This document shows, one piece after another, positions 1-54,879 of a stretch of DNA of 54,879 bases. The notes under the pieces are model-generated. The model was not told the DNA's origin. It saw only the letters and a list, made by a program, of their open reading frames with translations, and did no database searches. The stretch comes from Nemertoderma westbladi (Eukaryota > Animalia > Xenacoelomorpha): positions 1-54,879 of the forward strand of contig JAUCBJ010008993.1 of assembly GCA_032718475.1 (NCBI GenBank). The letters run 5' to 3'. Each line of letters starts with the position of its first letter. Position 1 is the first letter of the stretch. The position numbers were made by a program, and so were the translations under genes.

Positions 1-3000
1 AGTACCCTGTGATGGGTGGGAACGTACTGAACTAGTACCCTGTGATGGGTGGGAACGTACTGGACTAGTACCCTGGATGGGCGGGAACTTACTGAACTAG
101 TAGCATGCATGGGCGGGAACGTACTGAACTAGTACCCTGGATGGGCGGGAACTTACTGAACATGTACCATTTTGGGCAGGAACGTACTGAACTAGTACCC
201 TGGATGGTGGGAACGTACTGGACTAGTACCCTGTGATGGGTGGGAACGTACTGAACTAGTACCCTGTGATGGGTGGGAACGTACTGGACTAGTACCCTGG
301 ATGGGCGGGAACTTACTGAACTAGTAGCCTGCATGGGCGGGAACGTACTGAACTAGTACCCTGGATGGGCGGGAACTTACTGAACTTGTACCATTTTGGG
401 CGGGAACGTACTGAACTAGTACCCTGGATGGTGGGAACGTACTGAACTAGTACCCTGTGATGGGCTGGAACGTACTGAACTAGTACCCTGTGATGGGTGG
501 GAACGTACTGGACTAGTACCCTGGATGGGCGGGAACTTACTGAACTAGAACCCTGGATGGGCGGGAACTTACTGAACTAGTACCCTGTGATGGGTGGGAA
601 CGTACTGAACTATTAGCCTGGATGGGCGGGAACGTACTGAACTAGTACCCTGTGATGGACGGGAACGTAATGAACTAGTACCCTGTGATGGGTGGGAACG
701 TACTGAACTAGTACCCTGTGATGGGTGGGAACGTACTGGACTAGTACCCTGGATAGGCGGGAACTTACTGAACTAGTAGCCTGCATGGGCGGGAACGTAC
801 TTAACTAGTACCCTGGATGGGCGGGAACTTACTGAACTTGTACCATTTTGGGCGGGAACGTACTGAACTAGTACCCTGGATGGTGGGAACGTAATGAACT
901 TGTACCCTGTGATGGGTGGGAACGTACTGAACTAGTACCCTGGATGGCGGGAACGTACTGAACTAGTACCCTGGATGGCGGGAACGTACTGGACTAGTAC
1001 CCTGGATGGGCTGGAACGTACTGAACTAGTACCCTGGATGGCTGGAACGTACTGAACTAGTACCCTGTGATGGGATGGAACGTACTGAACTAGTAGCCTG
1101 GATGGGCGGGAACGTACTGAACTAGCACCCTGGATGGGTGGGAACCTACTGAACTAGTACCCTGGATGGGCGGGAGCGTACTGGACTAGTAACCTGTGAT
1201 GGGCTGGAACGTACTGAACTAGTACCCTGGATGGGCGGGAACGTACTGGACTACTACCATGGATGGGCGGGAACGTACTGAAATAGTACCCTGGATGGGC
1301 GGGAACGTACTGAACTAGTACCCTGGATGGGCGGGAACGTACTGTACTAGTACCTTGGATGAGCGGGAACGTACTGAACTAGTACCCTGGATGGGCGGGA
1401 GCGTACTGGACTAGTAACCTGTGATGGGCTGGAACGTACTGAACTAGTACCCTGGATGGGCGGGAACGTACTGGACTACTACCCTGGATGGGCGGGAACG
1501 TACTGGACTACTACCCTGGATGGGCGGGAACGTACTGAAATAGTACCCTGGATGGGCGGGAACGTGCTGAACTAGTAGCCTGGGTGGGCGGGAACGTACT
1601 GAACTAGTACCCTGTGATGGGCGGGAACGTACTGAACTAGTATCCTGTGATGGGTGGGAACTTACTAAACTAGTACCCTGTGATGGGCGGGAACGTACTG
1701 AACTAGTACCCTGGATGGGCGGGAACGTACTGAACTAGTACCCTGGATGGGCGGGAACGTACTGGACTAGTACCCTGTGATGGACGGGAACGTACTGAAC
1801 TAGTACCCTGTGATGGGTGGGAACGTACTGAACTAGTAGTCTGTGATGGGCGGGAATGTACTGAACTAGTACCCTGTGATGGGTGGGAACTTACTGAACT
1901 AGTACCCTGTAATGGACGGGAACGTACTGAACTAGTAGCCTGGATGGGCGGGAACGTACTGAACTAGTACCCTGTGATGGGTGGGAACGTACTGAACTAG
2001 TAGCCTGGATGGGCGGGAACATACTGAACTAGTACCCTGTGATGGGTGGGAACGTACTGAACTAGTACCCTGTGATGGGTGGGAACTTACTGAACTAGTA
2101 CCCTGTGATGGACGGGAACGTACTGAACTAGTAGCCTGGATGGGCGGGAACGTACTGAACTAGTACCCTGTGATGGACGGGAACGTACTGAACTACTACC
2201 CTGGATGGGCGGGAACGTACTGAACTAGTATCCTATGATGGACGGGAACGTACTGAACTAGTACCCTGTGATGGGTGGGAACGTACTGAACTAGTACCCT
2301 GTGATGGGTGGGAACGTACTGAACTAGTACCCTGTGATGGGTGGGAACGTACTGAACTAGTACCCTGTGATGGGTGGGAACGTACTGAACTATTAGCCTG
2401 GATGGGCGGGAACGTACTGAACTAGTACCCTGTGATGGGTGGGAACGTACTGAACTAGTACCCTGTGATGGATGGGAACGTACTGAACTAGTACCCTGTG
2501 ATGGGTGGGAACGTACTGAACTAGTACCCTGTGATGGGTGGGAACGTACTGAACTATTAGCCTGGATGGGCGGGAACGTACTGAACTAGTACCCTGTGAT
2601 GGGTGGGAACGTACTGAACTATTAGCCTGGATGGGCGGGAACGTACTGAACTAGTACCCTGTGATGGGTGGGAACGTACTGAACTATTAGCCTGGATGGA
2701 CTGGAACGTACTGAACTAGTACCCTGTGATGGGTGGGAACGTACTGAACTATTAGCCTGGATGGACGGGAACGTACTGAACTAGTATCCTATGATGGACG
2801 GGAACGTACTGAACTAGTACCCTGGATGGGCGGGAACGTACTGAACTAGTACCCTGGATGGGCGGGAACGTACTGAACTAGTACCCTGTGATGGGCGGGA
2901 ACGTACTGAACTAGTAGCCTGGGTGGGCGGGAACGTACTGAACTAGTACCCTGGATGGGCGGGAACGTACTGAACTAGTACCCTGTGATGGGCGGGAACG

Positions 3001-6000
3001 TACTGAACTAGTACCCTGTGATGGGCGGGAACGTACTGAACTAGTACCCTGTGATGGGCGGGAACGTACTGAACTAGTACCCTGGATGTGTGGGAACTTA
3101 CTGAACTAGTACCCTGTGATGGACGGGAATGTAGTGAACTAGTACCCTGTGATGGACGGGAACGTACTGAACTAGTAGCCTGGATGGGCGGGAACGTACT
3201 GAACTAGTACCCTGTGATGGACGGGAACGTACTGAACTAGTACCCTGTGATGGGTGAGAACGTACTGAACTAGTAGTCTGTGATGGGCGGGAATGTACTG
3301 AACTAGTACCCTGTGATGGGTGGGAACTTACTGAACTAGTACCCTGTGATGGACGGGAACGTACTGAACTAGTAGCCTGGATGGGCGGGAACGTACTGAA
3401 CTAGTACCCTGTGATGGGTGGGAACGTACTGAACTAGTAGCCTGGATGGGCGGGAACATACTGAACTAGTACCCTGTGATGGGTGGGGACGTACTGAACT
3501 AGTACCCTGTGATGGGTGGGAACTTACTGAACTAGTACCCTGTGATGGACGGGAACGTACTGAACTAGTAGCCTGGATGGGCGGGAACGTACTGAACTAG
3601 TACCCTATGATGGACGGGAACGTACTGAACTACTACCCTGGATGGGCGGGAACGTACTGAACTAATATCATATGATGGACGGGAACGTACTGAACTAGTA
3701 CCCTGTGATGGGTGGGAACGTACTGAACTAGTACCCTGTGATGGGTGGGAACGTACTGAACTAGTACCCTGTGATGGATGGGAACGTACTGAACTAGTAC
3801 CCTGTGATGGGTGGGAACGTACTGAACTATTAGCCTGGATGGGCGGGAACGTACTGAACTAGTACCCTGTGATGGGTGGGAACGTACTGAACTAGTACCC
3901 TGTGATGGATGGGAACGTACTGAACTAGTACCCTGTGATGGGTGGGAACTTACTGAAGTAGTACCCTGTGATGGACGGGAACGTACTGAACTAGTAGCCT
4001 GGATGGGCGGGAACGTACTGAACTAGTACCCTGTGATGGACGGGAACGTACTGAACTACTACCCTGGATGGGCGGGAACGTACTGAACTAGTATCCTATG
4101 ATGGACGAGAACGTACTGAACTAGTACCCTGTGATGGGTGGGAACGTACTGAACTATTAGCCAGGATGGGCGGGAACGTACTGAACTAGTACCCTGTGAT
4201 GGACGGGAACGTAATGAACTAGTACCCTGTGATGGGTGGGAACGTACTGGACTAGTACCCTGGATGGGCGGGAACTTACTGAACTAGTAGCCTGCATTGG
4301 CGGGAACGTACTGAACTAGTACCCTGGATGGGCGGGAACTTACTGAACTTGTACAATTTTGGGCGGGAACGTACTGAACTAGTACCCTGGATGGTGGGAA
4401 CGTACTGAACTAGTACCCTGTGATGCGTGGGAACGTACTGAACTAGTACCCTGTGATGGGTGGGAACGTACTGGACTAGTACCCTGGATGGGCGGGAACT
4501 TACTGAACTAGTAGCCTGCATGGGCGGGAACGTACTGAACTAGTACCCTGGATGGGCGGGAACTTACTGAACTTGTACCATTTTGGGCGGGAACGTACTG
4601 AACTAGTACCCTGGATGGTGGGAACGTACTGAACTAGTACCCTGTGATGGGCTGGAACGTACTGAACTAGTACCCTGTGATGGGTGGGAACGTACTGGAC
4701 TAGTACCCTGGATGGGCGGGAACTTACTGAACTAGTACCCTGGATGGGCGGGAACTTACTGAACTAGTACCCTGTGATGGGTGGGAACGTACTGAACTAT
4801 TAGCCTGGATTGGCGGGAACGTACTGAACTAGTACCCTGTGATGGACGGGAACGTAATGAACTAGTACCCTGTGATGGGTGGGAACGTACTGAACTAGTA
4901 CCCTGTGATGGGTGGGAACGTACTGGACTAGTACCCTGGATAGGCGGGAACTTACTGAACTAGTAGCCTGCATGGGCGGGAACGTACTTAACTAGTACCC
5001 TGGATGGGCGGGAACTTACTGAACTTGTACCATTTTGGGCGGGAACGTACTGAACTAGTACCCTGGATGGCGGGAACGTACTGAACTAGTACCCTGGATG
5101 GCGGGAACGTACTGGACTAGTACCCTGGATGGGCTGGAACGTACTGAACTAGTACCCTGGATGGCTGGAACGTACTGAACTAGTACCCTGTGATGGGATG
5201 GAACGTACTGAACTAGTAGCCTGGATGGGCGGGAACGTACTGAACTAGCACCCTGGATGGGTGGGAACCTACTGAACTAGTACCCTGGATGGGCGGGAGC
5301 GTACTGGACTAGTACCCTGGATGGGCGGGAACGTACTGGACTACTACCCTGGATGGGCGGGAACGTACTGAAATAGTACCCTGGATGGGCGGGAACGTAC
5401 TGAACTAGTACCCTGGATGGGCGGGAACGTACTGTACTAGTACCTTGGATGGGCGGGAACGTACTGAACTAATACCCTGTGATGGACTGAAACGTACTGA
5501 ACTAGTATCCTGTGATGGGTGGGAACTTACTAAACTAGTACCCTGTGACGGGCGGGAACGTACTGAACTAGTACCCTGGATGGGCGGGAACGTACTGAAC
5601 TAGTACCCTGGATGGGCGGGAACGTACTGGACTAGTACCCTGTGATGGGTGGGAACGTACTGAACTAGTAGTCTGTGATGGGCGGGAATGTACTGAACTA
5701 GTACCCTGTGATGGGTGGGAACTTACTGAACTAGTACCCTGTGATGGACGGGAACGTACTGAACTAGTAGCCTGGATGGGCGGGAACGTACTGAACTAGT
5801 ACCCTGTGATGGGTGGGAACGTACTGAACTAGTAGCCTGGATGGGCGGGAACATACTGAACTAGTACCCTGTGATGGGTGGGAACGTACTGAACTAGTAC
5901 CCTGTGATGGGTGGGAACTTACTGAACTAGTACCCTGTGATGGACGGGAACGTACTGAACTAGTAGCCTGGATGGGCGGGAACGTACTGAACTAGTACCC

Positions 6001-9000
6001 TGTGATGGACGGGAACGTACTGAACTACTACCCTGGATGGGCGGGAACGTACTGAACTAGTATCCTATGATGGACGGGAACGTACTGAACTAGTACCCTG
6101 TGATGGGTGGGAACGTACTGAACTAGTACCCTGTGATGGGTGGGAACGTACTGAACTAGTACCCTGTGATGGGTGGGAACGTACTGAACTAGTACCCTGT
6201 GATGGGTGGAACGTACTGAACTATTAGCCTGGATGGGCGGGAACGTACTGAACTAGTACCCTGTGATGGGTGGGAACGTACTGAACTAGTACCCTGTGAT
6301 GGATGGGAACGTACTGAACTAGTACCCTGTGATGGGTGGGAACGTACTGAACTAGTACCCTGTGATGGGTGGGAACGTACTGAACTATTAGCCTGGATGG
6401 GCGGGAACGTACTGAACTAGTACCCTGTGATGGGTGGGAACGTACTGAACTATTAGCCTGGATGGGCGGGAACGTACTGAACTAGTACCCTGTGATGGGT
6501 GGGAACGTACTGAACTATTAGCCTGGATGGACGGGAACGTACTGAACTAGTACCCTGTGATGGGTGGGAACGTACTGAACTATTAGCCTGGATGGACGGG
6601 AACGTACTGAACTAGTATCCTATGATGGACGGGAACGTACTGAACTAGTACCCTGTGATGGGTGGGAACGTACTGAACTAGTACCCTGTGATGGACGGGA
6701 ACGTACTGAACTAGTAGCCTGGATGGGCGGGAACGTACTGAACTAGTACCCTGTGATGGACGGGAACGTACTGAACTACTACCCTGGATGGGCGGGAACG
6801 TACTGAACTAGTATCCTATGATGGACGGGAACGTACTGAACTAGTACCCTGTGATGGGTGGGAACGTACTGAACTATTAGCCTGGATGGGCGGGAACGTA
6901 CTGAACTAGTACCCTGTGATGGGTGGGAACGTACTGAACTATTAGCCTGGATGGACGGGAACGTACTGAACTAGTATCCTATGATGGACGGGAACGTACT
7001 GAACTAGTACCCTGTGATGGGTGGGAACGTACTGAACTATTAGCCTGGATGGGCGGGAACGTACTGAACTAGTACCCTGTGATGGACGGGAACGTAATGA
7101 ACTAGTACCCTGTGATGGGTGGGAACGTACTGAACTAGTACCCTGGATGTGTGGGAACTTACTGAACTAGTACCCTGTGATGGACGGGAACGTAGTGAAC
7201 TAGTACCCTGTGATGGACGGGAACGTACTGAACTAGTAGCCTGCATGGGCGGGAACGTACTGAACTAGTACCCTGGATGGGCGGGAACGTACTGAACTAG
7301 TACCCTGTGATGGACGGGAACGTACTGAACTAGTAGTCTGTGATGGGCGGGAATGTACTGAACTAGTACCCTGTGATGGACGGGAACGTACTGAACTAGT
7401 ACCCTGTGATGGGTGGGAACGTACTGAACTACTACCCTGTGATGGGTGGGAACGTACTGAACTAGTACCCTGTGATGGGTGGGAACTTACTGATCTAGTA
7501 CCCTGTGATGGACGGGAACGTACTGAACTAGTAGCCTGGATGGGCGGGAACGTACTGAACTAGTACCCTGTGATGGGTGGGAACGTACTGAACTAGTAGC
7601 CTGGATGGGCGGGAACATACTGAACTAGTACCCTGTGATGGGTGGGAACGTACTGAACTAGTACCCTGTGATGGACGGGAACGTACTGAACTAGTAGCCT
7701 GGATGGGCGGGAACGTACTGAACTAGTACCCTGTGATGGGTGGGAACGTACTGAACTGTAGCCTGGATGGGCGGGAACGTACTGAACTAGTAGCCTGGAT
7801 GGGCGGGAACGTACTGAACTAGTACCCTGTGATGGGTGGGAACGTACTGAACTAGTAGCCTGTGATGGGTGGGAACTTACTGATCTAGTACCCTGTGATG
7901 GACGGGAACGTACTGAACTAGTAGCCTGGATGGGCGGGAACGTACTGAACTAGTACCCTGTGATGGGTGGGAACTTACTGATCTAGTACCCTGTGATGGA
8001 CGGGAACGTACTGAACTAGTAGCCTGGATGGGCGGGAACGTACTGAACTAGTACCCTGTGATGGGTGGGAACGTACTGAACTAGTACCCTGGATGGGCGG
8101 GAACGTACTGAACTAGTACCCTGTGATGGGTGGGAACGTACTGAACTAGTACCCTGTGATGGGTGGGAACGTACTGAACTAGTACCCTGTGATGGGCGGG
8201 AACGTACTGAACTAGTACCCTGTGATGGGCGGGAACGTACTGAACTAGTACCCTGTGATGGACGGGAACGTACTGAACTACTACCCTGGATGGGCGGGAA
8301 CGTACTGAACTAGTATCCTATAATGGACGAGAACGTACTGAACTAGTACCCTGTGATGGGTGGGAACGTACTGAACTATTAGCCAGGATGGGCGGGAACG
8401 TACTGAACTAGTACCCTGTGATGGACGGGAACGTAATGAACTAGTACCCTGTGATGGGTGGGAACGTACTGAACTAGTACCCTGTGATGGGTGGGAACGT
8501 ACTGGACTAGTACCCTGTATGGGCGGGAACTTACTGAACTAGTAGCCTGCATGGGCGGGAACGTACTGAACTAGTACCCTGGATGGGCGGGAACTTACTG
8601 AACTTGTACCATTTTGGGCGGGAACGTACTGAACTAGTACCCTGGATGGGCGGGAACTTACTGAACTTGTACCATTTTGGGCGGGAACGTACTGAACTAG
8701 TACCCTGGATGGTGGGAACGTACTGAACTAGTACCCTGTGATGGGTGGGAACGTACTGGACTAGTACCCTGTGATGGGTGGGAACGTACTGAACTAGTAG
8801 CCTGCATGGGCGGGAACGTACTGAACTAGTACCCTGGATGGGCGGGAACTTACTGAACTTGTACCATTTTTGGCGGGAACGTACTGAACTAGTACCCTGG
8901 ATGGGCGGGAACGTACCGGACTACTACCCTGGATGGGTGGGAACGTACTGAACTAGTACCATGGATGGGCGGGAACGTACTGGACTAGTACCCTGGATGG

Positions 9001-12000
9001 TGGGAACGTACTGAACTAGTACCCTGTGATGGGCTGGAACGTACTGAACTAGTACCCTGTGATGGGTGGGAACGTACTGGACTAGTACCCTGTGATGGGT
9101 GGGAACGTACTGGACTAGTACCCTGGATGGGCGGGAACGTACTGAACTAGTACCCTGTGATGGGTGGGAACGTACTGAACTAGTACCCTGGATGGGCGGG
9201 AACTTACTGAACTAGTACCCTGGATGGTGGGAACGTACTGAACTAGTACCCTGTGATGGGCTGGAACGTACTGAACTAGTACCCTGTGATGGACGGGAAC
9301 GTACTGAACTAGTAGCCTGGATGGGCGGGAACGTACTGAACTAGTACCCTGTGATGGACGGGAACGTACTGAACTAGTAGCCTGGATGGGCGGGAACGTA
9401 CTGAACTTGTACCCTGTGATGGGTGGGAACGTACTGAACTAGTACCCTGGATGGACGGGAACGTACTGAACTAGTAGCCTGGATGGGCGGGAACGTACTG
9501 AACTAGTACCCTGTGATGGGCGGGAACGTACTGAACTAGTACCCTGTGATGGGTGGGAACGTACTGGACTAGTACCCTGTGATGGGTGGGAACGTACTGG
9601 ACTAGTACCCTGGATGGGCGGGAACGTACTGAACTAGTACCCTGTGATGGGTGGGAACGTACTGAACTAGTACCCTGTGATGGGCTGGAACGTACTGAAC
9701 TAGTACCCTGTGATGGGTGGGAACGTTCTGGACTAGTACCCTGTGATGGGTGGGAACGTACTGGACTAGTACCCTGGATGGGCGGGAACTTACTGAACTA
9801 GTAGCCTGCATGGGCGGTAACGTACTGAACTAGTACCCTGGATGGGCGGGAACTTACTGAACTAGTACCCTGTGATGGGTGGGAACGTACTGAACTATTA
9901 GCCTGGATGGGCGGGAACGTACTGAACTAGTACCCTGTGATGGACGGGAACGTAATGAACTAGTACCCTGTGATGGGTGGGAACGTACTGAACTAGTACC
10001 CTGTGATGGGTGGGAACGTACTGGACTAGTACCCTGGATAGGCGGGAACTTACTGAACTAGTAGCCTGCATGGGCGGGAACGTACTTAACTAGTACCCTG
10101 GATGGGCGGGAACTTACTGAACTTGTACCATTTTGGGCGGGAACGTACTGAACTAGTACCCTGGATGGGCTGGAACGTACTGAACTAGTACCCTGGATGG
10201 TGGGAACGTACTGAACTAGTACCCTGGATGGTGGGAACGTAATGAACTAGTACCCTGGATGGGCGGGAACGTACTGAACTAGCACCCTGGATGGGCGGGA
10301 ACGTACTGAACTAGCACCCTGGATGGGCGGAAACGTACTGAACTAGTACCCTGTGATGGGTGGGAACGTACTGAACTAGTACCCTGTGATGGGTGGGAAC
10401 GTACTGAACTAGTACCCTGTGATGGGTGGGAACGTACTGAACTAGTACCCTGTGATGGGTGGGAACGTACTGAACTAGTACCCTGGATGGCGGGAACGTA
10501 CTGGACTAGTACCCTGGATGGGCTGGAACGTACTGAACTAGTACCCTGGATGGCTGCAACGTACTGAACTAGTACCCTGTGATGGGATGGAACGTACTGA
10601 ACTAGTACCCTGGATGGGCGGGAACTTACTGAACTTGTACCATTTTGGGCGGGAACGTACTGAACTAGTACCCTGGATGGGCGGGAACTTACTGAACTTG
10701 TACCATTTTGGGCGGGAACGTACTGAACTAGTACCCTGGATGGTGGGAACGTACTGAACTAGTACCCTGTGATGGGTGGGAACGTACTGGACTAGTACCC
10801 TGTGATGGGTGGGAACGTACTGAACTAGTAGCCTGCATGGGCGGGAACGTACTGAACTAGTACCCTGGATGGGCGGGAACTTACTGAACTTGTACCATTT
10901 TGGGCGGGAACGTACTGAACTAGTACCCTGGATGGGCGGGAACGTACCGGACTACTACCCTGGATGGGTGGGAACGTACTGAACTAGTACCATGGATGGG
11001 CGGGAACGTACTGGACTAGTACCCTGGATGGTGGGAACGTACTGAACTAGTACCCTGTGATGGGCTGGAACGTACTGAACTAGTACCCTGTGATGGGTGG
11101 GAACGTACTGGACTAGTACCCTGTGATGGGTGGGAACGTACTGGACTAGTACCCTGGATGGGCGGGAACGTACTGAACTAGTACCCTGTGATGGGTGGGA
11201 ACGTACTGAACTAGTACCCTGGATGGGCGGGAACTTACTGAACTAGTACCCTGGATGGTGGGAACGTACTGAACTAGTACCCTGTGATGGGCTGGAACGT
11301 ACTGAACTAGTACCCTGTGATGGACGGGAACGTACTGAACTAGTAGCCTGGATGGGCGGGAACGTACTGAACTAGTACCCTGTGATGGACGGGAACGTAC
11401 TGAACTAGTAGCCTGGATGGGCGGGAACGTACTGAACTTGTACCCTGTGATGGGTGGGAACGTACTGAACTAGTACCCTGGATGGACGGGAACGTACTGA
11501 ACTAGTAGCCTGGATGGGCGGGAACGTACTGAACTAGTACCCTGTGATGGGCGGGAACGTACTGAACTAGTACCCTGTGATGGGTGGGAACGTACTGGAC
11601 TAGTACCCTGTGATGGGTGGGAACGTACTGGACTAGTACCCTGGATGGGCGGGAACGTACTGAACTAGTACCCTGTGATGGGTGGGAACGTACTGAACTA
11701 GTACCCTGTGATGGGCTGGAACGTACTGAACTAGTACCCTGTGATGGGTGGGAACGTTCTGGACTAGTACCCTGTGATGGGTGGGAACGTACTGGACTAG
11801 TACCCTGGATGGGCGGGAACTTACTGAACTAGTAGCCTGCATGGGCGGTAACGTACTGAACTAGTACCCTGGATGGGCGGGAACTTACTGAACTAGTACC
11901 CTGTGATGGGTGGGAACGTACTGAACTATTAGCCTGGATGGGCGGGAACGTACTGAACTAGTACCCTGTGATGGACGGGAACGTAATGAACTAGTACCCT

Positions 12001-15000
12001 GTGATGGGTGGGAACGTACTGAACTAGTACCCTGTGATGGGTGGGAACGTACTGGACTAGTACCCTGGATAGGCGGGAACTTACTGAACTAGTAGCCTGC
12101 ATGGGCGGGAACGTACTTAACTAGTACCCTGGATGGGCGGGAACTTACTGAACTTGTACCATTTTGGGCGGGAACGTACTGAACTAGTACCCTGGATGGG
12201 CTGGAACGTACTGAACTAGTACCCTGGATGGGCTGGAACGTACTGAACTAGTACCCTGGATGGTGGGAACGTACTGAACTAGTACCCTGGATGGTGGGAA
12301 CGTAATGAACTAGTACCCTGGATGGGCGGGAACGTACTGAACTAGCACCCTGGATGGGCGGGAACGTACTGAACTAGCACCCTGGATGGGCGGAAACGTA
12401 CTGAACTAGTACCCTGTGATGGGTGGGAACGTACTGAACTAGTACCCTGTGATGGGTGGGAACGTACTGAACTAGTACCCTGTGATGGGTGGGAACGTAC
12501 TGAACTAGTACCCTGTGATGGGTGGGAACGTACTGAACTAGTACCCTGGATGGCGGGAACGTACTGGACTAGTACCCTGGATGGGCTGGAACGTACTGAA
12601 CTAGTACCCTGGATGGCTGCAACGTACTGAACTAGTACCCTGTGATGGGATGGAACGTACTGAACTAGTACCCTGGATGGGCGGGAACTTACTGAACTTG
12701 TACCATTTTGGGCGGGAACGTACTGAACTAGTACCCTGGATGGGCGGGAACTTACTGAACTTGTACCATTTTGGGCGGGAACGTACTGAACTAGTACCCT
12801 GGATGGTGGGAACGTACTGAACTAGTACCCTGTGATGGGTGGGAACGTACTGGACTAGTACCCTGTGATGGGTGGGAACGTACTGAACTAGTACCCTGCA
12901 TGGGCGGGAACGTACTGAACTAGTACCCTGGATGGGCGGGAACTTACTGAACTTGTACCATTTTGGGCGGGAACGTACTGAACTAGTACCCTGGATGGGC
13001 GGGAACGTACCGGACTACTACCCTGGATGGGTGGGAACGTACTGAACTAGTACCATGGATGGGCGGGAACGTACTGGACTAGTACCCTGGATGGTGGGAA
13101 CGTACTGAACTAGTACCCTGTGATGGGCTGGAACGTACTGAACTAGTACCCTGTGATGGGTGGGAACGTACTGGACTAGTACCCTGTGATGGGTGGGAAC
13201 GTACTGGACTAGTACCCTGGATGGGCGGGAACGTACTGAACTAGTACCCTGTGATGGGTGGGAACGTACTGAACTAGTACCCTGGATGGGCGGGAACGTA
13301 CTGAACTAGTACCCTGGATGGTGGGAACGTACTGAACTAGTACCCTGTGATGGGCTGGAACGTACTGAACTAGTACCCTGTGATGGACGGGAACGTACTG
13401 AACTAGTAGCCTGGATGGGCGGGAACGTACTGAACTAGTACCCTGTGATGGACGGGAACGTACTGAACTAGTAGCCTGGATGGGCGGGAACGTACTGAAC
13501 TTGTACCCTGTGATGGGTGGGAACGTACTGAACTAGTACCCTGGATGGGCGGGAACGTACTGAACTAGTAGCCTGGATGGGCGGGAACGTACTGAACTAG
13601 TACCCTGTGATGGGCGGGAACGTACTGAACTAGTACCCTGTGATGGGTGGGAACGTACTGGACTAGTACCCTGTGATGGGTGGGAACGTACTGGACTAGT
13701 ACCCTGGATGGGCGGGAACGTACTGAACTAGTACCCTGTGATGGGTGGGAACGTACTGAACTAGTACCCTGTGATGGGCTGGAACGTACTGAACTAGTAC
13801 CCTGTGATGGGTGGGAACGTTCTGGACTAGTACCCTGTGATGGGTGGGAACGTACTGGACTAGTACCCTGGATGGGCGGGAACTTACTGAACTAGTAGCC
13901 TGCATGGGCGGTAACGTACTGAACTAGTACCCTGGATGGGCGGGAACTTACTGAACTAGTACCCTGTGATGGGTGGGAACGTACTGAACTATTAGCCTGG
14001 ATGGGCGGGAACGTACTGAACTAGTACCCTGTGATGGACGGGAACGTAATGAACTAGTACCCTGTGATGGGTGGGAACGTACTGAACTAGTACCCTGTGA
14101 TGGGTGGGAACGTACTGGACTAGTACCCTGGATAGGCGGGAACTTACTGAACTAGTAGCCTGCATGGGCGGGAACGTACTTAACTAGTACCCTGGATGGG
14201 CGGGAACTTACTGAACTTGTACCATTTTGGGCGGGAACGTACTGAACTAGTACCCTGGATGGGCTGGAACGTACTGAACTAGTACCCTGGATGGTGGGAA
14301 CGTACTGAACTAGTACCCTGGATGGTGGGAACGTAATGAACTAGTACCCTGGATGGGCGGGAACGTACTGAACTAGCACCCTGGATGGGCGGGAACGTAC
14401 TGAACTAGCACCCTGGATGGGCGGAAACGTACTGAACTAGTACCCTGTGATGGGTGGGAACGTACTGAACTAGTACCCTGTGATGGGTGGGAACGTACTG
14501 AACTAGTACCCTGTGATGGGTGGGAACGTACTGAACTAGTACCCTGTGATGGGTGGGAACGTACTGAACTAGTACCCTGGATGGCGGGAACGTACTGGAC
14601 TAGTACCCTGGATGGGCTGGAACGTACTGAACTAGTACCCTGGATGGCTGCAACGTACTGAACTAGTACCCTGTGATGGGATGGAACGTACTGAACTAGT
14701 AGCCTGGATGGGCAGGAACGTACTGAACTAGCACCCTGGATGGGTGGGAACCTACTGAACTAGTACCCTGGATGGGCGGGAGCGTACTGGACTAGTAACC
14801 TGTGATGGGCTGGAACGTACTGAACTAGTACCCTGGATGGGCGGGAACGTACTGGACTACTACCCTGGATGGGCGGGAACGTACTGAAATAGTACCCTGG
14901 ATGGGCGGGAACGTACTGAACTAGTACCCTGGATGGACGGGAACGTACTGTACTAGTACCTTGGATGGGCGGGAACGTACTGAACTAATACCCTGTGATG

Positions 15001-16005
15001 GGCTGAAACGTACTGAACTAGTATCCTGTGATGGGTGGGAACTTACTAAACTAGTACCCTGTGATGGGCGGGAACGTACTGAACTAGTACCCTGGATGGG
15101 CGGGAACGTACTGAACTAGTACCCTGGATGGGCGGGAACGTACTGGACTAGTACCCTGGATGGGCGGGAACGTACTGGACTAGTACCATGTGTTGGGCTG
15201 GAACGTACTGAACTAGTACCCTGTGATGGGCGGGAACGTACTGGACTAGTACCCTGTGATGGGCGGGAACGTACTGAACAAGTACCCTGGATGGGTGGGA
15301 ACGTACTGGACTAGTACCCGGTGTTGGGCGGGAACGTACTGAACTAGTACCCTGGATCGGCGGGAACGTACTGGACTAGTACTCTGTGATGGGCTGGAAC
15401 GTACTGAACTAGTACCCTGGATGGGAGGGAACGTACTGAACTAGTACCCTGTGATGGACGGGAACGTCCTGAACTAGTACCCTGGATGGGCGGGAACGTA
15501 CTGAACTAGTACCCTGGATGGGCGGGAACGTACTGAACTAGTACCCAGGATGGGCGGGAACGTACCGGACTACTACCCTGGATGGGTGGGAATGTACTGA
15601 ACTAGTACCCTGTGATGGGTGGGAACGTACTGAACTAGTACCCTGTGATGGGTGGGAACTTACTGAACTAGTACCCTGTGATGGGTGGGAACGTACTGAA
15701 CTAGGACCCTGGATGGGCGGGAACGTGCTGAACTAGTACCCTGTCATGGGTGGGAACTTACTGAACTAGTACCCTGGATGGGCGGGAACGTACTGAACTA
15801 GTACCCTGTGATGGGTGGGAACGTACTGAACTAGTACCCTGTGATGGGTGGGAACTTACTGAACTAGTACCCTGTGATGGGCGGGAACGTACTGAACTAG
15901 TACCCTGTGATGTGTGGGAACGTACTGAACTAGTACCCTGGATGGGAGGGAACGTACTGAACTAGTACCCTGGATGGGCGGGGACGTACTGAACTAGTAG
16001 CCTGA
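1..16005. repeat. Tandem satellite/minisatellite array of 33/32/31-bp monomers with higher-order repeats; runs off the left edge of the window
   Basis: Monomers GAACTAGTACCCTGTGATGGGTGGGAACGTACT (33 bp) and GAACTAGTACCCTGGATGGGCGGGAACGTACT (32 bp), plus 31-bp variants. Identical ORFs recur at 9586/11617/13680 and near-identical ones at 89/4276. Confidence 0.99.
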
Positions 16006-16035
16006 CTTTATTATCGCTTCTTGTTTCTCCAATAG

Positions 16036-16306
16036 TCCGGACGCACCCGGTTACCAAGTTAAATCCAATGTTGCCAATAATGGAGACGGACTGGGTATGG
16101 GTCTAGGCGGTGACTTGGGACAACTGAGAGGTAACGATTTGGAGATCGGAGAAGGCGTTGAAGATATGATTAATCGTGAGGAAGAAAGAAGTGGAGGTGG
16201 TGAGACTGGGATAATGGCAGCGGGGATAGCGCTAAACGCAATAACGGTGATACTCTTATTGGTGTTCCTAATACTTCGTGTTTGTGCTACGAAAAACAAA
16301 CGCTGA
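16036..16306 (+). CDS. Probable terminal coding exon of a membrane protein with a C-terminal transmembrane helix and short basic tail
   Basis: Branch-like CTGAC (16002-16006), pyrimidine tract and AG (16034-16035). Open frame from 16037: PDAPGYQVKS...GIALNAITVILLLVFLILRVCATKNKR*. AATAAA near 16367. Confidence 0.7.
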
Positions 16307-17074
16307 GACAATATGATTTTTAGTAAAATATCGCGGATTACTTGAAAAAGTATTAGTTACTTGTAGAATAAATAAATATGTTTTTTTGAAGTGAGAAAAT
16401 GTGATAATTTTATATAAGATGGTATCTTTATGGAATACCTTACTCTTTGCGTTGTGATTAATAATTTTTTTACTTTTGACGATATGTAGAGCTTGAGTTG
16501 CAAAAACTACACATATAAAATGCCCGAAAGATTTTGAGAAATAGGGAGTATCTATCTAGCTGAGATATTGTTTTTTACATATCATTTTTGTTGAGTTCTC
16601 TTGGAAGCACGATACTTTGCAACAACTTACCACGTGTTCAATCGATGTGTCACTTATACTATTGGAGTTGTTGATCTTTTTAAGGTAATTCGTTCGAACT
16701 GACTTCAATCCTTTCCCAACGAATTCACACTTATTTCCGAATTTGCGAAATCCGGGACTCTCCCAGTAGTGTAGGACCTGGTGTTCCTCCTCTTTGCTTC
16801 AATTTATTTATCTGTATAAATATATAGTATATATAGTATATATGGTATATATATATATACATTAGTAGAATATTTTATGTGTTGCTGAAATTAATACAAA
16901 AGTTGTTGAAAACATTTGAATAATTAGATATAATCTCTATAATGTTTATCTATATTGTTTATATTTCATGATAAATTTTCTACAATAAATACAATGCACA
17001 CTACTATTCAAGCAGTTGTTAAAAAAATATAGTTCATAGAATGTAATGGAATGGGAGAATCTTTTAGGTTGATT

Positions 17075-17257
17075 ATTCATTAAGGCAGGGAATACATGGG
17101 CGATGTTCCGCGGTTCCCATTTATCCATCAGCCAAGATGAAAGACTGGGTGCGGCTGGGCTAGGCTGCATTTATTGCTGTGTTGCTCCGCCTACGGATGG
17201 AACCGGGACCTCCTGGATTGAAAGCCCACCGATGCCACCACTGGACCAAGCAGCCAC
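17075..17257 (-). mobile_element. tRNA-derived SINE, possibly with a Nin/Deu-like central domain
   Basis: Minus strand has A box TGGTCCAGTGG (17238-17248) and B-box-like GGTTCCATCC (17195-17204) in a tRNA-like head, then CCCAGTCTTTCATC...GATAAATGGGAACC, which resembles the Nin-domain consensus as I recall it. Confidence 0.6.
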
Positions 17258-18119
17258 TTAAATTGAATGTTATATTGAAATATTTAGGCCTATTCTATAT
17301 ATTAACTTATATATTAACTATAATGTTACTTATAACTAACGTAAAATAAAAATAAAGATAAACCTATGAATAGGGGCCTACACCACCGGCTTAGATTTTC
17401 AGACCATAGGCAGTCAGTTTTGCTCGAGAAGATTTAACCTTTGAAGGCCATTTATATAGAAAGCCATTTTTGAATTATTATGAAATTACTTCTCGTCCGC
17501 CATTTTTCAACCAATTTTCTTTATTATTGGCTCATTTGAAAGGGTTTCGTTAATTTTTTTTTTTAAGTTATTTGATGGATTTTGATCAATATTTCCATTT
17601 TGTGTAATCACCCTAGATTATTTTTTAAGAAAGTAATAATTAATTAAATTAATTAAATAACTTCTAAAGGCTAATTACAAATTCTATAAGATAATTTTTG
17701 TAGATTCGATGATAGCGCTGAGTCAAAAAAACTTGTTTCAGGAAATTTGTACTAAGATTGTGATTAAGTAGTGGTTTTAGTGAATTCTGTAATTCCGCCG
17801 CCAGCCGCTACGGGGAGCTGAGGTAGGTATACTAACATCTAACCCTAATTGACAGCCATTTTAAATAGAGTTTAGGGGTGTTCCATCCTAATCCCCCCCC
17901 CCCCCCCCCCCCCCTACCACACCCAAATGGACTTTTTTTTTATTTATCAACCAACCTCATCTATCTGCACTTTACAGTCTTTCTTTAGATCGTAAACCGT
18001 ACCAGATGTTATAGTAATCTTCTCTGCAAGATCTTTTACAATTTCCTTTAAATACCGCTGATGGAAGGCATCAAAACTTTTTGGCGGAACCTTTAAGATA
18101 TAAGTAAAAATACAGAATA

Positions 18120-18510
18120 CCCAAGGGACTCTAATTCCTCATCCGTTCCAAATGGGACTTTATTTCCTCATTGGCTCCATAAGGTACGTAAGCACCTCAC
18201 ACGTTCCTTAATGAACTTAAGGTCTTCATCCATTGCATAATATACTGTAACTCAGTACCATACCAGTTCTACTTCAATACTCGTTCCATAAGTTGCTTAA
18301 TTTCTTTACCCATCCCATAAGGTACTATAGATATCACCCGTTCCATTGGGCAGGCCTACTTAAAGTTCAATACCAGTTGCATAACATAACGTAATTAAGT
18401 TACTCTCTACTTGCACAAAGTACTTAAATTCCTCAACTATTCCACAAGATACATAATTTCCTATCCCATCCCGAAAGTTTACTTAAGATACTCACCCGTT
18501 CCATAAGGTA
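18120..18510. repeat. Degenerate ~28-29 bp tandem array
   Basis: Recurring variants of TACTTAA-TTCCTCA-CCCGTTCCATAAGG. Confidence 0.55.
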
Positions 18511-18829
18511 TATGTGTTTCTCCGGTTTCTCCAAACTAATCTTTGGTTGGGACACCTTACAAAGGGCGTTAGTTGTCGGGCAACTCGAATCGTCGGCGAT
18601 GAACGATAGCCTCCGTTGTCGTACCAGAGATTGGGAGCGAACATAAGAAAGAACTTCATTATCCATATCTAACTTAGAGAACTACTCTCAGAGTTTATGT
18701 TGAATAGTCAATATAAATCACTTATTGAAATCACTTTTCTACTAACGATAATATAGTGAGGTATTGCACAAGGAAGTGAGCAATGTGTGATGTCATATCA
18801 GATATGTACTGTATGATTAACATTTTTAA

Positions 18830-19700
18830 TAGGAATGGCCCACTGAAATCACCCACCCCACCTGAAGGAGGCTATTTCCTACATTCCAGCCAGGGCCATT
18901 CGGGTCTTTAATGCACCAAACTGTATAGGAAAGGTCCCTCCCGCTGTCTCTCCCCTCTTTTGTGGACCTCTCTCCTTCCTTGTAAGAATAAGGATGGTGA
19001 GCTGCATCCTATTGCTGTTAGTGAGACCCTCTGTAGGCTGACCTCCAAGACCATCATCCACTGCGAATCCAGCAGCCGCGAACTTCCTGCCCCACCCCTC
19101 CAGGTTGACCACTTTCAGAACTCCTCTACCCTCTACCCTATTGAGAACATCTCTATCTTGGGCGATAGCAGGCGGACCCTGTTTGTTGATTTCAACAATG
19201 ATTATTTCAACAAGGTTTGAAGAAATAAGGAAAAGGTCCCTGGCATATCTGCCTAGACGGACGCTTGTTAAGGGCAACAGCCATATTCTCAGCTGCTGTG
19301 AGGTTCAGCAGGGTGACCCACTTGGCACTTTGGGGTTTGCCATCACCCTACCCTACACCCATTGGTAGAACTGATCAGGGTGATAATCCCCAACGTGGTC
19401 ATTTGGATGATGTTCCCCTCCTTGGTTCCCCAAGCTTGACACTAGTCTCCGCTTTGCAGGACATTGCTTTCGCCGTGAGGACCAACCAGCAACCAGTGCA
19501 TAATCTAGTACTTTGGCACCCTCATGGAGTGAATAAGCTTGGTGGACAGCCCATGACTTTCTTGCGACGCATCTTAAAAGGACACAGGGCACTGGATGCG
19601 GATGATCTAGCAAATGTCATGGGTGATAGGGAGTTGTGGCGGCGCAATTTTGTCGACACGCCGGCATAGCATTCTTAAAAATGCAGCTGAAATGCAGCAT
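18830..19700 (+). pseudogene. Decayed non-LTR retrotransposon reverse transcriptase, CRE-like clade
   Basis: Frameshifted RT motifs in the expected order: DGELHPIAVSETLCRLTSK (cf. RPIAVGE.LRRL), VDFNNDYFNKV (cf. DFSNAFN), VQQGDPLG, HLDD (cf. YLDD). Confidence 0.8.
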
Positions 19701-21955
19701 GTCGATCCTAGTAGTAGCTCGTCTCTCAGACTTGCAGGACTCAGATGGGGAGACCGCCGTTCTCAATTCTCCGCATGTCTATACCACCCCAGGGTTGTAT
19801 TTTGCCCCGGGGGCACTTTTGTCCGACCTGGTTGGAGGTCCCCTCTCCCACTCCTTCGACCTCCATGGGAAGCTTGGGGGTTACCCAATGCTACTACCGA
19901 CGCGTCAGTTGATTATGTTGCATTTGATTTCCAGGTGGCGTCTTGTATCCCACATCAAATCCCACCACCACGAGAATCCCCATCCTCAACCCGCTATCAC
20001 CTCCGGTTCACTGTATTGTATTATATTTAAATCAGATCGCATGGGATTGTTAAGCCGTATACTCTAAATAAATGTGAGCTGTGCGGATATGTTTGTATAG
20101 CAATTTCCTTTTACAATAATTAAAAATATGCCAGTAGTTTATCCTTAAAAAATACCTGCCTGCGAATAAGTCGAAATGAGAGAAAATTTTAACTTTCAGG
20201 TATGACCGGTATTTCTCAGGAATTCGGAGACAAATTGTATATTTCCCCTTACTCCTTACTTAGCCCTTAGCTGTAGGCCTATTCGGTAATTGATACTATA
20301 CTGGCTGGTGTCTGCAGTGCAGTGGTTTCTCAGTCAAACTGAAACGTTTGGTAACCTTATTTTATTCGAATATCCCCCTAACCCTGCCTGCCTGTAACAA
20401 CCAGTCTTCCACTACCGGTATCAGAGCCAACAACAGTAATATCTATTGTCTAATTCTGTAATTGGTTAGAGATCCTCCACGTCACTTCACTATCCTGTAT
20501 TATGCAGTTCTTTCATTGATTACTGGATTATGTCTCTGTATTGTTAATTTTATTTATTATTCGTGAACCGGGTAGATACACCACACGGCACACGCTTCCC
20601 CCTTCAGCCCTTTCTGCCTTTTATCAATTATACGCCTAACCAGAAGCCAGACAACATGGGCCGTGCCGTAGCGCGTAGCGTAAGGACGTAACCCGACTAA
20701 CGGAATGTTCTTGTGCTGTTGTGTGTCGAGTATCGGAAGAAAGAAATAAATATGTTAAATGTCGTCACACAGGCCTATCTGATTATTGACATAACATAGC
20801 AGCATATAGTCAGATAGTACAGTAGTACCGCTACCCGTACTGTAGTACATACAGACATAAGCAGATTTTCTGCAGAAGGAAGAGCTATGCCTGTATGCCA
20901 CCGGTATACAGGTATATGTCTGTATGTCAGTACCGTGATATGTTTGTTTCGTGAATCATTTGTTTTGAAGTTCAGAAGTTTGAAATGAATTTCACATTTT
21001 TCAGCAAACATATTAGCGTATAACTGTGTATAATAGGCGAACAGGCTTACTATTGCACCATTCAGCCATTTACTGTAATACAATACAGTAATCAGGTAAT
21101 ATAACCTAATATTCATATTCAATCCTATATGAGGATGTGGATATAGGCATATCCCTTATGTAAGAGGGGCTTATGTAAGATATATTTTTAATACCTAATA
21201 CAGTACTAATTAATAGTTTTTATTTTAATGTTATGCAAGAAATATTTGTTCACGATTATTAAAAGAATGATATCCTGCATTAGGGTACTGAATAAATTGT
21301 ATAGGCCTAATATATTTCAGTCCGTGGCCCGTGGCCCTAATTTTTTATTATTTTATGCTAGAAATGTAAATATTCATAGGCCTACACTATTGTTATTTTA
21401 TTTGATACTTTTGTAGCTTCACGGTTTAATTATTACTTTATTCAAGAATTATATTTTTTAAAGTGGACGTGGAACGGCTCTAACCTATAAATCACATCTG
21501 ATTTTTAATATTATTAAGCACCAAATTTTTTATTACCTTGGTAGTTTATGCAAGAAATGTAAATACATATTTTATTGTCTATTTATCTGTTTATGTAAAC
21601 GTAATCTCAATCTCATATTGTAAATATTGTACTTTTATATCTGGAACAAGCAACGGGGAACAAGTCGGAAACAATGTTCGCCTTAAGATAAGAGGCTATC
21701 CCCCCCGGTGCGCAATGTATGTCATCTTTGTTTGTGTTATTTAATTGTGTTATTTTATTGTTCATTTTAATTTTAATGTTAAACTTTGAGCACCATTAAA
21801 CCAATACCAAATACTGATGTAGGTTAATCAGTCTACAGTCTATAATCATTCATTACCGGTATCCGGTACGGTATTTTTCGTTTTTTTTTTTATTCTTCCT
21901 GTCAGGCTTCAGCTCAGCCTGTGTCTGCTGCAATGCAGTTGCAATAGCTGAATAG

Positions 21956-22024
21956 GTAGGTGTGTAGGTACCGTTAACCTAATTTGAATTTACTTCAATT
22001 GTCAATTGCTTTTTCTTCATCCAG
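21956..22024 (+). other. Putative 5'-UTR intron of GANAB
   Basis: GTAGGT donor, CCTAAT branch site, TTTTCTTCATCCAG acceptor 13 nt before the ATG. A further acceptor (poly-T...CTGTCAG) ends at 21905. Confidence 0.5.
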
Positions 22025-22037
22025 GCCACAGGCCATC

Positions 22038-24977
22038 ATGGTTATTATGATTCCGCGATTCTCATTTATCGTTTTCTCTTCATTCTTAATTTGCTCGCCA
22101 CTTTTCGCCGTCGACAAATCAAACTTTAAAACCTGCGAACAAAGTGGTTTCTGTAAACGGCATCGTGCTATCCCGCCCAACGAATCACCCTACGTCGCTC
22201 ACATAGACAACGCAGTGGTTACCCGATACGGTTTCTACGTTCCGCTAGAGAACAAAGTGAGTAACATTGTGCTAAACCTAACCGTTACAGGACTGGAGGG
22301 GCCCGCGTTCAGAGTTCGGATAGACGAGTTTATGCCGTTACGGCCTCGATACGAACCCGAAGATGTTCTTGTTCGCGATCCTATTAAACGTCGAACTGAG
22401 TTCGAGAAGAATTCCCCGACTCGCGCGACGCTTACTATGAACCGGTACAAGGTGATTCTATACGGGGATCCTTTCTCGCTGTCAATTCTGGAGGCCAACG
22501 AGGCTGTTATGACGATAAACTCCCGAGGTTTATTTAAGTTCGAGCATTCGCGAGTACGAGGGGCGTCTAGGACGGTCTCCGAATCGGAGACCTCTAGTGG
22601 GGGAGCGGTGCAATGGTTAAAGGATAAAATATATGGGAGTGAGAAAGAGGGAGACGAGGGGAGCGAGGTGGGAGAAGGGAGCGAAGTAGTAGAGGAGGAG
22701 GTGGGAACACCGGAGGTTGTAGATGAGGTTAATGAAACTCCTACAGACACAGTAGAAGAGCCTGACCAATGGGAGGAGACCTTTAAGTCTCACACAGACT
22801 CCAAACCGAACGGGCCGACTTCCGTTGGGCTGGACGTCAACTTTATGGGTTTCCGAAACGTCTACGGAATCCCGGAGCACGCCGATTCACTGTCGCTACG
22901 GACAACCACCGGCGGCGACCCCTACCGACTCTACAACCTCGACGTGTTTGAGTACGAGGTTAACAACCCGATGGCCTTGTACGGCTCCATCCCGTTTATG
23001 ATCGGCCACAGCGTGCGGCACAGTCTCGGCCTGTTCTGGCTGAACGCGGCCGAGACTTGGGTCGACATCGAACGCTCCGAGGATTCCGCCTCCATCCTGT
23101 CCCGGGTGGCCAGCGCGGTAACGGGTTCGACCCCGGGGGGCGCTGGCGTCCCTTCAGTAGCGACCCATTGGTTCAGCGAGTCAGGGATTATCGACATGTT
23201 CGTACTGCTGGGCCCGCAACCTCGCCAGGTGTTCCGGCAGTACGCGGTGCTCACCGGAACCGCACCGGTGCCGCCGCTGTTTGCCATCGCCTACCACCAG
23301 TGCCGGTGGAACTACATCGACCAGACGGACGTCGCGGAAGTCAACGAGAACTTCGACGTTCACGACATCCCGTGCGACGTGATCTGGTTGGACATCGACC
23401 ACACGGACGGACGGCGCTACTTAACCTGGGATTCCCGGAAGTTTCCGGAGCCGGAAGCGATGATCGCGAACGTGTCGCGTTGCGGACGCCGGATGGTGAC
23501 CCTGGTGGACCCGCACATAAAGAAGGACTCCGGGTACAAAGTCTACCAAGAGTCGTCGGCGCAGAACGGGTTCCTCGTGCGGAACAAGGACGGAACGCCG
23601 TACGAGAACTGGTGCTGGCCCGGAACCTCCATCTGGTTGGACTACATCAACCCAGCGGTGCGTCAATGGTGGGCCTCCTTGTTCTCCACTAATTACTATA
23701 AAGGTTCAACTCTGGATTTATTTACTTGGAACGATATGAATGAACCGAGCGTGTTTAACGGGCCGGAAGTGACCATGCACAAGGACGCGGTGCACCACGG
23801 GGGTTGGGAACACCGGGACGTTCACAACCTGTATGGAATGGCGATGCAGCGGGCCACGGCGGAGGGGCTGGTGCAACGGAGCGGCGGGAAGCTGCGACCC
23901 TTCGTACTGAGTCGCGCCTTCTACGCGGGCAGCCAGCGGTACGGGGCCGTGTGGACGGGGGACAACTCGGCCACCTGGGAGCACCTCGCGCTCACAGGGC
24001 CCATGCTGCTCGCGATCGGGGTCGCGGGAGTGCCGCTGGCCGGCGCCGACGTCGGGGGGTTCTTCGGCAACCCCGAGGAGGAGCTGCTGGTCCGCTGGTA
24101 CCAGGCCGCCGCCTACCAGCCCTTCTTCCGGGCCCACGCGCACCACGACACGCGGCGTCGGGAGCCCTGGACGCTGCGAGAGGCGGCCAATAGGGAGCGA
24201 GTCCGCGCCGCTATACGGGCGCGCTACGCCCTGCTGCCCTACTGGTACACGACGTTCTACCGGAACCACGCGAGCGGGGACCTAGTGATGCGCCCCCTAT
24301 GGGCCGAGTTCCCCGACGATTCGAAGACCTTCGATATGGACCGCGCCTGGATGGTGGGGCCCGCCTTGCTGGTTCAACCAGTAGTCGCTAAGGGCGTCAC
24401 GCAGGTCTCCGTCTACCTCCCCGGTGTCCATAAAACTATTTGGTACGACGCCGCGAACTGGATTAGTTACACCTCCCCGACGACGGTTGTTTACCCTGTC
24501 ACTATGGATACCGTTCCGTTGTTTATTAAGGGAGGAACGATTGTTCCGAGTCGCGAGCGCGTGCGGCGTTCCTCCGCGTTGGGGCTCGAGGATCCGTTCA
24601 CGTTGTTGGTCGCGTTGAACGCGGCTGGGTTCGCCGTGGGGGAGGTCTACATGGACGACGGACGCACGACGGCCAACGTGGTGGACGATCGCTACTCGTT
24701 GCGTAGTCTGCGGTTCGGTGCGGGCGCGTTGCGGTGCGTGTCCGGGGACGGGGGGCGGGGCGTGGGCGAGTTCGGGGCCCCCGTAGAGCGGGTCGTCATC
24801 CTGGGAGTGGGCGCGGCTCCCAGGGGAGTCACCGTGTCCCTGTTGGGAGCCGACGGGGCCGCCAAGCCGTCCAGCTCCCAGCTGGAGTTCGAGTACTTGG
24901 GAGGGACTAAGGCGGTGATCGTGAGGAAGCCTTGGGTGTCTATTGGGGCCGACTGGGAGCTGCGGTTAGTCTCGTAG
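22038..24977 (+). CDS. GANAB: Neutral alpha-glucosidase AB / ER glucosidase II alpha subunit (GH31), single coding exon
   Basis: Signal peptide followed by VDKSNFKTCEQSGFCKRHR; PYRLYNLDVFEY; HQCRWNY; catalytic WNDMNEPS and WTGDN; FFRAHAH. First in-frame ATG is 22038 (the ORF track uses an upstream TTG). Confidence 0.97.
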   Translation: MVIMIPRFSFIVFSSFLICSPLFAVDKSNFKTCEQSGFCKRHRAIPPNESPYVAHIDNAVVTRYGFYVPLENKVSNIVLNLTVTGLEGPAFRVRIDEFMPLRPRYEPEDVLVRDPIKRRTEFEKNSPTRATLTMNRYKVILYGDPFSLSILEANEAVMTINSRGLFKFEHSRVRGASRTVSESETSSGGAVQWLKDKIYGSEKEGDEGSEVGEGSEVVEEEVGTPEVVDEVNETPTDTVEEPDQWEETFKSHTDSKPNGPTSVGLDVNFMGFRNVYGIPEHADSLSLRTTTGGDPYRLYNLDVFEYEVNNPMALYGSIPFMIGHSVRHSLGLFWLNAAETWVDIERSEDSASILSRVASAVTGSTPGGAGVPSVATHWFSESGIIDMFVLLGPQPRQVFRQYAVLTGTAPVPPLFAIAYHQCRWNYIDQTDVAEVNENFDVHDIPCDVIWLDIDHTDGRRYLTWDSRKFPEPEAMIANVSRCGRRMVTLVDPHIKKDSGYKVYQESSAQNGFLVRNKDGTPYENWCWPGTSIWLDYINPAVRQWWASLFSTNYYKGSTLDLFTWNDMNEPSVFNGPEVTMHKDAVHHGGWEHRDVHNLYGMAMQRATAEGLVQRSGGKLRPFVLSRAFYAGSQRYGAVWTGDNSATWEHLALTGPMLLAIGVAGVPLAGADVGGFFGNPEEELLVRWYQAAAYQPFFRAHAHHDTRRREPWTLREAANRERVRAAIRARYALLPYWYTTFYRNHASGDLVMRPLWAEFPDDSKTFDMDRAWMVGPALLVQPVVAKGVTQVSVYLPGVHKTIWYDAANWISYTSPTTVVYPVTMDTVPLFIKGGTIVPSRERVRRSSALGLEDPFTLLVALNAAGFAVGEVYMDDGRTTANVVDDRYSLRSLRFGAGALRCVSGDGGRGVGEFGAPVERVVILGVGAAPRGVTVSLLGADGAAKPSSSQLEFEYLGGTKAVIVRKPWVSIGADWELRLVS

Positions 24978-25883
24978 ACAGACAGTCTACAGCCGCCGTC
25001 TCTCTCAATGACTTACCCTTATATGCAGTAATTTCCAGCAGAATATTTTGGTACTTGACGTTCCGGTTTAATGATGATTACAATTTTTAGATTCACAAAT
25101 TAATGCTATTATAGACTGGAATTTATCTGCCCCATCCCCGTCGTGGCGTTGTTAACTTATTTTTCTTGGAACTCGAATTGGTTTGTTTGTTTATTTTACT
25201 CAACTAATGCAGTGATTCCGCTCTACCCTTTTCTATATTTAGCGAAAGCAATTAAGAATTTATTATAAAGTTCAGCTTACAATTTATTGTAAGCTGATTA
25301 TTATATTTTTTAATAAATATTTTATCGTTATGGTGGTGTTATAAAACTGCTGAACCAGTTTCTCTCCAACTTTTTGGGTTGTGCTTGTGCAGTTTCCTAT
25401 CATATTCTAGTCGATTTTTCAATAAAAATATTTCGTTAAAAAAGTAAGTCTCACAAAACAGTTATCGGATTAGGAATCCTCGCTACGCCATATCCCGATC
25501 TGTACCAACATATCACCTCAATTACAAATAATTTATGCGGTGTAACTGATCCATTTTCGACGGAGACACCTTTTTCCGACGCTTGTAGCTAAAAATTGCA
25601 AGTGAACATGGCAGTGAATTCTGTGACCAATCTATATTTGTATCAGATTGTTTGCTATCTCATTAAGATTTGTATAAAAATTAGATGGGGCGGGGGGGGG
25701 GGGGGTCGCTGAATTAGCACTTCTGGGACATAGTGGAGTTTATTGTTAAACATCCTGAGCAAGATCTATGCGAGAATGCTTAAGCTACTACCTCTATAGC
25801 CATCTGTATCATCTCTGGTAGTGTTATGTTACCAAGTCCCTTTACCTTTAATCGTCCTTATCTTCCGATTACAATATTATATA

Positions 25884-26030
25884 ATTTACAATCCGTTGGA
25901 ATGTCACACTTTGATTTACAATCCGTTGAAATGTCTCACTTTGATTTACAATCCGTTGGAATGTCACACTTTGATTTACAATCCGTTGAAATGTCTCACT
26001 TTGATTTACAATCCGTTGGAATGTCTCACT
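25884..26030. repeat. 30-bp minisatellite, about 5 copies, two alternating variants
   Basis: ATTTACAATCCGTTG(G/A)AATGTC(A/T)CACTTTG. Confidence 0.95.
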
Positions 26031-26367
26031 GCTATGGTTTATATGTCGGTGTCGTATAGGTTCAAGTCGTTCAGTCTTTGCGGCAAAAAGTTCAATTCTT
26101 TATATACCGGTAATGCATTTCCCCAATCTACGGTGAATTGTGCTTATCAACTAACTATAATCTATTAATGATCTACTGATATTATCTGAATGATTTTTTT
26201 ATTCATAAAGGTTTGTTTCACACAACATAGAGATGAGAACATATAGATATCATTTATGATTTATTTGAGAACATTTTACAAAAATTGAAACAGTATTTTA
26301 GAACAAATGAGGTATTGAAGTACCTCGGAGATTACAGTAGAAAGTATACAGTTACCGGTCGCAGTAC

Positions 26368-26767
26368 GGTACGCAGCAAACTTCCCCCGCGAGAAAGCTT
26401 CGCCCGAGCAATCTTCGCCCTAAAAATGAGCAACTATCGCCCGGCGGAAACCTTCGCCCGCAGTCAATCTTCGCCCGCGAGCAACCTTCGCCCAATAAAC
26501 AATTATTGTTTTGGATAGAAAAAGCCCTCTCAGTAACCGGCTCCTTTCCCTCAATTACTAACACCACCGTTTATTGTTTTGGTTAGAAAAAGCAGTCTCT
26601 GTAACCTGCTCCTTTCCCTCAATTTGTTACTAAAATGGCTACTAACACAAATCGTATTGGGCGAAGGTTGCTCGCGGGCGAAAATTATCCTTGCGGGCTG
26701 AAGGTTGTCCCCGGGCGAAGATAAGACGCGGGCGAAGGTTGTACGCGGGCGAAGATTGCGCCCAACC
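26368..26767. mobile_element. MITE with long internally repetitive inverted repeats and an 8-bp TSD (Merlin-like)
   Basis: CGCAGTAC duplicated at 26360-26367 and 26768-26775. Termini GGT...ACC. Arrays of CTTCGCCC on the left mirror GGGCGAAG on the right. Confidence 0.85.
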
Positions 26768-27068
26768 CGCAGTACCTGGTAGCAGACCGCTATTGGGAGG
26801 GGTCTAAAAGTTAACAACACAACTGATAGTGACTCCATTAATATAGTTGCTCACCGTAAGTGTAAAGTTTAAAACATAATGTTTAATATTATCTTCCTAA
26901 TAATAAAAAGATATAACATAAAAACCAAGTTGAGTATAAAATTATGTTACAGTAAGTTTAAATGATTTAGGGTAACAAACAATGGAAATAGGCGAATCAA
27001 AAACAAAAGAAATCTAACCGCGGCCATAAATAACACCCCCGGGAAAATATAAACAAACCCGTACCTAA

Positions 27069-27375
27069 AGCCCCGTTCACATCCAACGGTGCGTGAGCGG
27101 TAAAGTAGTCTGGCGGTATTGAAGCGGTAAGCCAGCGGTACACTACCCGGAGCCCGTGCACACCCGACGGTACCGTTGCGGTAACTGATTGTCTATCTGT
27201 GGACTGTGAATTCAACAGGAAATTACATTGATTGTTTTAACATTGTTTAAATGGGCTGCGGTAAACCGCGCGGTTTAGCGCACAACTACCTGTTGGGTCG
27301 TTCACAGTCAGCGGTGTACCGCTGGCCCTGCGGTACACCGCGCGGTGTACCGTTCCGTTGGATGTGAACGGGCCT
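27069..27375. mobile_element. PIF/Harbinger (Tourist-like) MITE
   Basis: TIRs AGCCCCGTTCACATCCAACGG / CCGTTGGATGTGAACGGGCCT (1 mismatch), flanked by TAA on both sides. Confidence 0.9.
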
Positions 27376-28078
27376 TAAGGCAGTACTGAGAGACTGGCAC
27401 ATGTATTTATTATATCTTTAACGTTTTATCTATTGGAAATGGATATAAAATTTCAAATTCAAAGTATACAAGTGCGATAGACTAATGCAATAATAACGAC
27501 ACAAATAAAAAGAGATATATTCGGTCCCCAGGTTGTTACTTTTGGCCGATTATTAAATTTTGACCTGGTTTTTAACATTATTCGATAAATTACTTCATAA
27601 TTATAATATATAACCTAATTTGCAATTAATATTGGACACGGTATATTATTTATAACCTTTTATTGAGATACTAAGACAATGTTTAAAAATAATACCTACT
27701 GTTTCACATTATTTGCACTCAATTAATCCCCCTCACACTACATTATAGTTCCCATTACAACTGACAATGCAGTCCTGTAGCTAGACTAAATAGCGCCGGT
27801 ATTTGTCGTCAAATAACGGATAATAATCCGTTAAGGAAAACTGCGCGAATAAATACATCCGCAATTCAGCGAAAAGTTGTTACATAGTTTGACTTACAAC
27901 ATATTTGCCGATATAATTACCGCATTCCAGAAACGATAATCACTCAACATTTTCATTATCGCGCCCTAAAAGTATTATTATTTTACAATTTTACAATCTT
28001 TGCGAGGCTGAAACAATATTTTTTCTATAATTCCACAATATTTTCTATGATTCCAAAATATTTTGGACTTTCATCTAA

Positions 28079-29303
28079 TGTTCGCGCTTTTAGACCTTTG
28101 GCAGTTTAACCCGCCAAATTAGGATGTCTTCTAGATAATAAATCACCTTTAGTCTATGACAAGTATTTAATTCACTACACTAGTCGAAACCAATCTGTGC
28201 GCGATCATTCACCCGCTGGATATACCCGGGAGATTGGGTTCGACGGCTTAATTTTATTGCTATGTAAGCCTAATGTATTATTCGACTGACAGTATTATAT
28301 AATCTCTGACAATATTATTCACCTTCGGGGAATATTAACAGTTCCTTTAGGACGTGGCGCTCTATCTATACAAACAGAGTTATGACTTAAACTACTCACA
28401 ACGATGTGGCTTAGTTATAATTCACATATATGGCGCATTCTTTAGGAAATGCTTCGTTATCAGTCTCACTCATACACAATGCTGCACAATACTGCACACT
28501 GATCTGCCGATCTTCACTGATTTTAGTCACATATAAAAGGAACACGGACCGAATCATGTAGGGTCTATCAAATAACATTAGATTCACTTCAAACCACTTT
28601 AACATAAGTCACAATTGTTATATGTAACCCTTCTCTCTTACCTTCAGTATATCAAGAATATTGGGTTTCGGGGTTATTTATCGTTATTCCAAATATAATA
28701 ATTCATCAACCATATTATGAAGAACTGACAGTAAATAGCAGTATAACAATATAAAGTATGCACAGGTTGTTTGATTAGGTATGGTATGTTATGTTGTGAT
28801 AAATGCAGATAACGGATATATGTCCTTATAATTAAGCCTACTAGTGTAGGGCTAAAGCCGTTCTTCCTGGCTTAGAATCACCAACAACACTAAAAACTGA
28901 TAAGAATAACTATAAGAATACCAGCTACCCTTATTCTACAAAGATCTCACCCATCACAGAGAATGAGCATACAGATAGGAAATTCAGTTCAGTAGATCTG
29001 TGATAGGTCAAAATCAAAACCAACTCAAATCCTATTGGCAGATACAGAAAGCAGGGCTATGGGGCAACGTGGCAATATCAGCCGTTAGCCGTCGTCATGG
29101 TAGCGACACTGTTTTCAAGAGTATCGAGCTTTTACGTCACGAAATTGCAGATTATGTCCTCTAAAGTACAAATACAGAAGAAATGGCTTTTATGTCCTCC
29201 AAAACACCAGTACAGCAAGGACACGGCCCTTTTATGCCTGGTAAACCAACCACAGAGTACTTTACAGGGATAATAACCGGCTAATTACGCAAAAGCTTTT
29301 ACA
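28079..29303 (-). repeat. 3' LTR of BEL element 1 (1225 bp)
   Basis: Direct repeat of 38463-39698; sense termini TGTAAAAG...CGCGAACA. Confidence 0.95.
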
Positions 29304-29311
29304 CCGCTCCC
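29304..29311 (-). promoter_or_regulatory. Polypurine-tract-like plus-strand primer site
   Basis: Sense strand GGGAGCGG immediately before the TGT of the 3' LTR. Confidence 0.6.
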
Positions 29312-29772
29312 AGAAAATGGGATTTAAGTCTATAAAATATAACAAATCACAGTTTCTAAAATATAAAGATACTCTAAACAGTTAGTCTTTCTTACGCAGA
29401 CGGCGTTTAAGCAGTTTTTGAGGCTAGCAAGAGTCCTTTTCTCTTTGGGGCGAGCCACTTTACTAGGAGGGCTATAAATCCTGGGTGAAGGGTGCAATAT
29501 GATTGCATCAGAAGGTGTAGGATTATGGTCGGGGTATCCGCCGTTTCGATATGCTTCTCCTCGAGCTGATTTTCCTCCGCTCGTAGCTGGATACGTTCAT
29601 CCAAAACTCTCGCAGAGAATAGGGTTTTCTAAGCTTGATATCTTCTTAGAGATTCGAGATTTCCCAATCGAACTGAGATAAGGCCAATTCGTTTATCGAT
29701 TGGACTTACTGTTATAACTTACGTTTATCTGAACAAACGCAGGTTTCTTTTTTGATCTTTATAGAATAGCGT

Positions 29773-30903
29773 TTAACTCGTTTGGTACAACGTTCTCCGC
29801 CACTTTGGTGACAGGTTATATCGTGTCAAGCCGGGACGATGGTAAGGGTTAAACGGCGATATTAAATGTCCGCGTCCCAATCCGGCTAGGTAGGATGGGC
29901 TAATATCTAAGAAACCCACAACTGGGGTGCCACCGACTAATCGTTCAGGTAACACCAGATCTTTGAGCAGTGAGTACAGCTCGGGAGGATCCGTCATACT
30001 AATAGGATCAAGAGTCTGAGGCCTCACTAGGGAATGAGGAGCTCTGATCGAGTATTCCGAAACTCTGATCATTGGTTTATTTAAGGATCGTCTGAGTCGA
30101 ACGAGCGTAGGTGATACATTGAACAAGTTTCGCTCGAAACTCCCGTAAGTATAGCGAGTAAAACCGTGTTTAAAGCAACGTCTCCGCGGATGTTTATGTC
30201 TTTCCGTTTGTTGGTTGGGTCTTGGGCATTCATCGCAATAATACCCAAAAACGTACGTCTTGTAGGGGAAACGCGAGTGATCTTTCTCCAGCTTACAATA
30301 TTCCTCCATCCGTTCGAAGCTATTCGGTACAACAGGTAGCGGTCGATCGGCGGTAAGATACATCATAGGGGAATCGAGCCGTTTGAGTTCTACCATGCGG
30401 TCATGATGTATACCTTGAGGATATCGAGTTTCTAGATTTTGTTGACTGGCAATATTGAGATATGTTTCTATCAGGAATTCCAGATAATCGTTGAAGTCGC
30501 TGCGTTTATCCGGCTCCTCAACGTCTTCTCTTTCGAGTCTGTTTCGAATAGAATTCTCGTGTTCCATTCTCGGTTTATCGTTCCGCCTCCGCTGGGTAGG
30601 ATATTTCAATCGTACCATTTCCCTTTTGGTGTCGACATTGTCCGTATCGTGTAAATCGATAGGATGACCAGTAGTTAAGAAGTCCACATACGTACCATTA
30701 CGATGCGTATAGCGAGCGGTGAATTTCTTATAGTCCAACTCACGCGTGAGCTGCTCTTGGGACATTGGCGGTTCGATATAACGATCATCGTCCTCCGCAG
30801 CAGTTGGACCAGCGTCGCCGTGTATCAAGCTATCAACAAACGCTTGTAAAGGTAGAGTATATCGCTCCCTGATACCAAGATCATCTTCTATCAACTCAAT
30901 CAT
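29773..30903 (-). CDS. Accessory ORF of unknown function (376 aa) in the env position of BEL element 1
   Basis: Intact ATG-initiated ORF in AT-rich flanks, same strand as gag. Contains CDEC-x16-CFKH. No signal peptide or transmembrane segment visible. Confidence 0.8.
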   Translation of the reverse strand: MIELIEDDLGIRERYTLPLQAFVDSLIHGDAGPTAAEDDDRYIEPPMSQEQLTRELDYKKFTARYTHRNGTYVDFLTTGHPIDLHDTDNVDTKREMVRLKYPTQRRRNDKPRMEHENSIRNRLEREDVEEPDKRSDFNDYLEFLIETYLNIASQQNLETRYPQGIHHDRMVELKRLDSPMMYLTADRPLPVVPNSFERMEEYCKLEKDHSRFPYKTYVFGYYCDECPRPNQQTERHKHPRRRCFKHGFTRYTYGSFERNLFNVSPTLVRLRRSLNKPMIRVSEYSIRAPHSLVRPQTLDPISMTDPPELYSLLKDLVLPERLVGGTPVVGFLDISPSYLAGLGRGHLISPFNPYHRPGLTRYNLSPKWRRTLYQTS

Positions 30904-31734
30904 ATCTGCTATATAAATTTATCCATATTATAATGAGTTTATATTTAGGTGAGCAGGCGTCGCTGCCTACCCCAATCAGCCCCAGGACAGTGCGAGATCC
31001 TCAGCGCCGATGTGTCGTCGCCGCTGTACTTTCGCCAACGACGTAGCCGCACAACGACAACGACAACCGGCACAAGTCACTCGACTGTCCGTCCCAAAGG
31101 CTTAGATACACCTCAGGTTCTTACTGGAGAGTTAGGGTTACTTTCACAATTGCGACTTGCTACTGTAAACACACCTTAGTAGTAACATTCGCCTATAAAC
31201 TCACAAATACCACACACACAACTTGTCACAAATTACACACACTCGGGTCACTTGTCCGTTAGTCAATGCCTTCCAGAATGTCACTGTATTATTATGTATC
31301 CTTGGATACTATCAGTGCACTATTTATTCCCTATGCTATTCAATGGGACAAGCTTTCTATTGTTCTCTTAACTCAATTCTAATTCTAGCGTGGTTGTTGC
31401 TATGGTGACATTATGTAAAGCTAGCGGTAGAATTAGGGTAATTCCAATGCATACAGATCTGGGATGTTATTTAATAGTAATTCTTTAATAGTCAATGTCC
31501 TGTTTTATACATGACTTTATGAATTTTATCGGCTATTGACTATGTTTGGGAGACTTCGCACACTCATACTCATAATAAGATAAATCTCCGCTCCCTTGAT
31601 CTATTAATTAATGGAATTTTGGGAATGTTATAAATTGCGTAAAAATGGCAATTTATTAAATTCATTAAAAGTCATGAATTTAAATTTATTCCCTGAAATT
31701 TTATTATTTGATAATTAAATTGACATATTTTGAT

Positions 31735-32040
31735 TCTAGAACATGTCTGGGGACACAAGATCCTTAATTCTATGACAATTGTCTTTTTAAGAATATCGGT
31801 AAATGCTACGATATCTTAATTGACTAGAATTGTTGAAGGATCTGAATTTTACAGATTTTGATTTATTAGATTTGCAAATATTAAAGAATTAATATTTGAG
31901 ATGGGCACCAATTTATTCCAGAACTTGTCTGGGGACGTTAACCACTGATTCTAAAATTTGTCTTTCAAGTATATCGGTGGGTGCCGCGATATCTTAATCG
32001 ACTAGAATTACAGATGGTCAAAGGGTTTAACAGATTTATT
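31735..32040. repeat. Degenerate ~180-bp direct repeat in the 3' non-coding region of BEL element 1
   Basis: GAACATGTCTGGGGAC...GATATCTTAATTGACTAGAATT (about 31739) versus GAACTTGTCTGGGGAC...GATATCTTAATCGACTAGAATT (about 31921). Confidence 0.75.
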
Positions 32041-32555
32041 TTGCGTTATACGCCACTGTTAAAGGGACATCACGCTACTATATGTATTATTTAATATACG
32101 GTATGAGAGCAATATCGCACGAAGCAATGTCAGTGTGAAGAGGCAAGTCGTTTCCAAGGTCTACCCAGAGCTTGGTTTAGCCAAGACACGAGGATCTGAA
32201 CTTTGCATTCCTAATACTCTGCCTACCAATAATACTTGAATATAGTAGTGGCTTTATTGTACTTTAATAAGTACGGACATTTCATCTTACTGTAGTTACG
32301 TATTTGTAATGTAATACGGACAGTAAGGAAGAAGGAAAAGAATTATTTCTTGCCGTCGCACTAAATATAATATATACGTAATTACGTACGCAATAAACAC
32401 GAATATATTGCACTATTCTACTAAATAATCGCTAAATAAGATTCTACTAAATTAAATAAAACGATTATAATAAAATTACGTAGTAATACATACATAAATA
32501 TAAAAATAATAAAATAATATAAAATAATAGGGTCACACACCCACTCCATATGTTT

Positions 32556-35500
32556 TTACGTTATGGAGTCCCTAGATGTTTGAAGGATTAGGGAGGTGGT
32601 CGTGGGAAGAGAATCTTGCCTTCCACAGTTTCCGGAGAGTCCTCCATTCCCTTCCGGTAAACACAAACGACCAGCTGGGCGATTGAGTCGCTGCATCCCG
32701 AATACAATTCCAGGTTTCCTCTTCGTCCTGGAATAGTGACGATAGAAACATCGCTCTAAGTACACGACGGCCTTACAAAGCCGATTCCAGGAGCTATAGT
32801 GGTCCGTCGCTCCCTGCAGGAGAGGTGAGAGTCCCTGCGAGACGTCTGATGTTCCAGAGCTCCAATCGCTCTCTCTGATCTTCATGAAGGATCCACTCGC
32901 GGTGGGGAGGTCCAGATCCACGGCGTCGTCCCTGGCAATATGTAATACCGACAGATCTATCCCGGGTTCAAATAACTCCGCTCCACCCGTCCGGGTTTTA
33001 GCTTTAACTTTCTCCGCTCCCTTGGCTGGTCTAATCTCAGTCGGAGTAAGATGGGGAGGCCATTCATCCTCCTTACTCAGGAAGTCGGGTTCACCTAACC
33101 GGTCTGTAGTATCTGTCAGTTCTTGAGGAGTTGCTCCTCTGGAAGCGATGTCAGTTGGATTAAACTTCTTGGGGCAATATCTCCATTGATCTACATTGGA
33201 GCTAATATCGTCATTATCTGAGGAGTATGGTGTTCCCTCAGTTGGGTCGTCTCCCTCACTAGTATCATCTTCCCATTCACTCACCTGGCAGACGCGATCT
33301 TGAAGCAGTCTTTCTCTGAGCGTTCTACGGGAAGGTCCAGTAAGGTACCAACCTACTCTAGTTCTTACCGCATAGGTCTGAAGTGGTTGCGGTTGAGTAG
33401 GTCGTTTCTCTAATGTCTCCAGCGCCTCATGCGCGTTTTGACCGATTAATATTTGTACTCCAGGATAATCGGTGTCGAATCTAGGGATGTTAAGTTGTTG
33501 GGCATGATCATCTTCGTCCCAATTATAAGGTTCCACTTGGGTGGTAGCGAAGTTCTTTATTGCCACCATTTTTACTGACCTTATACTGTATTCTCCTAGT
33601 TTATCCTGTGGAGTGGACAACTCACCTATATAATAGTCGGCAGCTACAGTAGAATTCCAAACCTGCATGATCCCTGACATGTTTAGCTTGGTTCGGAACT
33701 TGGGTTGTCCAGCAAAGATGACTTCGGCTAGTTCTTTATCGATGAATGTTCCTGTGCTACCGGAGTCCAGGAGGGCGTTCACTATATAGCTCTTCTGAGG
33801 TCCGTGGACCCGTAACTGGACTACAGGAAATTCTCGGATTCCTATATTGGAAGTTGGCGCTTTCCAAGATGGTTGTTGATCTGAAGTAGTTAGGGTGAGG
33901 TCGCTGTCTGTGTCTTTCTCATACATGAGTGCTCGATACACTGCGGTGGTGTTTATTAAGTAACAGGATTCGTTTTCGTTGGAGAACTCGTCCGTATAGA
34001 ATCCTTCCATCTCAGATTGATCAGTGTCGTTCACATCACTGAATTGGACATGTAGTTCGGACTCATTTACCTGACTCGGGCTGTTTCGTTCGAATTCCGT
34101 GTGCAACAAGATATGATGTTTTGCGCCGCACTTTGCACACCTTGCGTCGGAGTAACAGGTTCGCCGTTGGTGTCCTCGTCTGAGGCAATTATAACACAAC
34201 CGCTTATCCCACATGACTTCACGTCTATCCTTTAGTGATTTCCTCAGGAATTTATCACACGCATTTAAACGGTGGGGCCCGTCGCACAGCACACATTTCG
34301 GCTTGATGTTACTTACTTTAACCTGTGCTATGTGGTGCACACTTGTTCTTTCCTCGGGCTTTCTCACCTGAATTATTTTAGGAGACGTAGGAAGGGTTTT
34401 TTGTACCGGTTCCCTTCTGTCATTGGGTCGAGACTCGGATTTACTTACCTGATCTTTAGGCATTTTATTGACATAATAAGATCTGTCAGTGTCTTTCCCG
34501 CTGTCCTCTCCTTGAGAAGTTTGGCTTTCACCATCGTCGGTATAACATACTGGTGTTACCCTTCTCCTAGAAACGGGTTTCTCACTTACCTTGTTTTCCA
34601 ATGTCTTCTCTCTGGACTGCCTTAGGAGCTGTAATTTCACTTCTCTATCTAAGAATGACATGAGATCAGTCATGGTAGGGTCTCGTCGTTGTTGTTCCAT
34701 CATATATAACACCTTCTTATCCCAGCGTGTACCTACTCCACCCTTGGGCAAAGTAGATGCTAAGGCTCCTACAACCATAGAATTCTGGTATTCATGAGAC
34801 TTACCTAACCAATCTAGTTGTCTACAGATCTCCTGAATCTCATCGGAAAACTCTATAATCCCGCTGCTAAGAAACTTTCGGGGCGCCATTAATTTCGCAT
34901 ATAAATACCTAGCTATGTTAGTCCTATTACCATACCTGATGTTTAGTGTATCCCAAACTTGTCTTAATCCATCTGGATGTCCAATAAATTTTAACGCCAT
35001 TGACTTGGGAGGTCCTTCCAAACATTCGATGAGGAATCTAAGTTTCTCTCCGTTAGATAGTACAGAGTTCTGTATGTTATCTTTGTAATATTCATTAAAA
35101 GGTAACCATTTCATCTCATCTCCATTGAACTTGACGATCTCTCCAACCTTTACCGCTTGTTGGGCTTCGGTTCTAGCCATTTGGCGTGTAAAACTTTCTT
35201 GAGCCATCGCATTATTGAATAGAGAATTATCGGTATATAAGTTTCTCGGATTATTATCAAGTCTAGATGAGATATCATTATCAACAGGTTTATAATTACC
35301 CTTAATAGGGTTCACTATAGGAGTTTCTATTTCGCTAGCAGTATAGATGCGTGTAGGCTCCACACCTTGCGCATGGGATACTTCAGACCTAACGGGTTGA
35401 CACATTGTTACAGGGGGTGGTGGTATACCCTTTTGTAAATTGACTAATTTATCGCGTTCTAACGCGATACTTTGCTGCACCTTTTGCAACTCTAACCTAC

Positions 35501-36161
35501 TTTCCCTTACTGTTCCCTTGAGCTGCTGAACAGTCTCTTCCATTTCCCGGACCTGCTGAGAGGAGCACAAACAGTGTTCCCTCAGCTGCTCGAGCAGGAG
35601 ACCCATCTCCCGTCGTCCCTCAGCTACCCACTCAACCGCCGAAGCGGGAGTCGCCAACGTTGTAGCGGGCGAGCGAGAGACGACGGGCGATAAATTCTTA
35701 ATATCTCGCTCGGCGTCCAGGATGGGTTCGGACTCGGGAACAGTCCTACTGGGCACAGGTAGTTTAGTACTGTGCAAAGGGAATCTAGAGGTGGTTTCTG
35801 GGAGCACAGGTGTCTCTAGCACCGAAGGGGTGTCTTCGAGAACAGGCCTAATTATTTCAGGCTCATCTGTTATAGTAGGGAGTCTTTCTACTGTAATAAT
35901 TTGGTCTGTGGGTTCTGTACCACAGAGAGTTCTGTAATACGCTAGATAGTCTGCATTATCCAGATGCATTCTCACCTCAGGAGGTACCCTCCGCTTGAGC
36001 ATCCGTCTACGTCCGCTTGAACGAGATTTATTACCTCTACCTTCGGGATCTCTTATATCACCTTCATCGGAGGAGGCAAATCCCTGTCTTCTGATTTGTC
36101 TCCTCAAGTCTGCTTCTGCCACTGCCTCTGCCGCTTTTCTTTCCGCTTCTGCTGTTGCCAT
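32556..36161 (-). CDS. gag-pro: BEL/Pao Gag-protease fused in frame to remnants of the RNase H end and integrase C-terminus
   Basis: DUF1759-like KFNGDEMKW...EKLRFL; triple zinc knuckle CVLC..H / CYNCL..GH / CAKC..HH; protease LLDSGS; then WRYCPKKFNPTDIASRG and RPAGRLCL. First ATG is 36161. Confidence 0.92.
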   Translation of the reverse strand: MATAEAERKAAEAVAEADLRRQIRRQGFASSDEGDIRDPEGRGNKSRSSGRRRMLKRRVPPEVRMHLDNADYLAYYRTLCGTEPTDQIITVERLPTITDEPEIIRPVLEDTPSVLETPVLPETTSRFPLHSTKLPVPSRTVPESEPILDAERDIKNLSPVVSRSPATTLATPASAVEWVAEGRREMGLLLEQLREHCLCSSQQVREMEETVQQLKGTVRESRLELQKVQQSIALERDKLVNLQKGIPPPPVTMCQPVRSEVSHAQGVEPTRIYTASEIETPIVNPIKGNYKPVDNDISSRLDNNPRNLYTDNSLFNNAMAQESFTRQMARTEAQQAVKVGEIVKFNGDEMKWLPFNEYYKDNIQNSVLSNGEKLRFLIECLEGPPKSMALKFIGHPDGLRQVWDTLNIRYGNRTNIARYLYAKLMAPRKFLSSGIIEFSDEIQEICRQLDWLGKSHEYQNSMVVGALASTLPKGGVGTRWDKKVLYMMEQQRRDPTMTDLMSFLDREVKLQLLRQSREKTLENKVSEKPVSRRRVTPVCYTDDGESQTSQGEDSGKDTDRSYYVNKMPKDQVSKSESRPNDRREPVQKTLPTSPKIIQVRKPEERTSVHHIAQVKVSNIKPKCVLCDGPHRLNACDKFLRKSLKDRREVMWDKRLCYNCLRRGHQRRTCYSDARCAKCGAKHHILLHTEFERNSPSQVNESELHVQFSDVNDTDQSEMEGFYTDEFSNENESCYLINTTAVYRALMYEKDTDSDLTLTTSDQQPSWKAPTSNIGIREFPVVQLRVHGPQKSYIVNALLDSGSTGTFIDKELAEVIFAGQPKFRTKLNMSGIMQVWNSTVAADYYIGELSTPQDKLGEYSIRSVKMVAIKNFATTQVEPYNWDEDDHAQQLNIPRFDTDYPGVQILIGQNAHEALETLEKRPTQPQPLQTYAVRTRVGWYLTGPSRRTLRERLLQDRVCQVSEWEDDTSEGDDPTEGTPYSSDNDDISSNVDQWRYCPKKFNPTDIASRGATPQELTDTTDRLGEPDFLSKEDEWPPHLTPTEIRPAKGAEKVKAKTRTGGAELFEPGIDLSVLHIARDDAVDLDLPTASGSFMKIRESDWSSGTSDVSQGLSPLLQGATDHYSSWNRLCKAVVYLERCFYRHYSRTKRKPGIVFGMQRLNRPAGRLCLPEGNGGLSGNCGRQDSLPTTTSLILQTSRDSIT

Positions 36162-37514
36162 TGCCTCTGCCACCTTCCTTTCAAGACACTGTCCAAGTCT
36201 AATTTTGTTTGTACAGTTGAATGCCTACTGCTATATTACAGTTAAAGCAAGTCTAGTAATTCAGTATCACTGCTAGCCTAGTAATTAATTACCGATACTG
36301 CTACTCAGTGTAGCGTGATATATATAATATATTAGAATACCGGTATGCTTATAGTATATATAAGTATTATTACAGACTAGGTTTATCACAGAATACCAGT
36401 ATAATTTTAGCACAAATATATATAAATATATAATAGGCCTATCGGGAATACCAGTATACAGCTTACAGCTTGTAGTATATATAAGTATAATTCTGTACTA
36501 GAATTAATTACAAGTACCGGTATAATTTCAGCCGAAATTTATAGAAATAAAGATAATAGGCCTATCGTAAATACCGGTATATCAATTATTTTAAATAATT
36601 GAATTTCTGAATTTTAGGGTTACTTTGTTACTTTACTTACTTTATTACCGTTATTCGAGCAGTAGTCCAACTGATATTGAGACCTAATGGTTGTATGGTA
36701 GGCCTACTATTTATAAATCGTTAGATTTGATTTATAATATATATATACCCGTTTTAATGGGTTTTGTCAATGTTTGAAATAAATGTTATTATTTCTGGGG
36801 AGTAATCACTACACAAAGCGGTGCGCTTTCAGTGAAGTGTTACTTATAGGACACTAAAACAAATAATACTAATTTACCTAAGTTACTTAATACTACAAAT
36901 TACGTACAATTCGGGTGAGATTACAATCTCTAAATAAACACAAAAATTTACAAAAAACACAAAATACGAATTTTCAGGGTAATTTTAAAAGAAGTCTACA
37001 AACCAGCCTAACAAAGGGTTAGAATCTGGTTATTACAACGGACAGGGTACTACGGTATTTGAAAATAATAAGTAGTAGTAAAATACACTGCGTTGTCCAG
37101 ATAGGAAAATACCACCGCCTGACGACCTATAGCCGTATCGCTATAGGTACTACGTTATGTATCACGGAGTGTCCCTACCTAGAAGTTAATAGAGCTAATC
37201 GAACGTGCCTATCAACCAGTTTACAACACAAATATAATGCCTACACTAATTACTTTCGGAAAGCACTGTACACTAAACCCTAAATTAGGTACGAGTACTT
37301 GTACAACATATAATCAGTAGTTAAATATACTTGAACAGCTAAAAGAACCACGGCATCTGCTGGAGTGACCGATGCACAAAATCACCAGTCTTTACCTACG
37401 CCAAGCAGCCCGTGTAGTACCGGGGTTAATTTAACTATAGCGGTATGTATAACAAACACAATTACTGTAGGAACAAACTTGGGGAATGAATGTTGCGAAT
37501 AATCGCATAAACTC

Positions 37515-38100
37515 TGAATAATAAATATTACGCTACGCGTACAAACCACTCAAACAAAATGCAGACCAAATACTGACAGACTACTATCAAGCCTAAATAA
37601 ACTACAGGACATGCAGACTCCGAAATGATTAGGTAGTATGCGTTCTAACCCAGTAGTACGACTTATTCTTTAGTTGGGGGTTTACCTTACAGTATTTGCT
37701 GCCCCTACTTCCTAACCGTTCTTTATCGGACAGGTGATCTACACACACTGCAATCCGTTCAGACCTAATAACAGCCAGACAACTATCCAGCCTACAAATT
37801 ATCTAAATAAATATTATACGCTACCCGTACAGACTTACACAAACAAAGTACAGACTAAACGATGGCAGACTACTCTCAAGCCTAAATAAACTACAGGACA
37901 TGCAGACTCCGAAATGATTAGGTAGTATGCGTTCTAACCCAGTAGTACGACTTATTCTTTAGTTGGGGGTTTACCTTACAGTATTTGCTGCCCCTACTTC
38001 CTAACCGTTCTTTATCGGACAGGTGATCTACACACACTGCAATCCGTTCAGACCTAACAGCAATCAGACAACAGCTCAGCCTACAAATTGTCTGTACAAT
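37515..38100. repeat. 289-bp tandem duplication in the 5' leader of BEL element 1
   Basis: AAGCCTAAATAAACTACAGGACATGC at 37589 and 37878, with about 200 bp of identical core. Confidence 0.9.
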
Positions 38101-38267
38101 CTGATCAGGCTTACACGCCTTCTGTTCAATACTGGCCTACAAACAAATAAAACCGACAGAAACAAGTAAAATCTCAATAAAAAACCAGGGCGGCCGTTCC
38201 CTGATTAAGTACTAAGACCTACCGGTATATAACTATCAAATTCGAATAATACTAATGTACTTATACT

Positions 38268-38420
38268 GGAAGTACCGGTTAGGACAGTTGGGCCTACGGA
38301 CCTACAGAAGTACCGGTTCTGGCAGTTGGACCTACGGACCTACAGCAGTACCGGTTCTGGCAGTTGGGCCTACTGACCTACAGAAGTACCGGTTCAGGTT
38401 TACCGGTCAACCGGTACTTT
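38268..38420. repeat. ~38-bp tandem repeat (about 3.5 copies) at the start of the leader of BEL element 1
   Basis: GAAGTACCGGTTCTGGCAGTTGG(G/A)CCTACGGACCTACA; almost identical copy at about 53107-53260. Confidence 0.9.
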
Positions 38421-38450
38421 CAACTTTATTGCTTACTGCAATAAAGAAGC

Positions 38451-38462
38451 TATATCCGTTAT
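38451..38462 (-). promoter_or_regulatory. Non-tRNA primer-binding site of element 1, complementary to its own LTR
   Basis: Sense ATAACGGATATA abuts the 5' LTR and is the exact reverse complement of the sense sequence at 39204-39215. Confidence 0.8.
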
Positions 38463-39698
38463 TGTTCGCGCTTTCAGACCTTTGGCAGTTTAACCCGCCA
38501 AATTAGGATGTCTTCTAGATAATAAATCACCTTTTGCCTATGACAAGTATTTAATTCACTACACTAGTCGAAACCAATCTGTGCGCGATCATTCACCCGC
38601 TGGATATACCCGGGAGATTGGGTTCGACGGCTTAATCTTATTGCTATGTAAGCTTAATGTATTATCCGACTGACAGTATTATATAATCTCTGACAATATT
38701 ATTCACCTTCGGGGAATATTAACAGTTCCTTTAGGACGTGGCTCTCTATCTATATAAACAGAGTTATGACTTAAACTACTCACAACGATATGGCTTAAGT
38801 TATAATTCACATATATGGCGCATTCTTTAGGAAATGCTTCGTTATCAGTCTCACTCATACACAATGCTGCACAATACTGCACACTGATCTGCCGATCTTC
38901 ACTGATTTTAGTTATATATAAAAGGAACACGGACTGACTCATGTAGGGTCTATCAAATAACATTAGATTCACTTCAAACCACTTTAACATAAGTCACAAT
39001 CGTTATATGTAACCTTTCTCTCTTACCTTCGGTATATCAAGAATATTGGGTTTCGGGGTTATTTATCGTTATTCCAAATATAATAATTCATCAACCATAT
39101 TATGAAGAACTGACAGTAAATAGCAGTATAACAATATGAAGTATGCACAAGTTGTTTGATTAGGTATGGTATGTTATGTTGTGATAAATGCAGTTTTGTT
39201 ATGATAACGGATATATGTCCTTATAATTAAGCCTACTAGTGTAGGGCTAAAGCCGTTCTTCCTGGCTTAGAATCACCAACAACACTAAAAACTGATAAGA
39301 ATAACTATAAGAATACCAGCTACCCTTATTCTACAAAGATCTCACCCACCACAGAGAATGAGCATACAGATAGGAAATTCAGTTCAGTAGATCTGTGATA
39401 GGTCAAAATCAAAACCAACTCAAATCCTATTGGCAGATACAGAAGGCAGGGCTATGGGGCAACGTGGCAATATCAGCCGTTAGCCGTCGTCATGGTAGCG
39501 ACACTGTTTTCAAGAGTATCGAGCTTTTACGTCACGAAATTGCAGATTATGTCCTCTAAAGTACAAATACAGAAGAAATGGCTTTTATGTCCTCCAAAAC
39601 ACCAGTACAGCAAGGACACGGCCTTTTTATGCCTGGTAAACCAACCACAGAGTACTTTACGGGGATAATAACCGGCTAATTACGCAAAAGCTTTTACA
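38463..39698 (-). repeat. 5' LTR of BEL element 1 (1236 bp)
   Basis: Direct repeat of 28079-29303 with 10-bp and 1-bp indels. Confidence 0.95.
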
Positions 39699-40439
39699 GC
39701 TAGATTATGGTAGTCAAGTACAGTAGAACGTTCAATTCCGACGTAAGAGGAGCGTTCGGGGTATTAATTGCTTCTTAGAATGGCCACGAAGGTTGCTGCT
39801 GGTCCATCCCAGACAGGTACACCTTAACACCTATTGGCTATGGGTAATCCTTCATGGTGACACACACGCACCATTATTTATGGGTCATAATTGGGGTGGA
39901 TTATGTTCTATTTTCTACTCATGTCCTTAGACATCTTGAAAAAGATGGCCCCCTACAGGAGGGACACCCACTACTTGTTTCTTGAAGTACTGTAGGGGAA
40001 TAATCCAGCCAAACATGTATCCTACTGATATAGACTTTGTTTATGATTTAGGAGTTATGTAGGCCTAGGCCTACACGTTCGTGGGGCCTTCGCGCAGCAC
40101 GAGGCCCAGTTATGAGATACAAATTAAAATTGTGCGACTGTATCACAAAATCAGGTTATGAGAGATTAACCCACACCACCAATTAATCAAAGAAAGGGGG
40201 ACAGTACGTGTTCACCCCTTTTAATCTGCACCCCCCCCCCCCCCTCCCCCACCCACCAATACATAACCGCGACATCTACCACCCACGGAAGGGTAGCACG
40301 AACTTATTTCCAAACGCACGTTCAATATGCAAAGCCAGGTGGTTTATAGGAATATAATCAATGCAGTACTCGTCTTCATTATAAGCCTCTTTGCGTTCGA
40401 CCTGTTTTATATTAAAATATATTTATTAAACGGAGGCTG

Positions 40440-40802
40440 ACGCTCTTTATAATAATAATACCTAGGGATGCCAGCTTCCAGACTTTCAATCTTTACTGCC
40501 ACGCAAACCCCGCAGAGGAAGTTTTGGTTTAAGAGATCAAGCCCATCGGCAATTGGTGTTTCAATTTCGGTCCAGGAACTCTGACAATGGGAGCATTCAA
40601 TCTTAGCTGCGGTCCATTCCCGTGGTTTCGGCTTCCTTTTCTTCGTCCCAATGACAGATTCTTCTGAAGACGTTCGATTCGCTTTCAGTTTATTGTTGGC
40701 GTTTGTGTTTTGAAGTTGTATTCGAGTGGACAGTCGCGCCGGTTTCGAGGTAACCATACCGACCTGTGATAAGCGTTGGTTTTGTTGAGTGCCGGTATTC
40801 AT
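40440..40802 (-). pseudogene. Probable LINE (CR1/L2-type) ORF1 fragment with a PHD-like Cys cluster
   Basis: IECSHCQSSW...FLCGVC followed by coiled-coil-like KIESLEAGI, then an abrupt change to AT-rich sequence. Confidence 0.45.
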
Positions 40803-41220
40803 CTTCTTTCACCTCTTCAATATCAGATGTTGCAAATACTGATAACACGAATAACGGTATATATTTCAATACTTGTCAATAGTAATATATATAATTTAGA
40901 TAACTATTTTATATCTGTACTGTTGAGCAAACTCTACATAAATTTCAACCTGTGTATCGCCGGTAGTGCTGTTGCTGTGCAAGTGCTGAAGTGCTGGTTG
41001 CCACCGGTCACGCGGTCAGCCGGTACCGGTAGTAGGGTGGTACCATGGCCTACTACACACAGGCCATGACAAGGACTTGCCGTGAAATTAGCGTAGGCTG
41101 ACTGATGAATTATCAAATATTATATTTTCCACGAATGCAGGGTCCATATTTAAAAGAAGATGACTAGATTTTCGTAAAGAATTTAATTGAAACAGTATTT
41201 AATAATTAATAAATTAATTA

Positions 41221-41570
41221 TCGCTCGAGTTCCTGCAGCTTTTATTCGTTTGTGGCTGCCTCGTTTGTGCTATGTTTGTGGCAGGAATGTTTGAACGCTA
41301 ATAAGTCGGTCAATCATGGATGAAATGGAACCAAACTTGGTACTCATGTAGTCTATAAAAAATTTAGAAATTCTACACACAGACAGACTTCTACAGTTCC
41401 CCGGTCTGCCGCTAGGGGGCGAATTAACAGAAACGTAAAAATAGCTGTAATTATAGAACCAACGATCAGATTCATCTGAAATTTAGTAGTAGTTACCTAA
41501 GAGCATTGCTTAATTAGAAATTCTACAGAGACTTTTACAGTTCCTGTCTGCCGCTAGTGGGGAATTGTTA
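41221..41570 (+). mobile_element. Helentron/DINE-1-like non-autonomous element remnant
   Basis: GTTT-type microsatellite, then AACGCTAATAAGTCGG...GATGAAAT..ACCAAACTTGGTAC (shared with 45488-45690); duplicated TCTGCCGCTAG motif. Confidence 0.5.
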
Positions 41571-42069
41571 GAGCTCCAGTTCAACGTGCTTAGCACGGTT
41601 TAATAAACAATCAATTCATTATTTTATTCAATACAGTAATTATAACAGTAAAATGCAATGTATTCTATTTTTTAGTGAAATCAAGAGATAGGAGGGGGGT
41701 GGGACTGGACGCAAATCCCATCTTGGCGAATTAATATCCCGCCTCAATATTAATTTCTAAATTTTGGGAAAGGAGCAGGTTACAGTGGCACGTTATTTTA
41801 ACCAAAACAATAAAGTAAACACAATAGAACAGGTTACAGTTTTATTTTTGAGAGTAATCAGCTGTTGTTATTTGCGTCCAATTTCCCCTGGAGAGGGATG
41901 AATTTTTATTGCGTCCAGTCCCCCCCCCCCCCCCCCCCCCCCTATCTTGAAATCAAATACCAAAAATATATTTATTATATGAACAATCTATTTGGAAATT
42001 GTAAGTTCGGCCTATCTCTTTACCATAAGCTCAGTATCTTTATCTGGTGTGTTTTTATTATTTTACCAA

Positions 42070-42720
42070 TTATTTAATATGTTTGATAGAATTGAACAAC
42101 ACCGCCCAACACAACCAACTCTCTATCCGCCTCGAGCATCGAGAATACGAGAAACTCGATCGAAATACCTGCTTATCCCAGTAGTATCCGTCCGTAGTCT
42201 AGTCACCGGACCGCTGCGGTTTACTCCCGTAGAACAGTAGAATTCCCGCAGCTTCCGACCCAATTCGACAACGAATTCGCTTCACACTTTCGCGTCACAG
42301 AGAACGTAGGTAATCCAGTGCGATAACGTCTGCCCAACGTTCAACCATTTCCCCCAGGCGATCCCAGGATCCGGGCCGCCGCTAAACCCAGATCGCAATC
42401 CTCGTCGATTCGTCCAGTCGTCGACGTAAGTCAGTAAGTGGGACTCTTCCCACCGCACTCCAAGGTGGGTGACCGGAGTGAGGCATGATGAACTTGGCAG
42501 TGGCCCGCATTACGATCTGACCGACCGCCGTATTCCCAGTGTCTGAGTGTAGTAAATACCCAAATAGAATCGTACTGACAAACAAGCAATCAGGCAATTC
42601 CGTAGTATTCCCCCGTTAATCACCTCTTGAAGCAACTCGGCTGCTCGGGTCCAGATACATCGGACTGTCGGGAGCGTTTCAGACATCAGACAGTAATGGA
42701 GTGGCATTTGCGAATATTTC
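42070..42720 (-). pseudogene. Possible decayed 3' end of an L1/Tx1-like LINE ORF2
   Basis: Frameshifted pieces PLHYCLMSET..VRCIW..A.ELL and STILFG...AKFIM resemble the post-zinc-finger region of L1/Tx1 ORF2; GC higher than flanks. Confidence 0.35.
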
Positions 42721-43571
42721 CAATGGTTTTATAATAAATAAGGGGATTCAACAGTTCCATGCTAAAACAAATGGATTATTCCTAACCCCACCCCAATACA
42801 GCAATATACCTAACAGTATATAGCTTAGGTACCACAGTCTGACTAGCTTTAAATATTAGAGTATGAAAATTATTATAGGACCCTCATGGAAACGAAGTAT
42901 ATACCTCATGAGGCTATCCTTACACCAGAACCCTTTATTTAAGTAAATAAACATTTTATAAGTTGACTATCTACATAAATCAGTATTGGTGCTCCTAAAT
43001 ATCTAGTGTTATTAGGCCTACTTGTACTGTAGGCCTAATATCGTAACGTAATCTTTATAAATGTATTATTGTGAATTTTAAAAGGTTTAATTATGTGTAA
43101 AAAACAATCAATCAATCAAACCATAATCAGCACAGTCAGCCTACGCATGGGTGGTACCTACGGTGCGCACTACAACGGCTGAACGGCAGTACAGCAATAC
43201 GGTGTACCGTGCCAATGACTGAATGATTAGCGGTAACTACTGAACTATCTAAACTATTATATTATTATTACCGGTACTAGGCTAATTAGGCCTAAACTAT
43301 AATCACCGCAAGGGTTTCCGGGGCCATGTTTAGATTACATGATATGGCATGTCTGCAGTGTATGGTACCGGCTGACCTGTATTACAGCCTGACAGTACCG
43401 GTACAAATGGTACATGCAGATTGGCATGGTACATGCAGATTGGCAGACAGCCCCTATGTTTTGCAAAATTTGTCAGAAAACCAGCTGATTTATCCTACAG
43501 TAATAATAATTTAACGCATGTTAATTTTGGATAAATAAATATATTATAACTACAATAACAGTTACACTGAT

Positions 43572-43843
43572 GCTGCACGAAGGCCCCACGCAAATTCTAC
43601 TTGGAAAATTTTCAAACTTTTGCCAAACAACATGTGTACCAAGTTTGGATAGATTTCATCAAGGGTTGGCCGAGTTATTAACGTTTAAAATAAAATACTG
43701 AAAAAAAACGCGACAGAACGACAGAACGACAGGTTGATTAATGGTACCACTACGCTAAGGCTCTCTCACTTCGTGGCTCGCCCCACAGGTTGATTAATGG
43801 TACCACTACGCTAAGGCTCACTCACTTCGTGGCTCGCCCCACA
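43572..43843 (-). mobile_element. Helentron/DINE-1-like non-autonomous repeat with a duplicated ~57-bp end
   Basis: Reverse complement of 45488-45690. CAGGTTGATTAATGGTACCACTACGCTAAGG...CGCCCCA occurs twice in tandem. Confidence 0.7.
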
Positions 43844-44950
43844 GTACCATTTTAATTATCCATGGATACAATTACGATTACAAATTACGATACAAAATAC
43901 GATTTTTCGATTCTATGGAATAGGAGGCCTTAACCCACCACATTGTATTTCATGTGGACGCAAATATCTTTAAATTTCCTGAGCTAAACATGAGAGTTTT
44001 ATTTTATGTGGGGATGCAATATAACTTTAAATAATATAATCAATCCAGTTTAGAAGTGAGTAAAAAGTATATTATTTCTTAAACAAATTATTTATCATTA
44101 TTATTATTATATTACAAGAAAACATTAGAACAAAGTAAACATTATTACAAATCGTGATACAATTTATTGTATGCAATTAAAAAATAAAGTGCAAACTAAC
44201 TATGGTCAACTAATTAAACGCGGGAATTTTAAAACGTAGATTATCAATGTTTGACGTAGGCCAACTGCAGTAAACTGTGTTCATGTGTACTGTTGGTGGA
44301 GGGAGAGCAGCAGAGGCGGGTGTTATACAGTTATACGTACTTCAGTATCAGTACTCTACTCAGGTACTGACTGCTTATGTTTCACTGTTTGTGCAGCTTG
44401 CAATTAGTTAGTGACAAATTACTATTCTGCCATTAGCAGATTAGGTAACCATACTAGCCAGTCTACGGTCTACCGGCAGACCGGTACCTTGTTTCTTGTT
44501 AGGCCTATTCTTCTAGACTCAAAACAAAACTTTATCTGCGGACCGTGGTAGTGCAACTGATTAACTGTCCTTTATCCTGTTTTATCTGTTTTTATAACAA
44601 TTTTCCCAGGTAATCCTGTCATTGCGGTACAGCGGTTGTGCGGTATATCGTAAAATTTTTGTTGTAGTCAGTAGTAGTATCTGTAGATCTGAGTACTGGA
44701 GTATAGTACGTAGTCGTTATTAGGTACTATTCAGGTACAGGTACAATTCCATAATACTGTAATATTTCGTGTTCGCTATTCAGTGTGTCCAGTCCATGAA
44801 CTCGAGGCTTATCAAAAAGCCATCAGCTATCATAAGCCTTAAAAGTATTGCATTGTTTGGACTGTCTGCCTGTAGTAGGACGCTAGTTTGTACTGTTATA
44901 AAGCTGTAATCGTGAAATGTGCAGCACTGTAGTAGTCTTTCAGTTTATCG

Positions 44951-45310
44951 ATGAATGTGATGATGGCTTCGAAAGCAATCTGTATAACAAACTTATGGAC
45001 TAAATGCCGATTGAATCTGTCTGGCCAACTATTAAGCAGAATCTACCCGTCCAGAAGTTTGAGTAGAACTGTTCCGCGGTCGACTCCCATGCACGTTCCT
45101 ATGCCATACGTGCTGGAACAAACGCAATTCGGCGAACGCGCCTACGACCTGTACTCGAGACTACTGAAGGACCGTATAGTCTGCCTTATGGGACCGGTTA
45201 GCGACTCCCTATCAAATACTGTCGTCGCCCAGTTGCTGTTTCTCCATTCGGAAAGCGCAAAGAAACCGATCCATTTGTACATAAATAGTCCCGGGGGTGT
45301 TGTATCCCAG
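44951..45310 (+). CDS. clpP: First coding exon of mitochondrial ATP-dependent Clp protease proteolytic subunit; downstream exons not in this window
   Basis: Arg/Ser-rich transit peptide, then [30 protein letters not shown]...[21 protein letters not shown]. Donor GTAAGG at 45311. Confidence 0.93.
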
Positions 45311-45487
45311 GTAAGGTCGTAGAATATCAGCTCAGTACTGTAAGTTGGATGTATAGGCCTACACATTTACACGATTTCATTAATTACATACGTAACTTAA
45401 TAACATTAGATGCTACGGCAATAATTGTTATTGCAACATTGGATGGGACAGAGCAAAATATTATTCATTGTTCATGTGCATTTTCTT

Positions 45488-45690
45488 GTGGGGCGAGCCA
45501 CGAAGTGAGTGAGCCTTAGCGTAGTGGTACCATTAATCAACCTGTCGTTCTGTCGTTCTGTCGCGTTCAATTTTAAACGTTAATAACTCGGCCAATCTTT
45601 GATGAAATCTACCCAAACTTGGTACACATGTTGTTTGGCAAAAGTTTAGAAATTTTCCAAGTAGAATTTCCGTGTGGCCTTCGAGAAGCT
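45488..45690 (+). mobile_element. Helentron/DINE-1-like non-autonomous repeat in the clpP intron
   Basis: GTGGGGCGAGCCACGAAGTG...(CTGTCGTT)n...TAATAACTCGG...CCAAACTTGGTACAC. Confidence 0.7.
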
Positions 45691-46117
45691 AAGATAATAG
45701 CAGTTAATTAGTTAATTAAGTTATTACGGTAAAAACACCATTTTCAACCTGCCTTTTAAAGGAAATTAATTGTTTTACAGTATAAGATTTAAATAATTAT
45801 AATTAAAAATTATACAGATGTAATCCACATACCCCATTCTATTATAGTTTTTAATTAGTTCAAGTGATTTGCTATAATAATTGTGTCTTTAATTGATCTA
45901 AAGTAATTAAAACGGCAAAAAAAATTGATTCTCATTAAATACTGCTCATTTATTGGCCAACATGCTGGTACGATGGAAGGATGTGTGTGTAAAGCAGCTA
46001 GTTGCTGGGAATGATTATTGGTCAAGTCTCTGCTGGTGTGGAGCTAGCTGGGTGGGAGTTGTGGCTGTAGACTAACCAGAGAGGAATTGTAATAGGCAAC
46101 CAGTATTGCTATTCCAG

Positions 46118-46169
46118 AGTACTCTGCGTTGATACCACTGCTTAAGCAGTGGTATCAACGCAGAGTACT
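46118..46169. other. Library adapter dimer (SMART / PacBio ultra-low-input amplification adapter); assembly artefact
   Basis: Perfect 52-bp palindrome AGTACTCTGCGTTGATACCACTGCTT + AAGCAGTGGTATCAACGCAGAGTACT. Confidence 0.98.
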
Positions 46170-49100
46170 AGCGCCTTGACTTGTAAGAACATTCCTTCTA
46201 TATCAGAGGCGAACGCGATGGAATATTGTCTTAATCTTAATAGTATTCCCAACAAAGATTGGAGTAAGTTGGGTCCTGGTAACAACTCGGAATTGAGGGA
46301 TTGGCCCATATATAGAGCAGAGCCATCAAATACGACTCGTACTTCATGGGGTTTACCGGGTTTGGGAACGTAATGATGTGTTAAATAATACGTTCTCTCA
46401 GTCACTGGTGTTCCTTCCGGTACTCTCTCCGCGTATCCCTTTGTTATAAATTTCTTCAGCTGAGTTTGGTACATTTCTTTCGCTGAAGCATTAGCTGTAA
46501 GGCATCGATATAATTGAGCGATTCTTTTTTCTGCCAAGGGTCTGTTATTTATAAATCTAGGTTCTCGTTTTCGAAATGGTAGGCCGATTTCATACCTACC
46601 TTGGTCCTTTAAAAAACGTGTAGTTGTTTCCTGGATTTGCTTGGCTCTTTCTTCTTCTATCGATAGAGCTTTATCATATGAATTGGGCTCTACCAGTTCC
46701 TGAGTAAAGAATCGTACGGCTAGTTCGTCCCGAGTTCTAGCGTTGTAGCGCTCTATCTCATCGTTTAGTTCGTCATTGTAAGCGATGGGTTCCGATGGGT
46801 GAATCAGTTGACATAGGTTCACCTGACTTTTCCAAGTTTGGTTTTCTGTAAGTAGGTCGATTGTGTTCTCTTCATCGAAGAGTTGGTAGATGTCGTCATT
46901 ATCTGAGGAGTATGGTGTTCCCTCAGTTAGTTCGTCCACCTCACTGCTCTCCACTTCCCAATCGTGTACTTGGTATGTTTGTTCTTGTGGCATTCTCTCT
47001 TCGAGAGTCCTGCGGGAAGGGCCAGTAAAGTACCAACCTACTCTAGTTCTTACCGCATAGGTTTGCAGTGGCTGCGGTTGAGCAGGCCGTTTCTCTAATG
47101 TTTCGAGCGCCTCATGCGCGTTCTGGCCGATGAGTATTTGCACTCCAGGATAATCTGTCTGGAATCGAGGTATCTTAAGATGTTGGATGCTCTCATCCTC
47201 GTCCCAATTATAAAGGTCTGCTTGAGTAGTAGCGAAGTTCTTTATAGCCACCATTTTTACCGACCTTATACCTTGTGCTCCTAACTTATCCTGGGGGGTG
47301 GACAACACACCTACATAGTAATCTGCCGTTAAGGTAGATTTCCAAACCTGCATAATTCCTGACATATTCAATTTAGTCCGGAATTTGGGTTGTCCAGCAA
47401 AGATATCTTCGGCTAGTTCTTGATCGATGAATGTTCCTGTGCTGCCGGAGTCAAGGAGGGCGTTCACTATGTAACTTTTGTTAAGACCGTGAACTCTTAC
47501 CTGCACTACAGGAAATTCTCTGATTCCTACGGTGGAAGTTGGAGCTTTCCAAGATGGTTGTTTGGCAAAAGTAGTTGGGGGAAACTCATTGTTGGTGTCC
47601 TTTTCATAAGTAAGTGCTCGATACACTGCGGTATTGATTAGATAACAGGATTCGTTGGCGTCGGAGAATTCGTCAGTATAGAATCCTTCCATCTCAGACT
47701 CCTGATCAGTGTCGTTTACATCACTGAATTGGACATGTAGTTCGGGCTCACTTACCTGACTCTGTTTATCTCGTTCGAACTCACTGTGTAACAAGATGTG
47801 ATGTTTCGCGCCACACTTTGCACACTTTATGTCGGAGTAACAGGTTCGCCGTTGGTGTCCTGGTCTGAGGCAATTATAGCATAGCCGCTTATCCCACACG
47901 ACTGCACGTCTGTCTACAAGGGATTTCTTTAGAAATTCAGCACACGCACTCAAACGGTGGGTCCCATCGCACAGCGCACAGTTAGGTTTTATGTTACTCA
48001 CTTTACCTTGGGTAACTTGATGCACTCTCGTTTTTTCTTCGGGTTTTCTTCGGTGCATTCTGTTAGGAGACTGAGGAGGGGTCTTGGCAACCTGTTCTCT
48101 CCTATCGTTGTTTCGAGCCTTGTATTTACTTACATCTTTTGAGGTTTTGTCAACGTAGTAAGATCTCTCAGTGTCTTTCCCGCTGTCCTCTTCTTGAGAA
48201 GCTTGGCTTTCGCCGTCGTCAGTGTAACACACCGGTGTTACTCTTCTCCTAGAAGCGGGTTTCTCACTTACCTTATTTTCCGATGTTTTCTCTCTGGACT
48301 GCTTGATGAGTTGTAGTTTTACCTCACCATCCAAGAAGGACATGAGATCAGCCATGGTAGGACTTCGTCGTTGTTGTTCATTCATGTACAACACTTTCTT
48401 GTCCCAGCGTGTACATACTCCACCCTTTGGTAAAGTAGAGACTACGGCTCCAATAACCATTGAACTCTGATATTCATGAGACTTACCTAACCAGTCCAAT
48501 TGTCTACAGATCTCTTGAATCTCATCGGAAAACTTTATAATCCCGCTACTAAGGAAGTGTCGGGGGGCTACTAATTTTGCATACAAATACTTAGCTATGT
48601 TATCCTTGTTACCATACCTGATGTTTAATGTATCCCATACTTGTCTTAATCCTTCTGGATGTCCAATAAACTTTAACGCCATTAACTTGGGAGGTCCTTC
48701 CAAACACTTGATGAGGAACCTAAGTTTCTCTCCGTTAGATAGTACAGAGTTCTGTATGCTATCTTTGTAATATTCGTTGAAAGGTAACCATTTCATCTCA
48801 TCTCCATTGAATTTGACGATCTCTCCCACTTTGACCGCTTGGCGGGCTTCTGTTCTAGCCATCTGCCTCGTAAAGCTTTCTTGGGCCATCGTGTTATTTA
48901 ATATCGAATTATCGGTATATAAATTTCTCGGATCATTATCAGGTCTATAGGGAATATCATTAATAACAGGTCTATAATCACCCTTAATAGGGTTTGCTAT
49001 AGGAGTTTCTACTTCACTAGCAGTATAGATGCGTGTAGGCTCCACACCTTGCGCATGTAATACCTTAGACCTAACAGGTTGACACAATGTTACAGGGGGT

Positions 49101-51082
49101 ATTGGTATGCCCTTTTGTATATTGACTAATTTGTCGCGTTCTAGCGCGATACTTTGCTGCACTTCTTGCAATTCGGCCCTACTTTCCCTTACTGTTCCCT
49201 TAAGCTGGTGGACAGTCTCCTGCATCTGTCCGAGCAGGAGATTCATCCCCCGCCGTCCCTCCTCTACCCACTCGACCGCCGAAGCGGGAGTCGCCAACAT
49301 TGTAGCGGGCTGACGCGGGACGACGGGAGACAAATCTTTGATTTCTCTCTCAGCTTCCAGGACAGGGATATTCTCATGGACTGTTCTACCGGGTACAGGC
49401 AGTGTAGTACTGTGTAAAGGGAATTTAGAGTTAAGCTCTGGAAGTACAGAGGTCTCTAACACAGAAGTGACTTTGGGAACGACAGGCCTAATTATTTCAG
49501 GCTCATCAACTATTGTAGGGAGTCTTTTGACCTGAACAGTTTGGTCTATGGGTTCCGTACTACCTAAGTCTGTGCTAGCTAGCTGTCTTTTAACAGCTGG
49601 GGGCAAATCAGGCAATTTGTGACGGTGAGATGTTTTTCTACGCCTGCTTAGACGAGATCTATTTCCTCCGCCTTCAGGATCGGTGGTTTCGCTTTCCTCC
49701 GATGATGTGTATCCCTGGCGTTTGGGAGTAGATCGTCTCATCATCTGCATTTGCCTAGCAGTTAACTGTTTATTTATGTTGTCTTGCGTCTCTTGCAGAT
49801 TTTCCAACTCCAGTTGGGTAGTCTGCTCAGAGGCTCTCCGTTCTGCTTCTGCCACTGCCTTTGCTGCCTTTCTTTCTACTTCTGCTTCTGCCATAGCCGC
49901 CGCCTTTTGTTCCTCTATCCGTCTTTTCTTTATTTGTTCTTCTTGAACTCTAGCGAGGCGGAGTTTTTCATCAAATTCTGCTTGGTTAGCAGCTAACATT
50001 TCAGCATCTATCGAGTCTAACACACGTTGGGTTCCTTCACTATTAGGGGAAAGTCCAGACAGCCGTCTCCTCAACTCTTCGTCTCCTAGGAATCGCTGAT
50101 AGTCGGACAGATAAATGTCTATAGCGTCTCTCGTTCGTGGTCTCTCTGCGGTCTCTTCGCCTTCTACTTGAGGAAGGGTGGCATCGGTTGGTTCTTCATA
50201 GGTTAGTCTCTCAGACAGCTGGGATTTCCACTGGTCTGTTTCTTGTACTTGGAGACCTACCCGCTGGAACCAAGTTTTGACAGCAACCTGCAGCGACGTG
50301 TCCTGTCTTCTTTTGGAAGTTTCCTCAAAAGCTGATAGGATTAGCCGAATGCATAGGGTTCTTTCGCGTACTTGATATAGCAGTTCTTCCTGCTCTTGAG
50401 GTCCTTGGGGTTGTCGAAACAGTTGTTCTTCCAATCGCTCTAAGGAGCCGAAGAATCCCTGCACATATCCTGCTGCCGACCTCTTCCAAACAGCTGGATC
50501 CATCGTATCTTTAGCCACTCCCATCCTGTGTATATCTTCCCAAGTAGCCTCGGACAGATCTAACGGGAGTCCGGGTCCGGGAAAGTTCCATTGTGACTCG
50601 ACAATAGACATCAATTCTTCCCTGGCGTATCCCGCATAATTATCTTGGGTCGCTCGCTTATTTCTCGCCCAATCTGCTTGATGTTCCTCCACCGCAATCA
50701 ATATAGTTGTTAGCACTGCGGCAGGAAGGGTGAGAAGGGGGTCCGAGTAGGCTTTAGCCGTCATCTGCAATCCGCGTTCGGGGGTCAGTTCGACAGTATC
50801 CGAACTACTGGAGCTATCTGATCGCTGGGAACAAGTTTCTTGACTAGGCTGTTGCTGCTGTGGGACAGCTGCTTCCTGGTTCCGTTTGACTTGGGCCCGA
50901 GTGCCGATGATAGACCTACGGTGTTGGATTAGCTTAGGGTCCGATATCACTACTGGAGGGATGACTTTTCTTTCAGTAGGAGGTGAGCTGAACTCCTTTC
51001 TTAATCGCTCAACACTCCTATCTGTGTCACAGATGGTTGTATCGATTAGACTGTCTGACAGGTTTTGCTGAGTGTCAGACAT
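46170..51082 (-). CDS. gag-pol: BEL/Pao Gag-Pol polyprotein (Gag, protease, N-terminal RT); 3' end lost at the artefactual junction
   Basis: Uninterrupted ORF of about 1637 aa. YYLTHHYV.KPGK...RVVFDGSA, SLNSELLPGPNL, DIEGMFLQV are BEL RT motifs. The final VLCVDTTA* is translated adapter. Confidence 0.95.
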
Positions 51083-52384
51083 GTTTAGCTATACAGTTGA
51101 ATGCTTACTGCTATAGTTACAGTTAAAGCAAGTCTAGTAATTCAGTATGACCGTTGGCCTAGTACCGGTAATTTATTGCAGTATTAGAATACCGGTATGC
51201 GCTTATAATATATATATAAGTATTGTAAACTAGGTTTGTCACAGAGTACCGGTATATAATTTTAGCACAAATATATATAAATATATAATAGGCCTATCGC
51301 GAATACCGGTATACAGCTTACACTTATAGTATATATAAGTATAATTATGAACTAGAATTAATTACAGAATACCGGTATGATTTCAGCTCAAATTTATAGA
51401 AATAAATATAATAAGCCTATGGTAAATACCGGTATGTCAATTATTTTAGAATAATTGATTTTCTGAATATTTTAGGGTTACTTGGTTAGACTAACTTACT
51501 TTGTTACCGTTATTTAAGCAGTAGTTCAACTGATTTTGAGACCTAGTTGTTGTATGGCAGGCCTACTATTTATAAATCGTTTGAGTTGATTTATAATAGA
51601 TATATACCCGTTTAAAATGGGTTTTTTCAATATTCAAAATAAATGTTATTATTTCTGGGGGAGTCACTTACACAGAAGCTGTGCGCTCTCAGTGAAGTGC
51701 TATTTATTGGACAATAAAACAGATAATTCTAATTTACCTAAGTTACTTAATACTACAAATTACGTACGATACGGGTGAGATTAAATCTCTAATTAAACAC
51801 AACAAAAATATTACGTACGAATTTTTAGGGTAATTTTACAGGAAGTCTACAAACCAGTCTAACAAAGGGTTAGAATTTCTGGTTATTACTTCGGACAGGA
51901 TACTACGGTATTTGAAAATAATAAGTAGTAGTAAATACACTGCGTTGTCCAGATAGGAAAATACCACCGCCTGACGACCTATAACCGTATCGCTATAGGT
52001 ACTACGTTATGTATCACGGAGTGTTCCTACCTAGAAGTTAATTACCGCGGACTACCAGATCCAGCGTGCCTATTAACCACTTTACAACACAAATATACTG
52101 CCTACACACTAATTACTTCGGAAAGCACTGTACACTAAACCCTAAATTAGGTACAAGTACTGGTACAACAAATAATCAGTAGTTAAATATACTTGAACAG
52201 TTAAAAGAACCACGGCATCTGCTGGAGTGACCAGAGCACAAAGTCACCAGTCTTGTCCTACGCCAAGCAGCCCGTGTAGTACCGGGGTTAATTTAACTAT
52301 AACGGTATGTATAACAAACACAATTACTGTAGGAATAAACTTGGGGACATGAATGTTGCGAATAATCGCATAAACTCTGAATAA

Positions 52385-52940
52385 TAAATATTACGCTACC
52401 CGTACAGAATACTCAAACAAAATACAAACCAAACGCTGGCAGACTACCACCAAGCCTAAATAAACTACTGTATGTGCAGATTCCAAAACGGTTAGTTAGT
52501 ATGCGTTCTAACACGGTAGTACGACTTATTCTTTAAGAGGGGATTGACCTTACAGCTATGGCTGCCCCAACTTACTAACTGGCACTTTATCAGACAAACT
52601 CTACACAAGCAGCAATCTCTTCAGACCTAATAATAGTTAGACAACAATCCAGCCTACAAAATATCTGAGTAATAACTATTACGGTACCACACAGTCCAAA
52701 GAGCTGGCAGAATACTGTCAAGCCTAAATAAACTACAGTATGTGCAGATTCCAAAATTGTTAGTTAGTATGCGTTCTAACACGGTAGTACGACTTATTCT
52801 TTAAGAGGGGATTGACCTTACAGCTATGGCTGCCCCAACTTACTAACTGGCACTCTATCGGACAAACTCTACACACGCCGTAATCTCTCCAAACCCAACA
52901 ACAATCCGACAACAGTCCGGCCTACAATTATCTGAACAAT
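52385..52940. repeat. 268-bp tandem duplication in the 5' leader of BEL element 2
   Basis: AAGCCTAAATAAACTAC at 52452 and 52720. Confidence 0.88.
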
Positions 52941-53288
52941 CTGAGCAGACTTACACGTCTTCAGCTCAATATTAACTTACTAGGAAATAAAACTGACAGA
53001 AATAGACCTAAGTAAAATCCCAATAAAAACCAGGCGTCCCCGATTTAATATCGAGACCTACCGGTATACAATAATCAAAATCGAATAATACTAATGTACT
53101 TATACTGGAAGTACCGGTTAGGACAGTTGGGCCTACGGACCTACAGAAGTACCGGATCTGGCAGTTGGACCTACGGACCTACAGCAGTACCGGTTCTGGC
53201 AGTTGGGCCTACTGACCTACCGAAGTACCGGTTCAGGTTTACCGGTCGACCGGTACTTTCAACTTTATTGCTTACTGCAATAAAGTCA

Positions 53289-53299
53289 ATGACTGTTAT
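53289..53299 (-). promoter_or_regulatory. Non-tRNA primer-binding site of element 2, complementary to its own LTR
   Basis: Sense ATAACAGTCAT abuts the LTR and is the exact reverse complement of the sense sequence at 54083-54093. Confidence 0.8.
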
Positions 53300-54590
53300 T
53301 GTACGCGCTTTTGAAGACCTTTAGCAGTTTAACCTGCCAAAATTTATATGTCTTTTGGTTTATAAATATACTTTAGAAGATGACAAATATTTAATACCAA
53401 TAAACACAACATTAGCAGAAGCCAGCCTAGTGCGCGTCCATTCACCCGCTGGATATTCCCGGGAGACTGGATTCTGAGGGCTTAGATTATTATTGCAGTG
53501 TAAGCTTACTGTACTGTATTATTCGATTGATCGTTAATAATTAATTTCTGACTAATATTATTCACTTTCGGGAAATATTAACAGTTCCTTTAGGACGTGG
53601 CGCTCTATCTAAATAAACAGAGATATGACTTATACTAATCACAACGGTAAGTCGGTAAGGCTTAAGATTCACGTATGAGGCGCATTCTTTAGGAAATGCT
53701 TAGTTATCAATCACAATCATGCACACTACCGGTAACACACAATACTGCTCACTAATTTGCCGACCGTCAATGAATTTTATCATATATAGAGCGAACAGCA
53801 ACGGACCAATGTAGTGCTTATCAAATAGCATTAAATTCACTACATACACAATAATATAAGTCGCAATCGCTATATACAGTATAACCCGTCTCTCTAACCT
53901 GTAGTGTATCAAGAAAATTGGGAAATTTGGGTTCTTTATATATGTTCTCCAAATAATATTCAACCAAAACACAACAGTGAATAGCAGTATAATAATGTAT
54001 GTTGAACCGATAAGTATCAAACAAAGTATAATAAGATAAGTGAATTGTTAAGTTATGATATGAATTGAATTGATGTGCATTGATAACAGTCATACGCTCT
54101 ATAATTTAAGCCTACTAATGTTTCTTCTAAAAGTATGAAACGAATTGACTCTAGAGCCGTTGTTCCTGGCCTAGATAGCAATAACAAAGTATCAAGAAAA
54201 AACAGTAAGACTGAACACTCTCCTTATGATCGACCGAAAAGCTACACGTCGACAGGAAAAATCGCTCTGATTGGCTCAAGCCAAACAAAGAACCATGCGT
54301 CCAATGGCTGTTTCCATGTCAGCAACCAGCTGTTAGATGTCGTAATATGAATCATCAGGGCTAAGCTGTGAAAGGTATTTGTCGCATTGCAGGTTTTTTG
54401 CCTTACCATGTCCGCTAAAACACGTATATAGCAGAATGACTTTTATGTCCGTTAAAACACCTGTAACGGTACCTTGCGGGCGAGGGGAATATATATACAG
54501 TTAGAGAACCCTTTTAGAGTATTCCAGCGCCTGGGGGGAAACTGGATTGCGAAGCAAAAGGGCCAGTTATATCCCACAGAAGCTTTTACA
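53300..54590 (-). repeat. 5' LTR of BEL element 2 (1291 bp)
   Basis: Diverged homologue of the element 1 LTRs; sense termini TGTAAAAG...CGCGTACA. Confidence 0.9.
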
Positions 54591-54879
54591 CATGGTATGG
54601 TCACTGGAAATATATCCATTGGTAAGTTCAGTGGCTTTGTGGTTTAAGGCATGTGCAAGTAAATTTAAGCAGTAAATTTCTTAATATAATATAATTTTGC
54701 AATTAAAATAGTCTTAAAATAGTCATTTAATTACTTCAATATTTTCCACTACCACACATGTTATGAACGTTTGTGCGGCTAAAATACTAAAGTATATTTA
54801 TTGCCTCTTAAATAATTAAATATAAGATAATTATTTTATTGCGCAGAACACCATCTCCATACCGAAACCTAACTAACCA

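Follow-up and report, generated by a model that had tools for sequence, protein, structure and literature searches.

The window, i.e., the whole stretch of 54,879 nucleotides of the Nemertoderma westbladi contig JAUCBJ010008993.1 that was analysed, contains on its minus strand an LTR retrotransposon (element 1) and part of a relative of it (element 2). Element 1 begins with a 5′ LTR (TGT...ACA, 38463–39698) that has a donor-like AAG/GTAAG at 39029, followed by a 2.2-kb leader (36228–38462), a gag-protease frame of 1201 amino acids with a DUF1759 match and a lost Gag N-terminus (32556–36161), an AT-rich spacer (30904–32555), an orphan open reading frame of 376 codons in the env position (29773–30903, ATG to TAA, here called ORF-X) and a 3′ LTR (28079–29303) that follows a short purine run and has AATAAA at 28258. 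The LTRs are ~1.23 kb each, both TGT...ACA, and differ by 23 substitutions in 1228 nt (1.9%); their length and TG...CA ends were counted as fitting BEL/Pao elements (0.2–1.2 kb). No target-site duplication was found and the flanks mismatch at 4–6 nt, so that the LTR-derived age of element 1 itself is uncertain; copies may have recombined, or the structure may be a chimera made during amplification.

The assignment to BEL/Pao follows from 55 relatives of the element 2 polyprotein, most of which carry PF05380 (Peptidase_A17), PF03564 (DUF1759) and PF18701 (DUF5641); in the window, PF03564 was matched with E values of 2e-13 and 5e-12. A BEL-type Gag with DUF1759 and Cys/His boxes is encoded with the protease in one frame with pol, and the order PR-RT-RH-INT is represented by remnants, namely the start of RT in element 2 and, in element 1, the terminal part of RNase H followed by the last integrase motif. 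The 18-nt primer-binding site for tRNA-Arg or tRNA-Gly expected of BEL/Pao was not seen in either window copy, the 47 nt that follow the LTR of element 1 and the corresponding 60 nt of element 2 being free of TGG. Hairpins of 9–10 bp lie directly after the 5′ LTR in both elements (38446–38424 and 53286–53262, minus), that of element 1 (9 bp) at the expected primer-binding site; a hairpin in place of a TGG site might mean that priming is unconventional, or might serve in packaging. Each leader also holds one tandem duplication of 230–290 nt (37520–38093 and 52435–52935), of 288 nt in element 1, where each unit contains a donor-like AGGTAAAC.

The domain content of element 1 was read by comparison with nine of the 55 BEL relatives. 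An in-frame deletion near 33200 has removed RT and most of RNase H, and a second one, between 32723 and 32687, the integrase except for its last motif. A single frame still carries the core of gag, the protease, the terminal part of RNase H (E 2e-10) and the last integrase motif, seen with six of the nine relatives at E values above 1. Both deletions stay in frame to the natural pol stop, and since the natural end of pol is retained, ORF-X sits 3′ of the true pol end, in the slot of env. The first-pass annotation of this DNA had described ORF-X as intact in an element that had lost RT and integrase, and this was borne out, Gag's N-terminus, RT, the larger part of RNase H and the core of the integrase all being missing.

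Element 2 and the remainder of the window

Element 2 (gag, protease and the start of RT; 46142–51082, minus) is 76% identical to element 1 in amino acids. Its Gag has a very long N-terminal region, ~750 residues before DUF1759, that matches nothing in Pfam, and no locus for its polyprotein was found in metagenome or viral contigs. It ends at a perfect 52-nt palindrome (46118–46169) composed of two PacBio ultra-low-input amplification adapters, the sequence of which is given in the excerpted text of PMC13694257. The palindrome joins the RT of element 2 to unrelated DNA, which makes the window chimeric there and the truncation an assembly artefact; a small animal, whose DNA was amplified before sequencing, is the probable source. 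The 3′ region of element 2, the possible place of a second ORF-X, lies outside the window, and element truncations in this assembly deserve distrust.

Elsewhere, a single-exon gene for a 979-residue glycoside hydrolase of family 31, GC-rich compared with its surroundings and glucosidase II alpha-like by inferred name, occupies 22038–24977 (plus). The first exon of a ClpP gene (44951–45322, plus) lies between inverted repeat copies of 200–300 nt (43572–43873 and 45457–45689), the gene running toward the adapter junction. Positions 1–16000 are occupied by a strongly G-skewed satellite, the 32/33-nt units of which show higher-order periodicity at around 2 kb, and an open reading frame of 131 residues with two CxxC pairs and only sub-threshold Pfam matches is found at 40407–40802 (minus).

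The open reading frame in the env position

In a six-frame scan of 29304–31300, ORF-X was the sole long open frame. When the stretch between pol and the LTR was shuffled 500 times, no shuffle reached 153 codons, the longest ATG-initiated frame having 152, and the analytic probability of a frame as long as ORF-X is ~1e-9; its length excludes chance. An alternative or antisense frame at the same place, suspected at one point from the fact that 8 of 12 listed variable sites fell at first codon positions, was ruled out by many stops in all five other frames and by a 40-site sample that was uniform by codon position.

The predicted protein is hydrophilic, with a GRAVY of −0.85 and a highest 19-residue hydropathy of 1.19, an acidic N-terminus (net charge of −9 in the first 40 residues), a basic Cys/His centre and Arg-rich patches mid-protein and at its end. 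The centre holds a CxxC-x16-CxxH motif (CDEC-x16-CFKH, 30237–30166, minus; C223, C226, C243 and H246) with a His/Arg-rich loop, a predicted zinc site that takes up three of the four cysteines. An exact CxxC-x(8–25)-CxxH arose in 0.015% of 20,000 residue shuffles of ORF-X, and any two Cys/His knuckles in 2%. A simple hydropathy scan detected no signal peptide, no membrane helix and no C-terminal anchor, and there are three N-x-S/T sites. A leucine-rich segment at residues 309–318 (29950–29979, minus) fits the export-signal pattern L-x3-L-x2-L-x-L as a putative and weak match, such a pattern appearing in 4.1% of the shuffles in its strict and in 77% in its loose form. The description of ORF-X in the first-pass annotation, as an intact hydrophilic protein encoded after pol and ahead of the 3′ LTR with this motif in a basic His/Arg patch and no signal peptide or transmembrane helix, agreed with all of these measurements. 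The AlphaFold prediction that it had proposed was run from the single sequence and yielded a pLDDT of 31.9, i.e., an unusable model.

ORF-X was compared with a broad range of libraries, and no relative was found in any of them: no Pfam family appeared at E values up to 1, zinc-finger families included, and there was no match in a set of 5.8 billion proteins (near and shorter lengths), in 1.84 billion representative proteins, in the Atlas (with the whole protein or residues 130–300), in an exact look-up, in metagenome and viral contigs or among the 55 BEL polyproteins. The best E values against PDB sequences, and against PHROGs and NCBIfam, were 1.5 and 1, respectively, and the rest of the window holds no second copy. 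The earlier view of an uncharacterised, non-env frame in a BEL element has thus stood up, both in the lack of relatives in the protein libraries and in the BEL/Pao context; a match to a known env or a captured host exon, named in advance as evidence against it, was looked for and not found, and a captured host exon had no supporting match in the protein sets searched.

The spacer between the pol stop and ORF-X (1652 nt) contains 18 ATGs and is a putative intron or internal promoter. A second gene within it was considered and rejected, there being no open reading frame over 76 codons; its GC-richer part (30950–31300, minus), in which short frames rich in Cys and Arg are interrupted by stops, is possibly a decayed upstream coding piece. 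Directly ahead of ORF-X, an acceptor-like TATAGCAG (30906–30913, minus) ends at 30906, leaving 2 nt to the ATG; it has no pyrimidine tract, but branch-like motifs lie upstream of it at distances of 32 and 48 nt. The same sequence stands ahead of gag in both elements, at 36228 (in the leader of element 1) and 51108, as had been noticed at first sight; its recurrence proved less telling than it had seemed, because the gag copies of elements 1 and 2 are homologous and their sites count once, and because the ATG that follows the gag site of element 1 lies 66 nt downstream and is not adjacent. Nor is the 8-mer significantly enriched: the window has five where 2.05 would be expected, a number attained in 10 of 100 shuffles, and 12 of the 52 YAG sites in the spacer pass an equally loose acceptor filter. 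None of 15 listed contig joints out of 105 ends at the ORF-X acceptor, contig joints being uninformative on splicing. Contig depth over ORF-X falls below that of the spacer in X1 and X3 but exceeds it in X4 (runs are designated by X numbers); depth cannot rank the parts. Since 18 upstream ATGs bar scanning, a spliced origin of the ORF-X message is nevertheless plausible.

Other copies and the evidence for selection

Element DNA was found in six of seven listed runs from four studies. In the four runs that were compared, one of which may be the source of the window, all 30 bins of element 1 were covered, ORF-X included, with many contigs below 90% identity; ORF-X therefore belongs to a multi-copy family and is not a single insertion. 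The second deletion junction of element 1 is spanned by a contig of X5, a run presumed to be of RNA, other contigs from all four runs skip ~320 nt more at that junction, and the first junction (near 33200) was not bridged among the pieces listed. Deleted derivatives thus exist outside this assembly, and the in-frame deletions together with the further 320-nt skips suggest a replicating derivative that has gag and protease only.

Variation in ORF-X was followed with the contigs of the four runs over 29990–30400 (codons 169–304), using the best 40 of 130 variable sites, a selected third of which 31 lie downstream of 30160 (codons 248–294). These 40 comprise 13 synonymous, 25 non-synonymous and two stop-creating differences, spread over the codon positions as 14/14/12, i.e., with no third-position bias. 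With 29% synonymous changes expected under neutrality, the omega-like ratio at these best 40 of 130 sites is 0.85 (95% CI 0.42–1.79), a value to be read with the limit that most genomic copies are probably dead. The gag-protease frames of elements 1 and 2, which are 18% apart, show 257 synonymous and 263 non-synonymous differences, 56% of them at third positions, and a ratio of 0.42 by the crude measure applied to ORF-X; ORF-X (best 40 of 130 sites) differs from them with Fisher P values of 0.048 for synonymous versus non-synonymous changes and 0.0017 for third positions.

The variation extends to the putative zinc site, where the first Cys codon is variant at 30236 in 9%, 15% and 77% of the contig depth in X1, X3 and X4, while C226, C243 and H246 are unchanged among the best 40 of 130 variable sites. 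Seven indels, all single-base, were listed in 29990–30400, among them insertions at 30292/30295 and deletions at 30244/30246. Five of 32 listed pieces, drawn from all four runs, span both places with two gaps and zero net change in length, so that the insertion and deletion cancel and the frame is shifted for ~15 codons and then restored; such compensating pairs point to selection on the ORF-X frame. A deeply covered, divergent contig (X3 record 10, X4 record 18) has 41 differences in 283 nt from the window copy. Of its four single-base deletions, three are clustered in 29 nt over the first knuckle and the other lies at 30160, and codon 280 of the ORF-X frame is a stop; its subfamily is therefore unable to produce the complete protein. 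Neither open reading frame of element 1 is hit by any of the 12 best-supported indels (P 0.0007 for both frames, 0.11 for ORF-X alone).

The first-pass annotation had taken the openness of ORF-X in a deleted element as a sign of function, an argument that does not hold, as the probability of neutral survival of the frame since insertion (0.95% change) is 0.39–0.73 at the LTR-derived age. Since the split from the divergent subfamily, the corresponding values are 0.27 for substitutions alone and 0.02 with frameshifts if only 4% of the change belongs to the lineage of the window copy, and 0.11 and 0.001 if it is 7%. The same annotation had named a dN/dS near 1 with frequent stops in other copies as what would speak against it, and here the outcome was divided: the omega-like ratio, the two stops, the seven single-base indels and the changed first Cys codon (best 40 of 130 sites) lean toward that outcome, whereas the indels that compensate in pairs, and the probably dead state of most genomic copies, do not. 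We read the data as a frame that was probably kept in the lineage of the window copy until recently, with an amino-acid constraint that is weak or shifting, and that was lost in other sub-lineages.

These figures bear most directly on the idea that ORF-X is a passenger, captured from an unsampled virus, transposon or host gene, once coding and now unselected, and carried along with the 3′ cis signals, intact by luck. It is an explanation to be taken seriously, if on balance unlikely. The near-neutral ratio, the flat distribution over codon positions, the stops, the indels and the variable cysteine are what it would predict, as is the neutral survival since insertion; in addition, among nine listed sites at which at least 80% of the X3 depth differs from the window copy, seven are non-synonymous. 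It is opposed by the compensating indel pairs, by the low survival since the subfamily split (0.001–0.27, depending on the assumption) and by the lack of a donor gene in the sets of 5.8 billion and 1.84 billion proteins. Moreover, the 15 gag sites among those listed (seven of them synonymous) likewise did not reject neutrality (P 0.11). In the bdelloid rotifers, as far as the available passages of PMC5408684 go, variation of ORF3 within genomes is mostly neutral, as is that of gag and pol, so that neutrality among genomic copies is no proof of a lack of function.

Candidate roles of ORF-X

The preferred reading, to which we give a probability of about one in three, is that ORF-X would be a trans-acting, fast-evolving and soluble regulator of the element's own RNA, by analogy with CERV of Cer1. 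It is favoured by a frame beyond chance length, the low neutral survival since the subfamily split, the compensating indels, the Arg patches, the acidic N-terminus, the absence of a membrane segment and the Cer1 precedent, and weakened by an undetected amino-acid constraint, the variable first Cys, the subfamily with a broken frame, an acceptor 8-mer that is not rare and has no pyrimidine tract, and the weakness of the export-signal match. In its more specific form, in which ORF-X is a BEL/Pao regulator of a new protein family, made from spliced RNA and exporting or shielding the element's own genome, it is a doubtful though possible proposal. The 18 ATGs of the spacer would prevent translation of ORF-X from genomic RNA by scanning, and a spliced or internally initiated RNA would be required. 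Given the donor-like site of the LTR and the acceptor-like sites ahead of gag and of ORF-X, the genomic RNA would contain introns and an export factor would be needed; if splicing from the LTR leads to both gag and ORF-X, export of the genomic RNA has to take place in unspliced form, a task for which a basic zinc-knuckle protein translated from the spliced message is the known answer. The putative Cys/His knuckle and the Arg patches might bind this unspliced RNA, and ORF-X, a predicted zinc binder probably made from spliced RNA, might then take it out of the nucleus. A protein that acts in trans would be dispensable for most copies, which would explain the decay in many of them.

The precedent is the env-position frame of Cer1, a Ty3/Gypsy element of C. 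elegans, which, in the excerpts available of PMC10309623 and PMC3315495, has no homologue outside the genus, is expressed from a spliced mRNA and has invariant Cys and Arg residues needed for export of the genomic RNA. According to the same portion of PMC10309623, CERV is, like ORF-X, a large non-env frame located after pol and ahead of the 3′ LTR, soluble and an orphan outside its host group, and its Cys-rich putative zinc site with Arg resembles the predicted zinc site of ORF-X. The two differ in that CERV belongs to a Gypsy element, has N-terminal exons in common with Gag, invariant cysteines and a proven function (PMC10309623, in part), whereas ORF-X belongs to a BEL/Pao element and has its own ATG, a motif in CCCH order and a variable first Cys. 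The likeness is one of features: neither Pfam, the representatives, PDB sequences nor the AlphaFold model tied ORF-X by sequence or structure to CERV, to Rev or to an RNA-binding fold, and CERV is absent from the matches to ORF-X in the sets of 5.8 billion and 1.84 billion proteins.

Among BEL/Pao elements, Cer7 of C. elegans carries an extra ORF. The profile of the Belpaoviridae by the ICTV gives env-like third genes only (PMC8742986), and those described in the partial texts of PMC13524379, PMC554778 and PMC3118150 are the F-type env of roo, those of Tas and Cer7 and the Chuviridae/gB-like ones of mosquitoes. They have the element family and the slot in common with ORF-X (PMC8742986 and, in part, the other sources) but are membrane glycoproteins that resemble viral fusogens, while ORF-X lacks a signal peptide, a membrane helix and any pattern of cysteine bridges. 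No non-env extra frame of a BEL/Pao element was found in the portions of the literature searched, with nothing specific on such frames in the sections available of PMC8220671 and PMC13269885; Repbase, GyDB and supplements may hold cases.

Non-env third frames are known from LTR retrotransposons of bdelloid rotifers, where the text available from PMC5408684 lists DEDDy, GDSL, coiled-coil and TM types. Like ORF-X, they are family-specific, with a spliced message expected and near-neutral variation among genomic copies, and TelKA2n, a non-autonomous derivative without most of pol, kept its ORF3 as element 1 did. They differ in that the clades named there are Juno, Vesta, TelKA and Mag, not BEL/Pao, and in that the enzymatic ones have recognisable domains and ORF-X has none. 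The additional frames of plant elements (PMC7264820, in extract) are likewise orphans, with their origin unknown, that are carried by many copies, but they are often antisense or have membrane segments and are reportedly conserved like the other genes, whereas the conservation of ORF-X is weak. ORF-X is a real orphan accessory frame in a BEL/Pao family, at best CERV-like in its working and assigned to no family.

The near-neutral change might also be the outcome of an arms race, with purifying selection and positive selection both at work. Tas/Tax-like transactivators and anti-piRNA and anti-chromatin factors are the analogues here, and ORF-X would be an anti-silencing factor directed against piRNAs or chromatin, or an activator of the LTR. 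An open frame with many amino-acid changes, an acidic N-terminus combined with a basic Cys/His centre, and the abundance of the element family in all four runs agree with such a role, which we consider unlikely, since the stops and frameshifts in well-covered contigs suit decay equally and no homologue of ORF-X was found among known silencing suppressors in Pfam, the 1.84 billion representatives or PDB sequences. Other roles at the level of the particle are improbable, whether in chaperoning or packaging RNA, in targeting integration as an adaptor or as a host-cell effector: basic patches and a possible zinc site suit nucleic-acid binding in general, and nothing supports these roles specifically, the Cys/His boxes of BEL being already present in Gag. 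A degenerate env or fusogen is largely refuted by the lack of a hydrophobic N-terminus, the low maximal hydropathy, the few cysteines and N-x-S/T sites, and the absence of any similarity to F, gB or G fusogens in Pfam, the 1.84 billion representatives, viral contigs or PDB sequences.

The export of intron-containing genomic RNA by LTR elements and their escape from silencing are known for few animal elements. Should ORF-X be no more than a decaying passenger, it would add another to the orphan ORF3s. If it is the regulator proposed here, it would follow Cer1 as a second, testable example of a retrovirus-style accessory regulator in an invertebrate retrotransposon; the lineage would then be a “complex” member of the Belpaoviridae, having acquired a Rev/CERV-like or anti-silencing gene independently of retroviruses and of Cer1, and its accessory protein would serve a swarm of deleted copies in trans.

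Follow-up and report, generated by a model that had tools for sequence, protein, structure and literature searches.

In the retrotransposon Tf1, the initial 11 bases in the element's own RNA prime reverse transcription, with RNase H cutting between bases 11 and 12 (PMC7175516). The Tf1 'pretzel' consists of three duplexes, in which both regions flanking the primer-binding site (PBS) pair with sequence of the long terminal repeat (LTR), and TATA boxes are predicted for Tf1-type yeast elements (bioRxiv 2022.12.06.519325). Tf1 is the sole element with demonstrated self-priming, which is inferred for its relatives in Ty3/gypsy and for some Ty1/copia lineages of plants (PMC7175516, PMC4600332, PMC6317226); Tj1 is a Tf1-related self-priming element (PMC4600332), and self-primers are predicted for Tcn1 and TAR (PMC6317226). 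For BEL/Pao elements, the ICTV describes a site of 18 nt complementary to tRNA-Arg or tRNA-Gly, as well as a replication cycle that is poorly understood (PMC8742986). This site is part of the ICTV description of known members and not of the phylogenetic definition of BEL/Pao. A literature search that took in PMC5443660, PMC6934838 and PMC8220671 among other texts, with subscription journals, Repbase, GyDB and supplements outside its scope, found no report of self-priming in BEL/Pao, and the words PBS and tRNA are absent from the Sinbad paper and from the survey by de la Chaux and Wagner (PMC3118150, PMC554778).

We compared these systems with two elements, E1 and E2, that lie on the reverse strand of a 54,879-nt stretch of the Nemertoderma westbladi genome (assembly GCA_032718475.1, contig JAUCBJ010008993.1), which we call the window (Table 1). 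As in Tf1 and Tf2 of Schizosaccharomyces pombe, Tj1 and Tf1/sushi elements, the PBS of E1 and E2 directly follows the CA of the LTR, pairs with an 11-nt stretch of that LTR and has no tRNA match. Unlike the Tf1/sushi elements, which are Ty3/gypsy chromoviruses, E1 and E2 encode BEL/Pao proteins; a Ty3/gypsy chromovirus pol is not found in them, and the comparison with Tf1/sushi concerns mechanism only.

Table 1 Features of E1 and E2 in the window
Feature	Positions	Strand	Details
E1 5' LTR	39698-38463	-	1236 nt, TG...CA; edge backed by depth step and loose contig ends
E1 predicted self-primer, TATATCCGTTAT	39215-39204	-	12 nt; 11-nt core 39214-39204
10-nt segment	39194-39203	-	in E1 5' LTR, absent from 3' LTR
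Stem 5' arm	38588-38583	-	predicted 6 bp with LTR end 38471-38466
ATTAAA, candidate poly(A) signal	38550-38555	-	93 nt from LTR end (96 nt in E2)
Predicted hairpin near LTR end	38481-38502	-	present in both elements, with G-U swaps
E1 PBS, ATAACGGATATA	38462-38451	-	offset 0 from LTR end, no TGG
E1 leader	36225-38450	-	about 2.2-2.3 kb
Predicted 9-bp leader hairpin	38424-38446	-	just past PBS; AATAAA in stem; identical in E2
E1 ORF, 1222 aa	32556-36224	-	gag, protease, RNase H tail
Extra ORF, 381 aa	29773-30918	-	between pol remnant and 3' LTR (env position)
E1 polypurine tract	29304-29311	-	ahead of 3' LTR
E1 3' LTR	29303-28079	-	1225 nt; same 12-mer at 28820-28809
E2 5' LTR	54590-53300	-	1291 nt
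E2 predicted self-primer, ATGACTGTTAT	54093-54083	-	LTR position homologous to that in E1
E2 PBS, ATAACAGTCAT	53299-53289	-	offset 0
E2 leader	51089-53288	-	about 2.2 kb
E2 ORF, 1648 aa	46142-51088	-	gag, protease, first part of BEL-type RT

Elsewhere, the window opens with a satellite array (1-16004) of about 494 copies of a 32-33-nt unit with 89% matches and higher-order periods near 2.0-2.1 kb. A stop-free, apparently intronless frame of 999 aa on the forward strand (21978-24977) resembles the glucosidase II alpha subunit (GH31), with neutral alpha-glucosidase AB as its best PDB match, and its GC content climbs from 0.46 to about 0.65 amid AT-rich surroundings. Terminal inverted repeats of 216 nt, 89% alike and about 2.1 kb apart, mark what is likely a non-autonomous DNA transposon (43572-45689), and a smaller inverted-repeat element lies at 26430-26759.

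Both elements belong to BEL/Pao, as an earlier note made from the letters of the window had proposed for E1. DUF1759 was detected in both ORFs, joined in the gag of E1 by three Cys/His knuckles and followed by a protease with the motif LLDSGS. Gag, protease, the start of RT (from E2) and the RNase H tail (from E1) align in the BEL order gag-PR-RT-RH-IN, with IN not seen. Similarity searches with the gag-to-RT region of E2 returned BEL-type proteins only; 76 of 4666 candidates passed as homologues, all of them BEL-type polyproteins, 75 with PF05380 and/or PF03564 and one with no Pfam entry listed. As in Belpaoviridae, the two elements thus combine a DUF1759 gag with Cys/His knuckles, a protease and remnants of BEL-type RT and RNase H, and the TG...CA LTRs of about 1.2 kb, the polypurine tract and the length of about 11.6 kb (E1) also agree with that family. 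Unlike the Belpaoviridae described by the ICTV, the E1/E2 family has no 18-nt site for a host tRNA 3' end and carries a long leader (about 2.3 kb) and an extra ORF. Within the leaders of E1 and E2 there are tandem duplications (290 and 270 nt) and ACCGGT palindromes that occur repeatedly. No match to the extra ORF turned up in Pfam, PHROGs or Atlas, and its region is as high-copy as the remainder of E1. Its contig depth relative to the rest of E1 was highest in run X6, so this ORF may also ride in other families.

The two copies are incomplete in different ways. In E1, an in-frame loss after the protease removed the RT and most of the RNase H. No integrase match was found in the E1 ORF, and neither of the two copies in the window has an integrase; E1, having neither RT nor integrase, would therefore need copying in trans, with the enzymes supplied by a complete family member. 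E2 occupies 54590-46142, and its protein is 76% identical to that of E1 over the common part and has about 400 additional N-terminal residues that E1 lacks. It is truncated in the middle of the RT at a perfect 26+26-nt palindrome (46118-46169), which we take to resemble a library amplification adapter, and this junction is probably an assembly artefact. The E1 family is very abundant in its host: summed contig depth in run X1 reaches hundreds of thousands over most of E1, compared with 21 for the contig spanning its 5' flank, although summed depth is not copy number. Both flank junctions of E1 occur in independent X3 contigs, and E1 is therefore real DNA. Its two LTRs align with 22 mismatches and 11 gap columns, only 4 of the 22 substitutions falling in the 484 nt upstream of the primer and 18 downstream, and we did not find a clean target-site duplication between the flanks of the 5' and 3' LTRs. 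Together, the uneven substitutions and the missing duplication suggest that E1 may be a recombinant of two copies. The sole multi-base indel between the LTRs is the 10-nt segment listed in Table 1, which starts 0-1 nt past the 3' end of the predicted primer, where the cut is predicted; this coincidence was noticed after the fact.

We found that ATAACGGATATA and TATATCCGTTAT are exact reverse complements over all 12 nt. The pairing has an offset of 0 from the LTR end, and its partner lies 483 nt from the LTR start. Shifting the start of the pairing into the LTR left only 5-6 nt, and no TGG-type site directly follows the 5' LTR in E1 or E2. The earlier note had described the same 12-nt pairing, its abrupt stop at the LTR edge and the missing TGG-type tRNA complement, and all three hold; as to the length of the primer, 12 of 12 bases pair in E1, but the unit common to E1 and E2 is the 11-nt core. 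When the E1 LTR was shuffled 5000 times with its dinucleotides preserved, 1 shuffle gave an anchored 12-mer (2 of 5000 when offsets of 0-5 were allowed), and among about 9,130 internal positions taken as mock primer sites, 2 reached 12 nt. An LTR that extended further, to a TGG-type PBS, would undo this reading, as the earlier note had pointed out. The edge at 38463 is backed by a rough doubling of summed contig depth on its LTR side (runs X1 and X3) and by loose contig ends, as X6 contigs depart from the reference at 38459-38463. Pieces spanning the LTR end and the PBS are present in two runs. Contigs aligned to a 71-nt stretch of E1 showed no base-level variants, and among the 40 differences listed, of 2178 in a 12-kb contig alignment, none lies at the PBS or the LTR site.

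The covariation check proposed in the earlier note could be made on E2, the sister element of E1. Its PBS and LTR pair over 11 of 11 nt (6 of 5000 shuffles gave a match anywhere in the LTR). Between the PBS sequences of E1 and E2, 3 of 11 bases are changed, and each change has its counterpart in the E2 LTR. The covariation evidence consists of these two elements. Both cores begin with an A that follows a T (a T|A step), and one X1 contig tracks the E1 reference for 11 nt beyond the LTR end before diverging. Identity between E1 and E2 changes from 0.49-0.57 upstream of the primer site to 0.60-0.88 downstream, as would be the case for a nearby U3/R border; the rise is steepest 80-200 nt downstream of the primer rather than at the primer itself. 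Both elements therefore carry the Tf1-type signature, in which the LTR-adjacent site matches the LTR perfectly over at least 10-11 nt. E1 and E2 likewise show the complementarity of at least 10 bp, beginning 0-5 nt past the LTR, that serves as a criterion for plant TAR (Ty1/copia) and Tcn1, from which they differ in superfamily and host, the primers being predictions in both cases (PMC6317226). The fungal GalEa elements with their Conserved Hairpin Site also have no tRNA site and a conserved hairpin by the LTR end, but lack an LTR sequence complementary to the site, which E1 and E2 have (PMC5445492).

To describe the RNA context of the site, we folded the LTR ends of E1 and E2 jointly, an analysis of two sequences only, in which 3 of 50 pairs were compensatory. 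As in Tf1, a predicted stem joins the LTR end to an upstream LTR segment. This stem, which lies outside the primer, carries a compensatory change from U-A in E1 to A-U in E2, with pair probabilities of 0.91-1.0 in E1 and 0.43-0.98 in E2; such a stem partner arose by chance in 10 and 11 of 5000 shuffles. For an E1 RNA begun at 39214, the primer duplex was predicted in all three folding windows with probabilities of 0.81-1.0 per pair, whereas in E2 it appeared in one window of three. Of the Tf1 'pretzel', the duplex of the upstream flank is predicted in these two sequences and the downstream flank is predicted to fold as a hairpin of its own; of the two flanking duplexes of Tf1, one is thus seen in E1 and E2, and their RNA start and cut are predictions. 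They also differ from the Tf1 type in having no TATA at the expected distance and in their loop of about 750-790 nt (753-794 nt).

A possible splice acceptor lies just past the PBS, its conservation being equally explained by the leader hairpin. The E1 LTR also contains a candidate intron (donor at about 39026, acceptor at about 38750). A splice-built primer in E1 and E2 was considered and rejected, the best matches being 6 and 0 nt.

We then asked how other BEL families compare. We examined 84 loci (80 of 372 from metagenomes and all 4 from a genome collection), of which 33 had a repeat flanking the RT. Twenty entered the edge test and 4 were dropped for want of a CA end, which left a scored set of 16 loci in 13 families with readable edges. 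Two of the 13 families lack a self-match and carry TGG-type sites, which were identified by motif rather than by a match to a tRNA. In another family, L008, a contiguous self-match of 10 nt lies at offset 0, a result reached in 1 of 400 null trials. In seven families (L010, L011/L014, L021, L024, L028, L067 and L082), a match of 11-15 nt appears only across the junction of an intron (GT(A/G)AG...YAG) inside the LTR, a result seen in 0 of 400 null trials for each; only 6-9 nt of this match lie on the upstream side of the junction, and 103-210 nt separate the junction from the LTR end in the scored loci, which is short beside the loop of 753-794 nt in E1 and E2. The remaining three families did not score, but two of them came near by eye, with an 11-nt match to its own 3' LTR in L074 and 10 of 11 nt in L081. 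Self-matches thus occur in 8 of 11 families that lack a TGG site and in neither of the two that have one, and the self-pairing helix in these relatives begins 0-3 nt after the LTR. L044, L063, L074 and L081 are further candidates for a match across a splice junction. A scan for self-matches after any CA yielded at least 130, compared with at least 118 for the control strand; with so much noise it was not counted and was used solely to point to L027, L044 and L063. No relatives were found among viral contigs. The BEL sequence of L081-L084, which lies within four contigs of prokaryote genome records, is most likely animal contamination of prokaryote assemblies.

In RT trees of about 400 columns, which contained BEL-type rows only and no outgroup, E2 has a long branch whose placement is unstable, and the RT of E2 is at most about 44% identical to that of any relative. 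A test of 11 self-pairing rows as a single clade against 8 others, with 14 of the 33 tree rows not used and L027 excluded for frameshifts, gave a p-AU of 0.09, which neither rejects nor demonstrates that self-pairing arose once.

Considering these data together, we think it very probable that the 11-nt LTR stretch of E1 and E2 is the primer for reverse transcription. The PBS would pair with this stretch in place of a tRNA. By analogy with Tf1, the stretch would form the 5' end of the element RNA, starting at 39214 in E1 and at 54093 in E2. This end would fold back onto the PBS, and the element's RNase H would cut after base 11 to release a fragment that primes DNA synthesis. The primer would then be re-copied into the PBS of the next generation. 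Since the PBS would be renewed from the primer in each cycle, the PBS and the LTR site would change together automatically. The core of the earlier proposal of tRNA-independent priming in a BEL lineage thus stands, supported by the matched changes in E2, the compensated LTR-end stem and the related BEL families. As far as one can read from the DNA, priming in E1 and E2 is likely to be Tf1-like and to depart from the described BEL/Pao mode. We are less sure of the full Tf1-like version, in which the E1 RNA begins at 39214, as the earlier note also proposed, and consider it somewhat favoured. The missing TATA at -30, the loop of 753-794 nt and the first exons of just 6-9 nt that a 5'-terminal primer would require in the splice-type relatives make the claim of a primer stronger than the claim of an RNA 5' end.

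The promoter signals bear directly on this second claim. In none of E1, E2 and 8 relatives was a TATA-like motif found in the interval 20-40 nt upstream of the primer. The nearest such motif in E1 lies at -11, so a start directed by it would fall downstream of the primer. A TATA-like CATAAAAG is common to E1 (39589) and E2 (54447), about 370 nt upstream of the primer. Promoter motifs therefore do not favour a primer that is the RNA 5' end. They fit better with an alternative that we regard as rather unlikely overall, in which the same LTR stretch primes without being the RNA 5' end, either excised from inside a transcript that starts upstream or provided in trans by another LTR transcript, the 3' LTR copy or a short RNA. 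The 6-9 nt on the upstream side of the junction in the seven splice-type families would be easier to understand if they lay inside a longer first exon, and Tf2 has alternative starts of which only one includes the primer (PMC5341516). Against an internal or trans-acting primer, the matches of E1 and E2 both end at 11 nt and at the T|A step, and a second cut or a stop signal would presumably be needed to hold the copied site at 11 nt.

It is improbable that the pairing is a long-range structural helix, involved in packaging, dimerisation or a translation switch, and that something else primes. Conserved helices abound here, so RNA structure is under selection, and structure alone can yield compensatory changes. 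Such a helix would leave unexplained why pairing starts with the first base past the LTR in E1 and E2 and within 0-3 nt of it in the relatives, and why it is absent from families with a TGG-type site; the element would also be left with no primer site. Priming by a host tRNA fragment or another small RNA, with the LTR match secondary, is more improbable still. According to the ICTV, tRNA-Arg or tRNA-Gly primes the family (PMC8742986), and half-tRNA primers exist in Ty1/copia lineages (PMC6317226). But the 3 of 11 differences between the E1 and E2 sites would then require two host RNAs, each of which also matched the respective LTR at the homologous position, and an Rfam search of 27900-54879 found no relic of a tRNA or structural RNA (one match, with an E value of 0.45, fell far under the cut-off). 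A chance match or an assembly artefact, for which one might cite the adapter-like palindrome and the lack of a target-site duplication in E1, can largely be dismissed in view of the shuffle results (1 and 6 in 5000 for E1 and E2) with homologous placement, the E1 flank junctions in independent contigs and the pieces with LTR end and PBS in two runs.

Self-priming by the LTR stretch in E1 and E2 may also be part of a broader pattern. We tentatively suggest, as a possibility short of an even chance, that a large undescribed part of animal BEL/Pao normally relies on self-priming, that many of these elements assemble the primer by splicing within the LTR, and that the E1/E2 family is a deep-branching, intron-free lineage whose primer is possibly cut from inside a longer RNA. 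If so, primers assembled by splicing would mean that host splicing licenses reverse transcription, and a primer cut from within a longer RNA would be a mechanism beyond that of Tf1.

E1 and E2 together yield exact predictions of the 5' ends of the RNA and of the RNA that is joined to minus-strand DNA. If the self-priming reading is true, annotation pipelines that demand a tRNA site misjudge such elements, and the RNase H of BEL elements would be able to cut an RNA-RNA duplex. A self-priming BEL family would bring the number of superfamilies with this mechanism to three and be relevant to the idea that hairpin priming predates tRNA priming (PMC3601003). It would also mean that BEL elements of this kind escape control exerted via tRNA supply or tRNA fragments.

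What the first reader, a model, noticed from the sequence alone, without database searches (positions are those of the whole stretch)
53289..54093. Compensatory covariation of PBS and LTR partner in the second BEL element
Seen: element 2 has PBS ATAACAGTCAT where element 1 has ATAACGGATAT (3 of 11 positions differ). Its LTR partner at the homologous position (54083-54093) carries the same three changes, so 11/11 pairing is kept. ATAAC is invariant and the duplex is 11 nt, the Tf1 primer length. Inference: this is the pattern expected if the PBS is templated from, or selected to pair with, the RNA 5' end. It is independent support for self-priming.
Basis: partly seen in the sequence, partly recalled or inferred. 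Interest (0 to 1): 0.9.

Follow-up and report, generated by a model that had tools for sequence, protein, structure and literature searches.

The report
Self-priming signature in BEL/Pao retrotransposons
Two related BEL/Pao jumping genes lack the usual tRNA landing site and instead carry 11-12 letters that pair with a matching stretch of their own terminal repeat, with three letters changed in step on both sides, so they likely start copying themselves with a piece of their own RNA.

Summary
Observation confirmed. Two minus-strand BEL/Pao elements have no TGG-type tRNA site. The bases right after each 5' LTR pair with a homologous site in the element's own LTR (11 nt in element 2, 12 nt in element 1), and all three differences are compensated. 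Both elements can also fold flanking helices like Tf1's three-duplex structure. Among 48 clusters of distant BEL/Pao relatives, 17 show an own-LTR complement of at least 11 nt, against 3.2% of cross pairs. In 20 of 26 clusters with a hit of 10 nt or more, the complement appears only after removing an intron-like segment, mostly with canonical donors, so pairing likely acts on RNA. Best reading: Tf1-like self-priming, with the PBS re-copied from the primer (inferred). Corrections: 11 nt and ATAAC are not family constants; the three changes need not be independent events; a transcript start at 54093 is untested. Element 2's truncation is a library-adapter artefact. ICTV lists the family as tRNA-primed, and my paper searches found no BEL/Pao self-priming. 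This scan noted the same pattern before in other genomes (AI notes); I found it here before looking.

The parts
53289..53299 (-). Element 2 primer-binding site (11 nt, directly after the LTR's terminal ACA; no TGG)
54083..54093 (-). Element 2 LTR partner (predicted self-primer 3' part), exact complement of the PBS
53300..54590 (-). Element 2 5' LTR (1291 nt, TGT...ACA)
   Evidence: loose ends of other copies at 53299 and 54590 in run X5, 2 contigs each
53303..53437 (-). Predicted 6-bp helix: LTR end 53303-53308 with 53432-53437; one pair changed on both sides between the two elements
53270..53505 (-). Predicted 13-bp helix: leader 53270-53283 with LTR 53490-53505; invariant in both elements; competes with a local leader hairpin
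46142..51088 (-). Element 2 gag-protease-RT(N-terminal) frame, 1648 aa, DUF1759, three zinc knuckles; cut off at an adapter dimer
46118..46169 (.). Perfect 52-nt palindrome of a library-preparation primer: assembly chimera point that ends element 2
38451..38462 (-). Element 1 primer-binding site (12-nt pairing)
39204..39215 (-). Element 1 LTR partner in the 5' LTR
28809..28820 (-). Element 1 LTR partner, copy in the 3' LTR
38463..39698 (-). Element 1 5' LTR
28079..29303 (-). Element 1 3' LTR (1203 of 1225 aligned columns identical to the 5' LTR)
32556..36224 (-). Element 1 gag-protease frame; RT and most of RNase H/integrase are missing
29773..30918 (-). Element 1 extra 381-aa frame before the 3' LTR, no family match

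Best explanation
These are BEL/Pao LTR retrotransposons whose primer-binding site pairs with a stretch of their own LTR, and they likely prime reverse transcription with their own RNA as Tf1 does. Shown: the 11-12-nt complement at homologous sites with three compensated changes, no TGG site, and the same signature with different letters across many relatives. Inferred steps: (1) the transcript starts at or upstream of the partner, which lies in R; (2) the partner folds back onto the PBS, held in a loop between two flanking helices; (3) the element's RNase H cuts just 3' of the duplex and frees a 3'-OH for minus-strand synthesis; (4) plus-strand synthesis copies the still-attached primer into a new PBS, so any change in the LTR partner passes to the PBS and produces the covariation. 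In many relatives the primer would be completed by splicing of an LTR intron. The window's family has a contiguous partner and a long R-U5 (about 740-780 nt).
For: Window pair. When the RNA starts at the partner, the duplex has a mean predicted pair probability of 0.97 (element 1) and 0.94 (element 2, over 10 of its 11 pairs) across about 800 nt. Flanking helices: U5-end arm 1.0 and 0.99, reached by 0 and 1 of 15 shuffles; leader arm 0.23 and 0.99, reached by 0 of 15 each. One U5-arm pair is compensated. This matches the three-duplex layout described for Tf1 (10.1101/2022.12.06.519325, passages). Relatives: own-LTR complement of at least 11 nt in 26 of 65 loci (window elements included) against 147 of 4104 cross pairs; one locus per cluster, relatives only, 17 of 48 against 73 of 2256. 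Of 26 clusters with a hit of at least 10 nt, 20 are spliced and 6 contiguous; 16 of the 20 use a GT[AG]AG donor against 131 of 1912 background sites, although the search did not require it. L031 carries, as DNA, the exact exon-exon join predicted for its relative L062. L005 and L007, which have a TGG-type site, score under 8. About half of Tf1 cDNA carries a reverse-transcribed PBS copy (PMC11042837, passages), a precedent for step 4.
Against: No transcript start, cleavage site or primer was observed; only contigs were available. There is no TATA box at the expected distance upstream of the window partners. With 120 more nt at the 5' end, the predicted duplex falls to about 0.35 (element 1) and 0.0 (element 2), so the model depends on where the RNA starts. 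The partner lies 741 and 783 nt from the LTR end, against mostly 60-220 nt in relatives. The flanking helices are not general: among 18 relative loci tested, the U5-end arm was reached by at most 2 of 15 shuffles in only 3, and the leader arm in 1 of the 15 that could be scored. 26 of 48 clusters scored under 10; many hold only part of an LTR, but this was not resolved case by case. Covariation within this family rests on two elements. Neither window copy shows a complete RT/RNase H.
Confidence: 0.68

Rival explanations
1. Own-RNA priming by another route: the primer comes in trans from a short transcript made within one LTR (spliced in the relatives), or from the R copy at the 3' end of the RNA, not from the 5' end of the same molecule.
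For: The partner lies in both LTRs. An AATAAA follows within 100 nt in 11 of 26 clusters, so an LTR-only transcript could exist. The long distance in the window elements and the loss of the duplex when the RNA starts further upstream fit a separate primer RNA. It explains covariation and splice-junction matches equally well.
Against: The window elements can form Tf1-like flanking helices. Priming from a spliced 3' R would erase the intron from new LTRs, yet the intron is kept in most relatives (inference).
Confidence: 0.18
2. The pairing is a selected RNA structure that is not a primer (genome circularisation, packaging or translation control), and priming uses a host RNA such as a tRNA half.
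For: ICTV describes the family as tRNA-primed (PMC8742986, whole text). Half-tRNA primers exist in Copia (PMC6317226, passages). Host tRNAs could not be screened: no genome is held and the window has no tRNA gene.
Against: The duplex sits exactly at the PBS position, 0-4 nt after the LTR end. 25 different 11-mers in 26 clusters each match their own LTR, which a fixed tRNA set would not give. The two loci with a TGG-type site lack the self-complement.
Confidence: 0.1
3. Chance, or a DNA-level inverted duplication or conversion, with no role in replication.
For: The duplex is short and only two elements are compared in the window. The contig is chimeric 7 kb away. At the 10-nt threshold 11.7% of cross pairs score, so several relative hits are chance.
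Against: Chance is about 1e-3 per element and about 1e-4 for the compensations. A DNA-level event cannot yield a match that exists only across a splice junction. Contigs from other runs bridge the LTR end and PBS (records 4, 18, 19).
Confidence: 0.04

Closest known systems
Tf1/Tf2/Tj1 and the Tf1/sushi group (Ty3/gypsy chromoviruses), self-primed reverse transcription
   Same: PBS directly after the 5' LTR complementary to an LTR segment; duplex of about 11 nt (PMC7175516, passages); three-duplex layout possible in both window elements; first five PBS bases ATAAC as in Tf1 (PMC11042837).
   Different: Different superfamily (DUF1759 gag; Peptidase_A17 in relatives). Partner 740-780 nt from the LTR end. 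Duplex 10-15 nt across the lineage. In most relatives the partner is interrupted by an intron-like segment, which the passages I read do not describe for Tf1/sushi. Start site and cleavage are not shown here.
Belpaoviridae (BEL/Pao) as defined by ICTV
   Same: LTR-flanked gag-pol with DUF1759, zinc knuckles, protease and RT; nearest proteins carry PF03564, PF05380, PF17921 and PF18701.
   Different: ICTV gives an 18-nt PBS complementary to tRNA-Arg or tRNA-Gly and host-tRNA priming; these elements have no such site. The LTRs (1.24-1.29 kb) are at or above the stated 0.2-1.2 kb range.
Plant Copia TAR lineage (Houba, Osr-1) and Tcn1, predicted self-primers
   Same: Self-priming predicted by the same kind of criterion: at least 10 nt starting 0-5 nt after the LTR, complementary to the LTR (PMC6317226, passages).
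   Different: Other superfamilies and hosts; no split primer is described in the passages read.

Membership tests
BEL/Pao (Belpaoviridae) | LTRs with TG...CA ends flanking gag-pol | tested here: met
   Element 1 has two LTRs, 98% identical; element 2 has the 5' LTR
BEL/Pao (Belpaoviridae) | BEL-type gag (DUF1759, three zinc knuckles), protease and RT related to BEL/Pao | tested here: met
   DUF1759 at E 5e-12 and 2e-13; 93 homologues, nearly all with BEL/Pao domains; tree
BEL/Pao (Belpaoviridae) | Domain order PR-RT-RH-IN | tested here: inconclusive
   PR then RT in element 2, which is cut at an adapter; RT missing in element 1
BEL/Pao (Belpaoviridae) | 18-nt PBS complementary to the 3' end of tRNA-Arg or tRNA-Gly (ICTV description of priming) | tested here: not met
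   No TGG start after either LTR. The family assignment rests on the proteins; this is the point of difference.
Named BEL/Pao superfamily (Sinbad, Suzu, Dan, Flow, Tas, Pao, BEL) | Placement with reference elements in an RT tree | tested here: inconclusive
   Quick tree without named references: element 2 is on a long branch within a 94-row clade (SH-aLRT 98) apart from the insect rows
Tf1/sushi group | Ty3/gypsy chromovirus ancestry | tested here: not met
   Proteins are BEL/Pao
Tf1-like self-priming (works like) | PBS complementary to own LTR segment, no tRNA site | tested here: met
Tf1-like self-priming (works like) | Flanking duplexes on both sides of the PBS | tested here: inconclusive
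   Predicted in both window elements, not general in 18 relative loci
Tf1-like self-priming (works like) | Primer is the 5' end of the transcript | not testable with these tools
   Only contigs, no RNA holder on record
Tf1-like self-priming (works like) | RNase H cleavage at the 3' end of the duplex | not testable with these tools
   Needs biochemistry; indirect hint only: the partner ends in AC or AT in 22 of 26 clusters and is followed by C in 19

The most novel reading that the evidence does not exclude
A large non-insect branch of BEL/Pao abandoned tRNA priming for self-priming independently of Tf1/sushi. In most of its families host splicing assembles the primer, and the PBS is a reverse-transcribed copy of an exon-exon junction. 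The window's family is an intron-less, long-R form that has converged on a Tf1-like three-duplex fold and the same first five PBS bases.
Probability: 0.55. Interest if true: 0.85.

Novelty: new variant of a known kind. Interest (0 to 1): 0.72.

Why it matters
ICTV describes Belpaoviridae as tRNA-primed and its replication as poorly understood. If the reading holds, self-priming extends to a third LTR superfamily and seems common there, and in many families it would tie the start of reverse transcription to host splicing. Such elements would also lack the target that tRNA fragments use to silence LTR elements (inference). Annotation tools that require a tRNA PBS would miss or misjudge them. The claim is directly testable with 5'-end RNA mapping and particle cDNA sequencing at stated coordinates.

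Tried and rejected
No whole genome is held, so no further copies of this family could be read. The run search listed no RNA holder, which says nothing about expression. Laying contigs showed 40 of 153 variant rows; none of the 40 fell in the PBS or partner, but 113 were hidden, so allele-level covariation in this host remains open. Low cover at 54026-54082 in that call is not treated as a finding. Viral contigs gave no relatives. The 79 metagenome loci have no nucleotide match to the window's elements. A longer, spliced partner for the window elements was searched for (GT[AG]...YAG, 40-600 nt) and not found. Extra pairing between the LTR upstream of the partner and the leader: none in element 1, one 8-mer in element 2. 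Flanking helices as a lineage-wide trait: not supported. ATAAC and 11 nt as constants: rejected. Natural truncation of element 2: rejected as an adapter artefact. The careful tree did not finish, so a quick tree is reported. The original Tf1 papers (PMC1369541, PMC1563812, PMC109269, PMC230564) are not held, so Tf1 details come from later papers. Term look-ups for primer, tRNA and priming found nothing relevant in PMC554778, PMC2774666, PMC9094657 and PMC3118150, and only generic text in PMC8220671. The 381-aa frame has no Pfam or Atlas hit.

Full report
1. What is there. The window is animal-type DNA with two related minus-strand LTR retrotransposons. Element 1 runs from 39698 to 28079, with LTRs identical at 1203 of 1225 aligned columns. 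Element 2 has a 5' LTR at 54590-53300 and a 1648-aa frame at 51088-46142. Both frames hit DUF1759, and 93 homologues carry BEL/Pao domain sets. Element 1 lacks RT. Element 2 stops at a perfect 52-nt palindrome (46118-46169). Its arm appears in 21 papers together with 'ultra-low' and 'adapter' (search listing only); that it is a library primer is my recollection, which the listing fits. The truncation is therefore an assembly chimera, 7 kb from the feature studied.

2. The observation. It is correct. Element 2's PBS (53299-53289) is the exact complement of 54093-54083, and element 1's PBS (38462-38451) of 39215-39204, 12 nt rather than 11. The partners align in the same columns, 12 nt behind a conserved block. 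The three PBS differences are all compensated, although the LTRs agree at only 800 of 1177 columns overall. Shuffles gave an 11-nt complement in 2 and 5 of 3000 trials. The compensation pattern has a probability of about 3e-5 to 1e-4 under independent change, and swapped pairs lose 7-11 kcal/mol. Neither leader starts with TGG.

3. Local structure. The LTR end and leader fold better than all 200 shuffles in both elements (z -3.0 and -3.6). The two-sequence fold predicts a 6-bp helix at the LTR end with one pair changed on both sides, and an invariant 13-bp helix between the leader and the LTR. With the PBS held open, the first scores 1.0 and 0.99 and the second 0.23 and 0.99, each reached by at most 1 of 15 shuffles. 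This is the three-duplex layout described for Tf1 (10.1101/2022.12.06.519325, passages). The leader arm competes with a local hairpin. The partner:PBS duplex is predicted at 0.94-0.97 if the RNA starts at the partner, but at about 0.35 and 0.0 if it starts 120 nt earlier. Long-range predictions are weak evidence in either direction. No TATA box lies 25-30 nt upstream. An ATTAAA lies 659 and 698 nt downstream of the partner, near the LTR end, consistent with the partner lying in a long R.

4. Relatives. None is similar to the window at DNA level. 63 had enough non-coding sequence; 16 were dropped, and seven gag starts were set by hand after I had viewed the sequences. For each locus I took the longest perfect complement starting 0-4 nt after any ACA or ATA upstream of gag, in the element's own flanks, contiguous or across one GT[AG]...YAG gap. 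The same search against other clusters' flanks was the control. At 11 nt or more: 26 of 65 self (window elements included) against 147 of 4104 cross. With one locus per cluster and relatives only: 17 of 48 against 73 of 2256; at 10 nt, 22 of 48 against 263 of 2256. Clusters are related, so the binomial p values overstate the case. Among the 26 clusters with a hit of at least 10 nt (window cluster included), 20 are spliced and 6 contiguous. 16 of the 20 use GT[AG]AG donors against 6.9% in the background; there are 25 different PBS 11-mers; the partner ends in AC (19) or AT (3) and is followed by C (19) or G (5). About 5 or 6 hits at the 10-nt level are expected by chance. L031 holds the predicted exon-exon join of L062 as contiguous DNA, as intron loss would give. 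L005 and L007 have a TGG-type site by eye and score under 8. Against the model: 26 of 48 clusters scored under 10, and flanking helices were not general in 18 loci. In a quick RT tree of 110 rows, element 2 sits on a long branch in a 94-row clade (SH-aLRT 98) that holds all the loci and the Schistosoma, Lineus and salmon rows, apart from the insect rows. Its exact place is unsure, and no superfamily name is assigned.

5. Mechanism. Shown: own-LTR complementarity at the PBS position, covariation, and matches that exist only across intron-like gaps. Inferred: the partner is the primer's 3' part, RNase H cuts behind it, and plus-strand synthesis copies the primer into the next PBS. In Tf1 the first 11 bases pair with the PBS and RNase H cuts between bases 11 and 12 (PMC7175516, passages), and about half of the cDNA carries a reverse-transcribed PBS (PMC11042837, passages). 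Copying explains why PBSs match splice junctions. It also means the three changes in the window may stem from few events, so they show templating more than repeated selection. Sequence cannot tell a cis primer from one made in trans by a short LTR transcript. I put own-RNA priming of either kind at about 0.86 and the cis Tf1-like form at 0.68.

6. Comparison with what is known. It works like Tf1/sushi self-priming but is not a member of that group; by its proteins it is BEL/Pao. ICTV describes the family as primed by tRNA-Arg or tRNA-Gly at an 18-nt PBS (PMC8742986, whole text). Self-priming is reported for Tf1/sushi and predicted for Tcn1 and Copia TAR (PMC6317226, passages; PMC4600332, passages). 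Eight searches on this question listed no paper on BEL/Pao self-priming or a splice-built primer. Term look-ups in BEL/Pao papers found nothing on priming; passages of PMC5443660, PMC3601003, PMC6934838 and PMC5341516 added none. The library lacks most subscription papers, Repbase Reports and GyDB; I recall, unverified, that Repbase entries mention self-priming for some invertebrate elements. Supplements of PMC3118150 were not opened; they hold element sequences that could extend the test. Six earlier AI notes of this scan report the same pattern in other genomes. I had recorded it before looking; the notes are not counted as support.

7. Verdict. It is a new variant of a known kind: a known priming mechanism in a family described as tRNA-primed, with a likely splicing-dependent form in relatives. 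No step has been shown on RNA. Interest 0.72.

Noticed in passing
window 46118-46169: Inverted dimer of a library-preparation primer; the contig is chimeric here, so the sequence on either side may not be adjacent in the genome.
   Followed up: yes
window 39194-39203 against 28808: Element 1's two LTRs differ by a 10-nt indel directly after the partner, at the predicted cut site; the extra bases include ATAAC. One X5 contig also has other letters in place of 54014-54081, just behind element 2's partner.
   Followed up: no
window 39699-39703 and 28074-28078: Element 1's flanks do not form a matching target-site duplication (3 of 5 bases), so it may be a recombinant or a chimeric join.
   Followed up: partly
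window 29773-30918: 381-aa frame between pol remnants and the 3' LTR of element 1, in the position where env-like genes lie; no Pfam or Atlas hit.
   Followed up: partly
window 51089-53288 and 36225-38450: Long (about 2.2 kb) leaders conserved between the two elements, with internal repeats of 76 nt and 270-290 nt.
   Followed up: no
L009, about 250-660: Besides an 11-nt splice-junction match seen by eye, the leader pairs with LTR segments further upstream (14 nt found), which suggests a primer RNA much longer than the core duplex.
   Followed up: partly
L031 and L062: Close relatives with and without the LTR intron; a natural pair for testing whether splicing is needed.
   Followed up: partly
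window 1-16000: G-rich 32-33-nt tandem array with higher-order repeats of about 2 and 4.2 kb.
   Followed up: no
window 21978-24977: Uninterrupted 999-aa glycosyl hydrolase family 31 frame.
   Followed up: no
window 43572-45689: Inverted arms (84-99% complementary) enclose about 1.6 kb, including a frame at 44936-45322 that looks like a ClpP protease exon (label recalled, not tested); a captured exon or another assembly artefact.
   Followed up: no
window 25884-26063: Short 30-nt tandem repeat, five copies.
   Followed up: no
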